DNA of 64,000 nt from contig JAKLFC010000010.1 in NCBI GenBank assembly GCA_022711405.1, positions 70,349 to 134,348 of the forward strand, given 5' to 3'. The notes beneath the pieces were generated by a model that did not search any database, was not told the origin of the DNA, and worked only from the letters and a program-made list of their open reading frames with translations. The stretch's first letter is position 1. The number at the start of each line of letters is the position of its first letter. The position numbers and the translations under genes were made by a program. Positions 1 through 64,000 of this stretch are shown here, in pieces. The stretch comes from Bacteroidota bacterium (GTDB lineage Bacteria > Bacteroidota > Bacteroidia > Bacteroidales > JAGONC01).

Positions 1-1133
1 GGATCGGAAAATGCCTGATTGTGTATGAATACCGTATCCGTTAATGCCATCAGGAAAGATTTCAGATCGGCTTTTTCTTTTGGGGTCAGTTGCACGCCAC
101 CCCTTGAAACATGATGCATCAGGGGATCAATATACGGTGACCAGACGACATGATGCGAATAAAATTCGATCACCTCATCCAGGGTTTTGTAGCGACCATC
201 GTGCATGTAGGGCGCTGTGAGGGCGATATTGCGCAGTGTTGGTGCTTTATAGGAACCCAGGTCCGATGAATTCCCGGTCACATGAGACCGGTCGCGCGGA
301 TCTTCAAATTCGCCCGTGAACAGAGAGTCCTTTCCGTTATTGTAATACAGACTGGTAGTCCAGAGCGGGTTGCCGGAACCGCCATGGCAATGAAAGCAGT
401 CGGCCCCCTCCTCGGTGGTAAAGAGGATATAGCCCGATAGCTCCGACTCGGTGAGCTGCTCCTCTCCGCGCATGTACCGGTCGAATTTGCAGTCACTGGA
501 AACCAGCGTCCTTACAAACTGGGCAATGGCCTTGCTGATGCGATCGACAGTTACTTCCTGTGATCCGAATACTTTTGCAAAAAGTTCCGGATACCCTTTG
601 ATGCTTTGTATCAATGCTTTTGTGCGGTTGGTGTCGCCGGCCATCTCATGGGGAGCAACAATGCCCATCCATACCAGGGATTCCAGGTTCTGATGGTAAG
701 GGGAGGGATTACCCCCGGAGATCAATCCGTTCCACAAATACCCATTGGAGTTCCATACCAGGTTGATCAGGGGAAGCATGGTATGGGGTGTCGGTTTTCC
801 TGATAATCCGAATGTTTTTCCGCCAGTAAAGGTGGGATGGTCAATGCCACACTCGAATGAATTGGCCTGGATATGGCAGGTGGCACAGCTCATCATCGAA
901 TCCGGATCCGTCCGCCCCGACAGGCGTCCGTCATAGAACAGGTACCTGCCCAGCTCAATCCCTTCCACCGTCATGGGATTGTCATCCGGAATATTTAATT
1001 CCGTAGGATAGAACATAGGTATGTCAAAGAAATAGGGCGTGGGATGGTGATCCACTTCCTCTTCGTGCTGGCAGGAAAGGAGGAAAAACAGGCAGCTAAT
1101 GTCGACAAGAAATATATGTAGCAGTCGGATCAT
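1..1133 (-). CDS. Di-haem cytochrome c peroxidase of the MauG/MbnH type (lipoprotein); 3' end cut by window edge
   Basis: Absent from the ORF track because it has no stop in the window. My minus-strand translation from the ATG (complement of 1131-1133) gives MIRLLHIFLVDISCLFFLLSCQHEEE... It has a lipoprotein-type signal, two CxxCH motifs (CATCH, CFHCH) and a PYMHDGR region typical of bacterial di-haem peroxidases. It lies directly downstream of the MbnP-like gene. Confidence 0.8.
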   Translation of the reverse strand, partial: MIRLLHIFLVDISCLFFLLSCQHEEEVDHHPTPYFFDIPMFYPTELNIPDDNPMTVEGIELGRYLFYDGRLSGRTDPDSMMSCATCHIQANSFECGIDHPTFTGGKTFGLSGKPTPHTMLPLINLVWNSNGYLWNGLISGGNPSPYHQNLESLVWMGIVAPHEMAGDTNRTKALIQSIKGYPELFAKVFGSQEVTVDRISKAIAQFVRTLVSSDCKFDRYMRGEEQLTESELSGYILFTTEEGADCFHCHGGSGNPLWTTSLYYNNGKDSLFTGEFEDPRDRSHVTGNSSDLGSYKAPTLRNIALTAPYMHDGRYKTLDEVIEFYSHHVVWSPYIDPLMHHVSRGGVQLTPKEKADLKSFLMALTDTVFIHNQAFSD

Positions 1134-1141
1134 AGAATAAA

Positions 1142-1216
1142 ATCAAAAAGCAAAGAGGAAAGATCAAAAATCAAAAGTTAGTTTTACTTTTTGATTTTTG
1201 CTCTTTGCTCTTTGAT
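1142..1216. repeat. Long imperfect low-complexity inverted repeat (hairpin) between the MbnP-like and peroxidase genes
   Basis: Left arm 1142-1177 (ATCAAAAAGCAAAGAGGAAAGATCAAAAATCAAAAG) is a near-perfect reverse complement of right arm 1187-1216 (CTTTTTGATTTTTGCTCTTTGCTCTTTGAT). The last ~15 codons of ORF 1171..2043 (SKSKEQKSKSKTNF) are encoded by the loop and right arm. Confidence 0.5.
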
Positions 1217-2043
1217 ATTAATACGGTGAACACCCCTTTTTTACCGTTCTCACATCCCACCCGCATGCATTCCTGGCATTGCATGATGTTGAACGGGAAT
1301 GTCGAGAGGTCGATGGTATGGGGACCGGTGAACCATTGTTCAATGTTCATACTGACGGCTACATGTACGGTATCTCCTGTTGTCATCTGAAAAGAGGAGC
1401 CCGGCAATGTCACCCGGAAGTTATTGTGTACAAATCCTGTGATGTCATTTACGTCAATCGTATCGCCGGAATAGATCTGTCCGATCCCCAGGTGAAATTC
1501 GAACGGCCTGTTCTGCGACATCCCGTCATTAAGCCATTTACCATTGAGCTTCATATAGTGATAGCCTCCCCCCAGTACATCCGGCCAGAACATATCCCGC
1601 TCGGGTGGATTCACAAACATCAGGGAAATGTTTTTCTCCTGGCTGATCCCGAACATGAATGAAACGGAGTCATAGGATCCGGCCGGGATCTTATCGAATA
1701 CCTCCCAGGTCATGGTCGAAGGGATATCATTGTCAATATAGTAAATGTCTGTCCAGTCATCGATCAGGAACCCGGAACCACCGGACTGATGCAGAATCAC
1801 ATCGGAAATGAAATACTGCACCTCGGTGATCAGGTAATGATTGCCCGCCGCATTCGTATAGATCATCGTATCGATCTGAAGAGGCTCACCTTCCACCCTG
1901 TGAAAAAATGTAAAGATGATCTTGCCATGATCTTCGGACTCAGGTTCTTCCCCATCGCATGCACACATCATGGTCAAAACCATCCATGCCATCACTACAA
2001 GCATGCTTCTCATACCCATCAAACCTCCTTCCCTCACTATCAT
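1171..2043 (-). CDS. MbnP-like periplasmic (copper-binding family) lipoprotein
   Basis: 290-aa ORF. The likely true start is MRSMLVV (around 2013), giving a signal peptide with a lipobox-like MMCACDG. Size, secreted nature and position immediately upstream of a MauG/MbnH-type di-haem peroxidase and downstream of a TonB receptor match the MbnP/MbnH pairing. The family assignment comes from context and general resemblance, not from an HMM. Confidence 0.6.
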   Translation of the reverse strand: MIVREGGLMGMRSMLVVMAWMVLTMMCACDGEEPESEDHGKIIFTFFHRVEGEPLQIDTMIYTNAAGNHYLITEVQYFISDVILHQSGGSGFLIDDWTDIYYIDNDIPSTMTWEVFDKIPAGSYDSVSFMFGISQEKNISLMFVNPPERDMFWPDVLGGGYHYMKLNGKWLNDGMSQNRPFEFHLGIGQIYSGDTIDVNDITGFVHNNFRVTLPGSSFQMTTGDTVHVAVSMNIEQWFTGPHTIDLSTFPFNIMQCQECMRVGCENGKKGVFTVLISKSKEQKSKSKTNF

Positions 2044-2048
2044 TGTAA

Positions 2049-2126
2049 CTCTCTCCTCTCTCCTTTCTCCTTTCTCCTCTCTCCTCTCTCCTCTCTCCTC
2101 TCTCCTCTCTCCTCTCTCCTCTCCCT
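2049..2126. repeat. 78-nt pure polypyrimidine tract, about 11 tandem CTCTCCT heptamers (polypurine on the coding minus strand)
   Basis: Read directly: only C and T from 2049 to 2126. The tract fills the whole intercistronic gap between the lipoprotein gene stop (2125-2127) and the MbnP-like start. A related tract in opposite orientation lies at 27631-27680. Confidence 0.95.
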
Positions 2127-2499
2127 AATATGGCACCGTCCCCGACACCACCACAAAGTTAGCGGTGTCATACAGGCTTGACGCTTCCCTGAAGATCTTT
2201 CCGTCCACCAGGATCCGTACCCTGATCTTCGAATTCACGTCATAATAGTTTGCTGAAATAAACACGATCTCTCCCGGATCCGTCTCAAAGGCATACTTCC
2301 AGACATCCGTTTCACTATCGGTCACCACTGTTTCCGAAACCAGTTTGCCGTCCGCGTTCCTGTACCGCACATCGAATCCTGAGTCAGAATCAGTTACTAC
2401 ATACGTGACAGCCACTCCTTCGACTGCCTGATCGCATGCAATCAATGAAAAAATCGTCAGAAGAAATATCATCGAAAGCTTTCTCATCGCCCAAATCAT
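2125..2499 (-). CDS. Small hypothetical lipoprotein
   Basis: 124-aa ORF with signal peptide and lipobox (LTIFSLIACDQ). It sits between the TonB receptor and the MbnP-like gene. No recognisable catalytic motif. Confidence 0.55.
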   Translation of the reverse strand: MIWAMRKLSMIFLLTIFSLIACDQAVEGVAVTYVVTDSDSGFDVRYRNADGKLVSETVVTDSETDVWKYAFETDPGEIVFISANYYDVNSKIRVRILVDGKIFREASSLYDTANFVVVSGTVPY

Positions 2500-2511
2500 A
2501 AATACTGAATA

Positions 2512-4899
2512 CTAAATACTGAATATCAAATTAATGTAAAAGTTCCTCCCCGGTTCATAGAAATCCTTCTGGGTCCCGATCAACCGCCTGTTCAGGTGTT
2601 CATAGTAGGTACTGTTGAAAAGGTTTTCCACTCCTCCCGTAATGGTAAAATGGGCGTTGTGGAAATAGGAGCAGGAGATCCCTGCGACAAAGAATCCCGG
2701 TGAGGCTGACTCATAAAATGCCTTTGAAACCTGGTTCTGCCTCGCCACAAAACGGCCCCTGAGCTTTGGGATCAGCTGCCCCTTCAGGAATTTATAGCCA
2801 ACCGTCAGCGTTGATTCAAAAGGAGGGATCTCGGCCAGCGGATCATTTTTAACGACCTCTGTTCCGGTAACCTGACCACTTTCATTGATGATGTTGCGGA
2901 CCGCTTCGTTGATACTGGCATGCGTATAAGAAGCGATGAATTGTACATACCATTGGATCTGTGACGGGGAACCATAGGAAAGCTCAAAACCCCTGAACCG
3001 GGCATAATCTGCATTATAGTACTTTTTTACACCCTTTACCCCGTTGGTGGCTGGTTTTTGCTCTGAAGGAGGGAGTATCTCTCCGGTGATGTAGTTGGTG
3101 ACGATGGAGTAGAATCCATTGATCTCAAGGCTCCCGAAACCGGGATCCTGGAAACGGCCGGTCAGGTCCGCCTGGTTGTTGGCCTCGGGTTTAAGCGAAG
3201 GATTCCCAAGGTAATCGTAATTATCGTACCCAACCGGCAGCAGGGTGATGAACCGTTCGACCATATCGGGGCTTCTTACCCCCCTGCCCAGCATCAGGCT
3301 CAACGAAAGATTATCCATCAGCCAGTAGACAAATCCCGCGCTGGCACTGAGGTTCGTGAAACGGGATTCATTCTCATCGCTGAAATAGATCGTCTTACCC
3401 ATTTTTTCCAAAACGATATCGTCCGAATTGGCATGGTTGAAATCGATGCGTGCCGAAGCGATCAGATCTAAACGGCTGAAAGCCCTGCGATATTCGGCGA
3501 ATAGACCGGCATTGCTTATCACGGCGTTGTTCCATATCTGTTCTGTGTACACTGGCATGGTCGGCTGCATGATGAGGGTTTTGACACGGTCACCGTCCTT
3601 GGTGATGTATTCGAAATCGGCACCGATGGCCAGTATGTTGTTCCCTGATTTGAATCCGCTTTCCAGCCGTCCGCCGGTATTGTAGGCCTGAACGGTCGTC
3701 ACGGCAACCACAGTATCTGAATTGGGGCGTTCCTTGTTGTCCATGGTGTGTTTCACATCGGAACGGTAAACCTTTACCGTCCATGGCAAAAACCTCTCCG
3801 AAGGAGTGTTCCACGAATAATCCAACGACATCAGCCGGGTCCTGTCTTCGCGCATATCCATCGGCAACGCGGGATAATCCACATCCTTTCCGACGGAGTA
3901 GCTGTACGAAAAGAGCAGGTTATGATCCTTTCCCGGCATAATGCCGAACTGACCCCTGATATTGTACTTTTTGTTTTCAGCATCGAACCAGTTCCCATCA
4001 CCGTCCTGGTAATCCCCATTCTGTTTGTTTGTTCCAGAGAGGCCGAAATAAACCAGTCGGTTGCCGCCGTTCAGCACCAGGTGTTCCCGGGTGCCGGAGG
4101 GATTGCTGGTGTATCCAAACAAAGCGGATCCGTCGATGGTAAATCGCTCGTTGACGGGTGGTTTTTGTGTCTGAAGGTTGATGATCCCCCCGAACGAAGG
4201 ACCGTATCGAAAGGCGTAAGGTCCTTTCAGTATTTCAAGGCTCTTAATGTCCTCAATTTCAATATGTGCAATGGCAGGATCCATCCGGTTAGGGCAACCA
4301 CCCTCGATCTTCTGGCCATTGTCGACCTGAACATTCAACTGGCTGTACTTGAATCCCCTGACCACCGGATCCAGTGTGGAGCCCCCTTTCCGGATACCCG
4401 ATACATTGGGTATCCGGCGGATATAGGTACCGATATCGGTGACAGGTGTTTGAATGATCTGTATACTGTTTACTTCTGAATGGAGGTAAGGAAGTTTTAA
4501 GGTTGATGTATCAGTTTGTGAAAATCCCGTGACCTCGATACCTTCCAGTGTTTGCATCTCCGGTGTGAGCAGGATATCGAGACTGAGGATCCCTCCTTCT
4601 GGCAGTGTGACTTTATGCGTATAGGATCTGTAACCCAGGTAACTGACCTCCAGTACACATTTACCGGGACTGATCCCTTCCAGAATGAATCTTCCCGACG
4701 GATCGGTCATGGTACCTCTTTCGTGAGATTTCAGGAATACCGAAGCACCATAGAGTGGATCCTTTGTCTCGCCATCCAGAACATATCCCTGAATAACAGA
4801 TTGCCCATAGCTATGCACAGACAAAGTCACAATGAACAGACAAACGGTGAAGCACCAGTAAATGGTCGGTTTCATATGCAAATGTAACAAGGATTTCAC
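2512..4899 (-). CDS. TonB-dependent outer-membrane receptor
   Basis: 795 aa with a signal peptide, a CarboxypepD_reg-like N-terminal segment (VIQGYVLDGETKDPLYGASVFL), a plug region and a long beta-barrel with a terminal ...NLIFSI. Confidence 0.9.
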   Translation of the reverse strand: MKSLLHLHMKPTIYWCFTVCLFIVTLSVHSYGQSVIQGYVLDGETKDPLYGASVFLKSHERGTMTDPSGRFILEGISPGKCVLEVSYLGYRSYTHKVTLPEGGILSLDILLTPEMQTLEGIEVTGFSQTDTSTLKLPYLHSEVNSIQIIQTPVTDIGTYIRRIPNVSGIRKGGSTLDPVVRGFKYSQLNVQVDNGQKIEGGCPNRMDPAIAHIEIEDIKSLEILKGPYAFRYGPSFGGIINLQTQKPPVNERFTIDGSALFGYTSNPSGTREHLVLNGGNRLVYFGLSGTNKQNGDYQDGDGNWFDAENKKYNIRGQFGIMPGKDHNLLFSYSYSVGKDVDYPALPMDMREDRTRLMSLDYSWNTPSERFLPWTVKVYRSDVKHTMDNKERPNSDTVVAVTTVQAYNTGGRLESGFKSGNNILAIGADFEYITKDGDRVKTLIMQPTMPVYTEQIWNNAVISNAGLFAEYRRAFSRLDLIASARIDFNHANSDDIVLEKMGKTIYFSDENESRFTNLSASAGFVYWLMDNLSLSLMLGRGVRSPDMVERFITLLPVGYDNYDYLGNPSLKPEANNQADLTGRFQDPGFGSLEINGFYSIVTNYITGEILPPSEQKPATNGVKGVKKYYNADYARFRGFELSYGSPSQIQWYVQFIASYTHASINEAVRNIINESGQVTGTEVVKNDPLAEIPPFESTLTVGYKFLKGQLIPKLRGRFVARQNQVSKAFYESASPGFFVAGISCSYFHNAHFTITGGVENLFNSTYYEHLNRRLIGTQKDFYEPGRNFYINLIFSI

Positions 4900-4903
4900 T
4901 GAT

Positions 4904-6094
4904 TTATTGTATCTGAATGGTTCCCAGTCCTTGTTCCAGGTCTTCGATTATGTCTTTCGCATCCTCAATGCCTACCGATAACCTGACCAGGTCGTCGGTG
5001 ATACCCGATGCAATCTTATGTTCGTGACTGACTCCTGCATGGGTCATGGATGCCGGGTGCTGGATAAGCGTTTCCACTCCCCCCAGCGAGACTGCCAGGA
5101 GCGCCAGATGTACGTTGTCCATCAGTTTTCTGCCGGCCTCATATCCTCCTTTCAATCCAAAACTCATCATGGAACCAGGTCCGGTCATCTGCTTCACTGC
5201 CAGTTCATGCTGAGGATGGGATTGGAGTCCCGGGTATTTAATCCAGGCCACTTTAGGATGCGACTGCAGAAAATCAGCGACCATCATGGCATTTTCCTGG
5301 GCACGTTCAATACGTAACGCCAGGGTCTTGACACCACGTAAGACCATGAAGGCCTGGGTGGGATCCATGTTGCATCCCATGTAAACCATCGAATGACGGA
5401 TTTTTTTATATAGTTCAGGTTTCCTGGTAACAATGACTCCGCCGACAATATCAGCATGTCCGTTGATGAATTTCGTGATGGAATGCAGGGTGACATCAGC
5501 ACCCAGATCGAGCGGTTTTTGGAGGAAAGGCGAGCTGAAGGTATTGTCGACCACCAGTACCAAATGATTCTCCCTGGCAATCCTTGCACAGCCTTCGATG
5601 TCCGTGATATCCATAGTGGGATTTGCAGGGGTCTCAATGTATACTACCTTCGTATTAGGTCGAAGTGAATTTCTGATTTCATCCAGGTTCGAAGTGTTCA
5701 CGAACGTCGCCTCGACACCGAAGCGGGAAAAATCCTGTTGCAGCACCCCTCTAACCGGGCCATAGACTGCGCCGGTACTGATGATATGGGTCCCTGCACC
5801 CAGCAATGCCATGAAAACGCTATTTATAGCTCCCATTCCAGAGCTTGTTGCAATGCCGTCGAATCCGTTTTCCAGTTCTGCAATGTTCCGTTCAAAAGCC
5901 CTGATAGTAGGATTGGCGATGCGCGTATAAATATAGCCGTCGCTTTTTCCGGAAAAACAATCCGCTCCATGCTGTGCGCTCTTGAATTTAAATGTGGATG
6001 TCTGGTAAATGGGCACAGTGGCACTGCCATACGCATCCTCAAATGCACCGGCATGAATCAGTTTGGTATTGAATCCTTTGTCGTTTATTTTCAT
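4904..6094 (-). CDS. Cys/Met-metabolism PLP-dependent enzyme (methionine gamma-lyase / cystathionine-lyase-like)
   Basis: 396 aa with YTRIANPT and SITKFINGH (PLP lysine) motifs typical of the gamma-family PLP enzymes. Confidence 0.85.
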   Translation of the reverse strand: MKINDKGFNTKLIHAGAFEDAYGSATVPIYQTSTFKFKSAQHGADCFSGKSDGYIYTRIANPTIRAFERNIAELENGFDGIATSSGMGAINSVFMALLGAGTHIISTGAVYGPVRGVLQQDFSRFGVEATFVNTSNLDEIRNSLRPNTKVVYIETPANPTMDITDIEGCARIARENHLVLVVDNTFSSPFLQKPLDLGADVTLHSITKFINGHADIVGGVIVTRKPELYKKIRHSMVYMGCNMDPTQAFMVLRGVKTLALRIERAQENAMMVADFLQSHPKVAWIKYPGLQSHPQHELAVKQMTGPGSMMSFGLKGGYEAGRKLMDNVHLALLAVSLGGVETLIQHPASMTHAGVSHEHKIASGITDDLVRLSVGIEDAKDIIEDLEQGLGTIQIQ

Positions 6095-6161
6095 TGAAAT
6101 TTTGGTTATATATTAGTTCAATACGATTATTATAGTTCAATAAAAAAGGGATACATCATCA

Positions 6162-7040
6162 TCAGATCAAATTTTTCTCCTTGAGTATGGCAGCCATAAT
6201 TTGGGTGTTATATTCACTTAATCTGGTCATGGGTGGACGTAAGGCTCCATCGATGAGTCCCATGAGCTCCAATGCTTTTTTAGCCCCCATTGGATTGGTT
6301 TCGAACCTGCAGGCTTCAAACAAGGGATAATACTCTGTATGGAGTTCCCTTGCCTTGTCATGGGTTCCATCCAGTGCATGATGGATCATCCGGGCCATGA
6401 CATCAGGTACAATGTTGCCAGCGACTGTAAAGCTGCCAGCTCCCCCAAAAGAGACCAGCGGATAAGCAGTGGTATCCTTGCCCGTAAATACCAAAAAATC
6501 GTCATTTCGGGTCAGAAATACAATCTTGGCCAAATGATCGAGCATCTTATTCCCATCTTTTGTTCCCACAATATTCGGATGTTTGGCCAGCTGTGCTGTC
6601 ATTTCCGGCGTTAATTCCACACCTGTTCGATTTTTGGAATTATGTAAAATTATGGGAATGGGGGAAGCATCTGCCAGCTGCTCAAAATACTGAATGAGAG
6701 CTGAGGCCGTGGGTAGAATAAGGTATGGGGAATAGGCAACTGCATAATCCGCACCTGTATCCGCATACATTTTTGCCCGATCGATCGATTCACGTGTTCC
6801 AGCAAGGCAGATATCCGGCATGACCGGTATTTTGCCATTGACTTCCTCCACTACAATTTTCAGAAGCCTTTGGACCTCATCATTAGTCATCAGCGAATTT
6901 TCCCCAGTGACTCCTAAGGGAGCAATCCCGTCAATATCCGAATCAACCTGTCGCCTGACAAGCTGGCGAAGATTATTTTCGTCGAGAGAATAATCGCTTT
7001 TAAAGGGAGTAACCAGTAATGTAAAAGCACCTTTTTTCAT
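6162..7040 (-). CDS. Dihydrodipicolinate synthase (DapA) family class I aldolase
   Basis: 292 aa with TPF...GVTGE N-terminal signatures and a GTKDGN Schiff-base lysine region. Confidence 0.8.
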   Translation of the reverse strand: MKKGAFTLLVTPFKSDYSLDENNLRQLVRRQVDSDIDGIAPLGVTGENSLMTNDEVQRLLKIVVEEVNGKIPVMPDICLAGTRESIDRAKMYADTGADYAVAYSPYLILPTASALIQYFEQLADASPIPIILHNSKNRTGVELTPEMTAQLAKHPNIVGTKDGNKMLDHLAKIVFLTRNDDFLVFTGKDTTAYPLVSFGGAGSFTVAGNIVPDVMARMIHHALDGTHDKARELHTEYYPLFEACRFETNPMGAKKALELMGLIDGALRPPMTRLSEYNTQIMAAILKEKNLI

Positions 7041-7079
7041 TTCATTATTAATTTGTTGGTATATATAATGCTGAATTTT

Positions 7080-7388
7080 TTATTCCATCATTGTATTTAC
7101 TGTATCCAGGTTTTGAGTCTTGTTATCATCCGGAGATGTAAACCAGTAAATAGCATTATGGGGGCATGATGACACGCAAAGTCCGCACGAATCGCATTGA
7201 TCATAGACAATAACATAGTGCACAGGATTACAGGGGACTTGCATGGTAAGGCAATAGCCGATGCATTTCGCACATGCATTGGTTGTTACTTTTTGTATGG
7301 CGGTGGTTGGACACACCGTTATGCACAGATCACATCTTTTACACTTTGATGAATCGATCACAGGGACTGTGAATGAATTCGTTTCCAT
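7080..7388 (-). CDS. 4Fe-4S dicluster ferredoxin-domain protein
   Basis: 102 aa with CKRCDLCITVCP and CDSCGLCVSSCP motifs. It overlaps the upstream ATPase gene by 31 nt. Confidence 0.8.
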   Translation of the reverse strand: METNSFTVPVIDSSKCKRCDLCITVCPTTAIQKVTTNACAKCIGYCLTMQVPCNPVHYVIVYDQCDSCGLCVSSCPHNAIYWFTSPDDNKTQNLDTVNTMME

Positions 7389-8227
7389 ATATTTCTGATC
7401 TCTTTGCTAGTTTGGGATTCGGGGGCCCACTCGGTCATGCTTTTACAGCTCACCATGGATTCCACTACAATGGGATCGAAAGGGAGTTCCCCTGCAATAG
7501 CCACATTTCTGCTTTTACAAAATATATTTATTCTGTCTCGTAAATCCGGATTGATGTCATTTTTATTGATTACGACCCAGACCTTCAGGGCAAATTTTTC
7601 TGTGATCCCCAGGGTGCGCTCCAGGTCATGAAGTGCTGAAAGGGTTGGTTCGGTGACAATCACGACCGAATCGACTCCGGTCACTGTTGAAATAACCGGG
7701 CAACCAATTCCCGGTGGCCCATCAAGCAGTATGGTTTCGATTGAATTCTCCCTGGCCACTTGTTTTGCCCGGTCGCGTAACTCATTTACCATTTTACCCG
7801 AGTTTTCCTCCCCTGCGGCCAGTCGTCCGTAAACCATGATGCCATTCCGGAAGGAGCCGGTATACATGCGGCTTTTATCGTTTTTGACCATCGAAATAGC
7901 TTCCGCGGGGCATATACGGGAACATAAAAAGCAACCGTCGCAGAAGGTTTCTGAGATTTCTACCCTCCCATCCGTGATTGAAATGGCATCGAAACGGCAG
8001 TATGTCAGACACAGGCCACAATGGGTGCACTGGGTATAGTCAATGATAGCTTTTTGACTGCCCACATATTCAAGTTCCTCATCATGCGAAGGGTTGAAAA
8101 GGATATAGAGGTTGGCGGCATCCACGTCACAATCCACCAGGACCACTTTTTGACTGAGGGTGGCAAACGCTGCAGTCAGACTTGATTTTCCTGTTCCTCC
8201 CTTACCGCTGATAACAGCTACTTGCAT
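7358..8227 (-). CDS. MinD/ParA-superfamily P-loop ATPase with inserted ferredoxin domain
   Basis: 289 aa with a deviant Walker A (GKGGTGKS) followed by two Cys-rich 4Fe-4S-like motifs (CTHCGLCLTYC, CDGCFLCSRICP). Confidence 0.85.
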   Translation of the reverse strand: MQVAVISGKGGTGKSSLTAAFATLSQKVVLVDCDVDAANLYILFNPSHDEELEYVGSQKAIIDYTQCTHCGLCLTYCRFDAISITDGRVEISETFCDGCFLCSRICPAEAISMVKNDKSRMYTGSFRNGIMVYGRLAAGEENSGKMVNELRDRAKQVARENSIETILLDGPPGIGCPVISTVTGVDSVVIVTEPTLSALHDLERTLGITEKFALKVWVVINKNDINPDLRDRINIFCKSRNVAIAGELPFDPIVVESMVSCKSMTEWAPESQTSKEIRNIWKRIHSQSL

Positions 8228-9092
8228 GATATGCTTTTATGGTATTCATCATGGCAAGCAACTGTTCCTGCCAGCTGATTGTTTTTTGAGCTATTAGTAT
8301 CCCTGAAGAATAGAGCGATGCAATCATTCTGTCGTATGGAATTTCAAGCAACAGGTCGATGTTTTCATCCCGGAGATAATTGTATACATCAAGATTTCCA
8401 ATTCCTGAGCGATTTATAATAACGCCGAAGGTTTTGTTCATTATCCGCAGGGTTTCTACCGATTGTTTCAGGTCGCTCAGGCCAAAAGGCGTAGGTTCAG
8501 TGACCAGGATGACGTAGTCGGCTGAAACAACCGTTTGAATGAATGGGCATGAAGTACCAGGAGGTGCATCCATGATCGTGATCTGATCTGTTCTGCCTTC
8601 TTTCAGGGCGGCCTTTATTACCGGGACCGGGGAAAAGATGCCAATTCCTGTACGTCCTTCAACAAGACGTGCCAGGGGATTGATCCTGTAGCTGTTCACG
8701 TTGCCAAGTAAAACGTCTTTTTCAGTAATAGCACCCTCCTTGCAGGCGATCAGGCATGCCCCGCAGCCATGACAGAGATCCTCCATGACCTGAATGATCT
8801 TAACAGGAGGTAGGATAAAAATGGCATTGTAGCTACAATACTCATGGCACTTTCCACAAAAGGTGCACCTGTCCACATCAATGAAAGGCACCTTCTGGGT
8901 GACAGGTATGGTTTTATTCAATTCTCCATTGAAGAAGATTTTTGCATTGGGCTCTTCTGCATCACAGTCAATCAGTGTTGTAGAATTTCCGTTGGTATAA
9001 AGGGAATAGAACAGGTTGGTTGCAATCAGTGTTTTACCTGTTCCACCCTTACCGCTGGCAATAGCAATTTTTATTTCTTCCGGATCAATCAT
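8202..9092 (-). CDS. MinD/ParA-superfamily P-loop ATPase with inserted ferredoxin domain (paralogue)
   Basis: 296 aa with GKGGTGKT, CTFCGKCHEYC and CHGCGACLIAC motifs. Both its ends overlap neighbouring genes. Confidence 0.85.
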   Translation of the reverse strand: MIDPEEIKIAIASGKGGTGKTLIATNLFYSLYTNGNSTTLIDCDAEEPNAKIFFNGELNKTIPVTQKVPFIDVDRCTFCGKCHEYCSYNAIFILPPVKIIQVMEDLCHGCGACLIACKEGAITEKDVLLGNVNSYRINPLARLVEGRTGIGIFSPVPVIKAALKEGRTDQITIMDAPPGTSCPFIQTVVSADYVILVTEPTPFGLSDLKQSVETLRIMNKTFGVIINRSGIGNLDVYNYLRDENIDLLLEIPYDRMIASLYSSGILIAQKTISWQEQLLAMMNTIKAYHASSCYQR

Positions 9093-9528
9093 AGTTCAGC
9101 CGCATCTGCTCTTCAGTCAGTGTTTCTTTAATGGCATTTTCCCAGAAAGGAGTGTCCCAGGAGTGAAGAGTGCTGTGTGTTACCAGGTACTTCTGAGGAA
9201 TAGGATGGGTACCGAAGATCACTTCCAGTCCAAACTTTTCCTTTATGAATTTCTCAAAATATTCCATATACGGGCAGGGAGGATATCCTACCAGAAATCC
9301 TGTGGCGAAATGAACATGCGTTACCCCATTCTTCTTCATTTCAATAAATGCTTGCTCAATATTTCCTCCCGGACAACCTCCACAGGTGGTATACCCGGCA
9401 AGTTCTGCCTCCTTGTCATTATAAACCGAGAAAGCTCCCTCCCGGTTCCGGAATGCCCTGAAGCACTTTCCTCCGGCACACATTCGGTAGCGATCACAGA
9501 TGATGATCCCGATTTTGATTTTTCCCAT
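9085..9528 (-). CDS. CGGC-domain protein
   Basis: 147 aa with CDRYRMCAGGKC and TTCGGCPG motifs characteristic of CGGC-domain proteins. Confidence 0.7.
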   Translation of the reverse strand: MGKIKIGIIICDRYRMCAGGKCFRAFRNREGAFSVYNDKEAELAGYTTCGGCPGGNIEQAFIEMKKNGVTHVHFATGFLVGYPPCPYMEYFEKFIKEKFGLEVIFGTHPIPQKYLVTHSTLHSWDTPFWENAIKETLTEEQMRLNYD

Positions 9529-9542
9529 GGTGTTTCTTCAGT

Positions 9543-9917
9543 TTAATGTCCGCATTTACCATGTTCGTGAGGATGATCATGGTCGCAATAATTGGCACTT
9601 AGGCTCAATTTATTGGCAAGAAAATCATTGACAAGATCCACAGCTGGTTTTATGGGCGCACCCACGAAAGCATTGATCTGATGTTGATTGAAAAGCATGA
9701 TCGCCTGTTGCCCCATGCCTCCGGCGATGACATCAGTAACACCGAACTGAGCAATCCAGCGTGGATACAAACCCGGTATATGTTCCGGGGGTGTGACCTC
9801 CCTAACCTCGGTAATTTTGTTATTTTCAACATTTACGATGGCAAATGCCTGGCAGTGCCCGAAATGGGGGCATAATACCCCGTTTTCCAATGGAATGGCT
9901 ATTCTTTTGTTCAACAT
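9543..9917 (-). CDS. NifB/NifX-family (dinitrogenase FeMo-cofactor-binding-like) protein
   Basis: 124 aa with a HFGHC start region and a GMG...L motif, plus a His/Cys-rich tail (CDHDHPHEHGKCGH). Confidence 0.75.
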   Translation of the reverse strand: MLNKRIAIPLENGVLCPHFGHCQAFAIVNVENNKITEVREVTPPEHIPGLYPRWIAQFGVTDVIAGGMGQQAIMLFNQHQINAFVGAPIKPAVDLVNDFLANKLSLSANYCDHDHPHEHGKCGH

Positions 9918-9931
9918 AATTTCATCATGTG

Positions 9932-10165
9932 TTAATTTCCTCCCCTGAAGCGATTTTGTCTTCCCATACCACTTCCCTTTCCTACTCTGCCGCGACCCCG
10001 TCCCAAACCTTTTCCGGCAGGGTTTTCAGGAAGATTTTCATCCTTGTTTTCATCATCGGATGACACTGACTTTTTCCGGCCCTTACCATAATTGGTACAA
10101 CGGCCCATTTTACGGCCTGACATGGGACCCTGCCCTTCGGGACCTGTACGATCAAAACCTGGCAT
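9932..10165 (-). CDS. DUF5320-type small Gly/Arg-rich protein
   Basis: 77 aa. The N-terminus MPGFDRTGPEGQGPMSGRKMGRC matches the DUF5320 signature as I recall it. The tail is low-complexity and basic. Confidence 0.65.
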   Translation of the reverse strand: MPGFDRTGPEGQGPMSGRKMGRCTNYGKGRKKSVSSDDENKDENLPENPAGKGLGRGRGRVGKGSGMGRQNRFRGGN

Positions 10166-10178
10166 AAGTACCTCCTTT

Positions 10179-10496
10179 TTAATGATTTAACATTTCTATG
10201 ATTTCATGGATTGTTTTATTCGGATTTTTTACAACAATCATTTGTATATTCAGGCTATCCAGCAATGGTTTGATTTTCATTCCAAATTCGCCCGAAATGA
10301 TCTTGCTTATATTACGGGAAGCAACCAATTGAACGGACGCCGGTCCTGCTCCTTCCTCCACTTCCCTGTTGGGATTGGGAATATACTCCATGGCCCTGCT
10401 CTCCGTATCGTATACAACAAAGTAGGCACAACGGCCGAACCGTTGATCAATCAGTGATTCAAGGGAATTCCCCTGGGATGTGATGGCAATTTTCAT
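10179..10496 (-). CDS. NifB/NifX-family cluster-binding-like protein (paralogue)
   Basis: 105 aa with MKIAITS...RFGRCAYFVVYD, typical of the NifX-like family. Confidence 0.75.
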   Translation of the reverse strand: MKIAITSQGNSLESLIDQRFGRCAYFVVYDTESRAMEYIPNPNREVEEGAGPASVQLVASRNISKIISGEFGMKIKPLLDSLNIQMIVVKNPNKTIHEIIEMLNH

Positions 10497-10516
10497 CTTG
10501 ATTAGGTATTTAATGG

Positions 10517-10975
10517 TTACATTTCGATGTTCTTTTGCGTATCATTCCAATTAAAACCTTCAACCTGCCGGCTGCCGCACAGGGGACAACGTTCCACTTT
10601 TATCATTCGTTCTGGATTATTGAAATGACACAGGCACTGCTTGCACTGATACCAGTCGCTGTCGAAATATACTTTTCCACCCTCGATGGTGATCTGTCGT
10701 CCTTCGACAAAAGCCCTGGCAATTTTTTCACGTGCCGATGCATAGATCCGTGTATAGGTCGGGCGTGAAATACCCATGACGATGGATGCATGATGATGAT
10801 TATACCCATCATAGTCACATAGTCGTAACGCTTCGTATTCCTCATATAACAGGTAAACTGGCTCAACTTTCTGGTTTTTCAAATCGGAACCGTATGGCTT
10901 GAAACCCTTGATTAGTGGAGGATTTACCACCTTTCTAATTCTTTTTAGCCGTGGTGTCATCGTTATAATGAGCAA
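10517..10975 (-). CDS. DUF134 (UPF0251) putative DNA-binding protein with C-terminal Cys motifs
   Basis: 152 aa. The likely start is MTPRLKRIRKV. It has a ...FKPYG signature, an HTH-like centre, and C-terminal CKQCLC...CPLCG motifs. Confidence 0.75.
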   Translation of the reverse strand: MLIITMTPRLKRIRKVVNPPLIKGFKPYGSDLKNQKVEPVYLLYEEYEALRLCDYDGYNHHHASIVMGISRPTYTRIYASAREKIARAFVEGRQITIEGGKVYFDSDWYQCKQCLCHFNNPERMIKVERCPLCGSRQVEGFNWNDTQKNIEM

Positions 10976-11172
10976 TAGTTCGATACAAAAATAATAAACA
11001 TTTGTTCATTATAATTAATTTTGCATCATAAAATTTTATTTATTTACATAAAGATTGCCGGGATTGAATACTAATAGGAGTACAGGTATTTGAGTTGATA
11101 AAACAAGCTTATGGAAAAAGTTAAGTAATTTTATCCCCTGAAAGATCATAAACACAAAACTGGTTCTATTCT

Positions 11173-11784
11173 GTGGATGAATCTTCCTCTCAAGAGCAAA
11201 CTACGATCCTTCGCCTGAAGAATATGACGTGCAGTTGCTGTGTCCGTATCGTCAGGCAAGAACTGGAAAAGATTGGGGTAAAGGTGAATTCGGTCAGCCT
11301 CGGCGAGGCCGATATCACCTACGATATTTCTGATCCGGGATTTGATATGATACGGAAGGTACTGGCGGAAAACGGATTTGAGCTTGCCCAGAACAGGGAA
11401 GAAGCCATTGTAGAACAAATCAAAATTGCAGTGATCGAGTTGATCCACCTGTCGAACAACAGCAACTCCATCATCCGGAACTCGGATTACCTGGTGGATA
11501 AGATCCAGCTTTCGTATCAGTACCTTTCCAATCTGTTTTCCCAGCACGAAAAAATGACGCTGGAGAAGTTCATCATCCTGCATAAGATTGAAAAGGTGAA
11601 GGAGCTGATTTCCTATGATGAGCTTACCTTAAGTGAAATTGCTTTCCAGATGGGTTACAGCAGCGTGCAGTACCTTTCGACGCAGTTCAGGAGCGTTACG
11701 GGCTTGTCGGTCACGGAATATAAAAAGGATCCGGTAAAGAACCGGATCCCGCTGGATGATCTGCTGACAAAGGATGAAGAGTAA
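11173..11784 (+). CDS. AraC-family transcription regulator with N-terminal heavy-metal-associated (HMA) domain
   Basis: 203 aa. LRLKNMTCSCCVRIVRQELEKIG is an HMA-type metal-binding loop. The C-terminus (LSEIAFQMGYSSVQYLSTQFRSVTGLSVTEY) is an AraC HTH. Confidence 0.8.
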   Translation: MDESSSQEQTTILRLKNMTCSCCVRIVRQELEKIGVKVNSVSLGEADITYDISDPGFDMIRKVLAENGFELAQNREEAIVEQIKIAVIELIHLSNNSNSIIRNSDYLVDKIQLSYQYLSNLFSQHEKMTLEKFIILHKIEKVKELISYDELTLSEIAFQMGYSSVQYLSTQFRSVTGLSVTEYKKDPVKNRIPLDDLLTKDEE

Positions 11785-11793
11785 CTCGGGTTT

Positions 11794-12576
11794 TTACAGC
11801 GTGGACAGGCACCCGCATCCTCCAAAGCCGGATTCATGTTCTGAGTTGATGATCTCGTCGAAATATTCCTGGCTGATGTACTGAGGAGTATAATCGGCAC
11901 CGCGGAAGACCAGGTTTCTGTAAAACGCACGCAGGTGATTCCTTGAGCCACGCTCCAGGTTTTCAAACACCCAGGTAATGTCCTGGTTGTCCACCACGTT
12001 TTGAAGTAAATTCTGCAAATCAAAAATGTCCATATCCTCTATGGTGGCACCTGCTGTCAGCCCGTCGATAAGGGAATTATCTGCAAGATCAGTGAGTTCA
12101 TTGTACGCTGTCTGTAACTCCTGGTTGATGAACACACCGGGTTGATGATTTTCACCGGGATCCGTCAATTCGTACTTGTCAAGGAGATATTTGACCATGG
12201 TGGTATGCTGCGTTTCACTCTTTGAGATATTATTGAAGATGGGAATCGGATAGAGTGCATATGCAAACACATATACATCCTTTGCCAGCAATTCCTCTTC
12301 ACGCATATGAAGCAATGCCTCTACTTCTTCTGCACTTAACTCCTCGAAGGGAAATGTATCAATACAATTCATTACAGATCCCATCGGGCTCTGTTCAAAA
12401 TTCCCTGTCAGGAGTATGGTTTCCTTTAATTCAGAACTCACAGCATCAGGTGTGCCCACATCAGGTGTCTTACTGCAACCCGGGATCGCCAGGCTTACGA
12501 TGATCAATGCCGGCATTACAAGAATGGAAAAAATTTTTTTCGTTTTCATGACATTTTTTTTAAAGTGATTATTCAA
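11794..12576 (-). CDS. Ferritin-like (DUF2202-type) lipoprotein with Cys-rich C-terminus
   Basis: 260 aa with a lipobox (AIPGCSK) and a duplicated ferritin-like helix pattern (EEELLAKDVY...; ...LERGSRNHLRAF). The tail is GFGGCGCLSTL. Confidence 0.65.
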   Translation of the reverse strand: MNNHFKKNVMKTKKIFSILVMPALIIVSLAIPGCSKTPDVGTPDAVSSELKETILLTGNFEQSPMGSVMNCIDTFPFEELSAEEVEALLHMREEELLAKDVYVFAYALYPIPIFNNISKSETQHTTMVKYLLDKYELTDPGENHQPGVFINQELQTAYNELTDLADNSLIDGLTAGATIEDMDIFDLQNLLQNVVDNQDITWVFENLERGSRNHLRAFYRNLVFRGADYTPQYISQEYFDEIINSEHESGFGGCGCLSTL

Positions 12577-12772
12577 AATTTAACCGTACAAAATTGGCTC
12601 GTGAATTTTAAGGAGTTGTTACAGAATCTATGAAAAGTATTATGACATTTCTGTCCGTTAAAACTGTTATAAGTGGCAGAATTCCAAAATATTAAAATAC
12701 TATAACATAATTATAGGATTATATACACCGGGCTTAGCTAACCCATCGTTATTTTGTAGAAAAAATGAATCA

Positions 12773-13564
12773 ATGAAAAAATTCATTATCATTTTATGGG
12801 CATCCCTGCTTGTTCATCAGGGTGTCTCTCAGGTAAACCTGGAAACGATATATCAGGTTTCAGGAGCGTTGACACAGCTCGAAAAATCAGGGTTCAAATA
12901 CTATGTGATGGATTGGACCAACGTTCAGTGCCGTTTATACAATATGGATCATTCGCTATGGAAGGCGGTCACTCTCACCGTTCCCACCGGCTATTACCTG
13001 TACGATATCCGTTATGTCTCGGAACATCTTTTCAATACGGATGATCTGGTGGAAATGGCCGTTACTTATTTCTATTATGAAGAAGCAGGCCAATACTATA
13101 TCTACGGCAGCAAGATCGTCAATGAACTGGGAGAAGAACTGGTGGTCATCCCAGGAGCTTCTTATTTTCAGGTATATGATGCCGGTGACTATGGCCGGAA
13201 GTTTCTTGCCTATGTCTACGATTATTCGGTTTATCCATATCCGGTTCAGACATGGGTGTACGACCTGCCTGGAGGAGAAAATTCAAACAGCGTCATGAAT
13301 CCGCCAGCTTCCATGGGATTGCCGGCTCCCTATCCTAATCCGGCCAGCTCATTCGTCGTGATAAACGTTGAATTGCCAGACAATCCGACCAATGCTGAAA
13401 TTCAGGTCATGGACCTTCAGGGAAGGATGATTAAAAGCTATCCCATCACCGTTGGGAGTAAAACCTATCAGCTGAATATCAGTATGTATCCAAAAGGCGT
13501 ATATTTGTACCGGATCGTTGCAAATCATTATTGTTCTGAAAGTTTCAAACTGATCAGACAATAA
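12773..13564 (+). CDS. Secreted protein with T9SS C-terminal sorting domain
   Basis: 263 aa with a signal peptide. The C-terminus YPNPASSFVVINV...GVYLYRIV fits the type A Por/T9SS sorting domain. Confidence 0.7.
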   Translation: MKKFIIILWASLLVHQGVSQVNLETIYQVSGALTQLEKSGFKYYVMDWTNVQCRLYNMDHSLWKAVTLTVPTGYYLYDIRYVSEHLFNTDDLVEMAVTYFYYEEAGQYYIYGSKIVNELGEELVVIPGASYFQVYDAGDYGRKFLAYVYDYSVYPYPVQTWVYDLPGGENSNSVMNPPASMGLPAPYPNPASSFVVINVELPDNPTNAEIQVMDLQGRMIKSYPITVGSKTYQLNISMYPKGVYLYRIVANHYCSESFKLIRQ

Positions 13565-13610
13565 TGGGGAAAGCGTTGCAGAAGCCAAACCACATCAATT
13601 CAACAGGAAT

Positions 13611-13859
13611 ATGAAATTAAAGGAAAACATCGCCATCAGTGATTCAGGATACCTCTTCAATCCTTCCACAGGTGAGTCTTTCGTTCTCAATCCCCTGGGT
13701 ATGGAAGTTTTACAGTTCGTGAAAAAGGGAAAATCCTTCGAAGAAATATCAAAGGAGGTCCTGACCCGGTACAGTGTGGATTCCATTACCTTCGAGAAAG
13801 ACTACCAGGATTTCATACACCAGCTCAGGCAGTATCTGTTAATCGGCAGCGATGAATAA
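13611..13859 (+). CDS. PqqD-family small protein (RRE-like peptide/adaptor-binding fold)
   Basis: 82 aa. The pattern ...GYLFNPSTGESFVLNPLGMEVLQFVKKGKSFEEISKEVLTRY... is the typical PqqD-like layout (beta-strands followed by a winged-helix). The stop overlaps the ATP-grasp start. Confidence 0.65.
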   Translation: MKLKENIAISDSGYLFNPSTGESFVLNPLGMEVLQFVKKGKSFEEISKEVLTRYSVDSITFEKDYQDFIHQLRQYLLIGSDE

Positions 13860-14898
13860 GAAAAGGGTAACGGTGGGCATCTCAGGGCTGAACGCCATCG
13901 ACAGCCCCGGGCCCGGGATGGCGGTAGCCATGGGCCTTCACGAAGCCAGATCATTGGATGTAAGGATCATTGGCCTTGCGTATGAATCGCTGGAGCCGAT
14001 GATCTACATGCACGACCTGGTCGACAGGACCTACCAGCTGCCGTATCCATCCTCCGGAAGCGATATGATCCTCTCAAGGCTTGAATACATTCAGGAGATG
14101 GAACACATCGATGTGATCATCCCCAATTTTGATGCGGAACTGTATTCTTTCATGAAGATCGAGCCCCAGCTGAAGAGAATGGGCATCCGCATGTTCCTGC
14201 CTGCTATGGAACAGTACGAGGAGCGGCATAAAGTGAATCTGTCCAAATTCGGTGAAAAATATGATATTCTTGTGCCCCATGGCAAGGCGGTCTTTGAACC
14301 CAAAGAGGTGTTCGATATCAAATCGGAGTTTACCTTTCCGCTGCTGGTAAAGGGTAAATGGTACGATGCCTATATTGCCTACAACATAGAGCAGGTGCTG
14401 ACCTGTTTCAATAAGATCAGTGCCAAATGGGGCCTGCCCGTGATCCTTCAGAAATTCGTACATGGCTCTGAGTACAATGTAACGGGACTTGGTGACGGCG
14501 CCGGTACCACGGTGGCTGCCGTGGCCATGCGCAAGCAATACATCACGGATAAGGGAAAAGCGTGGGCGGGGATCTCCATCGACGATACGTACCTTCTTGA
14601 ACTCACCCGCAAGTTTGTTACTGCAACGAAATGGCGCGGTGCCTTTGAACTGGAGATGATCAAGACCCAGGATAATAAATATTACCTGCTGGAGATCAAT
14701 CCTCGTATACCGGCATGGACATACCTTGCCGTGGGAGTCGGGCAAAACATCCCGGAAGCCCTGGTGAGGCTCGCCCTGGGGTTGAAAGTCCAGCCTTACG
14801 AATCCTATGATGTGGGAAAACTCTTCATCCGGTACTCCAAAGACATGATCGTCGACCGGGAGGAGTTTGAAAAACTCTCGATGACCGGTGAATTGTGA
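13852..14898 (+). CDS. ATP-grasp carboxylate-amine ligase
   Basis: 348 aa with the LLVKGK, ILQKFV.G.EY and ELEMI...YLLEINPR motif order of ATP-grasp enzymes. Confidence 0.8.
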   Translation: MNKKRVTVGISGLNAIDSPGPGMAVAMGLHEARSLDVRIIGLAYESLEPMIYMHDLVDRTYQLPYPSSGSDMILSRLEYIQEMEHIDVIIPNFDAELYSFMKIEPQLKRMGIRMFLPAMEQYEERHKVNLSKFGEKYDILVPHGKAVFEPKEVFDIKSEFTFPLLVKGKWYDAYIAYNIEQVLTCFNKISAKWGLPVILQKFVHGSEYNVTGLGDGAGTTVAAVAMRKQYITDKGKAWAGISIDDTYLLELTRKFVTATKWRGAFELEMIKTQDNKYYLLEINPRIPAWTYLAVGVGQNIPEALVRLALGLKVQPYESYDVGKLFIRYSKDMIVDREEFEKLSMTGEL

Positions 14899-14955
14899 TC
14901 CCACTCAACGTAACTTCAGAAAACAAAAGATAACTATACTGATAAAACTTTCAGC

Positions 14956-16302
14956 ATGGAAAAACAACGATATGAACGACCGATCCTGAAAAAACTGGAA
15001 ATGGGCATGCCCGGTAAATTCGGCGTAGCTGCCAACCTGCCTCCCACTACCCATATTGACGGGATCTCCGTAGACTCGCTGGTGGAAACCTACGGCTCAC
15101 CCGTGTTCATCCTGTCCGAGAAAACCATTCGTTCGGTTTTCAAAAGAGCAAAAAAAGCATTTACAACCCGCTATCCCAAGGTCCAGTTTGCATGGTCCTA
15201 TAAGACCAATTACCTGAATGCAGTGTGCAGGATCTATCATCAGGAGGGTTCCTGGGCTGAGGTCGTTTCAGGATTTGAATACGATAAAGCGATCGCCAAT
15301 GGAGTACAGGGACAGCACATCATTTTCAACGGCCCGGATAAATCGGCGATATACCTGGAAAAGGCCATCCGTAACGATTCCATCCTTCATATTGACCACC
15401 TGGATGAACTGTACACGATCATTGAGCTTACCGAAAAACTGGCGAAAAAGCCGAAAGTGGCCATCCGGGTGAACATGGATACTGGCATACAACCCATGTG
15501 GGACCGCTTTGGATTCAATTATGAAAACGGCCAGGCCTGGGACGCCCTCAACAAGATCATGCATTCAGGAAAACTGGATCTGGTGGGGCTTCACACCCAT
15601 ATCGGGACGTTCATCATGAGCCCGCAGGCCTATGGAGTCGCTGCCCAGAAACTTGCCGATCTTGCCATCGGGATCCGGCAGAAGTACAACCATACGATCA
15701 AATACATCGACATGGGAGGCGGCTTTGCTTCAGCCAATACCCTCAAGGGATTCTATTATCCGGGCAGCGACACCAATCCCACGTTTGATGACTATGCGGA
15801 GGCCATCACATCGGCATTGCTGAACACACAGTTCACACCGGATAATCTTCCCCTGCTGATCCTGGAGACCGGCAGGGCCCTTATCGATGAGGCCGGCTAT
15901 CTTCTTGGAACCGTCATCGCCAATAAAAGACTCTCTACCGGTAAACGGACCACGATTGTCGACATTGGCATCAACCTCCTTTTCACTTCTTTCTGGTACG
16001 AACATAAACTCACCCCCGCACGGCATTATTCACAGTACACGGAAGCAACTACGGTATATGGTCCCCTGTGCATGAATATCGACGTTATCAGGGAAAATGT
16101 CAACCTGCCGTTGCTGAACAAAGGCGACCATTTTGTCATCCATCACGTGGGGGCATACAATATGACCCAGTGGATGCAGTTTATCACCCTGCGGCCCAAG
16201 ATCGTCCTGATCGATCAGGACGGTACTGCCCACGTGATCCGCGAAAATGAAACCATGGACAATGTGATGAACATGGAACACCTTCCCGCCCATCTGAAAT
16301 GA
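14956..16302 (+). CDS. PLP-dependent decarboxylase, Orn/DAP/Arg decarboxylase (alanine-racemase fold) family
   Basis: 448 aa with FAWSYKTN (PLP lysine), HTHIGT, MGGGF and a C-terminal beta-barrel with GAYN. Confidence 0.85.
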   Translation: MEKQRYERPILKKLEMGMPGKFGVAANLPPTTHIDGISVDSLVETYGSPVFILSEKTIRSVFKRAKKAFTTRYPKVQFAWSYKTNYLNAVCRIYHQEGSWAEVVSGFEYDKAIANGVQGQHIIFNGPDKSAIYLEKAIRNDSILHIDHLDELYTIIELTEKLAKKPKVAIRVNMDTGIQPMWDRFGFNYENGQAWDALNKIMHSGKLDLVGLHTHIGTFIMSPQAYGVAAQKLADLAIGIRQKYNHTIKYIDMGGGFASANTLKGFYYPGSDTNPTFDDYAEAITSALLNTQFTPDNLPLLILETGRALIDEAGYLLGTVIANKRLSTGKRTTIVDIGINLLFTSFWYEHKLTPARHYSQYTEATTVYGPLCMNIDVIRENVNLPLLNKGDHFVIHHVGAYNMTQWMQFITLRPKIVLIDQDGTAHVIRENETMDNVMNMEHLPAHLK

Positions 16303-18506
16303 CCCGGATCATGAGCCGTATCAAAGCCCTTTTCACCAGCTTTATACGAGGCATACTCAATAGCTATGCACAGGTCTTCTTTTCTAACCACAGCCTGTTT
16401 GCCGTTTTTCTCATCCTTGTCTCTTTTTTTGATATCTATGCGGGTATTACCGGCCTGATGTCAGTGATCATATCCAATACCGCTGCTTACCTGATCGGCT
16501 TCAACCGGACTTTCATCAGAAGGGGATACTACGGATTCAATAGTCTTTTAGTTGGCCTGGGTCTGGGTATCTTCTATCAGCCCTCGGTCGAACTCTGGCT
16601 GCTTGTTTTCTTTACAAGCCTGCTGACACTTCTGCTCTCTGTCATGCTGGAGGGAGTCATAGGGAAATATTACCTGCCGTATCTCAGTGTCCCGTTCCTG
16701 CTGGGGATATGGATGGTCATGCTTGCTTCGCGCAGGTTTGAGGCACTCGACATAAGCGAACGCGGCATCTATATGTTCAATGACATGTATGCGCTGGGAG
16801 GCCTGAATCTGGTCAAAGTTTACGACTGGTTCACCCGGCTTGCACTGCCCGATTCGCTGGAGGTCTATTTCCGATCCCTGGGTGCCATCTTATTTCAATA
16901 TCATCTATTTGCAGGTATGCTGATCGCTCTCGGACTGATCATTTACTCGCGCATCGCTTTTGTGCTGTCGTTGGCCGGCTATTACCTGGCCTATATGTTC
17001 TTTCACCTGTTTGGAGGAGATTTCACCACCCTCAATTACTCTTATATCGGATTCAATTTTATTCTCACCTCCATCGCCGTCGGTGGATACTTCATTATCC
17101 CATCACGCTACTCTTACCTGTGGGTGGCCCTCCTCACCCCCCTGACCATTATTGTGATCATCAGTGCCGGAACCCTGTTCTCCATTTTTCAGCTTTCCAT
17201 TTATTCATTGCCCTTTAATGTCATCGTTCTCTTGTTCCTGTACATTCTGAGATTCCGGGAGAGAAACCTCGGATCTCCCCAGCTGGTGGTGGTGCAGCAT
17301 TTTTCCCCGGAGCGGAACCTCTATTCACACCTGAATTATTCCGGCCGGTTCAATCCTGCTTTACCCGTGAACCTATCACTGCCCGTTTTCGGAGAATGGA
17401 AGGTGACCCAGGGTCACCGGGGCGAGCATACCCATCAGCATGACTGGCAGCACGCCTGGGACCTCGAAATAGTGGATGAGGAAGGCCATGCATACAGCCG
17501 TTCAGGGAAAGAACCGGAGGATTTTTATGCCTATGGTAAACCCGTTGTCGCCCCTGCTGATGGCTGGGTGGAACAGATCCAGGATGGAATTGACGATAAC
17601 GCGGTCGGCGAGATCAACACGGTGCAGAATTGGGGAAATACGATCGTCATTCGACATACGGACTCCCTTTTTACAAAGCTCAGTCACCTCAGAAAGGGAT
17701 CGTTCAAGGTCAAAGAGGGAGAGCAGATAAAGAAGGGGGCACTGCTTGCCCAATGCGGAAATTCAGGGCGCTCACCGGTACCCCATGTTCATTTCCAGGT
17801 CCAGAATGAGCCGTACATCGGAGCTCCTACCCTGGAATATCCATTAAGCCATATTGTTCATCATGCGGAAGACAGGCAATGGCTGGTTGCCTGGGATGTC
17901 CCTGTCAAAAATGACCTTATCTCCAATATCGACCGTCATAAAGTGCTGGAAAATGCCTTTCATTTTGTTCCCGGCCAGTCGCTCCTGATGAATGTCAGCG
18001 AGCAGGGTTCCCCCATGCGTCAGGAAATGCTGGTGGTCAAAGTGGATTCTTTGAACAATCAGTATATTGAATGTGAAAGGTTTGGCGCCAGGGCTTTTTT
18101 CAGGAATGAGGACAATGTGTTCTATTTTACCGGATATTCCGGATCGAGACGGTCGGTGCTCTATTATTTTTTCCTCGCCCATTTTAAGGTGGTCAAAGGA
18201 TTCTACTGCAACATGTCCATAGAAGACCCAATCCCTGTCGATCTTTTTCATAACCGAGTCCTGTTGTTTTTCCAGGATCTGGTGGCACCTTTCTTTATTT
18301 TTATTAGTTCAATGTACACACTTTCATATACCCGCATACAGGATCAGCTGTCATCCCCTGTCATCACCCTGAATGCTGCATGCGAAGCAAGGACATTAAA
18401 ATCGTCATCCGGTCACATGGATTTCGAGACCCGGATCGATGAAAAGGGGATCAAGGAATTCAGGGTGATCAGAAAAAACCGCGTCATGGAGGTAACATGC
18501 ATCTGA
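16299..18506 (+). CDS. Fusion protein: urea-transporter-like polytopic membrane domain + M23 metallopeptidase domain + C-terminal domain of unknown function
   Basis: 735 aa. The first ~330 aa are about 10 hydrophobic helices with a urea-transporter-like N-terminus (ILNSYAQVFFS). The middle has M23 signatures (HTHQHDWQHAWD ... GNSGRSPVPHVHFQV). The start overlaps the decarboxylase stop (ATGA). Confidence 0.7.
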   Translation: MTRIMSRIKALFTSFIRGILNSYAQVFFSNHSLFAVFLILVSFFDIYAGITGLMSVIISNTAAYLIGFNRTFIRRGYYGFNSLLVGLGLGIFYQPSVELWLLVFFTSLLTLLLSVMLEGVIGKYYLPYLSVPFLLGIWMVMLASRRFEALDISERGIYMFNDMYALGGLNLVKVYDWFTRLALPDSLEVYFRSLGAILFQYHLFAGMLIALGLIIYSRIAFVLSLAGYYLAYMFFHLFGGDFTTLNYSYIGFNFILTSIAVGGYFIIPSRYSYLWVALLTPLTIIVIISAGTLFSIFQLSIYSLPFNVIVLLFLYILRFRERNLGSPQLVVVQHFSPERNLYSHLNYSGRFNPALPVNLSLPVFGEWKVTQGHRGEHTHQHDWQHAWDLEIVDEEGHAYSRSGKEPEDFYAYGKPVVAPADGWVEQIQDGIDDNAVGEINTVQNWGNTIVIRHTDSLFTKLSHLRKGSFKVKEGEQIKKGALLAQCGNSGRSPVPHVHFQVQNEPYIGAPTLEYPLSHIVHHAEDRQWLVAWDVPVKNDLISNIDRHKVLENAFHFVPGQSLLMNVSEQGSPMRQEMLVVKVDSLNNQYIECERFGARAFFRNEDNVFYFTGYSGSRRSVLYYFFLAHFKVVKGFYCNMSIEDPIPVDLFHNRVLLFFQDLVAPFFIFISSMYTLSYTRIQDQLSSPVITLNAACEARTLKSSSGHMDFETRIDEKGIKEFRVIRKNRVMEVTCI

Positions 18507-19843
18507 AGACGTTTATCATCTCCGTACTTGTTTTATCGTCTGTCTGCCTGTATGCGGAGGATCCTCCAGACTTCGTGGAGGTGGACACGACCACCTATGG
18601 GTATTACGCCAGAAAGCAATGGAATGAACTGGTCGAAGCAGGGAACAGGTATCTGAAGTATGGATTTGATTACTATTACCTCAGGATGCGGATCGGAGTG
18701 GCTCATTATGAGCTGCAGAACTATATCAGGGCAGCTGACCATTTCACACGGGCGTTGAAATTCAATGAAGGAGATACTGCTGTACTTGCTCTGTTATATT
18801 ACTCCTATCTTCAGCTCAACAGGACAGATGCTGCTGACAGGGTACTGGGTATGCTGCCTGTGGAAGAAGCCCGGAAATTCCGGTCGGGAAAGTTCAGCTT
18901 CCTGGAAATGGTCTACCTGGAGACCGGTCCACTGATCTCTTCGGGAACGTCGGACAACAGCCGGATGAACCTGGATGGAACCGATGATGTCTATGGAGAG
19001 ATCGATCACCTGATCAGAAATTCATATTACAATGGATTGGGACTTGTGACAAGGCTTGCTCCCTCCGTGAGACTGCAGCTAAGTTATATGGATCTCTTTC
19101 AGGGCAGGACTGCCCAGGTGATGACAGGCGATTCCCTGATCTTTGACAAGGATCACTCCCTTCAGCAGCACCAGTTCTACATCAGCCCATCTTTCCGCTT
19201 TGGAAAGGGATTTTCGGTGATACCTGCCTTTCATTACCTTGACATTACCTACGACCAGCTGCATGTTCAGTACAGTCAGGAAACAAAGAATTATTCGTTT
19301 GATATGGACACCGTCCATCAGAGGGATTACCTGGCGTCCCTCTGCCTGAACAAGGACCTGTCACTGGTGAGCCTGACGCTGACAGGGACGTACGCAAGGC
19401 TCAACATGTTCGATCATTACCAGGCGGAAATTGCCCTCACGTATTACCCCAGGGGAAACCTGGATTTTTATTCCCAAACCATCGGACGGTATATTCATGG
19501 AAGGGAAGACCACTTCCATTTTGCCGAAACTGCCGGGCTGAAGATCAGCAAGGGATTGTGGATGGAAGTATCGGCCACGTTCGGGGAAGCGGCCGAGTTT
19601 TTTGAAAAAAACGGGTACATTGTGTATAACCTGCCTGAGGACATGTTGTTGAAATGGGGTTTCCAGCCCTATTACCAGATCTCGGATCGGTTGCTTGTCA
19701 GTGTGAAATATGAGAACCTGTATCGGGAAAGCAGGTTTCTGCAATATGATTATGAAGAGAATTCAGGGCAGTACCTGCAGGTATATAAACCATTCACGTA
19801 TCATCAACATCTCATCATCGGAATTTTAAAATTGAACCTATGA
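18497..19843 (+). CDS. Secreted envelope protein with N-terminal TPR-like region (possible outer-membrane barrel)
   Basis: 448 aa with a signal peptide. It has TPR-like helices near the N-terminus and an alternating aromatic/polar pattern in the C-terminal two-thirds. It overlaps both neighbours. Confidence 0.45.
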   Translation: MHLKTFIISVLVLSSVCLYAEDPPDFVEVDTTTYGYYARKQWNELVEAGNRYLKYGFDYYYLRMRIGVAHYELQNYIRAADHFTRALKFNEGDTAVLALLYYSYLQLNRTDAADRVLGMLPVEEARKFRSGKFSFLEMVYLETGPLISSGTSDNSRMNLDGTDDVYGEIDHLIRNSYYNGLGLVTRLAPSVRLQLSYMDLFQGRTAQVMTGDSLIFDKDHSLQQHQFYISPSFRFGKGFSVIPAFHYLDITYDQLHVQYSQETKNYSFDMDTVHQRDYLASLCLNKDLSLVSLTLTGTYARLNMFDHYQAEIALTYYPRGNLDFYSQTIGRYIHGREDHFHFAETAGLKISKGLWMEVSATFGEAAEFFEKNGYIVYNLPEDMLLKWGFQPYYQISDRLLVSVKYENLYRESRFLQYDYEENSGQYLQVYKPFTYHQHLIIGILKLNL

Positions 19844-20463
19844 GCAATTTGCGTAAATTAACGGGACTGGTCCTGCTGGTGATCATGCTCCCGGCCATGA
19901 ACAGGGCACAGGATTACCCTGCGATGCAGCAGGCCTTTGGTACGAGCTACAGCTATGAAAACAAGGGAGAGTATGCCAAAGCCATTGAAGAACTGAAAAA
20001 GATCTATCTTGAAGATTCCTACGAAATCAACATCCGGCTGGGCTGGTTGTCGTATTTAGCCGGGGCGTTCACCGAGTCGTCGGCCTACTACGAAAGGGCC
20101 ATTGCACTGATGCCCATGTCGATCGAAGCCCGGATGGGATTTGCCCTTCCCTCATCGGCCATGGGCAACTGGACGCTCCTCATTAAACGATACGAAGAGA
20201 TCCTTTCCATTGACCCGAACCATTCCATAACGAACTACCGGCTGGCCTCCATCTATTACAACCGGAAGGAGTATCAGAAAGCCTTTATCTATCTTGAGAA
20301 AATTGCCAACCATTATCCGTATGATTATGATATTGCAATCCTGTTTGCATGGACCAATTATCAGCTCGGAAAACTGCGGGAAGCTAAGGTGTTATTCAAC
20401 AAGGCCCTTTTAATCAGACCACTGGATGGTTCTGCGCTGGAGGGACTGAAGCTGATCCAGTAA
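19840..20463 (+). CDS. Secreted TPR-repeat protein
   Basis: 207 aa with a signal peptide and repeated A..Y..A. TPR patterns. Confidence 0.65.
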   Translation: MSNLRKLTGLVLLVIMLPAMNRAQDYPAMQQAFGTSYSYENKGEYAKAIEELKKIYLEDSYEINIRLGWLSYLAGAFTESSAYYERAIALMPMSIEARMGFALPSSAMGNWTLLIKRYEEILSIDPNHSITNYRLASIYYNRKEYQKAFIYLEKIANHYPYDYDIAILFAWTNYQLGKLREAKVLFNKALLIRPLDGSALEGLKLIQ

Positions 20464-20475
20464 TCCGGTGGTATG

Positions 20476-21171
20476 TCATCCTGTAATGCTGATGCTGATC
20501 AGTTTTTCCTTATTGAGGATACTGAAATCAAGCCCTTCCACAGCCAGAATGCCGCTATCCTTGAATTCTTTGATGATCCTTATAGCACTTTCTTTGGTCA
20601 TGGCTGACAGGTCAGCAATATCCTGCCTGGAAAGCTCAGTGTGGAACGAATCGGTGCCATAGACATGGTTGGAAAGGTAGAGCAGCGTTTCTGCCAGCCT
20701 TCCCGGCATCTGCTTCATGGTCAGGGTGACCATACGGTCAAAATTTTCGATCATCTGTTTATTGATCATTCTCAGCAATTCGAAGGCAAACTGGTTGTTC
20801 CGGATGATCGTTTTATTGAACGCTTCAATATCGATCAGGCATGCATAACAATCTGTGATGGCTCTGACCGAGTAATGCAGTTTATTGTCGACAAACAGGC
20901 CAGGTCCGGACGCTATTTCAGTGGGTTTCAGGATACGCAGAATCAGCTTGCGTTTACGCAGGCCCTCGATGTAAATGTTCGCCGATCCTTTGGTAAGGCA
21001 GACAATATGTGTCAGAGGGGCTCCCTGTTTCAGAATGATCTCACCTGCGTTAAAGCTTACCTCGTGCCGGTTCGCATCCATCATGCATAGTTCATCATCA
21101 GTGAGATGATTGAACAGAGGTATCTTCCAGTGACAGGAACTGCATGATAAACGATTGATAAATTCAGGCAT
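20476..21171 (-). CDS. Crp/Fnr-family transcription regulator with N-terminal Cys cluster (FNR-like)
   Basis: 231 aa with N-terminal CSSCHWK...C, a cNMP-binding-like barrel, and a C-terminal HTH (RQDIADLSAMTKESAIRIIKEF). Confidence 0.8.
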   Translation of the reverse strand: MPEFINRLSCSSCHWKIPLFNHLTDDELCMMDANRHEVSFNAGEIILKQGAPLTHIVCLTKGSANIYIEGLRKRKLILRILKPTEIASGPGLFVDNKLHYSVRAITDCYACLIDIEAFNKTIIRNNQFAFELLRMINKQMIENFDRMVTLTMKQMPGRLAETLLYLSNHVYGTDSFHTELSRQDIADLSAMTKESAIRIIKEFKDSGILAVEGLDFSILNKEKLISISITG

Positions 21172-21233
21172 ATCGGATGATCAACTTTCTTTTACAAAGA
21201 TTATTAAATCTTCTGTAATAAATCAATAGTTTG

Positions 21234-21247
21234 TTGATATATATCAT
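21234..21247. promoter_or_regulatory. FNR/CRP-type box TTGAT-ATAT-ATCAT in the divergent promoter region
   Basis: Read directly. It matches 9 of 10 half-site positions of TTGAT-N4-ATCAA. It lies in the AT-rich 196-bp gap between the fnr-like gene and the cytochrome operon. Related ATATATCA(A/T)T words recur at about 21261 and 21283. Confidence 0.3.
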
Positions 21248-21367
21248 TATAATTATATAGATATATCAATAAATCCTTATTATATATCATTCATAACAGA
21301 TTTATATGTAAATATATTTATAGTAATATTGGTCATTATTTCAAACTTACCTTAAAATTTCTTCATT

Positions 21368-22426
21368 ATGAAAAGAAAGGGATTCTTGACATTTTTAATG
21401 TCTGCCTTTGTGGTCGCTGTTTTTGTGATGTCGGGATGTACCAAAGAAGGTCCTCCGGGCCCTGCGGGTCCCAAAGGGGAAGACGGGATCAACGGTAACG
21501 ATGGGACAGTAGGTTGCATCCAGTGCCATAATTCGGATCAGACATTAGCAGCACTCACTATGCAGTGGGAGTACTCGGTTCACGCTACAGGAGGAAATTT
21601 TGAAAGGAATACTACTTCCTGTGCGCCGTGTCATACGAGCCAGGGCTTTCTGGAACGAATGGCCGCAGGAACCCAGGTCACAGCCGAAGACATTGCCAAT
21701 CCCAATCCCCCCAATTGCTACACCTGTCATAATATTCACAAGACCTACACGGTCGATGACTGGGCTCTTACGTACGCAGATCCGATAACCCTCTGGTATC
21801 CTGCCGGAGCAGAGGCAGTGGATTATGGAAAGGGGAATATTTGCGGCAACTGCCATCAGGCAAGGATCGTCAACCCGGTACCGGTTCCCGGAAGCGGTGT
21901 TACCTACAAGTTGACGAACAGCAGGTATGGCACACACCATTCTCCTGTGGCTAACATGCTGGCAGGATTGGGTGGTTATGAAAAGGAAGACTACGATAAC
22001 TCCCCTCACGGATCACTGGTAGAGGACGGATGCGTCACCTGTCATATGGCTGATGCGTACGGCTGGCAGGCAGGAGGTCATACAACAAAAATAGAATATG
22101 ACTATCACGGTTCCATCGAAGTCAATTTTGCAGGATGTACCACCTGTCACAGCGATGAGGATAAGCTTGCAACGGAACTGGAAGAAATCCAGACGGAAAT
22201 CGCAGGCATGATCGACAACCTACGCACGATCCTCAAGGACAGGGGGTATCTGGGCGATGATGACCTTTTCCTGGCCTCCAGTGGCTCGCCCCTGAACCTG
22301 ACTGCAGATGAACTGGGTGCCTGTCTTAATTTCCAGATGGTCCTCGAAGATAAAAGCAATGGGGTTCATAATTATCAATATTCCAAGAAACTGCTTGAGG
22401 AATCCATTTCCGATTTAAGCAAATAA
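21368..22426 (+). CDS. Hexahaem c-type cytochrome lipoprotein with collagen-like Gly-X-Y linker
   Basis: 352 aa with a lipobox (MSGC) followed by GPPGPAGPKGEDGINGNDG. Six CxxCH motifs: CIQCH, CAPCH, CYTCH, CGNCH, CVTCH, CTTCH. Confidence 0.85.
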   Translation: MKRKGFLTFLMSAFVVAVFVMSGCTKEGPPGPAGPKGEDGINGNDGTVGCIQCHNSDQTLAALTMQWEYSVHATGGNFERNTTSCAPCHTSQGFLERMAAGTQVTAEDIANPNPPNCYTCHNIHKTYTVDDWALTYADPITLWYPAGAEAVDYGKGNICGNCHQARIVNPVPVPGSGVTYKLTNSRYGTHHSPVANMLAGLGGYEKEDYDNSPHGSLVEDGCVTCHMADAYGWQAGGHTTKIEYDYHGSIEVNFAGCTTCHSDEDKLATELEEIQTEIAGMIDNLRTILKDRGYLGDDDLFLASSGSPLNLTADELGACLNFQMVLEDKSNGVHNYQYSKKLLEESISDLSK

Positions 22427-22510
22427 AATTAGAAAAGAAGGAATACACATGGCTTCATCAAGCGATGCCTTCCTTTTACTATGATAGCCTTCTTTCAAAA
22501 TACCCATGCG

Positions 22511-22891
22511 ATGAAAAAAATTCTGATTGTCCCGGTGCTGATAGGACTTGGCTTGCTGCTTCTCCTTACTTCCTGTGAATATGAGTTCATTGATTCCGAA
22601 CCTGAATCCTCCGACACTGCGAACGTTTCTTTCAAAACGGATATCCTGCCCATCTTCAACACCAACGACAACTGCACATCCTGTCATAAAACAGGATTTA
22701 CTCCTCCTGATCTGACGGAGTCCAATGCGTACAACAGCATCATTTCCACCGGTCTGGTTGATCTTGCAACACCAAAGAACAGCAAGATCTACAAAGTACC
22801 CGGTTCATCCGATCACGCCTGGAAGTCCTATACACAATCACAAAGTTCCAAAGTGTTGAACTGGATCAACCAGGGTGCTCCGGACAATTAG
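22511..22891 (+). CDS. Small monohaem c-type cytochrome-domain lipoprotein
   Basis: Start chosen at MKKILIV (residue 11 of ORF 22481..22891). It has a lipobox (LLTSC) and DILPIFNTNDNCTSCH, typical of the ILPI...CxxCH cytochrome domain. Confidence 0.7.
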   Translation: MKKILIVPVLIGLGLLLLLTSCEYEFIDSEPESSDTANVSFKTDILPIFNTNDNCTSCHKTGFTPPDLTESNAYNSIISTGLVDLATPKNSKIYKVPGSSDHAWKSYTQSQSSKVLNWINQGAPDN

Positions 22892-22919
22892 CCAATTAAC
22901 GTTTAATCCTGTACAGATC

Positions 22920-23795
22920 ATGAAAAAGCTGGGCATCTATCTGATCATATCTCTTCTGATCGTCACTCTGGTCAAAGGCCAGGACTCGGTACCGGTCCAA
23001 AAGGACAAACCCATCCGGTCACCTTTTGAAAGCGGAATGCTGATTGACAATGAGACCATGGTGATCCCGACGGCAAAAACGCTTGAACTGGTCATCCAGC
23101 ATCGCTTTGGAGAAATGAGCAACGGCATGGAGGATTTTTACGGCATCTGGGCTCCCTCTAACATCCGGCTGGGTTTCAATTACAGCATACTGAATACCCT
23201 GATGGTGGGCGTTGGCACTTCCAAAGATTACCGTCTCCAGGATTTCCGTATGAAATACAATCTGCTTCAACAAACCCGTTCCGATAAAATTCCCCTGAGT
23301 ATCACCCTGTATGGCAATTTTGCCATCGATGCCCGAAATCAGGATGTATTCGAAGGGTACTCGAGTCCTTATGAGTTGATTGATCGTTTCTCCTATTTTG
23401 GTGAACTAATCCTCACCCGGAAATTTTCAGATATCTTTACGTTACAGTTATCCGGAAGTTTCTCCCATATCAACAAAGTGCCCGAAGGAATTGAACATGA
23501 TAAAATAGGTCTTTCCTTTGCAGGAAGGTTTAAAATTTCTCCGCAGTCTTCCATCCTGTTCCAGTATGACATTCCGCTTGACTGTGAAAAAATGAAAGAA
23601 AACGCAGTGCTGATGAATGTTAAGCCCAATTTTGGAGTTGCCTGGGAAATTGCCACGTCCTCTCATGCCTTCCAGATAACCCTCAGTTCAGCAAAACTTC
23701 TGAGCCGTCAGTATGATATGATCTATAATGAATATGACTGGACAGAAGGAGATATCATGCTGGGATTTAATATGACACGCCTGTGGAGCTTCTAA
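22920..23795 (+). CDS. Putative outer-membrane beta-barrel protein (DUF5777-like)
   Basis: Start chosen at MKKLGIYLI, with a signal peptide. About 290 aa with alternating-residue strands and a terminal aromatic (...MTRLWSF). Confidence 0.55.
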   Translation: MKKLGIYLIISLLIVTLVKGQDSVPVQKDKPIRSPFESGMLIDNETMVIPTAKTLELVIQHRFGEMSNGMEDFYGIWAPSNIRLGFNYSILNTLMVGVGTSKDYRLQDFRMKYNLLQQTRSDKIPLSITLYGNFAIDARNQDVFEGYSSPYELIDRFSYFGELILTRKFSDIFTLQLSGSFSHINKVPEGIEHDKIGLSFAGRFKISPQSSILFQYDIPLDCEKMKENAVLMNVKPNFGVAWEIATSSHAFQITLSSAKLLSRQYDMIYNEYDWTEGDIMLGFNMTRLWSF

Positions 23796-23848
23796 TGGGG
23801 CACTTTATTTACTAACAGAATGAATTTTTATTTTTAAATGATACGACT

Positions 23849-24274
23849 ATGAAAAACAAAAATCTTTTAACAGTGGCAGTTGTATTCCTGGGGGCACTCC
23901 TGCTGGTTGCATTCACGATTCCTCAGGATCAGAAGAAGGGTGGTCCCTGGAACATACCTGACAAGTACAAAACCATGAAGAATCCCTATACAGGGAATGC
24001 TGATTTGACCAATGTCGGTAAAATGCTCTATGCCAAACATTGCAAAAGCTGTCATGGCAACGTGGGACTTGGAGATGGCCCCAAGGCTGCGACCCTTGCC
24101 ACAAACTGCGGTGATTTATCTTCAGCCACCTGGCAGAAAGCCAACAGTGACGGTGCCCTTTATTACATGTCCATTATCGGCAGGGATGAAATGCCCAATT
24201 TCGAAAGCAAGATCCCTGAAGAAGAAGACCGCTGGGCAGTCGTTAACTTTCTCAGGACACTGACGGCCAAGTAG
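23849..24274 (+). CDS. Class I monohaem cytochrome c
   Basis: 141 aa with a signal peptide, CKSCHG, and a distal Met region (GRDEMPNF). Confidence 0.85.
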   Translation: MKNKNLLTVAVVFLGALLLVAFTIPQDQKKGGPWNIPDKYKTMKNPYTGNADLTNVGKMLYAKHCKSCHGNVGLGDGPKAATLATNCGDLSSATWQKANSDGALYYMSIIGRDEMPNFESKIPEEEDRWAVVNFLRTLTAK

Positions 24275-24313
24275 CAACGGTTAATTGACCGATTATGGTG
24301 CTTTTTCTGGCTC

Positions 24314-25414
24314 TTGCCGGATCAGGCACCTTTCCGTTTATTGTCAGAAAGCTTAAAAAGAGGAATCATAGTGAAAAGCCATTTGATTACTGGCCTGATC
24401 CTTATCATCAGTCCTGGCATTTTTGCACAGGAGCCGGGTAGCAATCCCGCCCCTAAATTTGTGTCCGAAAATATAGAATGTCTTCAGTGTCACGGCAGAA
24501 AAACGTATTTTTACCACAATGAATGGACGGATATGATGGTGAAGGAAAGGATGAATCCTTATTACATCATTGACTCGGCATTGTTCTATGCATCTAATCA
24601 CCGGAATTTTAAATGCACGGACTGTCATTCGTCTGAATATCAATCATTTCCTCATTCGGGTTTGCTGAGAATGGAGCTCGGCTATACCTGTATGGATTGT
24701 CACGGTGGAGATGAGAATTTTGCAGATTTTCAATTTGAAAGGATCGAGGAGGAATTTATCCACAGCGTCCATTCGACACGACACAGCGAAGATTTCACCT
24801 GCTGGATGTGCCATAATCCTCATACGTACCGCATCAGCGCCAGAAGGGACCTCATCCCTGATGTAGTGGCCTATGATAATGAGATTTGTCTGAGCTGCCA
24901 TGCCAACATCAATAAATTCCAGCTTTTAACGGATAAAATAAATCCCGGTATCCTGGAAAAGCATGAATGGTTACCCAATCAGAAACTGCACTTTTTAAGT
25001 GTGAGATGCATTGAATGTCATGCTGAACAGGAAAACGACATGCTGGTGGCCCATAACATAAAATCAAAGGAAGAAGCCGTCAGACTCTGCGCAAACTGCC
25101 ACTCACAGAACTCACTGCTGTTCACTTCCCTCTATAAGTACCAGCTTAAGGAGAGCCGCCGTGAAAAAGGATTCCTTGCTGCAATGGCTTTACAGTGGAG
25201 AAAAAATAACCTGATTACAGCAATGGATTCAATAGCAGAAGTCAATGATAGGAATGAATCCACCGATGGATCCGTTGCATCTGTCGTCCCGCCTTTTATC
25301 ATTGGTTCCGGAAGCAATCCCCTGATGAACCTGATCAGCCTGATCCTGTTCTTTTCGGGGCTCCTGGCAGTTATGGTCCATGTCATTTTACGTATCATCT
25401 ATAAAACAAGCTGA
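24314..25414 (+). CDS. Heptahaem c-type cytochrome with C-terminal membrane anchor
   Basis: Seven CxxCH motifs (CLQCH, CTDCH, CMDCH, CWMCH, CLSCH, CIECH, CANCH) and a hydrophobic C-terminal helix (LISLILFFSGLLAVMVHVIL). Confidence 0.8.
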   Translation: MPDQAPFRLLSESLKRGIIVKSHLITGLILIISPGIFAQEPGSNPAPKFVSENIECLQCHGRKTYFYHNEWTDMMVKERMNPYYIIDSALFYASNHRNFKCTDCHSSEYQSFPHSGLLRMELGYTCMDCHGGDENFADFQFERIEEEFIHSVHSTRHSEDFTCWMCHNPHTYRISARRDLIPDVVAYDNEICLSCHANINKFQLLTDKINPGILEKHEWLPNQKLHFLSVRCIECHAEQENDMLVAHNIKSKEEAVRLCANCHSQNSLLFTSLYKYQLKESRREKGFLAAMALQWRKNNLITAMDSIAEVNDRNESTDGSVASVVPPFIIGSGSNPLMNLISLILFFSGLLAVMVHVILRIIYKTS

Positions 25415-26036
25415 TCGGATGTCGGAGTACTATTATTTCTACCCCAAATGGCTCAGGTTATGGCATGTTTTGAACGCCCTTTTATGTCTGGCGTTGATTG
25501 TCACAGGGGTCAGCATGCAATATACCACGCATGTCAACTCGCTCATCCGTTTTGACATCGCCGTCAATATCCATAATTATTGTGGTGTTGCCCTCACGGC
25601 AACCTATTTTCTTTTCTTTGGCGGAAATCTGCTCACCAGCAATGGCAGGCATTACCTGCTGAAAAGAAAAGGGATATTCAGGGATATCATCAAGCAGTTC
25701 CATTATTATTCTCTCGGGATCTTTAAAAAACGACAACCCCCCTTCCCCTTGAACGAAAACCGGAAATTCAATCCTTTACAGCAGTTCAGCTATGTAATCA
25801 TCATGTACATCTGTATGCCTTTCATCTTTATTACCGGTTGGGCTTTACTGTTTCCCGAGGTCATTCTGGAGAAGTTTCTGGGTTTTGATGGGCTACAGAT
25901 GACTGATTTTTTTCATATCGTACTGGGCTTCATCATCACCCTTTTCCTGATCATACATATTTATTTCAGTACGATCGGGATCCGGAAATCCAATAATTTC
26001 ATCAGCATTATAACGGGCTGGCACCGCTCCCACTAA
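25380..26036 (+). CDS. Membrane b-type cytochrome (Ni/Fe-hydrogenase/FdnI-type cytochrome b family)
   Basis: 218 aa, or starting at MSEYYY around 25419. It has four hydrophobic helices, an N-terminal PKWLRLWHVLNA signature and conserved His residues in the helices. Confidence 0.7.
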   Translation: MSFYVSSIKQADRMSEYYYFYPKWLRLWHVLNALLCLALIVTGVSMQYTTHVNSLIRFDIAVNIHNYCGVALTATYFLFFGGNLLTSNGRHYLLKRKGIFRDIIKQFHYYSLGIFKKRQPPFPLNENRKFNPLQQFSYVIIMYICMPFIFITGWALLFPEVILEKFLGFDGLQMTDFFHIVLGFIITLFLIIHIYFSTIGIRKSNNFISIITGWHRSH

Positions 26037-26045
26037 GGCATGACC

Positions 26046-27572
26046 TTAATAGAGTTCCCGGTGACACTCCGAACAAAGCTTCTCTTTCCATGCCTGCCTG
26101 TTGTCGTTCAGGTGATGAAACTCGAGGGATTCACCATTGACAGAGGTTTGCATGTTATCCGGTGTCCCCTGTGAGAGGATGTGGTGGCAATTGTTGCAAT
26201 CTCTTGAAATAACGGCGCCATCACTGCTTGTATGCCGGTTATTGTGGCAGCGGAAACACCCGTCTGATTCCACATGACTGAGATGGTTGACATAAGCTTT
26301 CCAGGTCACTTTCATTTCAGGAAAGATATTCTTCCTGAATTCTCCCTGTATGCCGTTGATAGCCTGATCTACCATCTCCCCCTTACCTTCCGTGATCTCA
26401 GGGTACATCATTTCATAATAGGCCCTGACTTCACTGTCGAGGAGCAGCATGGCACTATCCTCGGTAGAGTACTCCTTGTGGTACAGCAGATCCATTGCAA
26501 GGAACTTGATGTCGGGCAATTCCCTGGGGATCTTGCCGGAAGTAAGGGCATCATTGATGAACGTGATCGGCGTGTTGTAATGATGAGAGGGCCTGTTATG
26601 GCAATCGATGCAATCCATGGTGCGAATTTCCAGTGTATCCAGCTGTCCTGTCTGCAATGGATTTTCTGAATCCTCATAAATAATTTTCTTTCCCGTTTTT
26701 TTATTGGTATACCTGACCCATGGGATGATTTCCCGATCCAGGGAAGTGGAAACATATTCAATGGTAACCTCCGGATTGATGTGCCAGTGGATACCTTCCA
26801 GAAGACCGAGCGAACTGTGTTCGGGGCCGATCTTCAGCATCAGGTTCATCGTCCATTCTGTATTGCTCCCATCGGCCAGGTAATGAACCTTTTTGACCAA
26901 CTGGTGGGCATAAAATTTCTCTGGCCAATGACATTCTTCGCAGGTTTCCCTGGCCGGACGTAAATTTTTGATGGGCGTCGGGATAGGTCGCGGATAAATA
27001 TTCAATAGGGTAGCATACACCTGGTATAATCCTGATAATTTCGATCGTACATACCAGTTCGCCCCTGTGCCTACATGACAGTCCACACATGCAACCCGCG
27101 CATGGGCGGAGTTTTGATAGGCCACATACTCTGGCTTCATCACCCTGTGACATAATGTGCCGCAGAATTTTACAGATTCAGTATAATGAAAAGCTTCATA
27201 ACTGCCCATTGCAGACAGGAGAAGAAAAAGAGTGGTGCCAATGGCAAACAGGGAAAATCCATTCCTGGTCCGTTGTTCGTTGAAATCAAAAATAGGCCAT
27301 CTTCTCACCCTGGATACCTCCCCCCGCTTATCCTTCCTGTGTTTACGGATCATGCCGATGGGAATGATGATCAGGCCAAGGACCAGAAATACAGGCAGTA
27401 CAATATAGATGACCAGACCCAGGTATGAACCGCTTTCCCTGTATATCAGGGAAATGATGAACAGAAAGATGATCATGAACAGACTGATCAATGCGATCGT
27501 GGCTCCAATGAGTGATGTCCAGTTGTAAAAGGATTTTGGGAGTTTCATTGTACCCTGTATTAATCCTTTCAA
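26046..27572 (-). CDS. Inner-membrane heptahaem cytochrome, NapC/NirT-related (ImcH-like architecture)
   Basis: 508 aa with three N-terminal TM helices. Haem motifs are CGTLCH (CX3CH), CVDCH, CEECH, CIDCH, CFRCH, CNNCH and CSECH. Confidence 0.7.
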   Translation of the reverse strand: MKGLIQGTMKLPKSFYNWTSLIGATIALISLFMIIFLFIISLIYRESGSYLGLVIYIVLPVFLVLGLIIIPIGMIRKHRKDKRGEVSRVRRWPIFDFNEQRTRNGFSLFAIGTTLFLLLSAMGSYEAFHYTESVKFCGTLCHRVMKPEYVAYQNSAHARVACVDCHVGTGANWYVRSKLSGLYQVYATLLNIYPRPIPTPIKNLRPARETCEECHWPEKFYAHQLVKKVHYLADGSNTEWTMNLMLKIGPEHSSLGLLEGIHWHINPEVTIEYVSTSLDREIIPWVRYTNKKTGKKIIYEDSENPLQTGQLDTLEIRTMDCIDCHNRPSHHYNTPITFINDALTSGKIPRELPDIKFLAMDLLYHKEYSTEDSAMLLLDSEVRAYYEMMYPEITEGKGEMVDQAINGIQGEFRKNIFPEMKVTWKAYVNHLSHVESDGCFRCHNNRHTSSDGAVISRDCNNCHHILSQGTPDNMQTSVNGESLEFHHLNDNRQAWKEKLCSECHRELY

Positions 27573-27630
27573 ATATAAAAAATAAAATATGATCGGACAA
27601 TGCGATGGATAGTTTGGAGCATGTCTAAAT

Positions 27631-27680
27631 AGAGAGGAGAGAGGAGAGAAGAGAAAGGAGAGAGGAGAGAGGAGAAAGAA
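27631..27680. repeat. 50-nt pure polypurine tract, about 7 AGAGAGG heptamers (inverted counterpart of the 2049-2126 tract)
   Basis: Read directly: only A and G from 27631 to 27680. It lies in the divergent gap between the ImcH-like gene start (27572) and the ispG start (27726). Confidence 0.95.
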
Positions 27681-27725
27681 TGGATGTTTTTAGTACTTTT
27701 AGGGCTTTGAAGATCGACGTTTTCC

Positions 27726-29399
27726 GTGAGTATAAATCCGTATCCCTTGAACGATAACAGTTCATCCCCTGTCCGCTTCATAACCAGGGTGGTGAGGGTA
27801 GGCGATGTACCGATGGGCGGAGATTATCCCGTCAGGCTCCAGTCGATGACCACCACCCCCTCGCTGGATACGGTCCGAACCGTTGAACAGGCACTCCGAA
27901 TGGTGAAAGCAGGATGTGAATACGTGAGGATCACCGCACGGAACGTAAAAGAAGCCGAAAACCTTCTATCCATTAAAATGGAGCTGAAAAGAAGGGGATG
28001 TCATGTACCTCTCATCGCCGATGTTCATTTCAATCCCTCCGTCGCGGAAACGGCTGCAAGGATCGTTGAAAAAGTCAGGATCAATCCGGGTAATTATCTT
28101 TCAGAAGACAAAGGACTGCTGCGCGCATCAGAGGCTGAGATGAAGGAACGGCTAAGGAACAGGCTCCTTCCCCTGATCAGGATATGCAAAGAGCATGGAA
28201 CCGCTCTGCGCATCGGCAGCAACCATGGTTCACTGTCAGAAAGGATCATGGCCCGGTTTGGTGACACACCCATGGGAATGGTGGAATCAGCGCTCGAATT
28301 CGCCAGGATCTGCCGTGAGGAAAATTTCAACGAACTCATCATTTCTATGAAATCCAGCAACACACGGGTGATGATCTATTCAAACCGTCTGCTGGTACAG
28401 CGCATGCTGGAAGAAGGGATGGACTATCCTGTTCATCTTGGGGTGACGGAAGCGGGAGAAGGAGAAGACGGGCGCATCAAGTCGGCCATTGGTATCGGAA
28501 CGCTCCTCAGGGAAGGGATCGGGGACACGATCCGGGTATCGCTGACAGAGGAGCCGGAGTTTGAAATTCCTGTGGCAAGGATGATACTACAGTCAGCAGC
28601 CTGTCCTGATGAGTCCCGCTGTCAGCGGGATAAACTTCGCGAAATCAGGATCAGCGGGCCTGTTGAATATAAGAGGCGGAAAGCCCTGCAGGTTGGTGAG
28701 ATCGGTGGGACAAAGGTGCCTGTTGTAGCCACCAATGAACCCATACCCGGACATGTCATTGCGGTTAAATTGGGTGAGTTGACGGACGCGATGATTTCCA
28801 GCATGAAAAACGACCCTGATGCAGTACTGATCGCTGACAGTGATGCGGATACCGGTCATTTTTTTCAAAGGTCCCTGTTCCGGCGACTGACTGAATCCCG
28901 TTGCCTGGTACCGGTCATCATCAGGATACGTTATCCACGCATGGATGAGCAGGAACTGCTGATCAGGAGCTCCATCGATGTTGGTTCACTGCTGATCGAC
29001 GGGTTGGGTGATGGAATTTGGTTGGAGGCAGAAGGACACTCCTCCGGCTATATTAACCGTTTGTCATACAGCATTCTCCAGGGGAGCCGATGCCGCTTCA
29101 CCCGGACGGAGTTCATCGCATGTCCCTCCTGCGGGCGAACGCTCTTCGATATCCAGGATACATTGCTCCGTGTAAAGGAAAGGATGGGCCATCTGAAAAA
29201 CCTTAAGATAGCCGTGATGGGATGCATCGTCAATGGCCCGGGTGAGATGGCCGATGCGGATTATGGCTATGTGGGAGCCGGACCGGGCAAGGTCACCCTG
29301 TATAAGGGCAGGAGTATCATCCGGAAAAATGTGGATGAAAAGGATGCGCTGAATGCGCTGGAGGAGCTGATACGGATAAATGGAGATTGGGAGGAATAG
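27726..29399 (+). CDS. ispG: 4-hydroxy-3-methylbut-2-en-1-yl diphosphate synthase (long, insert-domain type)
   Basis: 557 aa with VRLQSMTTT, the DVHFNP TIM-barrel region, and C-terminal 4Fe-4S ligands (CPSCGRT ... GCIVNGPGE). The start codon is GTG according to the ORF track. Confidence 0.9.
   Translation: MSINPYPLNDNSSSPVRFITRVVRVGDVPMGGDYPVRLQSMTTTPSLDTVRTVEQALRMVKAGCEYVRITARNVKEAENLLSIKMELKRRGCHVPLIADVHFNPSVAETAARIVEKVRINPGNYLSEDKGLLRASEAEMKERLRNRLLPLIRICKEHGTALRIGSNHGSLSERIMARFGDTPMGMVESALEFARICREENFNELIISMKSSNTRVMIYSNRLLVQRMLEEGMDYPVHLGVTEAGEGEDGRIKSAIGIGTLLREGIGDTIRVSLTEEPEFEIPVARMILQSAACPDESRCQRDKLREIRISGPVEYKRRKALQVGEIGGTKVPVVATNEPIPGHVIAVKLGELTDAMISSMKNDPDAVLIADSDADTGHFFQRSLFRRLTESRCLVPVIIRIRYPRMDEQELLIRSSIDVGSLLIDGLGDGIWLEAEGHSSGYINRLSYSILQGSRCRFTRTEFIACPSCGRTLFDIQDTLLRVKERMGHLKNLKIAVMGCIVNGPGEMADADYGYVGAGPGKVTLYKGRSIIRKNVDEKDALNALEELIRINGDWEE
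28599..28655 (+). repeat. 57-nt structured repeat, copy A, in frame inside ispG
   Basis: GCCTGTCCTGATGAG-tCCCGCTgtcAGCGGG-ATAAACTTCGCGAAATCAGGATCAGC. Both flanks are identical to copy B at 54179-54236. The central hairpin differs by two compensated base pairs. Confidence 0.8.
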
Positions 29400-29425
29400 A
29401 TGCCTTTTGGGATATCCGATTAAAT

Positions 29426-29491
29426 GATTAACCGATATCTGATATCTGATTTGATTTCAGATTTAAATCCTATATCAGATATCGGTTAATC
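29426..29491. terminator. Bidirectional terminator-like hairpin between convergent ispG and rlmI
   Basis: There is a perfect 20-bp inverted repeat: GATTAACCGATATCTGATAT (29426-29445) and ATATCAGATATCGGTTAATC (29472-29491). The loop itself contains ATCTGA/TCAGAT pairing. Confidence 0.7.
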
Positions 29492-29492
29492 G

Positions 29493-30680
29493 TTAATCAG
29501 ATATCTTAACGACCATCCCCTTCAGATACATCCCTTCCGGGAAATGAAGCATCACCGGATGATCCGGTGCCTGGGTGAGCCATTGTAGGATACGGGCTTC
29601 CTTACCGGCATCCAGTGCTGCGTCAGCCACGATCTTGCCAAAAAGCTCACGGGTCACCAGACCGGAACAGGAGAAGGTAATGAGGATCCCTTCGGGACGT
29701 AATAATTTGAATGCTAATAAATTGATATCTTTATATCCCCTGCCGGCCTTTTCGACCTGGCTCATGGATTCCGCAAATTTAGGCGGATCAAGGATGATCA
29801 GATCAAACGACCGCCCTTCATCACGGAACCGCCTGAGCCTTCGAAAAACATCATCTTCCATAAAGACTGCCCGGTTTGCATCCAGACCATTGATGGAGAT
29901 GGTTTGCCGGGCCAGCTGGAGTGCCTCTTCGGAGGTGTCGACGCTGGTGACCGAAACAGCTCCTCCAGCCAATGCAGCTGCCGTAAAACTTCCCGTATAG
30001 CAAAAGCAGTTCAGTACATCGGCCTCTTTGCTGTACCCTAGCACTACCTCCCTGTTGACCGTTTGATCCAGGTAAAAGCCGGTCTTGTGACCTTTCCTGA
30101 CATCTACAGGGTACGACTCGCTGCCTATCTTTACTGTTATCTGCTCAGGAGGCTCCTTGCCCCAAAGCACTCCAATCTGCTGCCTGAGGCCTTCCTTTGT
30201 CCTGACATCTGCATCCGAACGCTCAAAGATACCCTTGCACGGGATCATGGTATGCAGGATCTGCACGACGCTCTCTTTCCAGTATTCAGCTCCTGCCGAC
30301 AGGAACTGGCATACCAGGAAATCACCATATTTGTCAGCGATCAGGCCAGGCAGTCCGTCGCTTTCGGCATAGACCAGCCTGCAGGCATCCGGCAGTGCAC
30401 CACCGTAAAGCTTTTTCCTGAAGGATACTGACTTTTCAATCCGTCTGAAAAAGAACGAGTCATCGATCATATCCTGCTGGTCAAAGGTCCAGACACGGGC
30501 AGTGATCTGTGAGCCGGGAGAGATAGCTCCCCGCGCCATCCATTTTCCTGATCCTGACAGAATATCAACGGTTTGCCCGGGATTAGCACCTCCCTCTGTT
30601 CTCTGAATGGCGCCCGAAAACACCCACGGGTGACGGCGTAAAAGGGATTTTTCGCGGTCAGGTTTAAGATGAAGGGGCAT
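29493..30680 (-). CDS. rlmI: 23S rRNA m5C methyltransferase RlmI-type (PUA + class I SAM MTase)
   Basis: 395 aa with N-terminal LLRRHPWVFSGAI and a SAM-binding VLNCFCYTGSF motif. Confidence 0.8.
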   Translation of the reverse strand: MPLHLKPDREKSLLRRHPWVFSGAIQRTEGGANPGQTVDILSGSGKWMARGAISPGSQITARVWTFDQQDMIDDSFFFRRIEKSVSFRKKLYGGALPDACRLVYAESDGLPGLIADKYGDFLVCQFLSAGAEYWKESVVQILHTMIPCKGIFERSDADVRTKEGLRQQIGVLWGKEPPEQITVKIGSESYPVDVRKGHKTGFYLDQTVNREVVLGYSKEADVLNCFCYTGSFTAAALAGGAVSVTSVDTSEEALQLARQTISINGLDANRAVFMEDDVFRRLRRFRDEGRSFDLIILDPPKFAESMSQVEKAGRGYKDINLLAFKLLRPEGILITFSCSGLVTRELFGKIVADAALDAGKEARILQWLTQAPDHPVMLHFPEGMYLKGMVVKISD

Positions 30681-30862
30681 GGGGTATATTTCTTTTTAAA
30701 TTGTTAAACTGTCAAATTGTCAAATTGTTTTACTGTCAACAGCCAATTGCAAACTGCCAGCTGATGTAAATGTAGGCAAAATGTTGATTAAAAATCTGCA
30801 TATTTCATTCTACATATTTCATATTTCATACCTCATAATAATGATGTAATTTAGTCTTCCAT

Positions 30863-31675
30863 TTGACGAATATGCAGGAGCGCCACACTAACCGCCAGCA
30901 GTACTTTCAGGAGCAGGTTTACACGACCTCGCAATACGTGATCCCTTTTATCCGGGAGGTATTTCCCCCCGGCAACAACACCACCGTCCTGGAGATCGGA
31001 TGCGGGGAAGGAGGCAACCTGAAGCCATTCCTCGATATGGGCTGCCGGGTCACCGGGATCGACATTTCTGAAAGCAGGATCACCCTGGCCCGCTCATTTC
31101 TTGACGATCCGGATTATAAGGACAGGCTTGAGCTGATCGCAAACGACATATACGACGTTCATGAACCTTTCATAAAATTCGATCTGATCATCCTCAGGGA
31201 TGTGATCGAGCACATTCACAACCAGAAATGGTTCATGTCGTACCTGAAGCGTTTTCTTCGTCCCGGAGGAATGGTCTTTATTGCATTTCCGCCATGGTAC
31301 AATCCTTTTGGCGGGCACCAGCAGGTCTGCCGGAACAGGATATTGTCGAAGCTACCATACGTTCATTTGATGCCTTCGTTCTGTTATAGAAAATTGCTTA
31401 AAGCCTTCGGGGAGAATGATGCAACGATCCAGGGACTGATGGAGGTGAAGGAGACAGGTCTTTCGATTGAACGATTTGAACGGATCCTGAAACAGGATGG
31501 GTACAGGATCGTTAAAATGCAACACTACCTGATCAATCCGAACTATGAAATCAAATTCAGGATGAAACCCCGGAAACAGAACCGGCTGATCGCTGCGATC
31601 CCTTTTGTGAGCGATTTCCTGACCACATCGAGCTATTACCTCGTATCCGTCGAAATGGAATCCTGTAAACATTAA
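30863..31675 (+). CDS. Class I SAM-dependent methyltransferase
   Basis: 270 aa with VLEIGCGEGGN (motif I) and DLIILRDVIEH. Confidence 0.8.
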   Translation: MTNMQERHTNRQQYFQEQVYTTSQYVIPFIREVFPPGNNTTVLEIGCGEGGNLKPFLDMGCRVTGIDISESRITLARSFLDDPDYKDRLELIANDIYDVHEPFIKFDLIILRDVIEHIHNQKWFMSYLKRFLRPGGMVFIAFPPWYNPFGGHQQVCRNRILSKLPYVHLMPSFCYRKLLKAFGENDATIQGLMEVKETGLSIERFERILKQDGYRIVKMQHYLINPNYEIKFRMKPRKQNRLIAAIPFVSDFLTTSSYYLVSVEMESCKH

Positions 31676-31685
31676 TTATCAGTGA

Positions 31686-34265
31686 ATGAGAAAATTTGTT
31701 TTACTAATGATCATCGGGATGTTTATGATATCCTGTAATCCAAAATCTGACACGCCAGGTATGATCCGCATACAACTTGACCAGAACTGGGAATTCCGCC
31801 AGGCAGATACAGGTTCATGGATGCCTGCGACGGTGCCGGGAACCGTGCATACTGACCTTCTTGTCAACAAAGCTATTGAAGATCCCTTTTACCGGCTGAA
31901 TGAAAGGCAGTTGCAATGGATCGACAAAAAAGACTGGGAATACCGGACAGCCTTTGTGATGGATCGGACGACCCTGGCCAGGGAGAATATTGATCTTGTT
32001 TTTCAAGGACTGGATACGTATGCAGAAGTTTTCCTCAACGAAAAACAGGTCCTTCAGGCAGATAATATGTTCAGGACATGGAGGATAAGTGGTAAGGATT
32101 ATCTAAAAGAAGGAACGAACTCACTCAGGATCAGGTTCTTATCTCCAGTCAACGAAGGTCTGAAAAAGCTGCAGGCAAATGGTTATCCCCTGCCTGCTTC
32201 CAACGACCAGTCGGAGACCGGGGGCCTGGGGGATCAAAGGGTCAGTCCGTTTGTCAGGAAGGCACCGTATCATTTTGGATGGGACTGGGGCCCTCGCCTG
32301 GTAACCTCGGGCATCTGGCGCCCGATATGCCTGGAAGCATGGGATGAAGGACGGATCAGTGATCTTAATGTCCGTGCGATTAAGATCGATCCGGATCATG
32401 CAGACCTTGAAGTACAGTTCAGTGTGGTGTCGGGTAAAGGAACACGGCTGAATGCCAGGATCTATGCCGACAGCATGCTCATCCATGAAGAAGCCCTGAA
32501 CCTTATGCCGGGGGAGAATCCCGTTCGCATTCCTGTATCTATCCAGCAGCCTGAACTCTGGTGGCCCAACGGCATGGGTAACCAGAAGATCTACAGGATC
32601 AGGGTCATTGTGGGGAAAGGGAATGAAATGGCAGATGAAGCTGAGATCACCACAGGACTGAGAACCCTCAGGCTGGTGCAGGAACCGGATCCTGACGGCA
32701 GCGGAAAAAGCTTTTATTTTGAAGTCAACGGAGTACCCGTTTTTGCCAAAGGAGCGAATTACATCCCGAACGATGTGTTTCTGACCAGGGTCACTCCCGA
32801 CAGGTATGAGTACATTGTCAGGTCTGCAGCTGAGGCCCGCATGAACATGCTTCGCGTCTGGGGCGGTGGGATCTATGAGAATGATCTTTTCTATGACCTG
32901 TGCGACCGGTATGGGATCATGATATGGCAGGATTTCATGTTTGCCTGTTCGATGTACCCGGGCGATGATGCTTTTCTGGAGAGTGTCAGGCTGGAGGCCA
33001 CCGATAATGTAAAACGTCTGCGCAACCACCCCTGCATTGTGCTCTGGTGCGGGAACAATGAAATTGAGACTGCCTGGGCTGAGTGGGATGAAAACAGGGG
33101 ATGGGGATGGAAACAGCAGTACAACCACGAACAGCGATCGGCGATCTGGAAAGCATACGATACCCTGTTCCATAGGATGCTTCCTGCCATTGTGGCGGAG
33201 TATGACCCGGCGGTTCCATACTGGCATTCCTCTCCCTCGGCGGGATTCGGGCAATTGGCAGGCTATGATACAAGATCGGGTGATATGCACTACTGGGGTG
33301 TCTGGCACGGCCTGCATCCCTTCAGCGATTTCAGGACGTACCGTGCCCGTTTCATGAGCGAATACGGATTCCAGTCGTTCCCTGAATTCAGTTCAGTGAA
33401 ACGGTATACATTACCTGAGGATTACGATATCGAGTCGGAGGTGATGATGTCGCACCAGCGGAGCGGCATCGGCAACCTGCGCATACGGCAATATATGGAA
33501 CCGGATTATAAGGTCCCGAAGGATTTTGAACAATTTCTGTATGTGGGTCAGCTGCTGCAGGCGGAAGCCATTAAAATGGCCATTGAATGCCACCGGTCCG
33601 ACATGCCGTACTGCATGGGAACGCTGTACTGGCAGATCAATGATTGCTGGCCCGTGGCTTCCTGGTCGGGCATTGACTATTATGGCAGGTGGAAGGCGCT
33701 GCATTATTTCGCAAAGGAAGCCTTCAAACCCGTTACGCTGGTAATGGATGAAAAGGAAGGCAAAGTACGGGTACATATCATTTCAGACCTTCCTGAAACA
33801 CGGACACCGGAGCTGGTTATCCGGCTCATGAGCTTTGACGGGCACGAACTCTGGAAGCAATCACTCACCGTTGATGTTCCGGGCCGTTCATCTGCCATCT
33901 ACTTTGAAAAAGATATCAGCGGATTCGACACTACCCGGACGGTGCTGGCTGCATCCCTCGCAGCAGAGGGTGCCCATCTCGATGCAGGATTTCATTATTT
34001 TGCCCGGCCGAAGTACCTCAGGCTCACCCCTCCTGACATCTCGTTGGATGTGGCCGAAACAGAAAGTGCATTTGAAGTGACTCTTACCAGCAAAGCACTG
34101 GCCAGGAACGTATTTCTGGCCGCAGAAGGGTATGGCGGGCAGTTCTCCGATAATTTTTTCGATATTCTGCCCGGAGATCATGTAAAAGTGACATTCCCCA
34201 GATCCGGCAACCGGGAACAGTTTAAGGATCATATAAAGATCATGCATCTGCAGCAAACGATGTGA
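31686..34265 (+). CDS. Glycoside hydrolase family 2 beta-mannosidase
   Basis: 859 aa with a signal peptide, WEFRQ...WMPATVPGTVHTDLL, the acid/base region WCGNNE, and the nucleophile region MSEYGFQS. Confidence 0.85.
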   Translation: MRKFVLLMIIGMFMISCNPKSDTPGMIRIQLDQNWEFRQADTGSWMPATVPGTVHTDLLVNKAIEDPFYRLNERQLQWIDKKDWEYRTAFVMDRTTLARENIDLVFQGLDTYAEVFLNEKQVLQADNMFRTWRISGKDYLKEGTNSLRIRFLSPVNEGLKKLQANGYPLPASNDQSETGGLGDQRVSPFVRKAPYHFGWDWGPRLVTSGIWRPICLEAWDEGRISDLNVRAIKIDPDHADLEVQFSVVSGKGTRLNARIYADSMLIHEEALNLMPGENPVRIPVSIQQPELWWPNGMGNQKIYRIRVIVGKGNEMADEAEITTGLRTLRLVQEPDPDGSGKSFYFEVNGVPVFAKGANYIPNDVFLTRVTPDRYEYIVRSAAEARMNMLRVWGGGIYENDLFYDLCDRYGIMIWQDFMFACSMYPGDDAFLESVRLEATDNVKRLRNHPCIVLWCGNNEIETAWAEWDENRGWGWKQQYNHEQRSAIWKAYDTLFHRMLPAIVAEYDPAVPYWHSSPSAGFGQLAGYDTRSGDMHYWGVWHGLHPFSDFRTYRARFMSEYGFQSFPEFSSVKRYTLPEDYDIESEVMMSHQRSGIGNLRIRQYMEPDYKVPKDFEQFLYVGQLLQAEAIKMAIECHRSDMPYCMGTLYWQINDCWPVASWSGIDYYGRWKALHYFAKEAFKPVTLVMDEKEGKVRVHIISDLPETRTPELVIRLMSFDGHELWKQSLTVDVPGRSSAIYFEKDISGFDTTRTVLAASLAAEGAHLDAGFHYFARPKYLRLTPPDISLDVAETESAFEVTLTSKALARNVFLAAEGYGGQFSDNFFDILPGDHVKVTFPRSGNREQFKDHIKIMHLQQTM

Positions 34266-34275
34266 CAGGAAAGGA

Positions 34276-34995
34276 TCAGTATTCCTTCAATAAGGCTTTT
34301 CGCTCTTTATAGTCCGGCAGAATGGCTCCGACCCTGTTCCAGAACCTTGCCGAATGGTTCTTTTCAACGGTGTGACACAATTCATGCACCACCACATAAT
34401 CGATCACAGATTCCGGTAGCAGGATGAGCCGCCACGAAAAACAGAGCCTGTCTGCAGGGCTGCAGGATCCCCATCTGGTTCTCGCGCCGGTGACCGTGAT
34501 ACCGGTATGCCGGAAACCGTGGGTATTTGTATAGTATTGAACTCGATCGGCGAGGGTTCGGAGGGCTTCGTGGGCGTACCAGTAGGTCATAGCCCGCTCT
34601 GGGTGGGCAAGGTAACGTTCAGGAAAAAGGATATGATGGTCGTTCAAACGGATCGATTGCTCGCCGGAGGTGATCATCAGCGGATACTGTTTTCCTTTGT
34701 AACGGAACAACTCACCATCCCTGAAGGGATTCATCCGGTGGATGGTCTGTTTATGTTGCACCTGGGTCAGCTTTTTGGCGATCCAGTTCCGTTTCTGTTC
34801 AACGAGGGCTTCAATCTCGGTTATGGTTGTGTGCACCGGGGCCCTTACGACAAGGCGTGCATCGCGGGTGATGACCAGAGCGATGGTTCGCCGGCGGGAG
34901 CGGAGGATCTGGGATATGGGGATTTTCATCATGATGCAATCGCATGCAAAATTACAAATCCCATGCTTTCTACCGATATGTTGTGCCTGCGGCAC
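34276..34995 (-). CDS. YgjP-like (DUF45/M48-type) metal-dependent hydrolase
   Basis: HELCHTVEKNHSARFW is the HExxH motif. The likely true start is MMKIPIS at about 34932, so the 5' 21 codons of the tracked ORF are probably not coding. Confidence 0.75.
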   Translation of the reverse strand: MPQAQHIGRKHGICNFACDCIMMKIPISQILRSRRRTIALVITRDARLVVRAPVHTTITEIEALVEQKRNWIAKKLTQVQHKQTIHRMNPFRDGELFRYKGKQYPLMITSGEQSIRLNDHHILFPERYLAHPERAMTYWYAHEALRTLADRVQYYTNTHGFRHTGITVTGARTRWGSCSPADRLCFSWRLILLPESVIDYVVVHELCHTVEKNHSARFWNRVGAILPDYKERKALLKEY

Positions 34996-35058
34996 AAATA
35001 CTGAATGCGGAAATTGCCTTTTCTACCGATATGTTGTGCCTACGGCACAAATACTGAA
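34966..35058. promoter_or_regulatory. Two direct copies (about 40 nt each, about 52-nt period) of an element containing the palindrome TTGTGCC-N3-GGCACAA
   Basis: Copy 1 (34966-35005) is CTTTCTACCGATATGTTGTGCCTGCGGCACAAATACTGAA. Copy 2 (35018-35058) is CTTTTCTACCGATATGTTGTGCCTACGGCACAAATACTGAA. They lie in the divergent promoter region between the ygjP-like and aminotransferase genes. Confidence 0.6.
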
Positions 35059-35107
35059 CACAATTTCTTGCTACTTTCGTACAACATTATTATTTATAGC
35101 ATTCCCG

Positions 35108-36337
35108 ATGTCCCTTGATTTCGATTTTGTCCGCAGCCAGTTTCCTGCACTGGATCGCGATTGGATCTATTTCGACAATGCCGGCGGCACGCAGACAGCA
35201 CGGCAGGTAGGCGAGCGGCTTACCGAATACCTGTATCAAACCAATGTCCAGCTGGGCGCTTCCTATGAGATCTCCCGGCTGGCAGGCCGGCGTGTAAAAG
35301 AGGCTCAGGCTGCATGGGCAAATTGGATCGGTGCTGCTGAGCCGTCAGAAATCATTTTTGGTTCTTCCACTACCCAGTTGCTGCAAAACCTATCGAAATC
35401 GTTCAGCATGATGTTCACACCCGGCGACGAGGTGATCGTCACCAACTGCGATCACGAGGCCAACATAGGCCCATGGCGGTACCTGGAACGTTTCGGGATT
35501 ATCGTGAAGGAATGGAGGATCCATCCGGATGATTTCAGGCTGCATGCCGAAGACCTTCTGCCATTGCTCACCGACAGGACACGCCTGGTTGCCTTTACGC
35601 ACGTTTCGAATATCCTTGGGACGCTGAATCCTGTCAGGGAATTCACAGATCTTGTACACCGTTACGGAGCGATGGTTTGTGTGGATGGTGTAGCCTATGC
35701 ACCGCACCGTATGCTGAATGTGGCGGTTTGGGATGTTGATTTTTATGTGTTCAGCCTGTATAAGGTCTATGGTCCCCATTATTCACTGCTTTATGCAAGG
35801 AAGAAACTTCTGGAAACGTTGCCCGGCATCAACCATTTTTTCATCCATGATGATGAGATCCCGACGAAACTCCAGCCGGGATCTGTGAACTTTGAACTTA
35901 CCTGGTCCCTGACAGGGATCCTGGATTATTTCAACCTTATCGCATCACATCACATCTCAGGCCATCCAGGCGATGCCCGTATCCCGCATCCGGCTCTCTT
36001 CGATGGCCTTGCCATCCATGAAGAGGAACTATCGGCCACGATCCTGGATTTTCTTTTATCCCGGAAGGGAATCCATATCATTGGCGAGAAAACGGCCGAC
36101 AGGTCCATCCGAGTCCCCACCATCTCTTTTACCTCCGACCATATCCGCAGCGACGAGGCCGTTTCCAGGATCGATCCCCACCGGATCGGCATCCGGTACG
36201 GTGATTTTTATGCCCGCCGCCTGATCCGGGATCTTGGCCTTTCGGTGCACAACGGCGTGATCCGGGTAAGCATGGTGCATTACAATACGGTGGAGGAAGT
36301 AAAGAGGCTCATTGGGATTTTGAATGGGATTCTTTAG
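35108..36337 (+). CDS. Class V aminotransferase-fold PLP enzyme (cysteine desulfurase/SufS-like)
   Basis: Start chosen at MSLDFDFVRSQFPAL (ATG 35108). Motifs are YFDNAGGTQ, HVSNILG and FSLYKVYGPH (PLP lysine). The tracked ORF 34742.. extends spuriously into the opposite-strand gene. Confidence 0.8.
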   Translation: MSLDFDFVRSQFPALDRDWIYFDNAGGTQTARQVGERLTEYLYQTNVQLGASYEISRLAGRRVKEAQAAWANWIGAAEPSEIIFGSSTTQLLQNLSKSFSMMFTPGDEVIVTNCDHEANIGPWRYLERFGIIVKEWRIHPDDFRLHAEDLLPLLTDRTRLVAFTHVSNILGTLNPVREFTDLVHRYGAMVCVDGVAYAPHRMLNVAVWDVDFYVFSLYKVYGPHYSLLYARKKLLETLPGINHFFIHDDEIPTKLQPGSVNFELTWSLTGILDYFNLIASHHISGHPGDARIPHPALFDGLAIHEEELSATILDFLLSRKGIHIIGEKTADRSIRVPTISFTSDHIRSDEAVSRIDPHRIGIRYGDFYARRLIRDLGLSVHNGVIRVSMVHYNTVEEVKRLIGILNGIL

Positions 36338-36361
36338 TAGTAAGATGCCTGCAGCTTGAAG

Positions 36362-37696
36362 CTAATTTACCATTGTTTTCCCCATTTCCCCGCTGATCCT
36401 CAGTAGATCGGTCTCGGCTTTTTTGGCAAGAAACTGTGAAAGGAGCAGCTGATACTGCGCATCAATGTACTTTTTCTGGATTTCACGCAGGTCAATGTCA
36501 TTGATGGTTCCCAGCCGGTACTTTTCAAAGGCCACTTCAAGATTCTTTTTCGCCACATCCTGGTTGATCCGTTCGATCTGCACGATCTCCAGCTGGGTGA
36601 GGTAATCCGTGTAGAGCTTGTACAGATCATTGGCAAGGGAAAGCTCCGTGTCCTTCACCAGGTTCTCATGGGTATTGATCGTCAGCTTTGCATTATTAAC
36701 TGTACGGTTCACGTTCAGTCCGTCGAAGATGGGATAGGAGAGGGAAAATCCGACGGATGGGCCCAGGTTGTGGCTGTATTCGGCAAATCCTGTCTGTGAG
36801 TTGATCTGGTTATAACTGTAGCCTGCGTTGAAGTTAAGGCGCGGATAACGCTGCGACCGTGCGTCTTTCAATTCTAATGTACTGATATTTAAGTTATTAC
36901 GCGCAATCAGCAGATCGTTGTTCTGTTGGAGCGCCGTGGCGAGCAACTGATCGAATGGCAGCGGTCCATTGAGGTTGATCGAGTCAGTGAAGATAAAAGA
37001 GCTATCAGGATCCAGGGCCATCAGCCGGTTCAGGTCAGCCCTTGTCTGTTTAAGGGCCGATATTTCGCGGATCAGGTTGATGCTGTCGGTGTTCATATCC
37101 ACCGTAGCCTGAAGCAGTTGCATCTCGGATCCGGCTCCCAGGCCGATCTTGGCCCGGGTGATGTCCCTTCGCTCCTTTGAAAGATTGAGTGCGTCCTGCA
37201 TGACAGCGATCAGTTTCTGTTGCTGTATCACTCCGAAATAGGTCAAAACAACGGCGGATACGGTATTTTCGATGGCGATGCGCACCTCGGTCCTTCCAGA
37301 TCCCTCCAGGATCTCGAGCATATCTTTGCTGGCAAACATGCTCAGTCCATCGAAAAGGGTCCATGTCAGCTGGACGCCAGCATTCATCGACCTGTTCTTG
37401 GCATTGTCGATGTCTTTTACCGTGCCGTTGAACATCTCCTGGTGGGTGCTTGTGAACGTATTGTTCTGTGTGCCGGTGATATTTACCAGCGGGAGGAAAC
37501 CTGCATTGCCGATAGTGTTGTTGTTACCGGCGATCTGCGCATAGTTCTTCTGGATAACGATGGAGTAATTGTTTTTCAGTCCGGTTTCAATGGCCTGTAA
37601 CAGGCTCAGGGATTCCTGGGAGTTGACATTCAGCCATCCTGTGGCAGACATCAGAATGAGCAACAGGGAGATGTTAACTTTCGACCGTGGTATCAT
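36362..37696 (-). CDS. TolC-family outer-membrane efflux protein
   Basis: 444 aa with a signal peptide and a duplicated OEP coiled-coil/barrel pattern. It overlaps the RND pump gene. Confidence 0.85.
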   Translation of the reverse strand: MIPRSKVNISLLLILMSATGWLNVNSQESLSLLQAIETGLKNNYSIVIQKNYAQIAGNNNTIGNAGFLPLVNITGTQNNTFTSTHQEMFNGTVKDIDNAKNRSMNAGVQLTWTLFDGLSMFASKDMLEILEGSGRTEVRIAIENTVSAVVLTYFGVIQQQKLIAVMQDALNLSKERRDITRAKIGLGAGSEMQLLQATVDMNTDSINLIREISALKQTRADLNRLMALDPDSSFIFTDSINLNGPLPFDQLLATALQQNNDLLIARNNLNISTLELKDARSQRYPRLNFNAGYSYNQINSQTGFAEYSHNLGPSVGFSLSYPIFDGLNVNRTVNNAKLTINTHENLVKDTELSLANDLYKLYTDYLTQLEIVQIERINQDVAKKNLEVAFEKYRLGTINDIDLREIQKKYIDAQYQLLLSQFLAKKAETDLLRISGEMGKTMVN

Positions 37697-40600
37697 GATC
37701 GGCTTTCTTGAGTTTTCTTGACATATAGGTATACAGGGCAGGGATGACGAAGAGGGTCAGGATGAGCGAGAAGATCAGCCCCCCGATGATGGTGATTCCC
37801 ATGGGTACACGGCTGTGCGACGCAGCACCCAGTGAAAGGGCAATGGGCAGGGCGCCCAGTGCGGTGGCCAGACTGGTCATCAGAATGGGCCGAAGCCGGC
37901 GCGTCGCCGCATCGATCACCGCCTCGCGCAACTCCAGTCCCGCCGCTTTACGCTGGTTGGCAAACTCAACGATCAGGATACCATTCTTGGTTACGATACC
38001 TACCAGCACGATCACTCCGATCTCGCTGAAAATGTTGATCGTCTGACCGAATATCCACAGTGATAACACAGCTCCCGCCAGGGCCAGGGGTACCGTGAAC
38101 ATGATGATCAGGGGGTCGATGTAGCTTTCAAACTGCGCGGCCAGTACCAGGAAGATCAGGACCAGCGCCAGCAGGAACGCAAACAGCAAACTCTTTGAGC
38201 TGTCCTCATATTCTTTTGAGGTTCCTGTCAGGTCGGTTGAAAAAGATTCATCCAGTGTCTCCCGGGCAATGTTACGCATTTCCTGGATGCCCTGGCCAAG
38301 CGTAACTCCCCTGGCAGGCTGGGCGGATACCCTGGCTGATACATAGCGGTTGTAGCGGTACAGCTGGGGAGGATTGCTCTGCTCGGAAAGCCTGACCACG
38401 TTGTCGATCTGGATCAGCTCGTTTCGGTTGTTGCGGACGTAGATCGAACTGAGGTCGAGCGGTTCATTCCTGTTTTCCCTCGTCGCCTGACCAATCACCT
38501 GGTATTGCTTGCTGTTCATAATAAAGAAACCATACCTCTGCCCGCTGAAGTATAGCTGAAGGCTTTCGGCCACATCCCTTACATTGATGCCCAGGGCCCG
38601 TGCCCGGTCGCGGTCTATTTGCACGGCGATCTCCGGCTTGCTGAACTGCAGGTTGATATCTACCACCTCGAACACAGGACTGTTCTGGGCTTTCTCCATA
38701 AATTCAGGAATGACCTTCCTCAGCTTTTCGAAATTCGGCGACTGGATCACGAACTGGACAGGCAACCCTCCTCCACGTCCTCCCCCAATGGTTTGTTCCT
38801 GGGTGGCAAAAGAGCGGGCAAAATTGTAGCTGCGCAGAATGGGTCCCAGATCGTCCACAATTTCCTGCTGGCTGCGCTCCCGTTCGCCTGGATCCACCAG
38901 CGATACGCGTATGAATCCATTACTGGTCGAGGATGCTGAACCCCATCCGGGTGCCGTCATCACCAGCAGGGTCTCCTTTTCGGGGATCGAATCTATGATG
39001 GGCAACAGCTGCAGCATGTACTCGTCCATCAGTTCGAAGGATGTGCCTTCGGGTGCAGTACAGGTAATGGCAAAGCGGCTTTTATCTTCCAGGGGGGCAA
39101 GCTCGGAAGGGATCAGCATGCCAATGCCCAGAATGATGACTGCTGAAATGGCGATGATCACCAGTGAAATCCACCGGTGACTGATAAACCGGGTGAGGAT
39201 GCGGTTATATCCGTTGATCAGGTTATCGATCCAATGTTCTGTCCGCAGAAAGATGCCGCTGTGTTTCACATTTCTCCGGAGGAGACGTGAGCTCATCATC
39301 GGGGTAAGTGTCAGCGAGACCAGTGCCGAAACCAGAATGGTTCCGGCCACCACCACACCGAACTCACGGAATAACCTTCCCGTCAGCCCGCTCAGGAAGA
39401 TGATCGGCATGAAGACGGCTGCCAGTGTGACCGTAGTGGAAATGATGGCGAAATAGATCTCCTTTGAGCCTCTGTGGCCTGCCTCGATGGGAGGGATGCC
39501 TGATTCCACCTTATGATAGATGTTCTCCAGGACAACGATGGCATCATCCACCACCAGCCCTGTGGCAAGCACGATGGCCAGCAGGGTGAGTATGTTGATG
39601 GAGAATCCGGCGATGTACATGATAAAGAACCCGCTGATGAGGGAGATCGGGATGGCGATAACAGGAATAAGAGTGGTACGCCAGTTTCTGAGAAAGACGA
39701 ATATCACGAGCACCACAAGAGCAAAGGCGATGAGAAGGGTATCGAAGACTTCGGTGATGGCTTTGCGGATCGTTTTTGTGGTATCCAGGGCCGTTCCCTG
39801 GATGATATCGGAGGGCAGGTCCACCCTGATCTGTTCCAGCCTTTTGTATACCTCATCCGCAATGGCGATCTGGTTCGCCCCAGGCTGAGGTACGACAGCA
39901 ACCCCGACCAGCGGGATCCCGTTGTTTCCCCGCATGATGGTCCGTTCATTTTCAGGGACCAGAATTGCCTGACCGATATCGCGGAAACGGACCAGCGAGC
40001 CATTGGATTCACGGATGATCATATTGTTGAACTCTTCCGGGGTGGTGAGCCTGCCCTGGGTGCGGATGACCATTTCGGTCCGGTATCCTTCGATCCGGCC
40101 CGAAGGCAACTCCACATTTTCCCTGAGCAGTGCATTCCTCACGTCGGAAGGGGTCAGCTGATAGCTTACCAGGAGAGCCGGATCCATCATCAGTTTGATG
40201 GCATACTTCCGCTCGCCCCAGATGCGGATCTCGCTCACTCCGGGGATGGTCTGCAAACGTTCCTTGAAAACGATATTGGCAATATCCGACAGCTCCATCA
40301 AATCGCGGGCGTTGCTTTGCAGCGTCAGCAACAGGATGGGCGAAGCGTCAGCATCGGATTTGGTAATGATGGGCGGATCGCAGTCCTGGGGCAGGTTGCG
40401 GATAGCACGGGAAACACGGTCCCGGACATCATTGGCCGCTGCCTCCATGTCCACTCCCAGCTGGAATTCGACCGTGATGTTGCTGCGGCCGTCACTGCTG
40501 GTGGAAGTGAGCGACCGGATGCCGGCAACACCGTTGATGGATTCCTCCAGGGGTTCGGTGATCTGTGACTCGATCACATCGGCATTGGCACCGACATAAC

Positions 40601-40748
40601 TGGTTGAAACTGATACAACGGGCGGATCAACACTCGGGTATTCCCTCACTCCCAGAAATGTGTACCCGATCCCTCCGAAAAGAACAATGACGATCGAGAT
40701 GACACTGGCCAGAACAGGTCGCTTGATGCTTACAGAAGAGATGTTCAT
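37674..40748 (-). CDS. RND efflux transporter permease (AcrB/HAE1-type)
   Basis: 1024 aa with an N-terminal SIKRPVLASVISIVIVLFG motif and the 12-TM / two large periplasmic loop layout. Confidence 0.9.
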   Translation of the reverse strand: MNISSVSIKRPVLASVISIVIVLFGGIGYTFLGVREYPSVDPPVVSVSTSYVGANADVIESQITEPLEESINGVAGIRSLTSTSSDGRSNITVEFQLGVDMEAAANDVRDRVSRAIRNLPQDCDPPIITKSDADASPILLLTLQSNARDLMELSDIANIVFKERLQTIPGVSEIRIWGERKYAIKLMMDPALLVSYQLTPSDVRNALLRENVELPSGRIEGYRTEMVIRTQGRLTTPEEFNNMIIRESNGSLVRFRDIGQAILVPENERTIMRGNNGIPLVGVAVVPQPGANQIAIADEVYKRLEQIRVDLPSDIIQGTALDTTKTIRKAITEVFDTLLIAFALVVLVIFVFLRNWRTTLIPVIAIPISLISGFFIMYIAGFSINILTLLAIVLATGLVVDDAIVVLENIYHKVESGIPPIEAGHRGSKEIYFAIISTTVTLAAVFMPIIFLSGLTGRLFREFGVVVAGTILVSALVSLTLTPMMSSRLLRRNVKHSGIFLRTEHWIDNLINGYNRILTRFISHRWISLVIIAISAVIILGIGMLIPSELAPLEDKSRFAITCTAPEGTSFELMDEYMLQLLPIIDSIPEKETLLVMTAPGWGSASSTSNGFIRVSLVDPGERERSQQEIVDDLGPILRSYNFARSFATQEQTIGGGRGGGLPVQFVIQSPNFEKLRKVIPEFMEKAQNSPVFEVVDINLQFSKPEIAVQIDRDRARALGINVRDVAESLQLYFSGQRYGFFIMNSKQYQVIGQATRENRNEPLDLSSIYVRNNRNELIQIDNVVRLSEQSNPPQLYRYNRYVSARVSAQPARGVTLGQGIQEMRNIARETLDESFSTDLTGTSKEYEDSSKSLLFAFLLALVLIFLVLAAQFESYIDPLIIMFTVPLALAGAVLSLWIFGQTINIFSEIGVIVLVGIVTKNGILIVEFANQRKAAGLELREAVIDAATRRLRPILMTSLATALGALPIALSLGAASHSRVPMGITIIGGLIFSLILTLFVIPALYTYMSRKLKKADHDTTVES

Positions 40749-40768
40749 CGTCGGTAAAGATTATAACA

Positions 40769-41833
40769 TCAGAGGGATTCCTGAATACGGATTTTGACCT
40801 TCATGTCATTCCTTAACTGCAATAATCCGGTGGTGATCACCGTATCGCCCGGATTCAGACCATCGGTCACCTGAACTTCGTAATCCGTTCGGATTCCGGT
40901 AATCAAATACTGAGTTCTGACCTTGCCCTGCGCGCACAATAATACTTTTTCGCCTTTAATATCAGGGATTACTGCCTCGGAGGGAATGACCAGCGCATCC
41001 TGAACGGTCTGCAGGATGATCTCTACTTTGACAAAAGCGCCCGGCACCAAACTGTTCTGCGGATTGGGGCACTTCGCTCTGACGGTGAACGACCGGGTCA
41101 TCAGGTCAATCCTGGGTTCAATGGCATAGATGATCCCCTCGAATGCATTTTCCTGCCCGGCAACGGTAAAATGGATGGTAGATCCTTTTTGGATATTGCT
41201 GATGTATTTTTCAGGAACAGTAAATTCGATTTTTATAGGATCTGTTTGCTGCATACGTGCTACCACCAATGAAGGGGAAGCATATCCTCCCGTACTGACA
41301 TAACGTAATCCGATGTGACCACTGAAGGGGGCATAGATGGCAGTTTTTGCTATCTGCGACCGTACCAGCTCTATCTCTGCCTGGATGACACCCAGCTGAT
41401 TCTGCGAGATCTGGTATTCTTCCTCGGTGGCGGCCTTGATCTCCAGCAGTTTCTGTTTCCGGTAAAGATCATCCTGTGCCAGCTTTTCTTCCAGCTGCAG
41501 CTTCTTTAACTGTGCCTGCAGTTCTGAATCATCGATCTTGACCAGTAGGCTTCCTTTACCGACAAACGTCCCTTCTTCAAAAGAGATGGCCGTTACCCGT
41601 CCCGAGGTTTCCGGTCTGACCTCCACTTCCTCGTTCGCTAATAGTGAACCCGTAGAGGTTATCTTTTGCTCCAGAAGACGGGGATGGATCACAACGCCTC
41701 TCACTTCCACCGTGCGGGGCGCATAGGCAGATGATGCTGCAGGTGCAGATTTTTCTTTGCATCCTGCTGCTATCAGAATAACCCATACCGCATAAAAAAC
41801 TGGTATTATGCCACGTAAAACATTCATAATCAA
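40769..41833 (-). CDS. RND efflux periplasmic adaptor (membrane fusion protein)
   Basis: 354 aa with a lipobox-like AAGC, a coiled-coil hairpin (LQAQLKKLQLEEKLAQDDLYRKQKLL) and beta-barrel domains. Confidence 0.85.
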   Translation of the reverse strand: MIMNVLRGIIPVFYAVWVILIAAGCKEKSAPAASSAYAPRTVEVRGVVIHPRLLEQKITSTGSLLANEEVEVRPETSGRVTAISFEEGTFVGKGSLLVKIDDSELQAQLKKLQLEEKLAQDDLYRKQKLLEIKAATEEEYQISQNQLGVIQAEIELVRSQIAKTAIYAPFSGHIGLRYVSTGGYASPSLVVARMQQTDPIKIEFTVPEKYISNIQKGSTIHFTVAGQENAFEGIIYAIEPRIDLMTRSFTVRAKCPNPQNSLVPGAFVKVEIILQTVQDALVIPSEAVIPDIKGEKVLLCAQGKVRTQYLITGIRTDYEVQVTDGLNPGDTVITTGLLQLRNDMKVKIRIQESL

Positions 41834-41957
41834 TTAAATATATCTATTATTCCCGTTTTGGAAAATGCAAACGGGCCACGAAGTTAATGATTTGTACATT
41901 ATCCCTGAACAAAATTACCTATAAACTGTTATATAGATATTTAAATATGAATTTATT

Positions 41958-42662
41958 ATGAAAGCAAAAGTCATCTTAACATCATTAACACTCGTATTGA
42001 CCATGACAACACAATCTTCATTATTCAGCCAGAGTTCTCCCGCACAGAGCGGAAAACCGGCCTTTGAATTTCCGGCGCTTCCCTATAGCTATGATGCCCT
42101 GGAGCCGTTCATTGATAAAATGACCATGGAGATTCATTATACCAGGCATCACCGTGCATACTATGACAATTTTGTGAAAGCCATCACCGGAACGGAGTGG
42201 GAAAGCAAGTCATTGAACGATATTTTCGCTGGTATCAGCAAGGCTTCGGCCGTGATCCGCAACAACGGGGGAGGGTATTACAACCATATCCTTTTCTGGG
42301 AGAACATGGCCCCCCAGGGACAGGGAGGCCAGATGTCGGCGGAACTGAAAAAGGCGATCGAGTCGGCATTCGGAAGCGTGGAGGATTTTATTAGGCAGTT
42401 CAATGATGCGGCCAAAGGAAGATTCGGCAGCGGCTGGGCCTGGCTGGTGAAGGATGCACAGGGAAACCTGTTTATCAGCTCCACCCCCAACCAGGACAAT
42501 CCCCTGATGGATGTGGCCGAAAAGAAAGGAACACCCATTTTAGGACTTGACGTCTGGGAACATGCGTATTACCTGAAATATCAGAACCGCCGTCCCGATT
42601 ACATTGAAGCATTCTGGAACATTGTGAACTGGAACGCCGTGAATGAGCGGTTCGCGCAGTAA
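41958..42662 (+). CDS. Fe/Mn superoxide dismutase with N-terminal signal peptide
   Basis: 234 aa. After an approximately 30-aa signal peptide comes FEFPALPYSYDALEPFIDKMTMEIHYTRHH, and later DVWEHAYYLKYQNRR. Confidence 0.9.
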   Translation: MKAKVILTSLTLVLTMTTQSSLFSQSSPAQSGKPAFEFPALPYSYDALEPFIDKMTMEIHYTRHHRAYYDNFVKAITGTEWESKSLNDIFAGISKASAVIRNNGGGYYNHILFWENMAPQGQGGQMSAELKKAIESAFGSVEDFIRQFNDAAKGRFGSGWAWLVKDAQGNLFISSTPNQDNPLMDVAEKKGTPILGLDVWEHAYYLKYQNRRPDYIEAFWNIVNWNAVNERFAQ

Positions 42663-42681
42663 TACCCCTATCCACTTGTCC

Positions 42682-42703
42682 CCTTCCCCCATTTGGGGGA
42701 AGG
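42682..42703. terminator. Bidirectional terminator hairpin CCTTCCCCC-attt-GGGGGAAGG
   Basis: A perfect 9-bp GC-rich stem lies between the convergent sod (ends 42662) and ridA-like (ends 42712) genes. Confidence 0.75.
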
Positions 42704-42711
42704 AGAATACT

Positions 42712-43158
42712 TTATTTTACTGCAATGCAAGAGATTTCCACGTGCGCTCCTTTGGGCAGCGCCACCACCTGAATGGCTTCCCTGGCAGGTGGCGATTCCC
42801 TGAAGTATCCGCCGTATATGGAATTGATGAGCCCGTAGTTCTTGATGTCGGTCATGAAAATGGTCGCTTTGACGACATTCGGGTATGACATACCTGCTTC
42901 TTCCAGCACCGCCCCAAGGTTTGACATCACCCTGCGGATCTCGGCTTCCAGGTTAAGGGTATCCATCTGTCCTGTGGCCGGATCCAGGGGGAGCTGCCCC
43001 GAAACGTACAGTGTGCTGCCGGCAAGGATCGCCTGACTGTAGGGCCCGACGGCCTTCGGAGCATCGGGTGACATAATTACCTGTTTTTCAACACCCTGCC
43101 CGATGCCCATGATGGACAGAAAGGCCAGGAACAGAGAAAGAATGTATCTTTTCATCAT
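42712..43158 (-). CDS. RidA/YjgF/L-PSP family protein with signal peptide
   Basis: 148 aa with a signal peptide, then APKAVGPYSQAI...GQLPLDP...PAREAIQVVALPKGAHVEI. Confidence 0.85.
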   Translation of the reverse strand: MMKRYILSLFLAFLSIMGIGQGVEKQVIMSPDAPKAVGPYSQAILAGSTLYVSGQLPLDPATGQMDTLNLEAEIRRVMSNLGAVLEEAGMSYPNVVKATIFMTDIKNYGLINSIYGGYFRESPPAREAIQVVALPKGAHVEISCIAVK

Positions 43159-43173
43159 GACTATGTATGAGGA

Positions 43174-44478
43174 TTATGGTTTTTTCAAAGCCAGTTCTTC
43201 AATGGCTACCACCAGCTTGTCAAGATCCCTCAGGGTGGTATACACATGCGGGGTGACCCTTACCCCGGCTATGTTCTCCCAGATAATGCCAGTAGTATGG
43301 ATCTTATGTTTATAAAAAAGGAAGGCGTCGATGTCTTCAGGCTTATAGCCTTCAATGGAAAACAGACCGATCACGCAGGCAAATTCGGATTTGAAGGAAG
43401 TATGGATCCTGACGCCTGGGATGTCCTTCACACGGGTGGTCCAGTAATCCTTCAGGAAACGCAGCCTTTCCTCCTTGCGTCTGGTGCCTATGGCGAGGTG
43501 AAAGTCAAGCGCGCTGCCAATGGCCATTTCGGTAGCGAAGGAGCGCGTGCCCAGCCGTTCGAATTTCACGATCTGGTCGCTGAGAGGATTGTCATCCGGG
43601 CAGATCGGCCATATCTTCGGGATCTTTTCCTTGTTGACATAGAGCAATCCGGATCCGAAGGGTGCACACATCCATTTATGCAGGCTTGTGGCAAAGTAAT
43701 CACATTCGAGGTCGGGAATCCTGAAATCCAGCAGGGCAAAGGTATGCGCCCCGTCAACCAGCACTTCAATTCCTCTCTGGTGGGCTGCCTGTGCGATCTT
43801 TTTCACAGGAATGATCTGTCCGATCCAGTTGATGATATGGGTGACGTTCACCAGTTTGGTCTTACCGGTAAACTCTCGGATGTACGCATTGGCCAGCTCC
43901 TCTTCATCCTCTGAGGGCAGTTCCAGGTTCACCCATTTTAAGACGATCCCATCCCTCTTCTCAAGGACCCTGAAGGTATTGATGACGTTGGGATAGTCCT
44001 GTCTGGCAAGCACCACCTCGTCGCCGGGCTGCAGGTTTAGGCCGTAGATGATGTTGTTCATGGCTTCGGTGGTGTTCCGGTTGATGGAGATCTCTTCCGG
44101 ACCGCACCCTGCAAAGGCCGCCAGATCGGCCCGCAGGGCTTCCCGCCCCTGGTCGAGGATGCGCCACATGTAATAGGAGGGAGCTTCGTTGCAAAGCCGG
44201 TTGTACCGCTCAAAGGTATCCTGCACCACTTTTGGCTGGGGGCTTACACCACCGTTGTTGAGGTTGATGATGTTGGGAGAGGTGGTATACGCCTGTTGCA
44301 TCCAGGCCCAGAAGTCATCATCGGGCGTGTTTTCGGGAGGAAATCCCAAGATCGCCTCATTGAACCATTCCTCTCCGAATGATGTACCGGGTAGTAAAGT
44401 GGCTGCACTCATGGTAGCGGCAAGTTGTTTGACAAAAAGACGACGATTGATGGACATGGCATCATGAATTTGATTCAA
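43174..44478 (-). CDS. Class V aminotransferase-fold PLP enzyme with Tat-type signal (isopenicillin-N-epimerase-like)
   Basis: 434 aa with a twin-arginine motif (SINRRLFVKQLAATMSAATLL). SLHKWMCAP is the PLP lysine region. Confidence 0.75.
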   Translation of the reverse strand: MNQIHDAMSINRRLFVKQLAATMSAATLLPGTSFGEEWFNEAILGFPPENTPDDDFWAWMQQAYTTSPNIINLNNGGVSPQPKVVQDTFERYNRLCNEAPSYYMWRILDQGREALRADLAAFAGCGPEEISINRNTTEAMNNIIYGLNLQPGDEVVLARQDYPNVINTFRVLEKRDGIVLKWVNLELPSEDEEELANAYIREFTGKTKLVNVTHIINWIGQIIPVKKIAQAAHQRGIEVLVDGAHTFALLDFRIPDLECDYFATSLHKWMCAPFGSGLLYVNKEKIPKIWPICPDDNPLSDQIVKFERLGTRSFATEMAIGSALDFHLAIGTRRKEERLRFLKDYWTTRVKDIPGVRIHTSFKSEFACVIGLFSIEGYKPEDIDAFLFYKHKIHTTGIIWENIAGVRVTPHVYTTLRDLDKLVVAIEELALKKP

Positions 44479-44575
44479 AGATAAAAAATCATTACAGGGA
44501 GAATGTTATTTCGGTTACACCTGCAGGTAATAAAAATAGCGGTGTTAAAGGTACAGGTGTTATGTCCACTAATCA

Positions 44576-45508
44576 TCAGGTAATGAGCTTCAGATAATGA
44601 TTGATGAACTTTGTGAAGAAGTTCGTTTTCAGTAATAATTGGTTGTAGAGTGTCATACCTGCAATCGCACACAGTACTCCGAGTATTGCATCTATTACAT
44701 AGTGATGACCGGAGTAAACGGCAGCAAACCAGATACCTGCCATGAGTAGTCCAAACAGGTAATTGACCCACCCGCACCGGGCCTTCAATCCATAATAAAG
44801 TACAATCAAAGGGTAGGCACAATGTAAGGAGGGTACAGCCGCAAAAACGTTCGCATTCTTTGAGTAAATGCTGCCGAAGACCTTAAGATGAATAAGTTGA
44901 TCGAACCGGCTAAGACCGGCCGAGTTGCCTTCTGTAGTTAAATCCAGATCAAATCCGTTCCTGGCAACATACCATGGTGGAGCGGCAGGATGTATGTAAT
45001 ATATTATAAATCCCAGGAGGTTGACAAGCAGAAAGGTAAGCGAAAAATCCAGGAACATCCTGCGATCAGTATAAAATAAGTAAGCGGCAAAAGCCAGGGG
45101 TACGGGCACCCAGTTTATATAAGCAATGCCGGCTAAGAAGTCCACGAAGACATTGTGTTTCATCGCAAAGTATTCGTTTGGAGTTACTCTGATCCCGTTG
45201 AAAACAAATCCGAATAATTCTTTTTCCAGGTTATAGATTGGAGCTATATCCACCGGATTGTACTGATAATTCGGGAAAACACGCAACAGGTCGTAAATTA
45301 TGCCGTATACTACAAAAATTGCAAAGCCCAGTATAAATTTCCTGCTTTTTTTGCCGGCATAAAAACAGATATTGATTCCGAGGATAATAGCCCAGTGCTC
45401 CATCCTTAGCCCTTCAAGGAACAAAATTCCGAGAAGGTAAATGAGAGAGAAAAGGGTCAGTATGAATGAGCCTTTTGGCAGATGCTTCTTCCAATATCTT
45501 CCTATCAT
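44576..45508 (-). CDS. PAP2_C-type membrane protein, putative inositol phosphorylceramide synthase
   Basis: 310 aa and polytopic. The PSLHCAYP and YSGHHYVIDAILG motifs are the PAP2 C2/C3 boxes found in AUR1-like enzymes. It is the last gene of the inositol-lipid cluster. Confidence 0.6.
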   Translation of the reverse strand: MIGRYWKKHLPKGSFILTLFSLIYLLGILFLEGLRMEHWAIILGINICFYAGKKSRKFILGFAIFVVYGIIYDLLRVFPNYQYNPVDIAPIYNLEKELFGFVFNGIRVTPNEYFAMKHNVFVDFLAGIAYINWVPVPLAFAAYLFYTDRRMFLDFSLTFLLVNLLGFIIYYIHPAAPPWYVARNGFDLDLTTEGNSAGLSRFDQLIHLKVFGSIYSKNANVFAAVPSLHCAYPLIVLYYGLKARCGWVNYLFGLLMAGIWFAAVYSGHHYVIDAILGVLCAIAGMTLYNQLLLKTNFFTKFINHYLKLIT

Positions 45509-45606
45509 TTTATTTCATTAGTTTTCAGTGAATTACCAGCTCATGAACTCGGTGGGTGGATGGATCAGTCCCGAATAGGTCAGCGAAGACAATAAAAAAT
45601 GTTTTA

Positions 45607-46323
45607 TTAGAGATCCCGGTTTCCTTTTTCAAATTCATGTTTACAGTCTCTGAGCCTCCTGATGGCTGTAAGATTGGAAAGAATAGCCACGGCGACAAGT
45701 GGGTAGATAAAAATTGAAATGGTTTCAGCAAATTTAAAAGGGATACGATCAATGATGAGTTCCTGGTTACCCCCCGTCATATGCGATACGATACCACAGA
45801 GCAATGCTGATACTCCAATGGTCACTACTCTTTCAGGCCGTTGCATGAGTCCCCCTTTACATTCAATGCCCAGGCCCTCAGCTCTTGCCCTCACATAGCT
45901 TACCATCATCGAACCGATAAGGGCAATAAATCCCCAAAGTGAACTGATAAAATAATGGCGTGAGATCAGGAAATAGCAGATCCCAAGGAACATTATTAAT
46001 TCGCTGTAACGGTCAAGGGTTGAATCGTATAATGCTCCGAATTTGGAGCTCATTTTTCCTCTGCGAGCCAGGCGGCCATCCAGAATATCAAAGAATCCAG
46101 CGAAAAGAATAAGGCCACCACCCCATCCTAAAGTCGACAGATCCCCTTTTGTACCGTGATCAGCACCATATATTAATACGGCGGCAGCAACAATATTAAT
46201 TAAAAAGCCCATGGTAGTGATCATGTTAGGACTCACATTAAGGGCGATAAGCAGCTTCACCAGTGGTTCAATTAATTTATAGATCCATTCCTGTAAAAAT
46301 GATTTCATAAGAGCTTTTATCAA
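45607..46323 (-). CDS. CDP-alcohol phosphatidyltransferase (phosphatidylinositol-phosphate synthase-like)
   Basis: 238 aa with DILDGRLARRGKMSSKFGALYDSTLDRYSE, the D-G-x2-A-R-x8-G-x3-D-x3-D motif. Confidence 0.85.
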   Translation of the reverse strand: MIKALMKSFLQEWIYKLIEPLVKLLIALNVSPNMITTMGFLINIVAAAVLIYGADHGTKGDLSTLGWGGGLILFAGFFDILDGRLARRGKMSSKFGALYDSTLDRYSELIMFLGICYFLISRHYFISSLWGFIALIGSMMVSYVRARAEGLGIECKGGLMQRPERVVTIGVSALLCGIVSHMTGGNQELIIDRIPFKFAETISIFIYPLVAVAILSNLTAIRRLRDCKHEFEKGNRDL

Positions 46324-46331
46324 TGTATGAT

Positions 46332-46721
46332 TTACTGATTCTCACGTGTTGAATTAAAGACAAAATATTTTTGAAGCAAATAATTAAAGGATATACCAAT
46401 GATGGTCGCCGTAATAATTTTTGACCACAGGTAATTCATATGACCAAAGCTTGTAAGCAGAAAGACAAAGCAGATATTCAGCAGTATACTACCTCCCCAT
46501 ACCAGTGAATAACGTAATGCTTGTCGCCAGGGAGGTAGAAAGGTCACGCAGAAAACCCAGCGCCTGTTGAGGATAAAATTTGTAATCCCCCCCAGCACAG
46601 TGCCTGTTATTGTCCCGGTCAGATACCAAAGCCCGCAAATCTCTTTAAGAAATACTGTGATACCAAAATCAACGACTGTAGCTACTAATGATGATATCTG
46701 AGCTTTGATAAACTTGTTCAT
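46332..46721 (-). CDS. GtrA-family membrane protein
   Basis: 129 aa with four TM helices and the typical FxxVGxxxxxxNxxxxxxxVF layout. Confidence 0.75.
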   Translation of the reverse strand: MNKFIKAQISSLVATVVDFGITVFLKEICGLWYLTGTITGTVLGGITNFILNRRWVFCVTFLPPWRQALRYSLVWGGSILLNICFVFLLTSFGHMNYLWSKIITATIIGISFNYLLQKYFVFNSTRENQ

Positions 46722-46734
46722 CCTACGAGGTTGA

Positions 46735-47217
46735 CTAAAAGATCAATGTTCCGGGAATTAACCTGAAAATCACCTGGAGCAATAGATTGGTATAAATACC
46801 GGCCAGGATATCATCGGCCATAACGCCCCATCCGCCCCTGAGGCTTTCGCATTTCCTGATTCCCAGAACTTTTGTGATATCAAAGAAACGAAATAGTCCA
46901 AATCCTGTGATGAGAGGCAACCAGCCTTTCGGTACTGCGATTAAGCTGATCCACATCCCGACAAATTCATCAATTACGACCCGGGGAGGATCCTTTCCCC
47001 ATTCTGCTTCAACCTTAGTGCATCCAATGGCGCCTGCAATGGTGCATATCAGCGCCAGGGCAGTTAACATTAAGACAGGGAACCGGGTATAATGCCCGAG
47101 TAATAAGGCAGGGACCAATGCACCGATAGCGCCCATGGTACCGGGAGCAAAGGGGCTGTATCCCAATCCAAATCCGGTAACAAATAACTTCCAGGCCGGC
47201 AGATTATTCTTCTTCAT
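46735..47217 (-). CDS. PgpA-family phosphatase (phosphatidylinositol-phosphate phosphatase-like)
   Basis: 160 aa with GFGLGYSPFAPGTMGA and DDILAGIY motifs of phosphatidylglycerophosphatase A. Confidence 0.8.
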   Translation of the reverse strand: MKKNNLPAWKLFVTGFGLGYSPFAPGTMGAIGALVPALLLGHYTRFPVLMLTALALICTIAGAIGCTKVEAEWGKDPPRVVIDEFVGMWISLIAVPKGWLPLITGFGLFRFFDITKVLGIRKCESLRGGWGVMADDILAGIYTNLLLQVIFRLIPGTLIF

Positions 47218-48517
47218 AATAATCGAGACCCAGGTGCGTGATCAGGTTTTCGCCCTGAAGGTGACGCAGCGTATTCTCGAGTTTCATCAGTTGCCGGAAC
47301 AGGTCATGTATCGGTGCCAGGCCCGGCGCTGACTGTGGGGATTTGAAAAAGAAAGATAGCCATTCCTGAATGCCATACATCCCTGCGCGTTTTGCAAGGT
47401 CCAGGAGCAGCGCCAGGTCAAGGACGATGGGTGCAGCCAGGATGGAGTCGCGACAAAGGAAGTTGATTTTGATTTGCATCCTGTATCCAAGCCATCCGAA
47501 GATGTCGATGTTATCCCAGCTTTCCTTGTTGTCGCCCCGGGGCGGATAATAATTAATGCGGATTTTGTGATAAATAGAACTATAAAGATCAGGGTTCAGT
47601 TCCGGTTCAAAAATGTTGCTCAGGCTGCCGAGTTTTGAAACTTCTTTGGTTTTGAAACTTTCGGGATCATCGAGCACCTCACCGTCACGGTTTCCCAGAA
47701 TATTGGTCGAAAACCATCCATCCACGCCAAGGTTACGTGCTTTCAGGCCCGGGGCGATAACTGTTTTAAGGAGGGTTTGACCTGTTTTGAAATCTTTTCC
47801 GCCAATAGGAGTTCTGGTTTGTTTTGCCAGTTCAACCAAGGCAGGATAATCGCACGAAAGGTTAGGTGCGCCATTAGCGTACGGGATTCCCGATTTAACG
47901 GCAGCATAGGCATATATCATGCTGGGGGCAATATCGGGATGATTGTTGCGTAAACCCTCTTCCAAAGCAGCGAGAGATTGATGCACTTCCTTTTCCTGCA
48001 TGTAAACTTCAGTAGAAGCACACCAGACCATCACCAGTCTTGAACAGTTGTTCTTTCGTTTGAACTGCTCAATATCTTCGATCAATGCTTCAGCAAGGTC
48101 CATTTTGGTTGGAGCTGATTTTACATTTGTCCCGTTTAGGTTATGAACAAATTTTCTGTCAAAAACAGCTTTCATCGGAACAATAGCTGACAATTCAGGT
48201 TTAAGTTTGTCCAGCAGTTGTCGGTCGATGACGCCCGCGTTGCATGCTGCCTCATACGCATTGTCCTCAAAAATATCCCATCCGCCGAAAACAATATCAT
48301 TTATATCGGCGAGTGGAACAAAATCCTTGATTTTTGGAATACGGTTTTCGGTCCGTTTTCCAAGCCTGATAGATCCCATTTGGGTGTATGAGCCTATTGG
48401 TAACCCGATCCCCTTTTTTACGGCGAAGACACCCGAGATCATCGTCGTAGCAACAGCCCCCAGGCCAGGTAGTAAAATCCCCAGTTTTCCCTGAGGTTCT
48501 TCAATTTGGAATTCCAT
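47204..48517 (-). CDS. myo-Inositol-1-phosphate synthase
   Basis: 437 aa with GLGAVATT (NAD-binding), ...NGAPN... and the SILAAPIVLDL region typical of MIPS. Confidence 0.9.
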   Translation of the reverse strand: MEFQIEEPQGKLGILLPGLGAVATTMISGVFAVKKGIGLPIGSYTQMGSIRLGKRTENRIPKIKDFVPLADINDIVFGGWDIFEDNAYEAACNAGVIDRQLLDKLKPELSAIVPMKAVFDRKFVHNLNGTNVKSAPTKMDLAEALIEDIEQFKRKNNCSRLVMVWCASTEVYMQEKEVHQSLAALEEGLRNNHPDIAPSMIYAYAAVKSGIPYANGAPNLSCDYPALVELAKQTRTPIGGKDFKTGQTLLKTVIAPGLKARNLGVDGWFSTNILGNRDGEVLDDPESFKTKEVSKLGSLSNIFEPELNPDLYSSIYHKIRINYYPPRGDNKESWDNIDIFGWLGYRMQIKINFLCRDSILAAPIVLDLALLLDLAKRAGMYGIQEWLSFFFKSPQSAPGLAPIHDLFRQLMKLENTLRHLQGENLITHLGLDYYEEE

Positions 48518-48880
48518 TATAATTAAAGTTTAATTTTTTCATATCATTGGTATAGCAAAGTTATTGTAATAATTTACACCACCCCCGGATAAAATAATGA
48601 TTATTTTTTCCGGTGTGATGTGGATGGCAAAGTTACCCGAAAGGTTCCCCATCAGTTCCTGCACTCTGACTTTCACCTGCCTGTGAACCTTTAACGTCCT
48701 TGCCCGCATCGGGAGTGATTTCGTATACGTACTGAATCCCTTGAATGATTTTGTTGCGATAAAAGGATTTCATATAATGCCTAAGAAGTGAAAAGTTACG
48801 GCTGTTAACTATTTTTTTATGTATATTTAAAGGATTTTTCTGTTAAAGTCCAATTATGTACTTCTCTAAATCTTCTCTCC

Positions 48881-49990
48881 ATGAAACGAGTTGCCTTTTT
48901 ATTGAAAACAGGTTCACTTCTCCTGGCTGCAATGCTATTCATAGCGACTCCTGGTTGCAAAGATGACGATGAACCGGATGATAATAATAACAACACAAAA
49001 GAGCCCGAATGGAAATATGACACGCAGGAGATTCCGTACGGATCCATACCATGGGTTTCAGGAGGTCTTCTGGTGGTTTGCAGCAAGCAGAAAAATTTGG
49101 ATCTTGGAACCGTTCATTGCCTGAACTCCGCCACAGGGGCACTTTTCTGGAAAACGACGGATTCAACCGTCACCCGGACCAGCCCTGTCGTTTACGATGA
49201 TTATGTCATTTATGGCGGAATAAATGTCCACGCCCTGAATATACACGATGGCGGCAATGAATGGGACTACCAGGATGAGATCCTGAAAGTTGCCGTTTAT
49301 TCCTCACCTCTCCTTCATGACGGGTATGTCTATTTTGGTTCGACCCAGAGCATGATCAAGCTCGACGCAACCACAGGGGGGAGGTCATGGAAGAACGACG
49401 ATCAGCAGTTCTTCAATGCGGGATTGCCAGCGCCGGTATTTTCTGACGGTAAGATCTATTACGCGACGCTGTCTGGTTTTGTCTTCCAGCTGGATGCCGG
49501 TACAGGGACGATCGGGTGGCCGCTTGAGTTTGAAAATGGCCTTGACAATGCCCCGGTCGTCACCCCCAATACCATTCTGGTCGGTGTTCATGAAGCTGAT
49601 CCGGGCGAAAATTCACTTTTTTGCTATCAGCTTGACGGCTCCACCCTCAACTGGTCGCAAAAGATCGGACAGGTTCTCTGCAATATGACCCTGAATGCCG
49701 ATAAACTGTACGTGGTTGGCAATACCATGCTGTTTTGTCTTTCATCAGGGGATGGCAGTGAGATGTGGCATTACGAGATGTCGGCAGGATCCAATGGCGC
49801 ACCGGCGGTTACAGGAGGCAACGTTTATGTGGGCAACGGGAATGGACTCCTGTGCCTGGATGCTACCACCGGGAGTGTGAAATGGAGGTATGCCACCCCT
49901 GACAAGAATGGCTTTGGCGGTCCGGTGGTGAGCGGTACAAAGGTGTATGTCTCCTGTGAGGACGGATATGTCTACTGCTTTCCGTTATGA
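48881..49990 (+). CDS. PQQ-like (BamB-type) beta-propeller repeat lipoprotein
   Basis: 369 aa with a lipobox (ATPGC) and repeated G.LY/G.VY..G......L.A..TG...W blades. Confidence 0.75.
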   Translation: MKRVAFLLKTGSLLLAAMLFIATPGCKDDDEPDDNNNNTKEPEWKYDTQEIPYGSIPWVSGGLLVVCSKQKNLDLGTVHCLNSATGALFWKTTDSTVTRTSPVVYDDYVIYGGINVHALNIHDGGNEWDYQDEILKVAVYSSPLLHDGYVYFGSTQSMIKLDATTGGRSWKNDDQQFFNAGLPAPVFSDGKIYYATLSGFVFQLDAGTGTIGWPLEFENGLDNAPVVTPNTILVGVHEADPGENSLFCYQLDGSTLNWSQKIGQVLCNMTLNADKLYVVGNTMLFCLSSGDGSEMWHYEMSAGSNGAPAVTGGNVYVGNGNGLLCLDATTGSVKWRYATPDKNGFGGPVVSGTKVYVSCEDGYVYCFPL

Positions 49991-50068
49991 TCCGATCGGC
50001 CAGCCCCGGCATGTTCCCCTGACCGTGCCTTTATCAGTATTCCTTCACAGAATGAATGACCGGCTGCG

Positions 50069-50587
50069 ATGAAAGTGCTTCTGGTGATCGATATGCTCAA
50101 TGGTTTCTGCAGGAAAGGATATCCACTTTCATTACCCGATCCGACCGACAGGATCGAGAAATATATTGCTTCCCGCATTGAGCAGACCTTCAGTGAAAGA
50201 GGGAAGGTTATTTTTCTGTGTGACAATCACTTACCGACCGATCCTGAAATAAACAATCCCTATCCGCCCCACTGCATGCGGGGAACAAAGGAAGCAGAGA
50301 TCATCGATACGTTGAAACCTTATTCTGAAAAAGCGATCATCCTGCCCAAGCACACCCTGAGCATTTTTCTGAATACCGGACTGGATAAGCTGTTGAAGAA
50401 ATTCAAACCCGAAGAAGTAGAGGTGACAGGCGTATGCACCGATATTGTCGACCTGTTTGCTGTTTATGAGCTCAGGATCCGGGGTTATGACGTTTTCATC
50501 ACCGACGAGGGCGTGCTTCCCCTTGATTCAGGCAGGCAATCCAAAGAGCTCGAGTTCTTTAAATTGCGACTTGGCGCAACAACCTGA
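50069..50587 (+). CDS. Isochorismatase-family cysteine hydrolase (nicotinamidase-like), copy 1
   Basis: 172 aa with VIDMLNGF (Asp), LPKHTLS (Lys) and GVCTD (Cys). Confidence 0.8.
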   Translation: MKVLLVIDMLNGFCRKGYPLSLPDPTDRIEKYIASRIEQTFSERGKVIFLCDNHLPTDPEINNPYPPHCMRGTKEAEIIDTLKPYSEKAIILPKHTLSIFLNTGLDKLLKKFKPEEVEVTGVCTDIVDLFAVYELRIRGYDVFITDEGVLPLDSGRQSKELEFFKLRLGATT

Positions 50588-50591
50588 ACCT

Positions 50592-51113
50592 ATGAATGTC
50601 CTGATCATCATCGACATGCTGAACGGTTTCTGCCGCCCTGGTCATACCCTCTCATTACCGGTATCCACGGCGGAAATAGAAAAATATGCCGCTCAGCGGA
50701 TCGGGCAGGTCTTTGCAGAAGGCGGCAGGGTCATTTTCATCGGCGACAGCCATTCCCTGTCCGATCCCGAGATCGGCCATCCCTACAAGCCTCATTGCCT
50801 GGAGGGAACCGAGGAAGCTGAAATCGTGGATACACTGAAGCCCCTGGCGGAGAGATCCATCGTCCTGATGAAGAACACCCTGAGCATTTTCCTGAATACC
50901 GGCCTTGATAAACTGTTAAAGAAACTCAAACCAGCAGAGGTGGAGGTGATCGGTGTCTGCACCGATCTGAGCGATCTGTTTGCCCTTTTCGAACTGAAGA
51001 TCCGGGGTTATAACGTTTTTATTTCCCCCGAAGGCGTCTTATCCCTTGAGCCCGGAAAACAACGGGAGGATCTGGAGTATTTCAAAAACCGGCTTGGAGC
51101 CAGGACCATTTAA
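50592..51113 (+). CDS. Isochorismatase-family cysteine hydrolase (nicotinamidase-like), copy 2 (tandem paralogue)
   Basis: Start chosen at MNVLIIIDMLNGF (ATG 50592). It is collinear with copy 1 over its full length and shares long identical blocks (TLSIFLNTGLDKLLKK, EVEV.GVCTD). Confidence 0.8.
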   Translation: MNVLIIIDMLNGFCRPGHTLSLPVSTAEIEKYAAQRIGQVFAEGGRVIFIGDSHSLSDPEIGHPYKPHCLEGTEEAEIVDTLKPLAERSIVLMKNTLSIFLNTGLDKLLKKLKPAEVEVIGVCTDLSDLFALFELKIRGYNVFISPEGVLSLEPGKQREDLEYFKNRLGARTI

Positions 51114-51301
51114 GGTCAAAACCTGAGGATCCCGGGATATCCTCTCCGACGATCATTAAACCAACCCATACGTTCGTTTGATCCTTTCCCACGCTGGCCA
51201 AAATAAGTCATTCATGGCACAGTGGTGGCTTATATTTACTGCCTGGAATTTGGATTTTGGAATTTGTTTCCTGGAATTTGGAATTTTAAAATTTTATAGT
51301 C

Positions 51302-53350
51302 ATGAAAAAACTATTCTCCTTCACGTTCAGCTGCCTGATCGCAGCAACCCTGCAGGCCCAGGTCATCCATGTGCCTGCCGATTACCCCACGATCCAGCAG
51401 GGTATCGATGCCGCAAACCCGGGCGATACGGTTTTGGTGTCCGACGGGACCTATTACGAACAGATCAGCTTCCTGGGCAAGTCGCCGCTGATGGTGGCCA
51501 GCGAGTTCATTATGGATGCCGATGAGAGCCATATCGCCGGCACGGTCATCGACGGGAGCCAGTTGACCGATATGGACAGCGCTTCGGTGGTGTATTTCAT
51601 TTCCGGGGAGGATACCACTTCGATCCTGTGTGGTTTCACCGTCCAAAATGGACACGGGACCTATTCTCTGCTAAATATTGAAGCGAGTCGCGGTTTCACC
51701 ATAAAAAATGGTCATGGAACCCATTCTCCGGAAAATCTTGAGGCGGGTTTTGGTTTCACCTTTGGGAATAGTCGTGGAACCCATTCGCGGGAAACTCTTG
51801 ATCTCAGAAATGGAGGCGGGATCTTCATTTCCGGTGCAAGTGCCAAAATCCTTCACAACAGGATCACGCACAATAGCCTTGATTTAACGCAACCGGTGAA
51901 TGGATCGTATGCAGGAGGTGGCGGAATCGGAACACCATGGGAAGAAAGCGACCATTGGCTTATCATGGAGGATAATACGATCGACAGCAATTCCTGCGTC
52001 TCCGATGTCAATCCCGGTCAGGCATATGGAGGAGGTGTTGCCACCACATGCAATTCCAGGATTGTCAATAATATCATTACTTATAATTCCTGTAACGGAT
52101 ATTCCGGTGCTGTCGCTACCTCCGGCGGAATAGATTGTGGCCAGGACCCCACCTGGACAACCCCTGTTGTCATGATGGTCGGGTATAATACGATTTCATA
52201 TAATACGACACAATCACAGGGCAACTGGGCAAATTCGGCTGGTGTCCAGGGTGAAGGCGTACCGTTAATATTTTCACATAATGAAGTGGATTTTAATACT
52301 GCAAATTCAGGGGCGACCGTCGGCGGGGTTGGGGGACTTTTATTATATGACCCTGACCCGGGAAGCGTGGTCAGCAATAATGTGTTTAAAGGGAATGGAA
52401 CTAATGTGTATTCCGGAGGATTGGGCCTGGAAAATTCGATGACGGCTGATAATACCGTTCTTGTTGAAAACAACTACTTTATTGATAATGAGGCGAAACA
52501 TGGTGGCGCTGTTTGCGCTTTTTCTATTCCTGTAGTTCTGCAAAACAACGTTTTCAGTGGTAATCAGGCAGGGCTCCATGGTGGAGGGATCTATTTCAGT
52601 GATCAACTTGCCTTACTCTCTCCATCCATTCTGGCCAACAATAGTTTTTCAGGAAATATGGCTAACAATCTGGGAGGTGCCATTGCTATTTTTTCATCTG
52701 TCTGGTCGGAGATGGTGATCATGAATTCAATTTTCCGGGCAGACGGCGCAACGACTGGTGCCGAGATTCATGGCTCCGGAGAAATTCCCGTTGAACTGGC
52801 CCACTGCAACATTGATCCTGCTAAAATCTGGGGTACCTGGACCGATGGGGGCGGGAACATCAATGAAGATCCGCTTTTCAGGGATCCGGTATACCTGATC
52901 CCTGAAGACTGGAACAGTCCCTGTGTGGATGCCGGAATAGCTGAATATACCAGCAGTACGGGGATCCTATGCAGTGCTCCTGCTTATGATATTCTGGATA
53001 CCCCGCGGCCGAACGGAGAGGGCTATGATATGGGAGCCTACGATCAGGTGCAATATGTCGGGGTGAAGGATCATCCGGTCAGCGGTCAGCAGCTGGCGGT
53101 CAGTGTGTATCCGAATCCGGCCGGTGGAACAGTCGATTTTCGGTTGTCGATGACCGATGGCCAGAATATGACCTTGAAGATCTATGATCTGCAGGGCAGG
53201 GTAGTGGCGGTGGTGCTGGATAAAAGCCTGCCTGCCGGGGAATACCTGGTGCCGTTCGATGTTTCGGGGCTGGAGGCGGGGATCTATTTTTATCAGTTGG
53301 CGGTCGGCGGTAAGCGGTCGGCGGTCAACGGTAAGCTGGTGAAGCTTTAG
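51302..53350 (+). CDS. Secreted right-handed beta-helix (pectate-lyase-fold-like) protein with T9SS C-terminal sorting domain
   Basis: 682 aa with a signal peptide and many GGG(I/A) ... N.F..N parallel beta-helix turns. The C-terminus is VYPNPAGGTVDF...AGIYFYQL. Confidence 0.75.
   Translation: MKKLFSFTFSCLIAATLQAQVIHVPADYPTIQQGIDAANPGDTVLVSDGTYYEQISFLGKSPLMVASEFIMDADESHIAGTVIDGSQLTDMDSASVVYFISGEDTTSILCGFTVQNGHGTYSLLNIEASRGFTIKNGHGTHSPENLEAGFGFTFGNSRGTHSRETLDLRNGGGIFISGASAKILHNRITHNSLDLTQPVNGSYAGGGGIGTPWEESDHWLIMEDNTIDSNSCVSDVNPGQAYGGGVATTCNSRIVNNIITYNSCNGYSGAVATSGGIDCGQDPTWTTPVVMMVGYNTISYNTTQSQGNWANSAGVQGEGVPLIFSHNEVDFNTANSGATVGGVGGLLLYDPDPGSVVSNNVFKGNGTNVYSGGLGLENSMTADNTVLVENNYFIDNEAKHGGAVCAFSIPVVLQNNVFSGNQAGLHGGGIYFSDQLALLSPSILANNSFSGNMANNLGGAIAIFSSVWSEMVIMNSIFRADGATTGAEIHGSGEIPVELAHCNIDPAKIWGTWTDGGGNINEDPLFRDPVYLIPEDWNSPCVDAGIAEYTSSTGILCSAPAYDILDTPRPNGEGYDMGAYDQVQYVGVKDHPVSGQQLAVSVYPNPAGGTVDFRLSMTDGQNMTLKIYDLQGRVVAVVLDKSLPAGEYLVPFDVSGLEAGIYFYQLAVGGKRSAVNGKLVKL
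51632..51811 (+). repeat. 3 x 60-bp in-frame tandem repeat inside the beta-helix gene
   Basis: The units start with GGTTTCACC at 51632, 51692 and 51752. They encode three 20-aa units: GFTVQNGHGTYSLLNIEASR, GFTIKNGHGTHSPENLEAGF and GFTFGNSRGTHSRETLDLRN. Confidence 0.85.
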
Positions 53351-53368
53351 ACAATTTGACAAATTTTC

Positions 53369-54166
53369 TTGTATTTTGCTATGGACTTCACTACTTTTGA
53401 GGGAAACAATACCGAGCAGTTGATCCGGACGATCATTATCGACGACGAGTTGCATGCGCGTGAGACCCTCGCCAGGCTGGTATCACTGTATTGTCCGCAG
53501 GTCAGGATTGCAGGGGAAGCCGACGGTGTGGCCAGCGGATTGAAGATGATCCGTGAGCATCGCCCGCAGCTCGTCCTGCTGGATATCAAAATGGATGACG
53601 GAACCGGATTTGACCTTCTCCGCCTTTGCGATCCCCTCGATTTCAGGGTCATCTTCATCACTGCTTATGAGAAATATGCGGTCCAGGCGTTCCGGTTCGC
53701 AGCAGTGGATTTCCTGCTCAAACCGGTCAATCCCGAGGAACTGGCCGAAGCGGTGAAGCACGCGGAGACCCTCATCCAGGAGCACTTTGTCACCCAGCTC
53801 CAGGCGCTGGAGGAGAACCTGCGGACCGACCTCCGGCAGAAAAAGAAGATCGTGCTGCGGACGATGGACAGCATCCACCTTGTGGAGGTGCAACAAATCA
53901 CCTATTGCGAGTCGGACAGGGCCTACACCCTGGTCCACACGACTGACGGTGAAAAGATACTGATCTCCAAAACACTCCGTGAATTCGATGATATGCTTGC
54001 TGACAGCGGCTTTTACCGTGTCCATAAATCGTACCTGATCAACCTGTCGCATATCAGCCGCTTCGATAAGAAGGAGGGAGGGTATATCATGCTGAACGGC
54101 GGCGACAAGGTGCCGGTTTCGTTCCGGAAAAGGGAGGAATTGCTGGAGATGTTTGAGAAACTATGA
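53369..54166 (+). CDS. LytTR-family response regulator
   Basis: Receiver domain (IIIDDE...LLDIKMDDGTG...FITAY) plus a C-terminal LytTR DNA-binding domain (FYRVHKSYLINLSHI). Confidence 0.85.
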   Translation: MYFAMDFTTFEGNNTEQLIRTIIIDDELHARETLARLVSLYCPQVRIAGEADGVASGLKMIREHRPQLVLLDIKMDDGTGFDLLRLCDPLDFRVIFITAYEKYAVQAFRFAAVDFLLKPVNPEELAEAVKHAETLIQEHFVTQLQALEENLRTDLRQKKKIVLRTMDSIHLVEVQQITYCESDRAYTLVHTTDGEKILISKTLREFDDMLADSGFYRVHKSYLINLSHISRFDKKEGGYIMLNGGDKVPVSFRKREELLEMFEKL

Positions 54167-54178
54167 GGTCGGTCGGCG

Positions 54179-54236
54179 GCCTGTCCTGATGAGCCCCGAC
54201 TTTCGTCGGGATAAACTTCGCGAAATCAGGATCAGC
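54179..54236 (+). repeat. 58-nt structured repeat, copy B, between the response-regulator and kinase genes
   Basis: GCCTGTCCTGATGAG-cCCCGACtttcGTCGGG-ATAAACTTCGCGAAATCAGGATCAGC. See copy A at 28599-28655. Confidence 0.8.
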
Positions 54237-54328
54237 AGTCAATAGTCAACAGTCAGCAGTGTGTGCTGTAGAAAGCAGTGACGAAGGATCGGCATTCAGT
54301 AAACATTTAACAGTTCAGCCAGTTTACA

Positions 54329-56410
54329 ATGAACCGGGTATTGCTCATATTCCTTTCATGCTTGCTTAGCGGTATCTCTGACGGCCAGATCCAGAACCAT
54401 ACACGCCAGGAGGTCGTCGACAGCCTGTTCGTCTTGCTTCCGGATGTAAGCGGCACGCAGAGGGTGGATGTCCTCAACGGGCTGTCGATGGAACTTGCCC
54501 CGCGAAACTTCGATTCAAGTTTTCAATATGCGGGTGAAGCCCTTGCATTGTCCGAAAAACTGAACTATTTATTTGGTAAAGGCGTTGCTGTCTTTAATAC
54601 GGGCAACAGCCATTTTTTCAACAACGACATTAAAGACGCACTAACAAAATATCTTGAGGCCTGGAGGATCCTTGAACCATTCGAACCTGCCCGTGAAATT
54701 GGCGATCTGCTGTATCAGCTTGGCTCAATCAATGAATATGTCAGGAACACAAAAAAGGTTTTAAATTATTACAGCAGGGCGGCAAAGAATTACGGGGCCA
54801 TTGGCGATTCTGCCCGCCAGGTACTAACCTATATGACCCTTGGTGCCTCTTATTATTATAAATTCCAGGCCCTTTACGCGATTGACCCTATCCCGGAAGA
54901 AGAAGCACTGGCTATGATGGACAGCGCTATCAAGTTCAACAACGTAACAAGGGAATATTTTTTAATTCCACGGAAAGAATACCCGTGGGGAATCTCTGCA
55001 GAACATGTTTTATCCAATAACGACAATTATGATGGTTGCTATTACAGCGCTAAAGGTGATCATCAGGCTGCACGGGATCATTACCTGAGCATCTTGAAAA
55101 TAACCGAAAAGATGGCGGATACAAATTTCAGAAATGGCATGAATGGAGTGGCTTCCAGTAATTTAAGCTATGAATATTATTACTTTCTGGATAGCGAAGA
55201 TTCGGGTATGTATTACGTAAAAAAAGCAGAAGGTTTACTCAAAAATACTGACCGGTATGACCTTTATGCAGTGCCTTTATTAAATCTCGGAAATTTCTCC
55301 AGGGATCGCGGGCGGTATAAAGAGTCGGAAATGTACCTGATGAAGGCACTTAATGTCAGTGACACTTTCCTCTTAAAAGTAGGTGAAATCGACGAACCTG
55401 ACCCGAACTTCCGGCTCTGGGGTTTAACGCATATGCGGCATTTTCGGTTGGGGATACTCACATCACTGGTAGCACTTCATTCTGAGACCGGTGATTTTAA
55501 AAACGCTCTGTCTTACCAGAAAAAGCTGGAAGAAGAAAAGGAGCAGCAAACCAGGGATGAATTAACCCGGCAGATCATCGGCCTGGAAACGGATTACGAG
55601 GATGAACAGAAAAGGCAGGAGATCGCAGGAATGGCTCGTGACATTGAACTTCGGCAATTGAGACTCACCCAGGCCAGGATTCTGTTTGCCGGCATCGGGG
55701 GCTTTTTGCTCATTGCGTTTTTGATTTCTATGCTTTGGATTCAGCGCAGAAGATCCCGGTCCGACCGGAAAGCCATGGTCCTGGAGCAAAAGCTACTCCG
55801 CGCCCAGATGAACCCGCATTTCATTTTCAACTCGCTCTATAGCATCCAGAACTTCATTGTGACAGAAAAATCCGAAAAGGCCAGCATTTACCTTTCCAAA
55901 TTCGCCAGGCTGGTAAGGAACATCCTCGATAATTCCGCCGAAGAATTCGTTCCCCTGGAAAAGGAGATCAGCACCATCGAGAACTACCTCGAGCTGCAGC
56001 AGGTCAGGTTTCCCGGCAAGTTCGAATACAGGATCGATATCGCCGATGACATTGATCCGGAGATCCTGAAGATCCCGCCGATGCTGGCCCAGCCGTTCAT
56101 CGAGAACGCCATCGAGCACGGCATCCGTCACCGGGAGACGCCGGGGCACATCGGCATCCGCTTCAGCCTGAGGGATCATACGCTGATCTTCGAGGTGGAG
56201 GACGATGGCGTGGGCCGCCAGAAAGCAAGGGAGATCGAGGTAGTGATGAACCCGGAGCACCGGAGCATGGCCACTTCCCTCACCCGCGAGCGGCTGGCCA
56301 ACCTCAGCCGGAAACTGAAAACAAAGATTCCGCTGGAGATCATCGACCTGCAGAATGCCCTCGGACAGGCCAGCGGAACGATGGTAAGGTTCACCATACC
56401 CATATTCTGA
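54329..56410 (+). CDS. TPR-containing sensor histidine kinase (LytS/YehU His_kinase type)
   Basis: 693 aa with a signal peptide, TPR-like repeats and one TM helix. Downstream are LLRAQMNPHFIFNSL (His box) and an HATPase region (PPMLAQPFIENAIEHG). Confidence 0.8.
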   Translation: MNRVLLIFLSCLLSGISDGQIQNHTRQEVVDSLFVLLPDVSGTQRVDVLNGLSMELAPRNFDSSFQYAGEALALSEKLNYLFGKGVAVFNTGNSHFFNNDIKDALTKYLEAWRILEPFEPAREIGDLLYQLGSINEYVRNTKKVLNYYSRAAKNYGAIGDSARQVLTYMTLGASYYYKFQALYAIDPIPEEEALAMMDSAIKFNNVTREYFLIPRKEYPWGISAEHVLSNNDNYDGCYYSAKGDHQAARDHYLSILKITEKMADTNFRNGMNGVASSNLSYEYYYFLDSEDSGMYYVKKAEGLLKNTDRYDLYAVPLLNLGNFSRDRGRYKESEMYLMKALNVSDTFLLKVGEIDEPDPNFRLWGLTHMRHFRLGILTSLVALHSETGDFKNALSYQKKLEEEKEQQTRDELTRQIIGLETDYEDEQKRQEIAGMARDIELRQLRLTQARILFAGIGGFLLIAFLISMLWIQRRRSRSDRKAMVLEQKLLRAQMNPHFIFNSLYSIQNFIVTEKSEKASIYLSKFARLVRNILDNSAEEFVPLEKEISTIENYLELQQVRFPGKFEYRIDIADDIDPEILKIPPMLAQPFIENAIEHGIRHRETPGHIGIRFSLRDHTLIFEVEDDGVGRQKAREIEVVMNPEHRSMATSLTRERLANLSRKLKTKIPLEIIDLQNALGQASGTMVRFTIPIF

Positions 56411-56415
56411 CTCAC

Positions 56416-56979
56416 TTAACGTTCGCCAAACAACTCGGTCTGCATATTCCCCTGTTCCAGGAGCAGCAATTTCCTTTTCACATTCAGGCCGCCTGCATAT
56501 CCCGTCAATTCCCCGTTTGCTCCAAGGATCCTGTGACAGGGGATGAAGATGGAGAGTGCATTGGCACCATTGGCAGAGGCCACGGCCCTGAGGGCATCAG
56601 GCCTTCCCACCAGCCGGGCCAGTTCCGTGTAACTCAGGGTTTTTCCGTAGGGGATCTGCAGCAACTGATCCCAGACCTGTACCTGAAAGTCCGTTCCGGA
56701 CATCAGCAGAGGAAGACTGAAATCTTTGAGTACACCGCTGAAATACTCATGCAGTTGTACTTTGCTTTGCGCAATAACCGTCGAAGAGCCCTGAAGGTAT
56801 TCCGTCCCCAGCTTTTCCCTGACGCGTTTGTCAATGGTCTTCCTCATTTTCCTGTGCGCCCAGTCACAGAGACACAGACGCTCCCCGTACGAGCCCAGCA
56901 GAAGCATTCCGAAGGGTGATCTGAACTGGTCAAGAATGATTTTTTCCATCTTCTGAGAAACTGGATATTGTCCATTCAT
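56416..56979 (-). CDS. ogt: Methylated-DNA-protein-cysteine methyltransferase
   Basis: 187 aa with the IPCHRILG active site preceded by YGKTLSYTELA. Confidence 0.9.
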   Translation of the reverse strand: MNGQYPVSQKMEKIILDQFRSPFGMLLLGSYGERLCLCDWAHRKMRKTIDKRVREKLGTEYLQGSSTVIAQSKVQLHEYFSGVLKDFSLPLLMSGTDFQVQVWDQLLQIPYGKTLSYTELARLVGRPDALRAVASANGANALSIFIPCHRILGANGELTGYAGGLNVKRKLLLLEQGNMQTELFGER

Positions 56980-56986
56980 TCCGCCA

Positions 56987-57307
56987 CTACATCAATCCCT
57001 GTTGCCTGAGGTCAAAAATCACCTCCGACATAGTGGCCTTTCCTGCTTTACGAAGAATATTCCTGCGATGGGTGTTAACCGTATTCAGGCTGAGGAATCA
57101 CATTTCAGCGACCCTTTCACTGTTGAGGCCTTTTGCGGGCATTCGGATGATATCAAACGCCATCATCAGGCGATCATTCGGATCGATCCCTGTAAATCCC
57201 TCTGGTCCATACGTTTCAATACATTTCAGGAACAAATCGTAATTAGGAGGATGATTCATTGAAGATTCAGTCTGATACTTTTCCGGAGTAAAATTATCAT
57301 TATTCAA
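56987..57307 (-). pseudogene. Decayed LuxR-type HTH regulator interrupted by an in-frame TGA
   Basis: The 69-aa ORF 57098..57307 ends ...AKGLNSERVAEM-TGA. The same frame continues FLSLNTVNTHRRNILRKAGKATMSEVIFDLRQQGLM-TAG. Joined, this is a canonical LuxR C-terminal HTH (..AKGL.S.EIAE.LF.S.NTV.THR.NI..K). The TGA sits where a Leu (TTA) is expected. The N-terminal sensor part is also missing. Confidence 0.55.
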
Positions 57308-57424
57308 CCGAAAAATACGTAGGATTTAGTATTTTTAACCCTGTCAAGGCATTCGAATGACAAATTTCATAGAAGCTTTTGATTTTGAGGGAATTGGAAC
57401 TCACTTACAAAATCTAATTTCAAC

Positions 57425-58792
57425 ATGTCCACAATCTTAACTCCTCTGACATCAAGGGCTGACCGGTATGCATCAGGCAAAAGACTGCGTCAGTCATGTC
57501 CCCGCAATTCACATTCAGCGTGGAAACCGCCGGCTGACCGGCCTGATCCGGTCCAGCTGGTGCTGTCGGCTGGTGAGGGGCGCCTTCAAGAGCTACTTCC
57601 TCTGCGTCACGGGCGAATGGCTCAATCCCCATTCACCTTTTACCGGGGATCCGCTCTCAATATGGCCTCCGACCTGGCGGCCACCCCCAGCACAGGTATT
57701 CGTGTGCAGTGCTGTGGCGATGCGCATCTGATGAACTTTGGCGGTTTTGCCACACCTGAACGAAACGTGATTTTCTCGATCAACGACCTGGATGAAACCC
57801 TGCCTGCGCCCTGGGAATGGGACATCAAACGCCTGGCTGCCAGTTTTATGCTGGCCTGTCGTGATAATGGCCTGAGTGAATCCGTGGCCAGGGAGGTTGT
57901 CCTTGCCTGTATCAGATCATACCGAGAACATATGGCCGGATTCGGCGAAATGAAAACCCTGGAATTATGGTACTATTGTCTGGATAGTGATATGCTGATC
58001 TCCTCCATAAAGGATCCCAGGATGCGCAAGAGGGGGATCCAGCGTTTGGCAAAGGAGCGGGGACGCAGTGTGGCAGAAGATATCTTTCCCAAACTTACGC
58101 AGGCTTCCGGTGAATCGCATATCATAAAAGATCAGCTGCCTGAAATTTTTCACGCAGAAGGCCATCAGCCGGGGGAAATCGATGAGGTGGTCAGTGAGGC
58201 CTTCGACCGTTACAAAGAAAGTCTTTTGCCTGCGTATCAGAGCCTGCTGGACCGGTTCGTGATGAGGGATGCTGCCATTAAGGTGGTGGGAATCGGCAGT
58301 GTGGGTACTATGTGCTGGGTGTTGCTTTTCCTGGCCGGAGAAGGAGACCCTTTCTTTCTCCAGGTCAAGGAAGCACGCTCCTCGGTGCTGGAACCGTATG
58401 CAGGTAAGAGCCTGTTCTCCAATCATGGCCAGCGAGTTGTGAACGGTCAGCGGCTCATGCAGCCCTATAGTGATCCCTTTCTTGGCTGGACACAGGGAAG
58501 ATTCGGGCGACACTTCTTTATCCGGCAGCTGCGTGACATTAAAATTTCGATGCGCGTGGAAACCTTCGGTAAGCCGGAAATGCTGATTTATGCCGACTGG
58601 TGCGGCCATGCGCTGGCACTGTCCCACGCCCGCTCGGGAGATGCTGTTTTACTCAGCGGTTACATGGGTAAAAGCGATGCATTCGACCAGGCACTCGCTG
58701 CCTTTTCGAAAGCTTATGCCGATCAGACCGAACGCGATCATGCCCTTCTTAAACAGGCGATAAAAAATGGGAAAGTAGAAGCTGTCATCTAA
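57425..58792 (+). CDS. DUF2252-family protein
   Basis: 455 aa with GKRLRQSCPRNSH...LLPLRHGRMAQSPFTFYRG... and INDLDET, matching the DUF2252 signature as I recall it. Confidence 0.7.
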   Translation: MSTILTPLTSRADRYASGKRLRQSCPRNSHSAWKPPADRPDPVQLVLSAGEGRLQELLPLRHGRMAQSPFTFYRGSALNMASDLAATPSTGIRVQCCGDAHLMNFGGFATPERNVIFSINDLDETLPAPWEWDIKRLAASFMLACRDNGLSESVAREVVLACIRSYREHMAGFGEMKTLELWYYCLDSDMLISSIKDPRMRKRGIQRLAKERGRSVAEDIFPKLTQASGESHIIKDQLPEIFHAEGHQPGEIDEVVSEAFDRYKESLLPAYQSLLDRFVMRDAAIKVVGIGSVGTMCWVLLFLAGEGDPFFLQVKEARSSVLEPYAGKSLFSNHGQRVVNGQRLMQPYSDPFLGWTQGRFGRHFFIRQLRDIKISMRVETFGKPEMLIYADWCGHALALSHARSGDAVLLSGYMGKSDAFDQALAAFSKAYADQTERDHALLKQAIKNGKVEAVI

Positions 58793-58853
58793 TGATCTAC
58801 CAGGAAGACATGCATTCAATGTCAGGATGGTGTTTTACTCAGGTCACTTCGGC

Positions 58854-59987
58854 TTATTTTTCCGCTTCGGCCGGCTCCACATTCACCACCTCGTACATGT
58901 CCTTTCCATCCACCTTTACAGGCTGGTAATAGGTTTCACCCAGTTTTACGTAGGTCACATCCCCGATCCTGACCTCTTCTCCTCCTTCAGGCAGGTTCTC
59001 TACAACCGTTCCGGCGGTTGGGGGCACGACGGTGTAGCCATCTTCCGTTTTTTCATAATACGTTCCACCATAGTAATAATTATTGGTGGTCTCATTCACC
59101 ACCACGGACTGGGATCCTTCGGGCAGAACCTGAATGGTGGCTCCGGGTGGAGCCTCCACCACTGTATAACCACCATCGCTTTTAATATAATAAATCCCTG
59201 AATCATAGTAGTATTGTTGCTGTTCCACGCTGACAACAATGGCTGTCACCGCCAGTGCAGCAACAAAAAATCCCCAGGGATGATAGACCGGTCCCCAGTA
59301 ATACGGATGATAGGGATGATAATAATATGGGTGGAAACAGTTATAATGGTATCCGCCGTATGCATAGGGAGGCCTGGGATAGGGCGCAACCGGACGCCTC
59401 ACGTAATAATTGTCCCGGTCCACATTGATGTTGACATCCCTGCTGTTGTCAATGTTTATATTGCCCACATTGGTTCTGTCACCTGTGGAGACATTGGTTC
59501 TGTCACCTGTGGAGACATTGTTTCTGTCTCTTGTGGAGACATTGGTTCTGTCACCTGTGGAGACATTGTTTCTGTCTCTTGTGGAGACATTGGTCCTATC
59601 ACTTGTGGAGACATTGGTCCTGTCAGCGGAGGAAATGTTTTTTCTGTCCGCCGTCGAGACAGATGCCTTATTACGCGAGGCAGAAGACTGATTGCCGCCG
59701 TTGATCGATCGGTTTGCGGTACGATCGGAGGTACCCGCAGAGACAGAACGGTTCTGTGTTGGGGTCTGGCGGCTCTGTGTGCTTGACGCGCGGCTGTAGC
59801 TGGATGAGGAGCGGCTGTAGGAAGAAGAGGATGGACGGCTGTAGGAAGAAGGGGAAGGGCGGCTCATGCCACCGCCGCCACCACCATGTGAAAATCTTTG
59901 TGCATCAAGGATCAGGGGCCAGAGAAAAGCAATGGCAAAGAGGAGCAGTACAGTTGTCACCTGGAATAAACGGAACCTGGTTATCAT
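58854..59987 (-). CDS. Membrane/secreted low-complexity repeat protein with Tyr-rich C-terminal domain
   Basis: 377 aa with an N-terminal hydrophobic segment, a Ser/Tyr/Arg-rich region and about 8 copies of an 8-aa unit (VSTGDRTN). These are followed by a Pro/Tyr/His-rich stretch, a TM helix and YY..G.YY repeats. Confidence 0.6.
   Translation of the reverse strand: MITRFRLFQVTTVLLLFAIAFLWPLILDAQRFSHGGGGGGMSRPSPSSYSRPSSSSYSRSSSSYSRASSTQSRQTPTQNRSVSAGTSDRTANRSINGGNQSSASRNKASVSTADRKNISSADRTNVSTSDRTNVSTRDRNNVSTGDRTNVSTRDRNNVSTGDRTNVSTGDRTNVGNINIDNSRDVNINVDRDNYYVRRPVAPYPRPPYAYGGYHYNCFHPYYYHPYHPYYWGPVYHPWGFFVAALAVTAIVVSVEQQQYYYDSGIYYIKSDGGYTVVEAPPGATIQVLPEGSQSVVVNETTNNYYYGGTYYEKTEDGYTVVPPTAGTVVENLPEGGEEVRIGDVTYVKLGETYYQPVKVDGKDMYEVVNVEPAEAEK
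59467..59658. repeat. About 8 x 24-bp tandem repeat (ACATTGGTTCTGTCACCTGTGGAG and variants), in frame within the 58854..59987 gene
   Basis: Read directly. Units begin at 59467, 59491, 59515, 59539, 59563, 59587, 59611 and 59635. Two unit variants alternate. Confidence 0.85.
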
Positions 59988-60011
59988 GGTCTAAATTTGT
60001 TATGAAGGTTT

Positions 60012-60740
60012 TTATTTGAATCTGGGCAATATGGATACCTCCCGGGTTGCAGGCGGGGGAGTGAATTCAAACACTGAGGCCGGGATTGCCGGATTAAGCT
60101 GCCAGTTGCTGAATGCGGCTTCATATTGCCTGTTCCCTTCCTTTTTATACAGAATGACGAATTTTTGAGGCAGGGTAAATGCATCGGCCGAAAACCACAT
60201 CTGAACACTGACGACAGGATTGGAAGACAGTATATGAAAATATTCCTGACCGAATACCTTCTTTTTCCCAAGGAATACAACGGTATCAAAGTTAGCCAGG
60301 ATGTCATCCGTAAAGGTCGGGTAAAAGAAATCCGCAGCCGGGAACTCAATGCCATAATTCTTGTTGATGGTGTCGATCATGTCGATCAGGTTATCCGGTG
60401 CTATGATGGTGGCAAAATTATTCTCGTCGAAGGAGTATGTGATGGCCTGCCACCCGTTATACCAGAATCCCCGGTGACCTTTGTCTCCCTGGGTCTTTAT
60501 ATACATTTTGTCCGGACCGCCCAGGTAAACCTCATCCGTCCAGGTCTGTTTTATCTGGCCGAAATCCGGATCATTGACATCCATGGAGGTGTTCAGCGTG
60601 AAACTGCATGAAGTCAGGTCACCGATAACGGAAGCCATCCGGTCGATGATCATGACCGCGACGGTATCAACCCGCAGTTCCTGCGCGGGGGCTGACAAGT
60701 ACAGGGCAAGCCCGGTGAAAAACAATAGGACTTTTTTCAT
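60012..60740 (-). CDS. DUF2092/LolA-like periplasmic protein
   Basis: 242 aa with a signal peptide. The pattern ...YLGGPDKMYIKTQGDKGHRGFWYNG... and the C-terminal ...F.F.PP... fit the LolA-like DUF2092 fold family. Confidence 0.6.
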   Translation of the reverse strand: MKKVLLFFTGLALYLSAPAQELRVDTVAVMIIDRMASVIGDLTSCSFTLNTSMDVNDPDFGQIKQTWTDEVYLGGPDKMYIKTQGDKGHRGFWYNGWQAITYSFDENNFATIIAPDNLIDMIDTINKNYGIEFPAADFFYPTFTDDILANFDTVVFLGKKKVFGQEYFHILSSNPVVSVQMWFSADAFTLPQKFVILYKKEGNRQYEAAFSNWQLNPAIPASVFEFTPPPATREVSILPRFK

Positions 60741-60946
60741 GATGAAATGATCATTTTGTACAAAAATAATTAAAAAATGACACCATTCTGATTGGTGTTA
60801 TGTTGCATAAAACGGATGAACTGACCACCCGATTTCCGGAGCAAATTGACCGGCCTGTTTTTTCCTCATTTTCCTGGATTTTATCTTCCATCAGACGGGT
60901 ATACAAATATACAATTCCTCCTTGTTTTTCTTATCCATTTCCAATT

Positions 60947-61216
60947 TCAGGATAGTTGTTGTTTGCGCAATGACTCTCCAGCCAATTCAATGCGATGAGC
61001 ATTGTGAACGATACGAAAGAGCAACTCCAATGCGGAATCGCTCATACCCAGGATCTCTTCCAGAGATCTGTCCGTTGCAATAAACTCCCGGATAAACCGC
61101 TTGACCGTGTTGCGGCTCGCCCCGGTTTTCCTGCTGATCATTGACTTGCTAACACCCCCGGTGTATGCCTGCAAAATCTGTATTACTTTACTCCTAATGG
61201 TTAATTTGTCAGGCAT
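60947..61216 (-). mobile_element. Fragment of an IS21-family-like transposase (N-terminal HTH only)
   Basis: The 89-aa ORF reads ...IQILQAYTGGVSKSMISRKTGASRNTVKRFIREF..., resembling the IstA N-terminal HTH. No catalytic domain follows. Confidence 0.45.
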
Positions 61217-61405
61217 AAATGATTAAATGAGTTTGCGTTAAGCATACCAACATGAAGCATTTATGCTTTCTGAAGAGAAGATCGAATCAAAGAAAAGAGG
61301 TGGTCAGTTTATCCGGTTTTTCCAATGTGTATTTTTTATGTATCTTGCAGATAAAATCCTATCATCTCAGGCACAAGCGGGAAAAAGATAGTTAAACATA
61401 AAGTC

Positions 61406-62446
61406 ATGAAGAGAATAAGAATATACCTTTTTTCGATTATCGTTACAATATCTGCAAATGCGTTTTCACAACATATTGAAGTTGCAAAACTTGATTCTGC
61501 CATCACTTTTGCTGACAAATTAATTGAAACCGATCCCAGGGAGTTCTTTAAAAATGTGGAAAGTTTTATCGTCTGGTCCCAGGGTAATATTATATCAGAA
61601 AAGTATTATCATGGGTATAAAGACACCTTGCATCATACTCAGTCGCAAACCAAAAGCATTGTCTCTTTGTTGATGGGAATTGCCATTGATAAAGGATTTA
61701 TAAAAAGCGAAAATGTGCCTGTATTCTCATATTTTCCAGAGTATTTTAATGCAGACGACAAATTAAAATATTCCCTAACCATAAGGGACTTACTTACCAT
61801 GTCGGCTGGTTTCGAATGGGAAGAGATGATTCCTTCCAATGATCCCAGAAACGATAATATGAACATGTATAACAGTGGAAATTATTTGCATTATGCACTT
61901 ACACGACCCATGGCAATTAAACCTGGCGGCCAATTTAAATACAACAGCGGGTGTCCGGTAATTATAGCCGGGATCATTGAAAAAGCAACACATCAGCCTT
62001 TGGATAAATTTGCCGAAATGTATTTATTCGGGCCATTAAATATTAAGGATTATTATTGGTTAAAAGACAGCACCGGATTTTGCCATGCCGGGGGTGGATT
62101 GTACCTGAAGCCTGTGGATATGCTTAAACTCGGTGTTTTAGTTCAAAATAAAGGCAAATGGGAAGACAAACAAGTTATTTCTGAACAATGGATAACCAAG
62201 ATGACACAAGCTTATTTTGTTACATCATTTGACAATTCAGGTTATGGCTTCTTTTGGTGGATAAAAGAAATTCACACTAAGAATGGTAATATCACAAAAA
62301 TGATCAGCGCTGAAGGTGCCGGAGGGCAAAAATTGTACCTTTTCATGGATTATGAACTTATCATTGCCTTTACTGAGCATAATTATAATACTCCCCAGGT
62401 AAGCCCAATATTCATTAAACAATCAATATTGCCGATTTTACAATAA
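61406..62446 (+). CDS. Serine hydrolase / beta-lactamase-family protein
   Basis: 346 aa with a signal peptide and an S-x-x-K motif (SQTKSIVSLLMGIAIDKG). The gene is visibly more AT-rich than the bulk of the window. Confidence 0.8.
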   Translation: MKRIRIYLFSIIVTISANAFSQHIEVAKLDSAITFADKLIETDPREFFKNVESFIVWSQGNIISEKYYHGYKDTLHHTQSQTKSIVSLLMGIAIDKGFIKSENVPVFSYFPEYFNADDKLKYSLTIRDLLTMSAGFEWEEMIPSNDPRNDNMNMYNSGNYLHYALTRPMAIKPGGQFKYNSGCPVIIAGIIEKATHQPLDKFAEMYLFGPLNIKDYYWLKDSTGFCHAGGGLYLKPVDMLKLGVLVQNKGKWEDKQVISEQWITKMTQAYFVTSFDNSGYGFFWWIKEIHTKNGNITKMISAEGAGGQKLYLFMDYELIIAFTEHNYNTPQVSPIFIKQSILPILQ

Positions 62447-62510
62447 GTATATAATTAAACGGAGTAAAGAAGAAATTACAGGGCCACAACGGACGAGGCT
62501 GTAGCGCATA

Positions 62511-62786
62511 ATGGCGGTGGGTAGCGTGCGGTTGACCAGGCCCTTTTTTATTCCATGTTTGCGAAGAAGCCGGGGCACCGCACCAAACAAGGTCGCTTAT
62601 GCGATGGTTGGGATGAGTCAGCCCGACCACAATACCATCAATCGCTTTCGTTCGGATCGCCTCAGGGATGTGCTCAAAGAGATTTTTTCACAAGTGGTCC
62701 TTCTGCTGGTGGAAAACGGATTGATTAACTTAAAGCAAGTCTACCTGGACGGTAACAAGATCGAGGCAGTAAATCCTTTACTATAA
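62511..62786 (+). pseudogene. Internal fragment of an IS1182/IS5-type transposase gene
   Basis: ...MSQPDHNTINRFRSDRLRDVLKEIFSQVVLLLVENGLINLKQVYLDGNKIEA... matches the conserved central region of IS1182-family transposases. It lacks the N-terminus and the DDE C-terminus and is cut after KIEA. Confidence 0.6.
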
Positions 62787-62999
62787 TGAACAGCAAGATT
62801 GCTTTTATTGCCCCATGGGACAAAAGATGGTCAAGGTGGATTTAGAGACGGTTATAAGTCGACTTTATTCCTGAAATTACCAGTTATGGCGGAGCAACCT
62901 AGGGAAGCGGACTGAGGCCTGAGGGCTGTGCCCGAAGGACCGAGGGAGCTTTCCAGTTGCGGAGCCATAACGCGGCCATGCGGCCGGGGAGCAAAAAAG

Positions 63000-63035
63000 G
63001 AGGCTGCCTCGAATTATGAGACAGCCTCTTTTTTT
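63000..63035 (+). terminator. Rho-independent terminator (GAGGCTG...CAGCCTC + T7)
   Basis: A 7-bp stem (63000-63006 / 63022-63028) plus an inner CTC/GAG pairing is followed by seven T residues (63029-63035). Confidence 0.7.
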
Positions 63036-63328
63036 AACTTTCGTTGACAGTTCGTTGACACCAAGTTGACAAAAATAAGACAGGCTAAAAAGAAAGCCAC
63101 TGGATTACAGTGGCTTATAAGAATTAAGGGTACCCGGAGCCGGACTTACTATTATTTAAATCAGGTTAAATGATGTTTCGTTAAGATACTAATAATCAAT
63201 ACTAATTAATTATGCACATTACCCTGTTTAAATTCGGTTAAATAAAATTTAATAACTTTCTGGGTACTCATTCAGGATACTCAGTATTATTTTATAGGTT
63301 TGCTTCTCATCCGTTATTGCACAAAAAG

Positions 63329-64000
63329 ATGATTGCAAATGTACATTTTTACCTGAAGCCGGGAAAACCGAACAAGAAAGGTGAAAAACCCATTGTCATG
63401 CGAATTACCTACAACAATCAGCGTTCGGTTATTCATATTGGCTTCATGATTAAACCAAAATACTGGGCGAAGAATCAATTGGTTTTACCAAATCCGGCGC
63501 ACGAACCGGATAATTTTCACCAGATAATAAACAAGAGAATTAAGACCTATCGGAAAATAGCCGAAGACACTATCAGTAATGCGATTGAAAATGGAATTTC
63601 GCTTTCTGATGCCTACCTGAAGAACCAGATCAAGAATGTGGGTCAAATGGAGTCAGGCAAAAAAACATTTTTCACTGCCATGCAAGAATATATAGATTCA
63701 AGTAAATCGACCAAGGCAGAAAGAACTATAAAGGGCTATACAACCACCAAGACATTCTTGAAGGATTTTGAAGATGCTACCGGATTTAACATTGACTTCA
63801 ATACGATCAATTTAACGTTTTATGATAAGCTGAGAAATTATGCCTTTTTAGAGAGGGAAATACTTGATAATTATTTCGCAAAAATAATTTCTACCCTGAA
63901 ATCATTTATGAATTGGGCAGGGGACAGGGGTTATCATAAAAACCAGTTCTATTCTAAATTCAAAGCAACTGAAAAGGAAAATGAGGTAATATTTCTGACT
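63329..64000 (+). CDS. Tyrosine recombinase/integrase, Bacteroidota type (N-terminal arm-binding + SAM-like domains); 3' end cut by window edge
   Basis: Not in the ORF track because there is no stop in the window. My translation from ATG 63329 is MIANVHFYLKPGKPNKKGEKPIVMRITYNNQRSVIHIGFMIKPKYW...TIKGYTTTKTFLKDFE...FYDKLRNYAF...LKSFMNWAGDRGY... This is the standard N-terminal layout of Bacteroidota mobile-element integrases. Confidence 0.8.
   Translation, partial: MIANVHFYLKPGKPNKKGEKPIVMRITYNNQRSVIHIGFMIKPKYWAKNQLVLPNPAHEPDNFHQIINKRIKTYRKIAEDTISNAIENGISLSDAYLKNQIKNVGQMESGKKTFFTAMQEYIDSSKSTKAERTIKGYTTTKTFLKDFEDATGFNIDFNTINLTFYDKLRNYAFLEREILDNYFAKIISTLKSFMNWAGDRGYHKNQFYSKFKATEKENEVIFLT

Follow-up and report, generated by a model that had tools for sequence, protein, structure and literature searches.

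Eight consecutive open reading frames occupy positions 7080-10975 on the minus strand of the window, the 64-kb stretch of DNA that was analysed, and are followed by further genes on the same strand. The features of the locus, all on the minus strand, are listed below in the direction of transcription.

10969-11008, minus: predicted promoter/operator region (palindromes and −7 box)
10995-11008, minus: operator site 1, TGAACAAATGTTTA (palindrome match)
10986-10993, minus: Bacteroidetes −7 box, TATTTTTG, within the promoter/operator region
10969-10982, minus: operator site 2, CGAACTATTGCTCA (palindrome match)
10517-10975, minus: DUF134 (UPF0251) HTH protein with a C-terminal CxxCxC...CxxC ribbon (Pfam PF02001, 1.4e-21)
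10179-10496, minus: Xa, NifX-like carrier of the ORP/IssA/MTH1175/TM1290 type with an RFGRC motif (PDB 2wfb match)
9932-10165, minus: DUF5320 Gly/Arg-rich cationic protein (Pfam PF17253, 5e-9)
9543-9917, minus: Xb, NifX-like, TM1816/MrpORP C-terminal-domain type (NCBIfam MrpORP, PDB 1t3v/1o13)
9085-9528, minus: CGGC-domain protein (Pfam PF08821, 3.5e-29)
8202-9092, minus: ATPase 1, MinD-class P-loop protein with an inserted 2x[4Fe-4S] ferredoxin domain (Pfam CbiA/ParA)
7358-8227, minus: ATPase 2, paralogous MinD-ferredoxin ATPase (Pfam CbiA/ParA, 2x[4Fe-4S] insert)
7080-7388, minus: small 2x[4Fe-4S] ferredoxin with an extra Cys-rich insert (Pfam Fer4, 5.7e-14)
6162-7040, minus: DapA (DHDPS family), co-directional clade-specific extension (TIGR00674, 228.8 bits, above cut-off)
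4904-6094, minus: Cys/Met-metabolism PLP enzyme, methionine-gamma-lyase (MGL)-like (Pfam, 5.5e-149)
2512-4899, minus: TonB-dependent receptor (TBDR)
2125-2499, minus: small 124-aa protein
1171-2043, minus: MbnP
1-1133, minus: MbnH, cut by the window edge

The eight genes at 7080-10975 are a real operon. As the earlier note had described and the ORF listing of the window bears out, they are separated by short gaps (20, 13, 14 and 14 nt, counted from the DUF134 gene) and then by overlaps of 8, 26 and 31 nt, the first of which couples the CGGC gene translationally to that of ATPase 1. Independent gene calling gave the same genes at identical loci in one NCBI MAG and five metagenome contigs. A Pfam search upheld all the domain calls proposed earlier for the module (DUF134, two NifX-like proteins, DUF5320, CGGC, two ATPases and a ferredoxin), and the His/Cys tail ascribed to one NifX-like protein is present in the second of them (NYCDHDHPHEHGKCGH).

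DUF134 and its promoter region

The true start of the DUF134 gene is most likely the ATG at 10960 (147 aa) rather than the TTG at 10975; positions 10969-10993, by the TTG start, are overlapped by the −7 promoter box and one operator copy. A 14-bp palindrome, TGAAC-N4-GTTCA, abuts the −7 box at a constant distance in 20 of the 23 promoters of Bacteroidota DUF134 genes, which are phylogenetically related, and its background frequency in shuffled or random windows is 1.6-3.7%. Related palindromes were found in five other phyla (Clostridia, Zixibacteria, Ignavibacteria, Dehalococcoidia and Planctomycetota), and together with those of Bacteroidota they point to autoregulation by DUF134. In addition, the operator half-site co-varies with one residue of the DUF134 recognition helix. 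From position and co-variation only, we predict that DUF134 binds the palindrome and acts as an autoregulator; it would be the operon's own repressor, acting on the TGAAC-N4-GTTCA sites on either side of the −7 box, and would probably sense metal or Fe-S status via its Cys ribbon.

Relation of the module to known metal-sulfur systems

The module represents, in Bacteroidales, the metal-sulfur system of the "orange protein" (ORP)/IssA type, with variant accessories. Its core, two NifX-like proteins and two MinD-type ATPases with ferredoxin inserts, is orthologous to the Desulfovibrio ORP core and in the same order, and reciprocal BLASTP pairs it with a Desulfonatronovibrio locus arranged as PAS-sigma54 activator (OrpR-like), ORP, ATPase, ATPase and NifX. 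ATPase 1 shares 35-37% identity (1e-52 to 1e-62) with the first ORP-locus ATPase and ATPase 2 shares 41% (1e-78 to 1e-80) with the second. Similarly, Xa is 34% identical (1e-16) to the ORP orthologue of locus L007, and Xb is 36% identical to the second NifX of that locus. Pfam Nitro_FeMo-Co was matched twice, at 4.7e-14 and 3e-16, by the two NifX-like genes. Xa matches the D. gigas orange protein (PDB 2wfb) at 5.4e-11, as well as 1rdu and 1eo1, and Xb matches positions 265-365 of NCBIfam MrpORP at 108 bits, as well as PDB 1t3v/1o13. A motif survey found CPHFGHC, a C-terminal CDH and a His-rich tail in Xb, and comparable CxHFGHC and CDH motifs are the proposed Fe-S ligands of MrpORP (PMC6345978).

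Both systems are confined to anaerobes and have an ORP-type NifX-fold protein, a second NifX-fold domain with CxHFGHC/CDH motifs and two paralogous MinD-type ATPases, with two [4Fe-4S] motifs each and in conserved order. In contrast to the two divergent operons of Desulfovibrio, the window has a single operon, in which a DUF134 repressor-type regulator replaces sigma54/OrpR (no sigma54 promoter or OrpR is present) and the MrpORP C-terminal domain is free-standing. The window lacks an Mrp gene and an Orp5-type Cys-rich protein, and adds DUF5320, CGGC, the ferredoxin, the lyase and the TonB/MbnP/MbnH extension. For the Desulfovibrio system of Orp3, Orp4, Orp8 and Orp9, published work describes complexes, bound Fe-S, the transfer of clusters and regulation that depends on redox state (PMC6345978, PMC8359166), and MrpORP passes clusters to Orp3/Orp4 (PMC6345978). 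Because of this biochemistry, the earlier description of the module as functionally unassigned is overstated: the core belongs to a named and biochemically studied system, although its physiological role is indeed still unsettled in the literature (PMC8359166).

IssA, which stores iron-sulfur in Pyrococcus furiosus, joins a NifX domain (IPR003731) of the MTH1175 clade to a disordered tail that is cationic and rich in Gly; through this tail it binds thioferrate, an anion, and it is able to reconstitute [4Fe-4S] ferredoxin (PMC5524996). Here the cationic segment, which would suit the binding of a negatively charged metal-sulfide polymer, is the separate DUF5320 gene (computed pI 10.7, tail pI 12), with the conserved N-terminal motif MPxxDxTGPxGxGPxxGR..C. 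Xa-DUF5320 fusion proteins occur in at least eight phyla, and Xa-DUF5320-Xb fusions elsewhere keep the gene order of the window operon; these natural fusions make DUF5320 look like an IssA-type cationic tail that has become a protein of its own. The two ATPases are a further difference, as IssA has no known ATPase partners. The expectation that the NifX-like proteins serve clusters other than those of nitrogenase agrees with what their relatives bind, namely Mo-Cu (ORP), thioferrate (IssA) and Fe-S (the MrpORP C-terminal domain).

The assignment of both ATPases to the MinD/Mrp/NifH (SIMIBI) class is supported: all six aligned ATPases have a deviant Walker A motif and share eight Cys in the insert, plus a further invariant Cys in switch II. 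ATPase 2 has 636 representatives at 50% identity (E<=1e-30). Natural ATPase 1-ATPase 2 fusions of ~600 aa are the top matches in the representative library; in one of them (P0241) the N-terminal half pairs with ATPase 1 and the C-terminal half with ATPase 2. Mrp/NBP35/ApbC proteins share the P-loop class, and in Desulfovibrio the Xb domain forms part of an Mrp fusion protein, but Mrp identity was rejected for the window ATPases, which carry the ferredoxin insert and lack the C-terminal CxxC. The pairing of an Fe-S-bearing SIMIBI ATPase with small Nitro_FeMo-Co-fold carriers recalls NifH with NifX/NafY, as does the invariant switch II Cys. However, the clusters here sit in the inserted ferredoxin domain, the extra conserved Cys is single, and alignment with NifH past the P-loop is non-significant and did not establish the switch II Cys as the counterpart of a NifH cluster ligand. 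Homologues of NifH, Mrp, IscU and Fur were not found elsewhere in the 64-kb window, nor was a NifDK/NifEN-like partner, in a search set that excluded NifD and NifK; within that scope, the lack of a nitrogenase context noted earlier is confirmed.

Among the accessories, the CGGC protein is 70-89% identical across Bacteroidales, with six Cys and three His invariant; its AF2 model has a flavodoxin-like fold, for which no PDB relative was found.

Recurrence and downstream extension

The suggestion that this gene set recurs in anaerobes was borne out by 83 non-redundant loci spread over many phyla of bacteria and archaea, with the recurring order DUF134, ORP/IssA-type NifX, DUF5320, Cys/His-type NifX, ATPase 1 and ATPase 2, sometimes followed by Mrp/NBP35. 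MinD-ferredoxin ATPase genes are present in 82 of the 83 loci (at least two in 77), Xa in 66, Xb in 61, DUF5320 in 49, DUF134 in 42, where it is the first cluster gene, and the small ferredoxin in 15. Mrp occurs in 28-37 loci and adjoins the cluster in at least 28. Also found repeatedly beside the cluster are NifU_N/IscU (16 loci), Fur (7), FeoB (6), a ~315-aa radical SAM gene (20), an MBL-fold protein (19), ARMT1/DUF89 (16) and a pyridine-nucleotide-disulfide oxidoreductase (16); Mo/W or Cu transporter families are not among the recurrent neighbours of these loci.

The continuation into DapA, the MGL-like gene and putative copper-uptake genes (TonB receptor, MbnP and MbnH), also described previously, is a genuine co-directional run (same-strand gaps of 39 nt before DapA and 67 nt before the MGL-like gene), but it is conserved in a close clade only. 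The MGL-like gene and the TonB-receptor/MbnP/MbnH block lie downstream of the cluster in four related lineages (the window, L089, L090 and L091), whose upstream flanks differ; DapA is kept in L090 and L091 and absent in L089. An MGL-like gene also lies near L026, and in the rearranged L010 the order is DUF134-NifX-NifX-TBDR-MbnP-ferritin with a shared operator region. The MGL-like protein, a possible sulfide or thiol source, scores below the NCBIfam MGL cut-offs. Copper specificity of the block is suggested by family membership only: the MbnP family binds copper, and there are copper operons in which MbnPH is found together with TonB receptors and AhpC (PMC11951088, PMC9426467).

Possible functions

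The best explanation, to which we assign a probability of roughly 0.55, is that the operon is the Bacteroidales form of an anaerobe-wide ORP/IssA-type system handling inorganic metal-sulfur clusters. ATPases 1 and 2, in keeping with their natural fusions, would form a NifH-like heterodimer in which ATP hydrolysis drives electron transfer by way of four [4Fe-4S] clusters and the additional ferredoxin, with the small NifX-fold carriers as clients. Xa and the cationic DUF5320 would retain an inorganic metal-sulfide anion, most likely iron sulfide or something resembling thioferrate, without covalent attachment, whereas Xb, the Cys/His-type carrier, may hold a ligated Fe-S cluster and hand it to Mrp/NBP35-type carriers or target proteins. 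CGGC would be an additional Cys/His metal-binding accessory, and in the window clade the operon would also encode a lyase that releases sulfide or thiol and a TonB/MbnP/MbnH block for metal import. As IscU, Fur, FeoB and Mrp are recurrent neighbours, iron-sulfur handling is favoured over Mo/Cu; in O. alaskensis, feoA and flavodoxin vary together with the orp genes (PMC10533852). Against this explanation stand the absence of a desulfurase gene, Mrp and IscU from the window, the morphological (cell division) nature of the reported Desulfovibrio phenotype, and clade-specific neighbours that point to copper, not iron.

A further counterpoint is that Mo-Cu is the sole cluster found in native ORP, that of D. 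gigas, going by the work cited in PMC6345978; it opens the possibility, which we consider doubtful, that the substrates of the system are thiometallates of molybdenum (or tungsten) and copper. Xa, which matches that ORP at 5e-11, would then bind a [S2MoS2CuS2MoS2]-like cluster in vivo that the ATPases and ferredoxins build or dismantle, with copper imported via TonB/MbnP/MbnH and sulfide made by the lyase in the window clade. The persistence of the MGL-TBDR-MbnP-MbnH block despite differing upstream flanks, the L010 operon and a divergent AraC regulator with an MTCxxC HMA-like domain are consistent with this, but the MbnP linkage is limited to one Bacteroidales clade, the L010 block terminates in ferritin, the window MbnP is too distant from solved MbnP for a copper-site comparison, and the HMA match falls below the Pfam threshold. 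The 83 loci, moreover, have recurrent IscU, Fur, FeoB and Mrp rather than Mo/W or Cu transporters.

NifH, CooC and HypB are SIMIBI ATPases that act as specific maturases, and the complex might likewise mature one enzyme or cofactor, for instance a radical-SAM-made one, instead of serving as a general store or carrier. The radical SAM, MBL-fold, ARMT1/DUF89 and disulfide-oxidoreductase genes that adjoin the cluster argue for such a role; however, all four are absent from the window and no one candidate target enzyme is kept beside the cluster across phyla, so that we judge it improbable.

A spatial role of the MinD-like ATPases in cell division or positioning, with the metal clusters as redox sensors, accords with their deviant Walker A of the MinD/ParA class, the morphological defects on OrpR loss in D. 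vulgaris, the polar location of MrpORP and the MinD-like C-terminal amphipathic helices reported for Orp3/Orp4 (PMC6345978, PMC8359166), but is very improbable given that the Desulfovibrio authors themselves describe the role as unclear, that the genes conserved alongside encode cluster carriers, Mrp, IscU and Fur rather than MinC/MinE or divisome proteins, and that the system is widespread in archaea with diverse cell biology.

Identity of the operon core

The ORF listing returned the eight minus-strand ORFs of the earlier note at 7080-10975, spaced 20, 13, 14 and 14 nt apart and then overlapping by 8, 26 and 31 nt, and the domain calls were borne out by Pfam (DUF134, Nitro_FeMo-Co twice, DUF5320, CGGC, a pair of CbiA/ParA P-loop proteins that each carry a 2x[4Fe-4S] insertion, and a dicluster ferredoxin). 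Several metagenome contigs and an NCBI MAG with a Bacteroidales label carry the identical locus, and independent gene calls on them are concordant. The statement that nitrogenase genes are absent held for NifH: a search of the 64-kb window for NifH, Mrp, IscU and Fur homologues found none.

Genes of the operon (all minus strand, in gene order) and BLASTP partners at ORP loci
10517-10975: DUF134 protein
10179-10496: Xa, ORP/IssA-type NifX-like protein; partner, ORP of the Desulfonatronovibrio locus (L007), 34% identity, 1e-16
9932-10165: DUF5320 protein
9543-9917: Xb, NifX-like protein of MrpORP C-terminal-domain type; partner, second NifX of the ORP locus, 36% identity, 3e-16
9085-9528: CGGC protein
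8202-9092: ATPase 1; partner, first ATPase of the ORP locus, 35-37% identity, 1e-52 to 1e-62
7358-8227: ATPase 2; partner, second ATPase of the ORP locus, 41% identity, 1e-78 to 1e-80
7080-7388: ferredoxin

Xa matched the orange protein (ORP) of D. gigas (2wfb, 5.4e-11) as well as TM1290 and MTH1175, and Xb matched the MrpORP C-terminal domain of NCBIfam (108 bits). With an ORP sequence fragment as query, a Desulfonatronovibrio locus was retrieved, in which a PAS-sigma54 activator is followed by ORP, two ATPases and a second NifX; the same core recurs in a metagenome locus from Desulfobacterota. BLASTP gave a clean reciprocal pairing of window proteins with ORP-locus proteins, the ATPases of the compared loci L007 and L008 standing in the same order. 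Because of this pairing and the ORP and MrpORP matches, the operon core is, as judged by homology, the ORP system; it is a further member of a known, named system and adds no new kind of system.

The operon differs from the Desulfovibrio model in its DUF134 regulator, free DUF5320, CGGC, ferredoxin, lyase and TonB/MbnPH extension. The ORP cluster encodes adjacent paralogous MinD-like ATPases with two [4Fe-4S] ferredoxin motifs each (Orp3/Orp4), both of which the window has, and an orange-protein-type Nitro_FeMo-Co protein (Orp8), to which Xa corresponds. In Desulfovibrio MrpORP, Mrp/NBP35 is fused to a Di-Nase domain (CxHFGHC, CDH), whereas the Di-Nase domain of the window is free-standing with both motifs kept; neither the window cluster nor the window has an Mrp domain, and related loci have a separate adjoining Mrp gene. 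The ORP cluster is served by a sigma54 promoter and the PAS/Fe-S activator OrpR, in place of which the window has a DUF134 gene with a palindromic predicted operator; a pattern search of 10976-11172 upstream of the operon yielded no sigma54-type promoter match (chance level), and no enhancer-binding protein gene adjoins the window cluster. In D. vulgaris, the Orp3/4/5/8/9 proteins assemble into a complex, Fe-S clusters pass from MrpORP to Orp3/Orp4, and ORP expression is on only at low redox potential (PMC6345978, PMC8359166). According to the homologue literature, Orp3/4 contain Fe-S, and ORP and IssA bind anionic clusters non-covalently. In the searchable literature, which did not extend to the founding ORP paper, nothing relevant was found on these accessories or under the family names DUF134, DUF5320, COG1149 and COG1342.

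The ORP system is found in hundreds of lineages of anaerobic bacteria and archaea, and may bear on how strict anaerobes living in sulfidic habitats make, store and move Fe-S clusters. The locus itself will not surprise a specialist, and its worth lies in testable leads: a predicted operator and its regulator (DUF134), ATPase fusions pointing to one enzyme, fusions pointing to DUF5320 as an IssA-like tail of NifX carriers, and a clade that wires the system to metal import and a sulfide-releasing lyase.

Recurrence and the predicted DUF134 operator

One genome per GTDB species was scanned with an alignment of both ATPase paralogues as query. At least 520 loci were confirmed, and the best 80 of them, together with two Desulfobacterota loci and the window, made 83 non-redundant loci. 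These were annotated with HMMs for each family, which were seeded with the window proteins and extended by iteration. The family counts are lower bounds, because many loci end at contig edges.

Gene families in the 83 loci (best 80 of at least 520, plus 3)
MinD-ferredoxin ATPase genes: 82/83, with at least two genes in 77
Xa-type NifX: 66/83, 16 of the 66 with a Gly/Arg tail or triple fusions
Xb-type NifX: 61/83
DUF5320: 49/83
DUF134: 42/83
Mrp/NBP35: 28/83, plus 9 other P-loop proteins
Small ferredoxin: 15/83
CGGC: 6/83 in the main run, 14/83 in the locus

In Bacteroidota the order is almost fixed, namely DUF134, Xa, DUF5320, Xb, (CGGC or ARMT1/DUF89 or IscU), ATPase 1, ATPase 2, (Mrp), and it is still recognisable in Ignavibacteria, Zixibacteria, Dehalococcoidia, Clostridia, Planctomycetota and Omnitrophota, as well as in the archaeal Bathyarchaeia, Thorarchaeota, Methanosarcinales and Methanocellales. 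Archaea account for 18 of the 83 loci (best 80 of at least 520, plus 3). The suggestion that the gene set recurs in anaerobes was supported for bacterial and archaeal phyla. The nif context of NifX/NafY carriers was not seen among the neighbours in the 83 loci, whereas the Nitro_FeMo-Co domain itself is present.

The sequences preceding 23 DUF134 genes of Bacteroidota were aligned, and a -7 box (TAnnTTTG) was first spotted by eye and then located by pattern search. A 14-bp palindrome stops one base short of this box, with half-sites of the type TGAAC-N4-GTTCA in 13 of the 23 and TGAGA-N4-TCTCA in six, and a second copy often begins 11 bp past the box start. A site with at most one mismatch occurred in 20/23 promoters, versus 1.6% of shuffled promoters and 3.7% of random 300-nt windows of the same loci. 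One residue of the predicted recognition helix tracks the half-site type (SRPTF-T-RIY in 13/14 of group A, SRxTF-A-RIY in 6/6 of group B), and perfect palindromes of like shape precede DUF134 by 32-40 bp in Clostridia, Zixibacteria, Ignavibacteria, Dehalococcoidia and Planctomycetota.

Predicted promoter elements of the window operon (minus strand)
10995-11008: operator site
10986-10993: -7 box, flanked by the two operator sites
10969-10982: operator site

The positions of the box and operators argue that the DUF134 gene begins at the ATG at 10960, and we infer that DUF134 would be an autorepressor of the operon. A C-terminal CxxC...CxxC ribbon was observed in 28 of 48 bacterial DUF134 proteins, some of which also have Gly/Arg tails. 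Long DUF134 proteins of Bacteroidales (L009, L014, L015, L017, L023, L024) end in CxCPxCG-x4-H-x2-G-x-PC-x4-CPxCG, and the same motif also terminates a Desulfonatronovibrio NifX-like protein encoded upstream of ORP (L007, 7266-7904); it could correspond to the [2Fe-2S] Cys-rich module that Dde_3197/Orp5 is described as having. Inside the MbnP coding sequence, 1329-1342 matches the operator palindrome perfectly (TGAACCATTGTTCA), probably by chance; with at most one mismatch, the window holds seven copies versus 2.3 expected.

The ATPase pair, its putative carriers and the metal

The ATPase alignment has an invariant deviant Walker A motif (SGKGGTGK), eight invariant Cys in the ferredoxin insert and one in switch II (DGPPGIGC), the latter being the only invariant Cys outside the insert. 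An exhaustive search of 1.84 billion representatives returned 636 proteins at E<=1e-30, and the top matches were proteins of ~600 aa, each matched twice; in the fusion protein P0241 the N-terminal half is closest to ATPase 1 and the C-terminal half to ATPase 2. Such fusions therefore make it very probable that the two ATPases act as one heterodimer. The deviant Walker A with its signature Lys is shared with MinD; archaeal MinD (1hyq) matched the window ATPase over the P-loop only (1.5e-10), and no MinC/MinE or divisome family came up among the recurrent neighbour families that the clustering of flanking ORFs gave. Mrp/NBP35 has a C-terminal CxxC for its bridging cluster and the switch II sequence PPGTGD, whereas the window ATPases have no CxxC outside the insert and show PPG(I/T/V)(G/S)C. 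In the NifH Fe protein two Cys per subunit (Cys97, Cys132) bridge the interface [4Fe-4S] cluster, as against the one invariant non-insert Cys here. When the ATPase profile was compared with A. vinelandii NifH (hhalign), the P-loop and a weak C-terminal stretch were aligned and nothing more, which reduced equivalence of the switch-II Cys with Cys132 to a positional analogy.

The CGGC protein (homologues P0391-P0510) is 70-89% identical across Bacteroidales versus ~60% for the neighbouring ATPases, with six invariant Cys and three invariant His. Its AF2 model (pLDDT 86.8) gave only generic flavodoxin-like folds in a Foldseek search of the PDB, none at E<=1e-3, and these gave no hint of its function. 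Although it occupies the same slot before the ATPases, it was rejected as an Orp5 homologue because Dde_3197 is described as resembling NifX-family proteins; the likely Orp5 counterpart in L007 is the NifX-like protein with the CxCPxCG...CPxCG tail.

IssA, which stores thioferrate and forms thioferrate nanoparticles, consists of a NifX domain and a Gly-rich cationic tail; the tail is proposed to wrap the anionic thioferrate. IssA is able to rebuild the [4Fe-4S] cluster of ferredoxin, and has MTH1175 in its clade (PMC5524996). Through its match to MTH1175 (1eo1, 1.7e-8), Xa shares the IPR003731 domain and the IssA/MTH1175 clade. The tail of IssA is on the same polypeptide, whereas the window Xa (105 aa) is tailless and the tail-like DUF5320 (pI 10.7, its tail pI 12) is encoded by the next gene. 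Proteins that join Xa, a Gly/Arg/Met-rich segment and the DUF5320 coiled coil, and so share the IssA architecture, were found in Armatimonadota, Methanosarcinales, Paludibacteraceae, Dehalococcoidia, Aminicenantes and Nitrososphaeria; in Desulfobacterales a single Pfam-checked chain, Xa-DUF5320-Xb, repeats the order of the window genes from 10496 to 9543. DUF5320 may therefore be a detached IssA-type tail that partners NifX carriers.

The remaining ORFs in the 6-kb flanks of the 83 clusters were all grouped into families.

Neighbour families in the 6-kb flanks (83 clusters: best 80 of at least 520, plus 3)
Radical SAM: 20/83
MBL-fold: 19/83
Pyridine-nucleotide-disulfide oxidoreductase (~456 aa): 16/83, in the flanks of L009-L088
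ARMT1/DUF89: 16/83
NifU_N/IscU: 16/83
Sigma54 activators: 10/83
Fur: 7/83
FeoB: 6/83

The oxidoreductase family includes sulfur/CoA-disulfide reductases that are sulfur-responsive in Pyrococcus, as IssA is, and it could represent a sulfide-supply link. Handling of Mo/Cu by the system is a live rival, supported by the Mo-Cu cluster of native ORP and by the neighbours of the window's clade; no recurrent Mo/W or Cu transporter family was found in the 6-kb flanks of these 83 clusters (best 80 of at least 520, plus 3). In O. alaskensis the orp genes co-vary with feoA and flavodoxin (PMC10533852), and this co-variation together with the neighbour census favours iron-sulfur handling as the general function. 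In the proposed mechanism, a NifH-like, ATP- and electron-coupled heterodimer would load or unload inorganic metal sulfide on the NifX-fold carriers, and DUF134 would sense and repress. A further-reaching reading, with a chance of about one in four, is that the module may be an ATP- and electron-driven iron-sulfide store and reductive mobiliser, which would hold a thioferrate-like polymer on a split IssA (NifX-fold plus DUF5320) and feed Fe-S proteins without cysteine desulfurase. If true, anaerobic bacteria and archaea would have in common a third pathway of Fe-S biogenesis, one that draws directly on sulfide and is regulated by the previously uncharacterised DUF134 family.

Clade-specific extension and flanking genes

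The earlier note had the module continue into DapA, lyase and copper-uptake genes, which stood for the window's clade and failed beyond it. In three close relatives (L089, L090, L091; ATPase 1 identity 82, 78 and 73% to the window), of which two differ in their upstream flanks, the same-strand genes after the cluster are those for (ferredoxin), (DapA), MGL-like enzyme, (AhpC), TonB receptor, small protein, MbnP and MbnH, and two of the three have an IscU gene inserted between DUF5320 and Xb. On the window's minus strand from 10960 to 2512, the sole terminator-like sites are two weak five-pair stems within coding sequence. The gaps are 39 nt to DapA, 67 nt to the MGL-like gene and 4-28 nt to the TonB receptor, and none contains the Bacteroidetes -7 box. 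With neither an intergenic terminator-like site nor a -7 box in these gaps, one long transcription unit from the operon through DapA, the MGL-like gene and the TonB receptor is plausible. A sigma70 promoter scan was discarded, its output being at chance level and the model unsuited to Bacteroidetes, and Rfam over 1-16000 of the window gave no riboswitch, specifically no Moco riboswitch.

In a more distant Bacteroidales (L010, 1-8300), a DUF134-NifX-NifX-TonB receptor-MbnP-ferritin-TPR operon diverges from the core cluster, with two perfect operators shared in the intergenic region between both operons; ~7 kb away there are a DsrE-like gene and a fragment that matches MFS_MOT1 (molybdate transporter) weakly. 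Proteins of the MbnP family bind copper and depend on MbnH for maturation, and copper-regulated operons combine MbnPH, TonB-receptor and AhpC genes (PMC11951088, PMC9426467). The window MbnP had no significant match among solved structures and is too divergent to place the WxW/kynurenine copper site. MbnH is a di-haem peroxidase, and peroxide is required for MbnP maturation; the presence of MbnH (1-1133) and MbnP (1171-2043), with AhpC in the relative L090 (14290-15003), is odd in anaerobic-digester Bacteroidales. The MbnP/MbnH junction (1137-1239) holds a strong hairpin-forming stretch, for which Rfam gave noise-level matches to unrelated miRNA models.

The genes at 11173-11784 (plus strand) and 11794-12576 (minus strand) encode a divergent AraC-type regulator, whose N terminus has an HMA-like domain with MTCxxC (19.5 bits to Pfam HMA, below cut-off), and, past it, a DUF2202 lipoprotein with a terminator-like bidirectional hairpin at 11726-11750; the two genes are kept only in the closest relative. 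Further along, the plus strand encodes a PqqD-like protein (13611-13859), an ATP-grasp protein (13852-14898), an Orn/DAP decarboxylase (14956-16302) and then a 735-aa UT + peptidase M23 protein; these genes look like a small peptide-modification cluster, which also adjoins the related locus L089.

Follow-up and report, generated by a model that had tools for sequence, protein, structure and literature searches.

A conserved six-gene operon built from two modules

Six co-directional genes lie on the + strand at positions 13611-20463 of the window, the 64,000-nucleotide stretch of Bacteroidota DNA that was analyzed. They encode a PqqD-like RiPP-recognition-element (RRE) protein (13611-13859, 82 aa), an ATP-grasp ligase (13852-14898, 348 aa), a PLP decarboxylase (14956-16302, 448 aa), a fusion of a urea-transporter domain with an M23 peptidase (UT::M23; 16299-18506, 735 aa), an outer-membrane protein with TPR repeats and a barrel (OMP; 18497-19843, 448 aa) and a periplasmic TPR protein (19840-20463, 207 aa). 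The reading frames agree in number, strand and position with an earlier note on this DNA, the domain assignments made there hold, and its four stop/start overlaps were confirmed (8, 4, 10 and 4 nt).

The operon is widespread, with conservation across hundreds of species of the Bacteroidota group: an ortholog of the ATP-grasp ligase was found at at least 593 loci in a one-genome-per-species collection. Among the best 80 of these at least 593 loci, the order PqqD-grasp-decarboxylase-UT::M23-OMP-TPR is kept in about 64 of the 69 with sufficient flanking sequence. All six genes recur in identical order in MAGs labelled Ignavibacteria or Chlorobi, whose OMP has just 26-27% identity and whose flanking genes are entirely different. 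Synteny, which the earlier note had named as a check, is therefore conserved out to these distant genomes, and together these observations place the conservation of the operon far beyond chance. The operon is a real, ancient, two-module unit. No paper describing the six-gene system was found in the literature, and the domain combination matches no described pathway; the conserved order supports the earlier view of one functional unit that fits no recognized pathway.

Module 1, in the cytoplasm, comprises the PqqD-like RRE protein, the ATP-grasp ligase and the decarboxylase. Module 2, in the envelope, comprises the UT::M23 fusion, the OMP and the periplasmic TPR protein. Gene overlaps are systematic at the PqqD-grasp (72/79 loci), UT::M23-OMP (18/27) and OMP-TPR (27/33) junctions, and the translational coupling proposed earlier holds there. 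It is not systematic at the seam between the modules: overlap of the decarboxylase and UT::M23 genes is confined to 5 loci of 42, and inserted genes are frequent (IF-2B-like, aminotransferase, sigma-like, and a PIN toxin-antitoxin pair). The grasp and decarboxylase genes never overlap and are separated by a median gap of 61 nt. Five loci carry the triad without module 2 within 10 kb, which indicates that the modules are separable. The earlier six-gene reading had missed this two-module structure, along with the regulator described below and the nature of what it called an envelope protein, namely a TPR plus 14-strand barrel.

The cytoplasmic triad

The 82-aa protein passes the PqqD/RRE profile searches by which the earlier note proposed to check it (PF05402, 1.3e-10, above cutoff). 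Its best NCBIfam match, the lasso PqqD chaperone, scores 34 bits and so falls short of that model's cutoff of 70. A FNPxTGESFxxNPxG core is conserved among orthologs, and conservation within the protein peaks in the RRE beta-strand core; the C-terminal tail differs between orthologs in both length and sequence. The protein has no phosphopantetheine-type site. Of the two roles suggested earlier, carrier or adaptor, a covalent carrier is unlikely given the variable tail and the lack of a fixed attachment site, and the favored prediction is a non-covalent adaptor and partner of the ATP-grasp ligase. RREs as a rule come with a dedicated precursor peptide, and their beta-strand core normally pairs with a peptide. 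No conserved small ORF was detected in the 3 kb upstream or the 1.5 kb downstream of about 80 loci, nor does one occur among the called genes of the Ignavibacteria- and Chlorobi-labelled loci. Domain, neighbor and small-ORF searches bear out the earlier observation that precursor ORFs, radical-SAM enzymes and other maturases are all missing from the locus.

The ATP-grasp ligase belongs to an uncharacterized PRK12767/ATPgrasp_Ter-like clade of amide ligases (PF15632, 1e-9; PF02655), and its PRK12767 match (3e-21) is far under cutoff. The E-x-E ... E-I-N-P-R Mg/ATP motif is intact, and E266, E268, E281, N283 and R285 are invariant among orthologs. A phmmer search returned no PDB match; the best matches of a profile search were CPS (1e-6) and the structural-genomics protein 2pn1 (5e-5). 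Graspetide and microviridin models did not match (13 bits, cutoff 425). Median identity across loci is 66% for this enzyme (58% in Ignavibacteria) and spans 66-71% for the two enzymes, a level more typical of primary-type metabolism than of specialized-product export.

The decarboxylase has the alanine-racemase fold and is FigC/FslC-like (Orn_Arg_deC_N, 1e-28; Orn_DAP_Arg_deC, 2e-13). Among solved structures it is closest to the N-citrylornithine decarboxylase 7kh2 (196 bits), followed by the Methanocaldococcus jannaschii DAPDC (137) and BtrK (97), so that FigC/FslC replaces butirosin BtrK as the nearest precedent. Its score against the NCBIfam FslC model is 238, under the cutoff of 500. Both enzymes lie outside housekeeping clades: the decarboxylase scores 222 bits against a lysA cutoff of 298, and the ATP-grasp ligase has no characterized relative.

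Active-site residues were read against the roles described for the FigC-type enzyme (PMC7857480). K83, C372-M373, T344, W347, Y348, I375 and Q405 are invariant in 70 orthologs. The Cys-Met loop and the Thr/Tyr specificity helix (T344, Y348) are common to this enzyme and FigC, whereas basic-amino-acid and DAP decarboxylases have Asp/Glu and Asp/Arg at these positions. The FigC citrate ligands are absent (H357 to I, R387 to Q), a further change is T330 to W, and the pocket is more hydrophobic (W347, I375). Residues that bind DAP (including the DAP-binding Arg), ornithine or citrate are missing. Alanine-racemase-fold decarboxylases of natural-product pathways, namely FslC, SbnH, PvsE, MccE and BtrK, use pendant amino acids (PMC8503589). 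The residue pattern predicts that this decarboxylase acts on the pendant alpha-amino acid of an amide-linked, non-citrate partner, and it is compatible with the earlier proposal that an amino acid is first ligated and then decarboxylated while tethered.

The envelope module

The UT::M23 fusion begins with a 10-TM channel domain of the urea-transporter family (residues 17-316, 16347..17246, + strand; PF03253, 3.5e-60, 204 bits), to which dvUT and human UT align along the entire length; its score against the NCBIfam urea-transporter model is 129, under the cutoff of 275. In the urea recognition motif (URM), Q25, V26, F80, I197 and F252 are retained, Ser replaces Thr at S130 and S303, and Ala replaces Gln at A196. 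Seven of the eight positions are invariant in the family alignment, V26 being the one not listed as such.

A juxtamembrane linker with the motif QQFSPEKNLYSHLNYKxRF follows (residues 332-351, 17292..17351, + strand). Q333, P337, E338, N340, Y342, N346 and R350 do not vary across 48 sequences, and the motif is retained in divergent representatives. The model has pLDDT below 50 at fusion residues 289-353, and the linker is probably flexible. It can be hypothesized to be a candidate in-cassette ligand of the RRE.

The M23 metallopeptidase domain (residues ~365-505, 17391..17813, + strand; PF01551, 6e-17 over residues 411-503) has Foldseek matches to ShyA, DipM and EnpA (E 3e-7 to 2.5e-6). H463, H496 and H498, covering the HxH motif and the catalytic His, are invariant, and the first zinc-ligand motif, HAWD388, has one residue fewer than the canonical HxxxD. 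Channels of the UT family are N-in/C-in. Since the M23 domain follows TM10 of such a channel and the fusion has no signal peptide, the domain is probably cytoplasmic, a placement based on homology and the positive-inside rule: the N-terminus is basic (4 K/R, 0 D/E), as is the post-TM10 stretch RFRER, and the structure model contains no extra TM helix. To our knowledge, M23 enzymes are recognized only as extracytoplasmic peptidoglycan hydrolases or regulators, so a cytoplasmic one would lack precedent.

The fusion ends in a private beta-rich domain (residues 506-735, 17814..18503, + strand; pLDDT ~90) for which Foldseek found no PDB match. A search of 1.84 billion representatives returned only 309 clusters with this domain; every full-length match is a UT::M23 fusion of about 730 aa, and the shorter ones are fragments. 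The earlier note had called the fusion unusual in itself. The architecture had in fact already been listed in 2026, with no function assigned (PMC12998343); it had previously never been tied to an operon or a function.

The OMP (18497..19843, + strand) has a signal peptide, three periplasmic TPR repeats and a 14-stranded beta-barrel in its AlphaFold2 model (pLDDT 92, pTM 0.82). Its best PDB folds are FadL/TodX (E 3e-11, TM ~0.5) and OmpG. Pfam and PDB sequence searches gave TPR matches alone, and DUF560 was not found. The last gene (19840..20463, + strand) encodes a signal peptide and about 4-5 TPRs (TPR_2, 2e-16, and other TPR families), with a median identity of 55%.

Upstream region and candidate regulator

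A regulator with a heavy-metal-associated (HMA) domain and an AraC-type HTH (11173..11784, + strand) is a recurrent upstream neighbor. It lies on the same strand, mostly directly 5' of PqqD, in 33 of 81 loci whose outer contexts differ. Its NM(T)CxCC motif is conserved, and an ortholog (L016:8966-9556) matches HTH_18 at 1e-14 and HMA at 3e-4. This protein is a likely candidate for the operon regulator, which hints at a metal-related signal.

Positions 12620..12772 (+ strand) form a conserved promoter/operator-like region, about 85% identical to the DNA directly 5' of the PqqD gene in the closest relative, L001. Related AT-rich direct repeats and a TAATATTGCA-like box occur about 50 nt 5' of PqqD in many loci; loci with and without AraC do not differ significantly in this upstream motif (Fisher p = 0.24). 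A gene located 3' of the shared region and 5' of PqqD encodes a Tyr-rich secreted protein that has a C-terminal T9SS sorting domain (12773..13564, + strand; Por_Secre_tail, 3.5e-12). A co-directional ortholog stands immediately 5' of PqqD in about 14 loci. Because it is missing from L001, this gene is considered accessory, the first gene of the operon in this lineage. A DUF2202 ferritin-like lipoprotein is encoded near the cassette in seven loci. In about 14 of 80 loci, all with the same wider upstream gene block, mrdA (PBP2) and rodA lie directly 5' of the cassette, an adjacency missing from the window and from the distant lineages.

Proposed function and alternatives

The operon probably makes and moves a small amine-bearing compound. 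The best reading, to which we give a probability of roughly 0.35, is that an amide conjugate is made, decarboxylated and cleaved at the mouth of a channel through which a small fragment passes outward. Module 1 would conjugate first and decarboxylate second. The ligase, in complex with the PqqD-like adaptor, would attach an amino acid through its side chain, by an amide bond, to a larger acyl or peptidyl partner from which it then hangs, while the adaptor would grip a conserved peptide segment non-covalently. The decarboxylase would then strip the alpha-carboxyl of the pendant amino acid to give a primary amine, much as N-citrylornithine becomes N-citrylputrescine, with a partner other than citrate. 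UT::M23, with its M23 and beta-domains predicted on the cytoplasmic face, would take the conjugate at the inner membrane face and cut an amide bond, and a small polar fragment would pass through the altered urea-type pore and onward through the barrel. The HMA-AraC neighbor probably controls expression.

Several observations argue for this cleave-and-export reading. Gene order is conserved into distant phylum-level lineages. The decarboxylase has a FigC-like active site with invariant residues, the catalytic residues of the ligase are invariant, and the RRE profile is canonical, with a conserved core and a variable tail. In the fusion, the UT signature motifs are kept, the altered polar relay and the M23 histidines do not vary, and the basic N-terminus and post-TM10 linker fit the proposed topology, as does the number of TM helices in the model. 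The confident TPR-barrel model, the signal peptide of the TPR protein and the adjacent HMA-AraC gene in 33 loci are also consistent with it. Other observations weigh against it. A very narrow UT-type pore admits only a urea-sized neutral fragment and would be unfavorable for a charged diamine, and transport could run as export or as uptake. The cytoplasmic M23 domain without precedent, the non-canonical HAWD spacing and the triad-only loci count against it as well, as do an RRE with no conserved cis precursor, enzyme identities resembling those of primary-type metabolism and the upstream motif that does not track AraC.

A peptide-free small-molecule pathway is possible but doubtful. Here the ligase would join two small metabolites, for example ornithine, lysine or Dap, through its side-chain amine, to a carboxylic acid, and the decarboxylase would yield an acyl-diamine, possibly metallophore- or polyamine-like. 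The PqqD-like protein would merely be a structural ligase subunit, the UT::M23, TPR and barrel proteins would export or re-import and recycle the product, and the HMA-AraC protein would exert metal-sensing control. The FigC/SbnH/PvsE precedent of a ligase with a conjugate decarboxylase in polycarboxylate siderophores, the FigC-like active site and the missing precursor ORF all favor this pathway, and the very high enzyme conservation suggests one fixed small substrate. A metal theme runs through the HMA-AraC neighbor, the DUF2202 lipoprotein and PF15632, described as the ATP-grasp family of Ter metal-stress operons, and ATP-grasp enzymes that depend on a partner protein exist (PMC13097080). 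However, the peptide-pairing core is the best-conserved part of the PqqD-like protein, a one-amide molecule leaves no obvious role for a peptidase, the citrate-binding residues are lost from a more hydrophobic pocket, and the cassette has no NIS synthetase, MFS or TonB-type siderophore transporter, or receptor.

A classical RiPP pathway with its precursor encoded elsewhere in the genome is unlikely. The RRE would present the peptide to the ligase, the decarboxylase would tailor an amino acid attached to a side chain, M23 would be the leader peptidase, and the UT, TPR and barrel proteins would serve export. This has parallels in the lasso-peptide B1/C/B2/D set, where an RRE is coupled to an amide-forming enzyme, a peptidase and membrane proteins, and in the lasso chaperone as best NCBIfam match; MccE is an alanine-racemase-fold decarboxylase able to tailor a RiPP, and scaffold-peptide pathways that release small products are documented (PMC13622209). 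Against it stand the small-ORF searches near and far, a ligase outside the graspetide/microviridin models, enzyme conservation unusually high for a RiPP maturase, and a UT pore that a peptide cannot pass.

The earlier note had raised editing or recycling of peptidoglycan stem peptides. That reading is weakened by the predicted cytoplasmic M23 domain without a signal peptide and by the missing DAP-binding Arg, and a cytoplasmic version of it, acting on stem peptides or on precursors, is quite improbable. The decarboxylase would turn peptide-bound meso-DAP (free D-centre) into a lysine residue, the ligase would add or re-ligate an amino acid like Ddl- or Asl-type ligases, M23 would cut stem peptides, and the envelope proteins would link to the wall. 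Peptide-bound DAP would offer just the group that is predicted, an alpha-amino acid pendant from an amide-linked partner, and the loss of the DAPDC residues for the free distal centre is consistent with such a substrate. All characterized M23 enzymes that we know of act on peptidoglycan peptides, and mrdA-rodA lies next to the cassette in some loci. Yet those ~14 loci share one upstream block, M23 is not predicted to be periplasmic, and Mur, Mpl, Ldc and AmpG-type recycling genes do not co-occur in the neighbor survey; nor does an RRE have a recognized role for short D-amino-acid stem peptides, or a UT channel one in muropeptide traffic.

That the modules are functionally unrelated neighbors, a regulated urea or small-amide channel complex beside an independent metabolic trio, would explain the loose, insertion-tolerant seam and the five triad-only loci but is very improbable, as the modules are adjacent in the same order and strand in ~93% of informative loci and remain so in Ignavibacteria- and Chlorobi-labelled MAGs amid entirely different flanking genes.

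Comparison with known systems

Tested for membership among RiPP, butirosin, NIS-siderophore and LysW systems, the operon belongs to none of the four. The OMP shares an N-terminal periplasmic TPR region followed by a 14-stranded barrel with Slam-type proteins, but lacks the DUF560 (Slam barrel) Pfam signal and has no evident partner lipoprotein; the 14-strand channels FadL, TodX and OmpG are its best structural matches, and the FadL-type plug is missing. The channel has the full 10-TM domain of dvUT and UT-A/UT-B with the QV, GFN and LPxxxPF signature motifs, but its URM has both Thr changed to Ser and Gln(Pb) to Ala, all three family-invariant.

LysW/LysX/LysK, pearlin-type and fosfazinomycin FzmZ pathways (PMC13622209) are comparable in concept: an ATP-dependent ligase assembles a small product on a handle, either a peptide or a protein, and a metallopeptidase releases it. 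Here, the small protein has no conserved acceptor residue, and there is no LysX/RimK-type or PEARL enzyme and no scaffold gene. Among RRE-dependent RiPP systems, the lasso-peptide set in particular shares a stand-alone PqqD-type RRE translationally coupled to an ATP-dependent amide-bond former, in an operon that also encodes a peptidase and a membrane component for export. It differs in its Asn-synthetase-like cyclase (here ATP-grasp), transglutaminase-like Cys protease (here M23), ABC transporter (here a narrow channel) and precursor gene (missing here); the PLP decarboxylase is an addition of the present operon.

Butirosin BtrI/BtrJ/BtrK has the same three kinds of component: a small protein, an ATP-grasp ligase and, for the tethered amino acid, a decarboxylase of the alanine-racemase fold. 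BtrI, however, has an acyl carrier fold, unlike the PqqD/RRE fold with its variable tail and no phosphopantetheine site; BtrK is remoter than FigC or DAPDC, and BtrH/G/O/V-type partners are missing. In rhizoferrin-type pathways (FslA/FslC, or FigA/FigC), the ligase is an IucA/IucC NIS synthetase rather than an ATP-grasp enzyme, and the decarboxylase has citrate-binding His and Arg where this one has Ile and Gln, and a Thr in place of Trp. Their MFS exporter and TonB receptor are missing here, and the cassette adds the RRE, M23, UT channel and TPR barrel. What is shared with them, and with SbnH and PvsE, is the proposed order of the chemistry, in which an amino acid is ligated via its side chain and the conjugate is then decarboxylated, and FslC/FigC provides the nearest solved decarboxylase, with the same Cys-Met loop and Thr/Tyr specificity helix.

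A conserved operon built from two modules

Six open reading frames on the + strand encode a PqqD-like protein (13611-13859), an ATP-grasp ligase (13852-14898), a PLP-dependent decarboxylase (14956-16302), a fusion of a urea-transporter (UT) family channel with an M23 peptidase (UT::M23, 16299-18506), an outer-membrane protein with TPRs and a barrel (OMP, 18497-19843) and a second TPR protein (19840-20463). The positions of these genes and the four stop/start overlaps described in an earlier note on the sequence are real, and each of its domain assignments was upheld by profile searches.

An alignment-based scan of a one-genome-per-species collection returned at least 593 loci with an orthologue of the ATP-grasp gene. 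The 80 best of these were examined in detail by tblastn and ORF clustering; all are metagenome-assembled genomes (MAGs) of the Bacteroidota/Ignavibacteria/Chlorobi group, labelled mainly as Bacteroidales, Lentimicrobiaceae or Prolixibacteraceae. The cassette, which the earlier note had proposed as one unit, is syntenic across them: the order PqqD, ATP-grasp, decarboxylase, UT::M23, OMP, TPR protein is kept in about 64 of the 69 loci with enough flanking sequence. Three distant loci keep the identical six-gene order, one from an Ignavibacteria MAG, one from a MAG labelled as Chlorobi and one from another contig; there the flanking genes are wholly different and the OMP is just 26-27% identical.

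The junctions between the genes are not equivalent. Overlaps are frequent between PqqD and ATP-grasp (72 of 79 loci), between UT::M23 and the OMP (18 of 27) and between the OMP and the TPR protein (27 of 33), and never occur between the ATP-grasp and decarboxylase genes. Translational coupling, as first suggested from the window, thus stands at three of the four overlapping junctions but not between the decarboxylase and UT::M23, where the junction is loose across loci and holds unrelated genes that differ by lineage. These inserts include an IF-2B/MtnA-like gene, a class I/II aminotransferase with DUF4405, a sigma-70-like gene and a PIN toxin-antitoxin pair (loci L051/L055/L057/L066/L069, L064/L068/L071, L004/L006 and L083). 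Since they all fall at this one junction, in lineages that differ, seam insertion is the best reading of them, and they were dropped as clues to the pathway. Five loci carry the first three genes with none of the last three nearby, and a comparison of the downstream genes at these five found no common replacement partner. From the overlap pattern, the insertions and these five loci, it follows that the operon is composed of two tightly knit modules meeting at a permissive seam.

A decarboxylase with a probable preference for a conjugated amino acid

Profile searches identify the third gene product as an alanine-racemase-fold decarboxylase of the Orn/DAP/Arg type. Its nearest solved relative is FigC/FslC (7kh2, 196 bits), followed by DAP decarboxylases (137 bits or less) and BtrK (97 bits). 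FigC/FslC is the N-citrylornithine decarboxylase of rhizoferrin synthesis, and its published specificity determinants (PMC7857480) were transferred to the window enzyme via an HMMER alignment. The PLP lysine (K83) is retained, as is the catalytic Cys followed by Met (C372-M373); in ODC, ADC and DAPDC the Met position is taken by an acidic residue that binds the free amine of the substrate (PMC7857480). On the specificity helix, FigC T327 and Y331 correspond to T344 and Y348. The T327 position is where DAPDC carries the Arg that binds the distal carboxylate of DAP (PMC7857480); R343 of the Methanocaldococcus (M.) jannaschii DAPDC aligns with T344, and its Cys-Glu with the Cys-Met of the window enzyme. 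The citrate ligands of FigC are substituted (H357 by I375, R387 by Q405), and T330 is replaced by W347. All of these window residues (K83, C372-M373, T344, Y348, I375, Q405 and W347) are invariant among 70 orthologues.

A housekeeping LysA or ODC was ruled out by model cutoffs and active-site residues, the lysA equivalog TIGR01048 scoring 222 bits, under its cutoff of 297.9. The FslC model NF041039 likewise scored 237.7 bits, under its cutoff of 500. In natural-product pathways, alanine-racemase-fold decarboxylases such as FslC, SbnH, PvsE, MccE and BtrK act on pendant amino acids (PMC8503589). This use matches the most economical reading of the residue pattern, in which the substrate would be a pendant alpha-amino acid, amide-linked through its side chain to a partner other than citrate.

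Median identity to the window protein is 71% for the decarboxylase and 66% for the ATP-grasp ligase, followed by the UT domain (59%), the TPR protein (55%), the M23 domain (54%), the PqqD-like protein (50%), the C-terminal domain of UT::M23 (35%) and the OMP (27%). Even at the Ignavibacteria locus, identity remains at 66% for the decarboxylase and 58% for the ATP-grasp ligase. Such high conservation of both enzymes indicates a single fixed substrate and not a natural product that diversifies.

As a separate observation, the MAG CAZPWZ01 carries the PqqD, ATP-grasp and decarboxylase genes twice, on separate contigs (L003 and L041), with ATP-grasp identities to the window of 74% and 66%; this double copy reflects either paralogy or mixed binning.

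The ligase and its PqqD-like partner

The ATP-grasp ligase matches PF15632/PF02655 and is PRK12767-like, scoring well under any equivalog cutoff. Its Mg/ATP residues are intact (E266, E268, E281, N283 and R285). A phmmer search of the PDB gave no match, and a search with the family profile got no further than carbamoyl-phosphate synthetase (1e-6) and the unannotated structural-genomics protein 2pn1. Judged by these searches, it is an ATP-grasp enzyme with no characterised relative.

The 82-aa PqqD-like protein scored 41.8 bits against PF05402 (cutoff 23.4, E 1.3e-10), which identifies it at the profile level as a canonical stand-alone RiPP recognition element (RRE). Across 62 sequences its most conserved part is the beta-strand core FNPxTGESFxxNPxG, and its C-terminal tail differs in both length and sequence (...SDE, ...EETKA, ...LID, ...TDG). 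Profile searches found no carrier motif and no PP-binding match. Because the tail is variable and a carrier motif is absent, the carrier role first proposed for this protein is unlikely in any covalent form, and a BtrI- or LysW-type function was dropped; a non-covalent adaptor acting as a close partner of the ligase is favoured.

A channel-peptidase fusion and the path across the envelope

The 735-aa fusion protein comprises a full UT domain (residues 17-316), an M23 domain and about 230 further residues; the architecture is already present in a 2026 survey, given there without context or function (PMC12998343). The UT domain scores 204 bits against PF03253 (cutoff 25), aligns end to end with dvUT and the human UTs, and reaches 129 against the NCBIfam yut equivalog (cutoff 275). 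When the urea recognition motif (PMC11589576) was mapped onto it, five of the eight positions were kept (Q25, V26, F80, I197 and F252); both pore Thr residues are Ser (S130 and S303), and Ala (A196) stands in place of Gln(Pb). Of these eight window residues, all but V26 are listed as invariant in the family alignment. From the retained and altered residues, the pore looks intact, narrow and re-tuned, and would suit a small polar solute rather than a peptide.

UT proteins have both termini in the cytoplasm. The N-terminus of the fusion is basic (four K/R, no D/E), a further basic stretch (RFRER) follows TM10, and no signal peptide was found. An eleventh transmembrane helix at residues 654-672, which would place the tail outside, was dropped, as the AlphaFold2 model shows a buried helix within a globular beta-domain. 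The family topology, the basic flanks and the lack of an extra helix together predict that the M23 and C-terminal domains are cytoplasmic. We know of no precedent for a cytoplasmic M23 domain.

The M23 domain scores 62 bits in Pfam and matches ShyA and DipM in Foldseek. Its catalytic histidine (H463) and H496-x-H498 are invariant; the first zinc motif, HAWD, is one residue short of the canonical HxxxD and lies outside the sequence alignments. Foldseek searches of the fusion returned only M23 and UT matches, leaving the C-terminal domain with no solved relative. Among 1.84 billion representatives searched, this domain is confined to UT::M23 fusions (309 clusters); other architectures were dropped because the intermediate-length matches are fragments that begin in UT TM9-10. 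Between channel and peptidase lies an invariant linker of low model confidence, QQFSPEKNLYSHLNYKxRF (residues 332-351, window 17292-17351), which we put forward, purely as a hypothesis, as a candidate RRE ligand or docking peptide.

The 448-aa OMP was modelled with a pLDDT of 92 and a pTM of 0.82 as a signal helix, three N-terminal TPRs and a 14-stranded barrel, with FadL/TodX and OmpG as the best structural matches. The last gene encodes a 207-aa TPR protein with a signal peptide. Taken with the inner-membrane UT domain, these two proteins suggest a trans-envelope assembly.

Upstream region and genomic neighbours

A regulator combining HMA and AraC-HTH domains, with a conserved NM(T)CxCC, is encoded at 11173-11784 (+; an orthologue is at L016:8966-9556). 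In 33 of 81 loci, whose outer contexts differ, it closely precedes the cassette on the same strand, which suggests metal-responsive control. Two genes stand between it and PqqD in the window. One encodes a DUF2202 ferritin-like lipoprotein (11794-12576, -; cluster c17, 7 loci); this family and an acyltransferase_3/HGSNAT-like membrane protein (cluster c11, 12 loci, e.g. L066:8601-9632) are found repeatedly, in several lineages, near the cassette's 5' end. The other encodes a Tyr-rich secreted protein with a T9SS sorting domain (12773-13564, +), whose gene immediately precedes PqqD in about 14 loci. L001, the nearest relative of the window locus, has no such gene, and the region preceding it here (12620-12772) is about 85% identical to the one directly 5' of PqqD in L001; the T9SS gene thus looks inserted, as an accessory first gene of the window operon.

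In many loci (for instance L042, L040, L025, L019 and L055) an AT-rich repeat and a TAATATTGCA-like box precede PqqD: conserved tandem AT-rich repeats (AAAATnTTATACA ... AAAATTTCATAACA) lie about 50-110 nt 5' of the gene, followed by GTAATATTGCA, a sequence similar to a Bacteroidetes -7 box. The upstream motif showed no significant association with the presence of AraC (p = 0.24). Scans for sigma-70 promoters and terminators gave counts near the shuffled expectation, no Rfam riboswitch or other known RNA matched in the window, and the only PADLOC defence match was a weak TPR-type one at 20 bits.

In about 14 loci (L010, L012, L013, L016, L020, L022, L023, L027, L029, L036, L041, L046, L047 and L067) the cassette lies directly 3' of mrdA (PBP2) and rodA. 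Because these loci share a wider upstream gene block, the adjacency probably reflects lineage synteny and not a link in function. Just downstream of the cassette in the window, 21368-26036 (+) encodes multihaem MtrC-like cytochromes, a DUF5777 beta-barrel, a cytochrome c and a b-type membrane protein, with a convergent Crp/Fnr gene (20476-21171) in between; the cytochrome module is also beside the cassette in L021, L026 and L072. Further upstream, 7358-10975 (-) holds two MinD/ParA-type ATPases with 4Fe-4S domains, a CGGC-domain protein, two NifX/FeMo-cofactor-like proteins and a DUF134 protein, a cluster typical of anaerobes.

Proposed mechanism and alternatives

From the observed gene architecture, residue patterns and folds we infer chemistry, topology, transport direction and regulation, and the best mechanism, to which we assign a tentative probability of about 0.35, has four steps. 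The PqqD-adapted ATP-grasp ligase would form an amide conjugate bearing a pendant amino acid, which the FigC-like enzyme would decarboxylate to a primary amine. The cytoplasmic M23 domain and its private C-terminal domain, placed where the re-tuned UT pore opens, would then cut an amide bond, and a small polar fragment would leave through the UT domain, the TPR protein and the 14-strand barrel.

The alternative that survives best is a peptide-free small-molecule pathway, metallophore- or polyamine-like. The kinship of the decarboxylase to a siderophore enzyme and the metal-binding-type regulator upstream are consistent with it, and the presence of a canonical RRE and a peptidase in the same operon is less so; we regard it as a possible outside contender. 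A classical RiPP whose precursor is encoded elsewhere would give the RRE its familiar task. Six-frame clustering of small ORFs (15-90 aa) over about 80 loci recovered only PqqD and its antisense shadow, and the gene calls of L081-L083 contain no precursor gene. The earlier note had likewise seen neither a precursor ORF nor a RiPP maturase, and the clustering and Pfam searches agree with it. With the fixed substrate suggested by the enzymes, a classical RiPP appears unlikely.

Editing or recycling of stem peptides, also raised at the outset, draws on the M23 fold and on a decarboxylase of the DAP-acting family. The predicted cytoplasmic location argues against direct peptidoglycan cleavage by M23, and this part of the proposal is weakened since no extracytoplasmic site with access to the wall is predicted; we consider cytoplasmic editing or recycling quite improbable. 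That the two modules are unrelated neighbours, as the seam and the five loci with the first module alone might hint, is very hard to credit given their shared order in distant lineages.

The mechanism of conjugation, decarboxylation, cleavage and release can be carried further, to a speculative version that we consider doubtful: a self-contained machine that would 'make, dock, cut and vent' without any free precursor. Here the RRE would present no substrate peptide and would instead dock the ATP-grasp ligase (and the decarboxylase) onto the flexible juxtamembrane linker QQFSPEKNLYSHLNYKxRF of UT::M23, yielding a membrane-bound metabolon. The cytoplasmic M23 domain, the first of its kind, would cleave the new amine conjugate at the mouth of the re-tuned urea-type pore, and the released small polar fragment would cross both membranes by the UT/TPR/14-strand-barrel conduit. 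If true, this would represent a new use of the RRE, a new location and substrate class for M23 and a new trans-envelope route for small molecules.

An RRE, an ATP-grasp ligase, a siderophore-type conjugate decarboxylase, a urea channel, a cell-wall-type peptidase and a TPR barrel are each well understood in other settings; to our knowledge they have never been seen working together, as they may in this operon of at least some 590 loci. Solving it would probably bring to light a new small metabolite, an amine or amide with a possible link to metals or the envelope, together with the first function for a cytoplasmic M23 domain and for a UT-family pore that serves a solute other than urea. It might also show the RRE at work outside RiPPs, in which case genome mining would interpret 'RRE-containing' clusters differently.

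Comparison with known systems

RRE-dependent RiPP clusters share the PqqD/RRE protein, but the cassette lacks a precursor gene in or near it and contains no Pfam domain of the class-defining maturases (rSAM, YcaO, LanB/C, lasso cyclase or graspetide ATP-grasp); the MvdC graspetide model scored 13 bits on the ATP-grasp ligase (cutoff 425). In the butirosin precedent offered in the earlier note, BtrI is an acyl-carrier protein with a phosphopantetheine serine, whereas the small protein here has a PqqD fold. BtrK belongs to the same fold family as the cassette decarboxylase but ranks behind both FigC and the DAP decarboxylases. LysW carries a conserved C-terminal Glu acceptor where the PqqD-like tail is variable, and no LysX/RimK-type ATP-grasp model is among the NCBIfam matches for the cassette.

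The decarboxylase shares the Cys-Met loop and the Thr/Tyr specificity helix of FslC. However, H357 and R387, which bind citrate in FigC, are I375 and Q405 here, and the IucA/IucC synthetase of NIS-siderophore pathways (FslA/FslC, SbnH, PvsE) is absent from the cassette and its recurrent neighbours. LysA differs by its Arg for the distal carboxylate of DAP, which the cassette enzyme lacks, and by the failed equivalog score. Similarly, the Slam translocon has the same N-terminal TPRs followed by a 14-strand barrel as the OMP, but its barrel is DUF560, with no match among 35 members of the OMP family at E <= 5, and its adjacent surface-lipoprotein substrate has no counterpart, no conserved lipoprotein gene being present in the cassette.

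Within the literature library searched, no paper combines these components. As the cassette also lacks defining features of each of these systems, we rate the operon, known from sequence and models, as lying outside every known kind of system. Its likenesses appear partial and by analogy: to FslA/FslC, in conjugating and then decarboxylating; to RRE-guided RiPP machinery; and to peptidase-coupled export.

Follow-up and report, generated by a model that had tools for sequence, protein, structure and literature searches.

A urea-transporter-fold channel fused to an M23 metallopeptidase, the predicted membrane hub of a six-gene operon in Bacteroidota

Introduction

Characterised M23 metallopeptidases work outside the membrane, on the cell wall. 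In peptidase-containing ABC exporters (PCATs), a cytoplasm-facing C39 cysteine peptidase is fused to an ATP-driven exporter. In Helicobacter pylori, urease associates with UreI. PgaA, BcsC, AlgK/AlgE and Slam are outer-membrane TPR and beta-barrel export components, and the genes for BtrI, BtrJ and BtrK are found in that order.

In UT-B, 10 segments cross the membrane and both termini are intracellular, and the UT filter is a narrow slot suited to urea-sized planar molecules (PMC5700210). HxxxD is the defining first motif of M23 enzymes, and degenerate regulatory LytM domains lose catalytic or metal-binding positions (PMC8416486). Decarboxylases of the clade formed by FigC, diaminopimelate decarboxylases (DAPDC) and BtrK act on amino acids already conjugated to citrate, a peptide-nucleotide or a carrier protein, and BtrI, BtrJ and BtrK are named in the same source (PMC7857480). 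Here we analyse a protein, hereafter UT-M23, that joins a UT-fold channel to an M23 peptidase; it is encoded in a 64,000-nucleotide stretch of a Bacteroidota genome (the window, to which all coordinates refer). We found no description of this protein in the literature.

Results

The UT-M23 gene (735 aa; 16299..18506, forward strand, as are all genes described here) begins with an ATG that overlaps the stop codon of a decarboxylase gene (ATGA), and its last 10 nt are shared with the start of the next gene. The initial annotation had read it as one polypeptide in three parts, and this was borne out: Pfam UT is followed by Peptidase_M23 and then by a C-terminal domain. Both named folds were confirmed by AlphaFold2 and Foldseek. 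The AlphaFold2 model has a mean pLDDT of 79.7, with values of ~90 in the M23 and C-terminal domains; its inter-domain geometry is uncertain (pTM 0.60, linker pLDDT <50). The database name of the protein is 'urea transporter', and its automatic name at JGI is 'urea transporter/murein DD-endopeptidase MepM/murein hydrolase activator NlpD'.

A sequence search with the whole protein returned 2869 matches, and the best 120 are all 718-744 aa long with both domains present. Relatives occur in at least 559 GTDB species and, at E<1e-30, in 605 clusters (50% identity), nearly all of ~700-750 aa with the M23 domain beginning near residue 330. Every shorter match inspected is a fragment that starts within the transmembrane helices or within the M23 domain, and we saw no credible case of an unfused form among the relatives examined. 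Separate genes in close relatives had been put forward as the mark of an artefactual fusion; instead, relatives at every sampled distance are also fused, and an assembly or frameshift artefact is excluded by the recurrence of the same ~735-aa architecture in thousands of proteins from independent assemblies, down to ~31% identity. UT-M23 is a genuine membrane protein that is widely conserved in Bacteroidota, and our analysis shows it to be an obligate three-domain inner-membrane protein with a pore, an M23 peptidase and a beta-rich domain.

The UT-fold channel domain (residues 14-317; 16338..17249) has 10 transmembrane helices and two pore helices, with the N- and C-termini both inside. It matches urea transporters in searches by profile, sequence and fold, as its N-terminal signature had suggested. 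The Pfam UT match (PF03253) spans residues 17-316, corresponding to positions 2-290 of the 292-position profile (E=3.5e-60, 204 bits, cutoff 25), PDB sequence matches include dvUT (3k3f/3me1, E ~2.6e-19) and human UT-A (5e-23), and the modelled domain superposes on dvUT with a target-normalised TM of 0.77-0.84. Against TIGR03441, the equivalog model for bacterial Yut urea transporters, the channel scores 129 bits (cutoff 274.6) and was rejected as a Yut equivalog.

Filter positions were mapped from the residue list of dvUT (PMC4357013). The Si site comprises Q25, V26, F80 and L129, the Sm site L84, S130, L256 and S303, and the So site A196, I197, F199 and Y302. Conservation of the selectivity filter, which the initial annotation had proposed to check, is partial. 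Seven of the 12 positions are identical to dvUT (Q25, V26, F80, L129, L84, L256 and F199), whereas both Sm threonines are replaced by serine and E187 by alanine, changes specific to this family, and L293 by tyrosine or phenylalanine; two kinds of filter residue are unlike those of all urea channels compared. Since the Yut score lies below its cutoff and these residues differ, urea as the permeant is unproven. The filter is nevertheless constrained: mean conservation is 0.65 at the 12 positions vs 0.44 in the rest of the domain, a value reached by 5 of 10000 random draws, with the residues kept less strictly in the remotest family members. The proposal that the channel had been repurposed as an anchor or sensor is weakened in its anchor part because the filter is significantly more conserved than the surrounding domain.

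The side of the membrane on which the peptidase lies had been left to topology. Homology to UT-B and dvUT, together with a strong positive-inside bias, predicts that the M23 and C-terminal domains lie in the cytoplasm, not in the periplasm. In all 106 family sequences compared, lysine plus arginine are concentrated in the predicted inside loops (mean 9.0, vs 0.43 in the short outside loops), and we detected no transmembrane segment in UT-M23 beyond residue 323. In two high-GC relatives the C-terminal domain runs on, in a single ORF, through a signal-peptide-like hydrophobic segment into a TPR or TPR-barrel protein, an arrangement that fits a C-terminal domain inside and TPR repeats outside.

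A cytoplasmic linker (residues 318-360; 17250..17378) connects the channel to the peptidase. It is of low confidence or disordered in the model and carries the conserved motif FSPExNLY..RF, with P337 and E338 retained by at least 95% of 106 representatives. The M23 metallopeptidase domain that follows (residues 361-510; 17379..17828) is the most conserved domain of the protein (0.60). Pfam Peptidase_M23 (PF01551) matches residues 411-503 (E=6.1e-17, 62 bits, cutoff 28.7), the PDB sequence search also gave many M23 enzymes, and the model matches the M23 domains of DipM, EnpA and StM23 (TM ~0.65-0.76). H379, D388, H463, H496 and H498 form an invariant set (105-106 of 106 representatives), and the catalytic histidine (H463) and the HxH pair (H496, H498) align with Pgp3, zoocin A and LytM. 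The M23 core recognised in the initial annotation is upheld by this full catalytic set, as is its HVH motif (H496, H498); its H-x3-D motif is not. The stretch HQHDWQHAWD contains no H-x3-D and instead places H385 at H-x2-D and H379 at H-x8-D from D388; H385 is kept in 41 of 106 representatives, while H379 and D388 are invariant, making H-x8-D the first motif. An insertion of ~20 aa (residues 389-413) separates the Asp strand from the strand carrying KPVxAPADG. As judged from residue conservation, these data show an intact domain that is predicted to be catalytically complete.

The last ~225 residues (511-735; 17829..18503), with a conserved QDxxAPF motif (659-665), have no Pfam match even at E<=1 and could be assigned to no sequence family. 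The modelled fold weakly resembles LolA, LprF, the RseB/MucB half-barrels and the YmcC-like fold; its LolA likeness has an E of ~1e-3 and a TM of 0.3-0.38, with nothing at E<=0.001. The domain is beta-rich and weakly LolA-like, and it may bind a ligand.

UT-M23 is the fourth gene in a conserved order, after three genes for cytoplasmic proteins. The first encodes a PqqD-family small protein (82 aa; 13611..13859), whose end overlaps the start of an ATP-grasp ligase gene (348 aa; 13852..14898; Pfam ATPgrasp_Ter and ATP-grasp_3). The PqqD-like protein has an acidic C-terminal tail, and it was rejected as a LysW-type carrier since the final residue of this tail varies. Among solved structures the nearest to the ligase is 2pn1, a carbamoyl-phosphate-synthase-like protein with a single domain and no known function, and weak matches to D-Ala-D-Ala ligase and pseudomurein ligase were also found. 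The third gene encodes an alanine-racemase-fold PLP decarboxylase (448 aa; 14956..16302) closest to the FigC/FslC N-citrylornithine decarboxylases (FigC, 7kh2, E=8.5e-57), then to DAPDC and BtrK. Two genes lie downstream of UT-M23. The nearer one encodes a secreted protein (448 aa; 18497..19843) that starts with TPR repeats and probably forms an outer-membrane beta-barrel; its C-terminal beta-signal, ...IGG(I/L)xWK(L/F), has L or F as the final residue in 64 of 70 loci. The product of the other is a secreted TPR protein (207 aa; 19840..20463) with a signal-peptide-like N-terminus in 67 of 71 loci. The gene for this TPR protein always adjoins other genes of the operon and is fused in frame to the UT-M23 gene in one high-GC relative.

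Of 80 GTDB loci, nearly all keep this six-gene order, as do two distant high-GC contigs, and four of the five junctions in the window overlap. From this gene order, UT-M23 is predicted to be the membrane hub of a conserved, translationally coupled, uncharacterised six-gene operon that is probably envelope-spanning, as supported by the outer-membrane beta-signal and the signal peptides. The two halves are separable and might not share a pathway, because in at least five of the 80 loci the PqqD, ATP-grasp and decarboxylase genes lie apart from UT-M23, with unrelated housekeeping genes upstream instead. An AraC-type regulator (186 aa; 11224..11784) is a possible regulator of the operon, because in 14 of 47 related loci the PqqD gene is immediately preceded by a gene for a ~200-aa protein whose C-terminal HTH sequence is of the same kind. 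In or beside more than 50 clusters we found no conserved small ORF as a candidate precursor peptide, and no urease or amidase genes were found among the ORFs scanned in the window.

Discussion

The architecture, topology and operon membership of UT-M23 are well supported. From the fusion and the operon we infer that cleavage may be coupled to passage, and we tentatively favour a reading in which the peptidase cuts at the mouth of the pore and a small product is exported through it. The ATP-grasp enzyme would form an amide bond between an amino acid and a peptide or carrier bound by the PqqD-like protein, using a carboxylate or amine of that partner, and the decarboxylase would strip the free alpha-carboxylate from the attached residue. 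The M23 domain, tethered beneath the pore, would then hydrolyse an amide bond to give a small, largely uncharged amide or amine fragment, which would leave the cytoplasm through the UT pore and be handled in the envelope by the TPR and beta-barrel pair. We likewise infer, in this scheme, which reactions take place, what passes the pore and in which direction. It is to be set against this reading that the UT slot limits the product to a very small size, that M23 enzymes normally cut peptides and that a channel as such gives no direction to flux.

A different use of the same cytoplasmic peptidase seems unlikely, if worth keeping in view: at the inner leaflet it could edit a peptide that is lipid-linked or close to the membrane, such as an undecaprenyl-phosphate-borne peptidoglycan precursor or a lipopeptide, by cutting a non-standard peptide bond, with the UT domain mainly a trimeric platform. 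The LolA-like domain would hold the lipid tail, and the ATP-grasp enzyme and decarboxylase would act on that peptide too, for instance by attaching Orn, Lys or DAP, which would then be decarboxylated to a diamine amide. The modified envelope product would be recognised by the TPR and beta-barrel proteins. M23 enzymes do specialise in peptidoglycan-type bonds, the nearest relatives being Pgp3, MepM, ShyA, zoocin A and LytM, and M23 is the best-conserved part of UT-M23; the best C-terminal fold matches are all lipid-binding half-barrels, FigC-type enzymes decarboxylate N-acylated ornithine, and the ligase has its weak D-Ala-D-Ala and pseudomurein ligase matches. A pure scaffold would not be expected to constrain its pore filter more than the rest of the UT domain, however, the LolA likeness is weak, and peptidoglycan-synthesis genes are not consistently adjacent in the loci examined. 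Somewhat more doubtful is uptake with trapping, in which a small amide or peptide-like solute would cross the TPR beta-barrel, diffuse in through the pore and be hydrolysed at once by M23, keeping the gradient inward while the ATP-grasp enzyme and decarboxylase process the products. This follows the logic of UreI and cytoplasmic urease, with a precedent in H. pylori, where urea enters through UreI before cytoplasmic hydrolysis (PMC3863980). Fusing a channel to a hydrolase is the simplest route to vectorial facilitated diffusion, and the conserved pore, the intact and predicted cytoplasmic peptidase, the dedicated outer-membrane barrel and an AraC-type regulator that is often adjacent, as in catabolic operons, all fit; but a ligase that consumes ATP and a PqqD chaperone point to biosynthesis and not to catabolism, the decarboxylase clade is linked to specialised-metabolite or lysine synthesis, and the ORFs scanned in the window include no urease or amidase genes. 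We know of no M23 enzyme that hydrolyses a urea-sized amide.

It is improbable that UT-M23 is a true channel for urea (or ammonia or water) in which the M23 and beta domains act as a regulatory plug or sensor gating the pore, perhaps when they bind a peptide made by the neighbouring enzymes. The full-length UT match, the seven dvUT-like filter residues and the database name agree with such a channel, and the conserved motif of the long flexible linker could dock into the vestibule or the peptidase groove. Yet the five catalytic or metal-binding residues are invariant in 106 distant representatives, unlike those of degenerate LytM domains (PMC8416486), the score is far under the Yut cutoff, the filter changes are absent from the urea channels compared and no urease genes lie nearby among the ORFs scanned. 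Least credible is a conventional periplasmic peptidoglycan endopeptidase of MepM/NlpD type anchored by a urea transporter, or else an artefact. The JGI name and the real M23 homology speak for the endopeptidase; the charge bias in all 106 sequences, the intracellular termini of UT proteins and the lack of any transmembrane segment past residue 323 speak against it, and the recurrence of the fusion across assemblies speaks against an artefact.

Compared with the UT/SLC14 proteins (dvUT, Yut, UT-A and UT-B), UT-M23 shares a full-length Pfam match, the fold (TM ~0.8), both LPxxTxPF-type signature segments (as LPYLSVPF and YSLPF), the Phe/Leu slot residues and inner Gln and, by homology, the 10-transmembrane topology with both termini inside. 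It departs from them in falling under the Yut cutoff, in its two mid-filter serines, in alanine at the outer-site Glu/Gln and Tyr/Phe at L293, in being always fused to ~400 cytoplasmic residues and in never adjoining urease genes in the loci examined. Relative to LytM, lysostaphin, MepM, ShyA, Pgp3 and zoocin A, its M23 domain scores above the Pfam cutoff, matches in fold, aligns residue-for-residue with Pgp3 and zoocin A at H463 and HxH, and keeps its Asp (D388) and His (H379) ligands invariant, but has H-x8-D in place of the defining HxxxD (PMC8416486), a family-specific insertion after the Asp, no signal peptide and a predicted cytoplasmic location.

The upstream genes recall the 'ligate, then decarboxylate' pairs of butirosin (BtrI/BtrJ/BtrK) and rhizoferrin (FigA/FigC) biosynthesis: the decarboxylase is most like FigC, DAPDC and BtrK, and, as in BtrI-BtrJ-BtrK, a small protein (~85 aa) and an ATP-dependent amide- or thioester-forming ligase precede it in the same order. 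Here, however, the small protein has a PqqD/RRE fold instead of being an acyl carrier protein, without a conserved phosphopantetheine-type or C-terminal Glu attachment site, and the ligase belongs to the ATP-grasp enzymes and lacks a close characterised relative. The two downstream gene products resemble PgaA, BcsC, AlgK/AlgE and Slam in pairing a secreted TPR protein with a TPR beta-barrel, here one that has a C-terminal beta-signal of the usual type, and there are faint TPR_Slam matches; no sequence homology of the barrel to any of these was detected, and the operon has no polysaccharide synthase or lipoprotein cargo gene. Like UreI with urease (PMC3863980), UT-M23 pairs a small-solute channel with a cytoplasmic metallohydrolase at the membrane, although channel fold and enzyme are unrelated, UT-M23 is a single polypeptide and its neighbours are biosynthetic in character.

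The PCATs offer a further parallel, which is only an analogy of logic and not homology. The UT-M23 peptidase is predicted to face the cytoplasm and is fused to a membrane conduit, so that cleavage and exit would be spatially coupled, and a peptide-maturation gene, here of the PqqD family, is associated. Its conduit is a narrow passive channel that cannot pass a peptide, its peptidase is a zinc M23 enzyme and not a cysteine C39 enzyme, and no precursor peptide gene was found in the clusters examined. If cleavage at the pore mouth does release a small product through the channel, as we tentatively favour, UT-M23 would be a functional analogue of these exporters for a small molecule, working without ATP at the membrane step.

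Results

The UT-M23 gene is a 735-aa ORF with an ATG start at 16299-18506 (+). The initial annotation described a three-part polypeptide, consisting of a urea-transporter-like membrane domain, an M23 metallopeptidase core and a C-terminal part without a recognised motif, and this description was borne out. Pfam UT (PF03253) matches residues 17-316 over positions 2-290 of its 292-position profile (E=3.5e-60, 204 bits against a cutoff of 25), so that the N-terminal domain scores as a urea transporter over nearly the full profile, as the annotation had set for a test of the fusion. Peptidase_M23 (PF01551) matches residues 411-503 (E=6e-17, 62 bits against a cutoff of 28.7). A PDB sequence search recovered many M23 enzymes along with the urea channels dvUT of Desulfovibrio (E ~2.6e-19) and human UT-A and UT-B. 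The last ~225 residues matched no Pfam family, even at E<=1.

We built an AlphaFold2 model on 57 homologues (mean pLDDT 79.7). Foldseek aligned it to dvUT (3me1/3k3f), UT-A and UT-B at E ~1e-11 with target-normalised TM scores of 0.72-0.84, a match that takes in the two inverted five-helix repeats of the UT fold and the pore helix in each. The M23 part aligned to DipM, EnpA, StM23 and the EnvC LytM domains with TM scores of 0.65-0.76. By sequence and modelled fold together, the protein is a member of both the UT and the M23 superfamilies.

The twelve selectivity-filter residues of dvUT have been listed, with So, Sm and Si sites, Sm being Leu, Thr, Leu, Thr in dvUT, UT-B and UT-A2 (PMC4357013). 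Transferred to UT-M23 through a HMMER alignment, seven of the twelve positions are identical to dvUT. The inner site (Si) is kept (Q25, V/I26, F80, L129). At the mid-filter (Sm), L84 and L256 are kept and both threonines are replaced by serines (T130 by S130, T294 by S303) that are invariant among close relatives. At the outer site (So), F199 is kept, V188 becomes Ile, E187 becomes Ala196 and L293 becomes Tyr or Phe302. Among 106 representatives sharing at most 50% mutual identity, the mean top-residue frequency is 0.65 at the 12 filter positions vs 0.44 in the rest of the UT domain, a level reached by only 5 of 10000 random 12-position sets. The greater conservation of the filter indicates that the pore is under selection, which argues against the UT domain being a pure anchor. 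The protein scores 129.4 bits against the Yut equivalog model TIGR03441 of NCBIfam, below the cutoff of 274.6, and by this measure is not an equivalog of Yut. Together with a filter unlike those of the urea channels compared, this means that the permeant need not be urea.

In the same 106 representatives, the M23 domain has the highest mean top-residue frequency (0.60, vs 0.44 for UT, 0.36 for the linker and 0.34 for the C-terminal domain) and is thus the most conserved part of the protein. Its profile, '...NWGNTIVIRH...KLSHL...GNSGRSPVPHVHFQ', matches Campylobacter Pgp3, zoocin A, LytM and ShyA residue for residue, an alignment that points to H463 as the catalytic His and to H496/H498 as the HxH motif. 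H463, H496 and H498 align to Pgp3 residues for which Ala mutants have been deposited (6jn7, H216A; 6jmz, H247A). The M23 family signature consists of HxxxD plus HxH (PMC8416486). The initial annotation misread 'HQHDWQHAWD' as an H-x3-D motif; there is no H-x3-D in that stretch, and HxxxD is absent from UT-M23. The invariant pair is instead H379...D388, i.e., H-x8-D, which is followed by an insertion of ~20 residues. D388, H463, H496 and H498 are each present in all 106 representatives and H379 in 105, and H385, three residues ahead of D388 (HxxD), is kept in 41. A long His-Asp spacing also occurs in the M23A enzyme LasA. H-x8-D is therefore probably a spacing variant that retains the ligand set rather than a loss, and the domain, judging by its conserved residues, does not belong with the degenerate LytM domains that act as regulators.

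The C-terminal domain was modelled separately (pLDDT 75) as an all-beta half-barrel with two helices. The best Foldseek matches are weak (E>=1.4e-3, TM 0.3-0.38) and fall on the lipid-binding half-barrels LolA, LprF, YmcC-like and RseB/MucB. A LolA-like domain, possibly binding a hydrophobic ligand, may be taken only as a lead from this model. In the full-length model, the linker (residues 318-360) is disordered; it carries the motif FSPExNLY..RF, in which P337 and E338 are kept in at least 95% of sequences and which might serve for docking.

UT-B spans the membrane ten times, with its N- and C-termini inside the cell and a loop outside it that separates the two repeats (PMC5700210). When the UT-M23 family was laid on this scheme, the predicted inside loops carried a mean of 9.0 Lys+Arg vs 0.43 in the four short outside loops, or 2.3 outside once the long loop is counted in, and the inside count exceeded the outside count in all 106 sequences. 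Beyond the last UT helix (residues 304-323) we found no hydrophobic segment; hydropathy peaks just once more, at 662-664, where the model has a helix and loop within the soluble C-terminal domain. The initial annotation had left open which side the peptidase faces and proposed a topology check; homology and charge bias suggest that it faces the cytoplasm. This differs from the extracytoplasmic site and the action on peptidoglycan that are typical, if not formally required, of characterised M23 members.

Two high-GC metagenomic relatives give an independent pointer to the topology. In these, the ORF runs in frame past the C-terminal domain through signal-peptide-like hydrophobic stretches ('...WVGVALLALAAC...' and '...LLALALTLLPAALAAQ...') and ends in a TPR protein (953 aa in total) or a TPR-barrel protein (1305 aa in total). 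When unfused, both kinds of protein have N-terminal signal peptides, and the two observations together fit a cytoplasmic C-terminal domain and a periplasmic TPR part. Either these fusions are processed at an internal signal sequence or the segment is an eleventh transmembrane helix. The fused ORFs lie on contigs of 71-73% GC and unknown phylum (L082, 10001-13918, for the TPR-barrel fusion; L083, 8326-11187, for the TPR fusion), and their joining segment is signal-peptide or lipobox-like. The 1305-aa fusion has 12 cluster members, 10 of which are of the full 1305 aa.

We recovered 2869 matches to the protein among 5.8 billion proteins searched. The best 120 of these are all 718-744 aa with both Pfam domains present, and every organism-named one among them is a Bacteroidota MAG. 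At least 559 loci with a UT-M23 relative occur when one genome per GTDB species is considered. In most of the 80 GTDB loci retrieved, one tblastn segment spans nearly all 735 residues, and the shorter tblastn matches end at contig ends. Residues 340-735, searched against 1.84 billion cluster representatives, matched 605 clusters at E<1e-30, nearly all of them 700-750 aa with the match beginning near residue 330. The 43 shorter matches begin within transmembrane helices or within the M23 domain, and we read them for that reason as gene fragments. Besides fused proteins and fragments, this representative search returned just two longer ORFs that continue in frame into the downstream TPR genes, with no stand-alone protein of M23 plus C-terminal domain and no other architecture. 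The assembly or frameshift artefact that the initial annotation named as its refutation can thus be ruled out, together with read-through, by the same architecture in relatives and the fragmentary nature of the shorter matches. On these comparisons, the domains are obligately fused, and the fusion is old, being present down to ~31% identity. The closest relatives of the window's organism are Lentimicrobiaceae MAGs (77-78% identity), and a MAG labelled as the described species Draconibacterium orientale also carries the cluster.

UT-M23 is the fourth of six same-strand genes, four of whose five junctions overlap. It is preceded by genes for a PqqD-family protein (13611-13859, +), an ATP-grasp ligase (13852-14898, +) and a PLP decarboxylase (14956-16302, +), and followed by genes for a 448-aa TPR-barrel protein (18497-19843, +) and a secreted 207-aa TPR protein, TPR207 (19840-20463, +). 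The 448-aa protein has a signal peptide, N-terminal TPR repeats and, at its C-terminal end, an outer-membrane beta-signal, ...IGG(I/L)xWK(L/F), with a final L or F in 64 of 70 loci; no homology of the barrel to known exporters was detected. The six genes are found in the same order and at ~50% identity in nearly all of the 80 GTDB loci, and also on the two high-GC contigs, where the TPR genes are placed or fused differently. The two downstream TPR genes are present wherever the contig reaches far enough. At five loci or more, the three upstream genes are not adjacent to UT-M23; the genes found there are unrelated housekeeping genes (LpxD, HD, UvrB, EEP) and were rejected as substitute enzymes. 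Periplasmic loop 145-186 was likewise rejected as a TPR docking site, because its conservation is confined to close relatives and distant members mostly lack it.

The decarboxylase is 66-76% identical in most loci, vs ~50% for UT-M23. Its PDB matches are FigC (7kh2, E=8.5e-57), DAPDC (8e-39), BtrK (1e-26) and, at only ~1e-11, L/ODC. It is thus nearest to the FigC/FslC N-citrylornithine decarboxylases, followed by diaminopimelate decarboxylases and BtrK, and it falls under the NCBIfam cutoffs for both lysA and FslC. By similarity alone, it is closest to 'clade 2' of the AR-fold PLP enzymes rather than to ODC or ADC. Clade 2 comprises FigC, SbnH, AcsE, MccE, BtrK and DAPDC and is unrelated to polyamine synthesis; except for DAPDC and D-ODC, its substrates are amino acids already conjugated to another moiety, with partners that include an 87-aa carrier protein (PMC7857480).

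The ATP-grasp enzyme has no close characterised relative: a single-sequence PDB search was empty, and a profile search got no further than a CPS-like protein from structural genomics plus CPS, biotin carboxylase and PurK/PurD, a hint of a bicarbonate- or small-acid-activating branch that we regard as too weak to use. The small protein scores 41.8 bits against Pfam PqqD (cutoff 23.4), as expected for the RRE/PqqD-like recognition protein of a RiPP cluster, and stays below cutoff with every NCBIfam PqqD model, lasso models included. A LysW- or ACP-like covalent carrier role was rejected for it, since its C-terminal residue is unconserved and it has neither an invariant DS(L) nor a terminal Glu. 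Small-ORF clustering (4744 small ORFs; >50 clusters, with PqqD and TPR207) revealed no precursor peptide gene of the kind that a RiPP cluster would contain; by position and strand, the most widely shared families are PqqD itself and shadow ORFs inside the large genes.

In the window, an AraC-family regulator gene (HTH_18; 11224-11784) sits two genes ahead of PqqD, and its product is a candidate operon regulator. Between it and the operon is a secreted DUF2202 (ferritin-like) protein (11794-12576, -), homologues of which occur 3-10 kb upstream of UT-M23 in L002, L046, L074, L077 and L081. The gene just upstream of PqqD encodes an apparent type IX secretion cargo in the window (12773-13564) and in at least seven of 47 related loci (L001, 3309-7106; L006, 3690-6221; L018, L022, L048, L054 and L074). 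For the window and L001 this rests on a Por_Secre_tail domain confirmed with Pfam, and the other loci were judged by C-terminal sequence only. These cargo proteins are otherwise unrelated in size, and their adjacency may be due to chance, since such genes are abundant. In 14 of the 47 loci (L038, L030, L051, L035, L025, L064, L014, L039, L062, L037, L026, L073, L063 and L072), the gene directly upstream of PqqD encodes an AraC-type regulator, a ~200-aa protein whose C-terminal 40 residues are near-identical across all 14. Nine loci have ~900 extra nt between the decarboxylase and UT-M23 genes (L006, L015, L016, L018, L020, L022, L031, L066 and L069); in L006, the one inspected, this space holds an extra 278-aa IF-2B-family gene (9019-9855; PF01008, which includes eIF-2B subunits as well as phosphosugar isomerases).

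Elsewhere in the window, ~8-10 kb upstream of the DAPDC-like decarboxylase and on the strand opposite to it, are a DapA-family dihydrodipicolinate synthase gene and a Cys/Met-metabolism PLP enzyme gene (4904-7040). A tandem pair of P-loop NTPase genes of the MinD/ParA/NUBPL type lies at 7358-9092, and in each of them two 4Fe-4S ferredoxin motifs are inserted. The region 20476-26036 looks like an outer-membrane electron-conduit module of this Bacteroidota genome: a Crp/Fnr-type regulator (20476-21171, -) is followed on the plus strand by two multihaem cytochrome genes, the first for a cytochrome c with MtrC/MtrF-like domains (21368-22426) and the second at 24533-25414, with a DUF5777 membrane beta-barrel gene between them (22920-23795) and small ORFs that bear CxxCH motifs. 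By ARAGORN, the 64-kb window as a whole contains no tRNA or tmRNA gene.

Discussion

UT proteins are stand-alone passive urea pores, and M23 enzymes are extracytoplasmic cell-wall hydrolases or degenerate regulators of these. Here the two are joined in at least hundreds of species, with an intact M23 site whose predicted side of the membrane is the wrong one for acting on the cell wall. A reading of the whole cluster should account for a peptide chaperone, an amide ligase, a conjugate-type decarboxylase and a zinc peptidase that all face the cytoplasm, a conserved narrow pore in the peptidase's own polypeptide, and a pair of exported partners, of which one is an outer-membrane protein. 'Ligate, decarboxylate, cleave, pass' is the simplest scheme to draw on every one of these, and we prefer it tentatively, at well short of an even chance. 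The ATP-grasp enzyme would attach an amino acid to a peptide or carrier that PqqD presents, the decarboxylase would remove the free carboxylate of that amino acid, and the M23 domain would hydrolyse an amide bond beneath the pore, so that a small, largely uncharged product could leave through the UT channel. The broader proposal of an undescribed envelope-spanning pathway, in which the UT fold is an exit or entry pore and M23, as a cytoplasmic zinc amidase at the pore mouth, cuts a small amide or amine from a conjugate made by a PqqD-guided ATP-grasp ligase and the FigC/BtrK-type decarboxylase, we regard as possible but rather doubtful. The main weaknesses of cleaving and passing are that the UT slot restricts the product to a very small molecule, that the channel says nothing on the direction of flux, and that the upstream genes and the UT-M23/TPR genes can be unlinked.

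Several alternatives give the channel a different part. The UT fold could be a platform from which the cluster edits a lipid-linked peptide at the inner leaflet; selection on the filter counters a UT domain that is purely an anchor, and we consider this explanation unlikely. Flux in the other direction would allow uptake and trapping in the manner of UreI plus urease, which seems to us quite unlikely. A genuine urea channel whose cytoplasmic part is regulatory would agree with the near-complete UT profile match and the seven retained filter residues, but the Yut score and the altered filter leave it improbable. A periplasmic wall hydrolase is placed, along with an artefact, among the highly improbable readings by the uniform charge bias and the architecture shared by relatives.

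If the proposed coupling is real, it would represent a new means of making passive transport vectorial and would extend the M23 fold to cytoplasmic substrates; UT-M23 would then be the first 'hydrolase-coupled passive channel' and the first cytoplasmic catalytic role of this fold. It would also point to a small metabolite or envelope modification in the Bacteroidales, Marinilabiliales and Lentimicrobiaceae of sediments and digesters, and to a pathway to a secreted metabolite that is common in anaerobic Bacteroidota. As the D. orientale-labelled MAG carries the cluster, the question may be open to genetics combined with exometabolomics. A full-text literature search, with most subscription journals outside its coverage, returned no paper on the fusion or the operon. 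The architecture is already in databases under automatic names ('urea transporter' or, at JGI, 'urea transporter/murein DD-endopeptidase MepM/murein hydrolase activator NlpD'), and 'urea transporter' and 'MepM/NlpD' probably mislead when nitrogen cycling or cell-wall functions are inferred from metagenomes.

The known systems closest in function all offer partial, non-homologous analogies. Peptidase-containing ABC exporters couple cleavage to exit, BtrI/J/K and FigA/C ligate and then decarboxylate as is proposed for the UT-M23 operon, and UreI with urease pairs a channel with a cytoplasmic hydrolase. Among M23 enzymes, with their canonical HxxxD spacing and usual extracytoplasmic site, UT-M23 departs in both respects.
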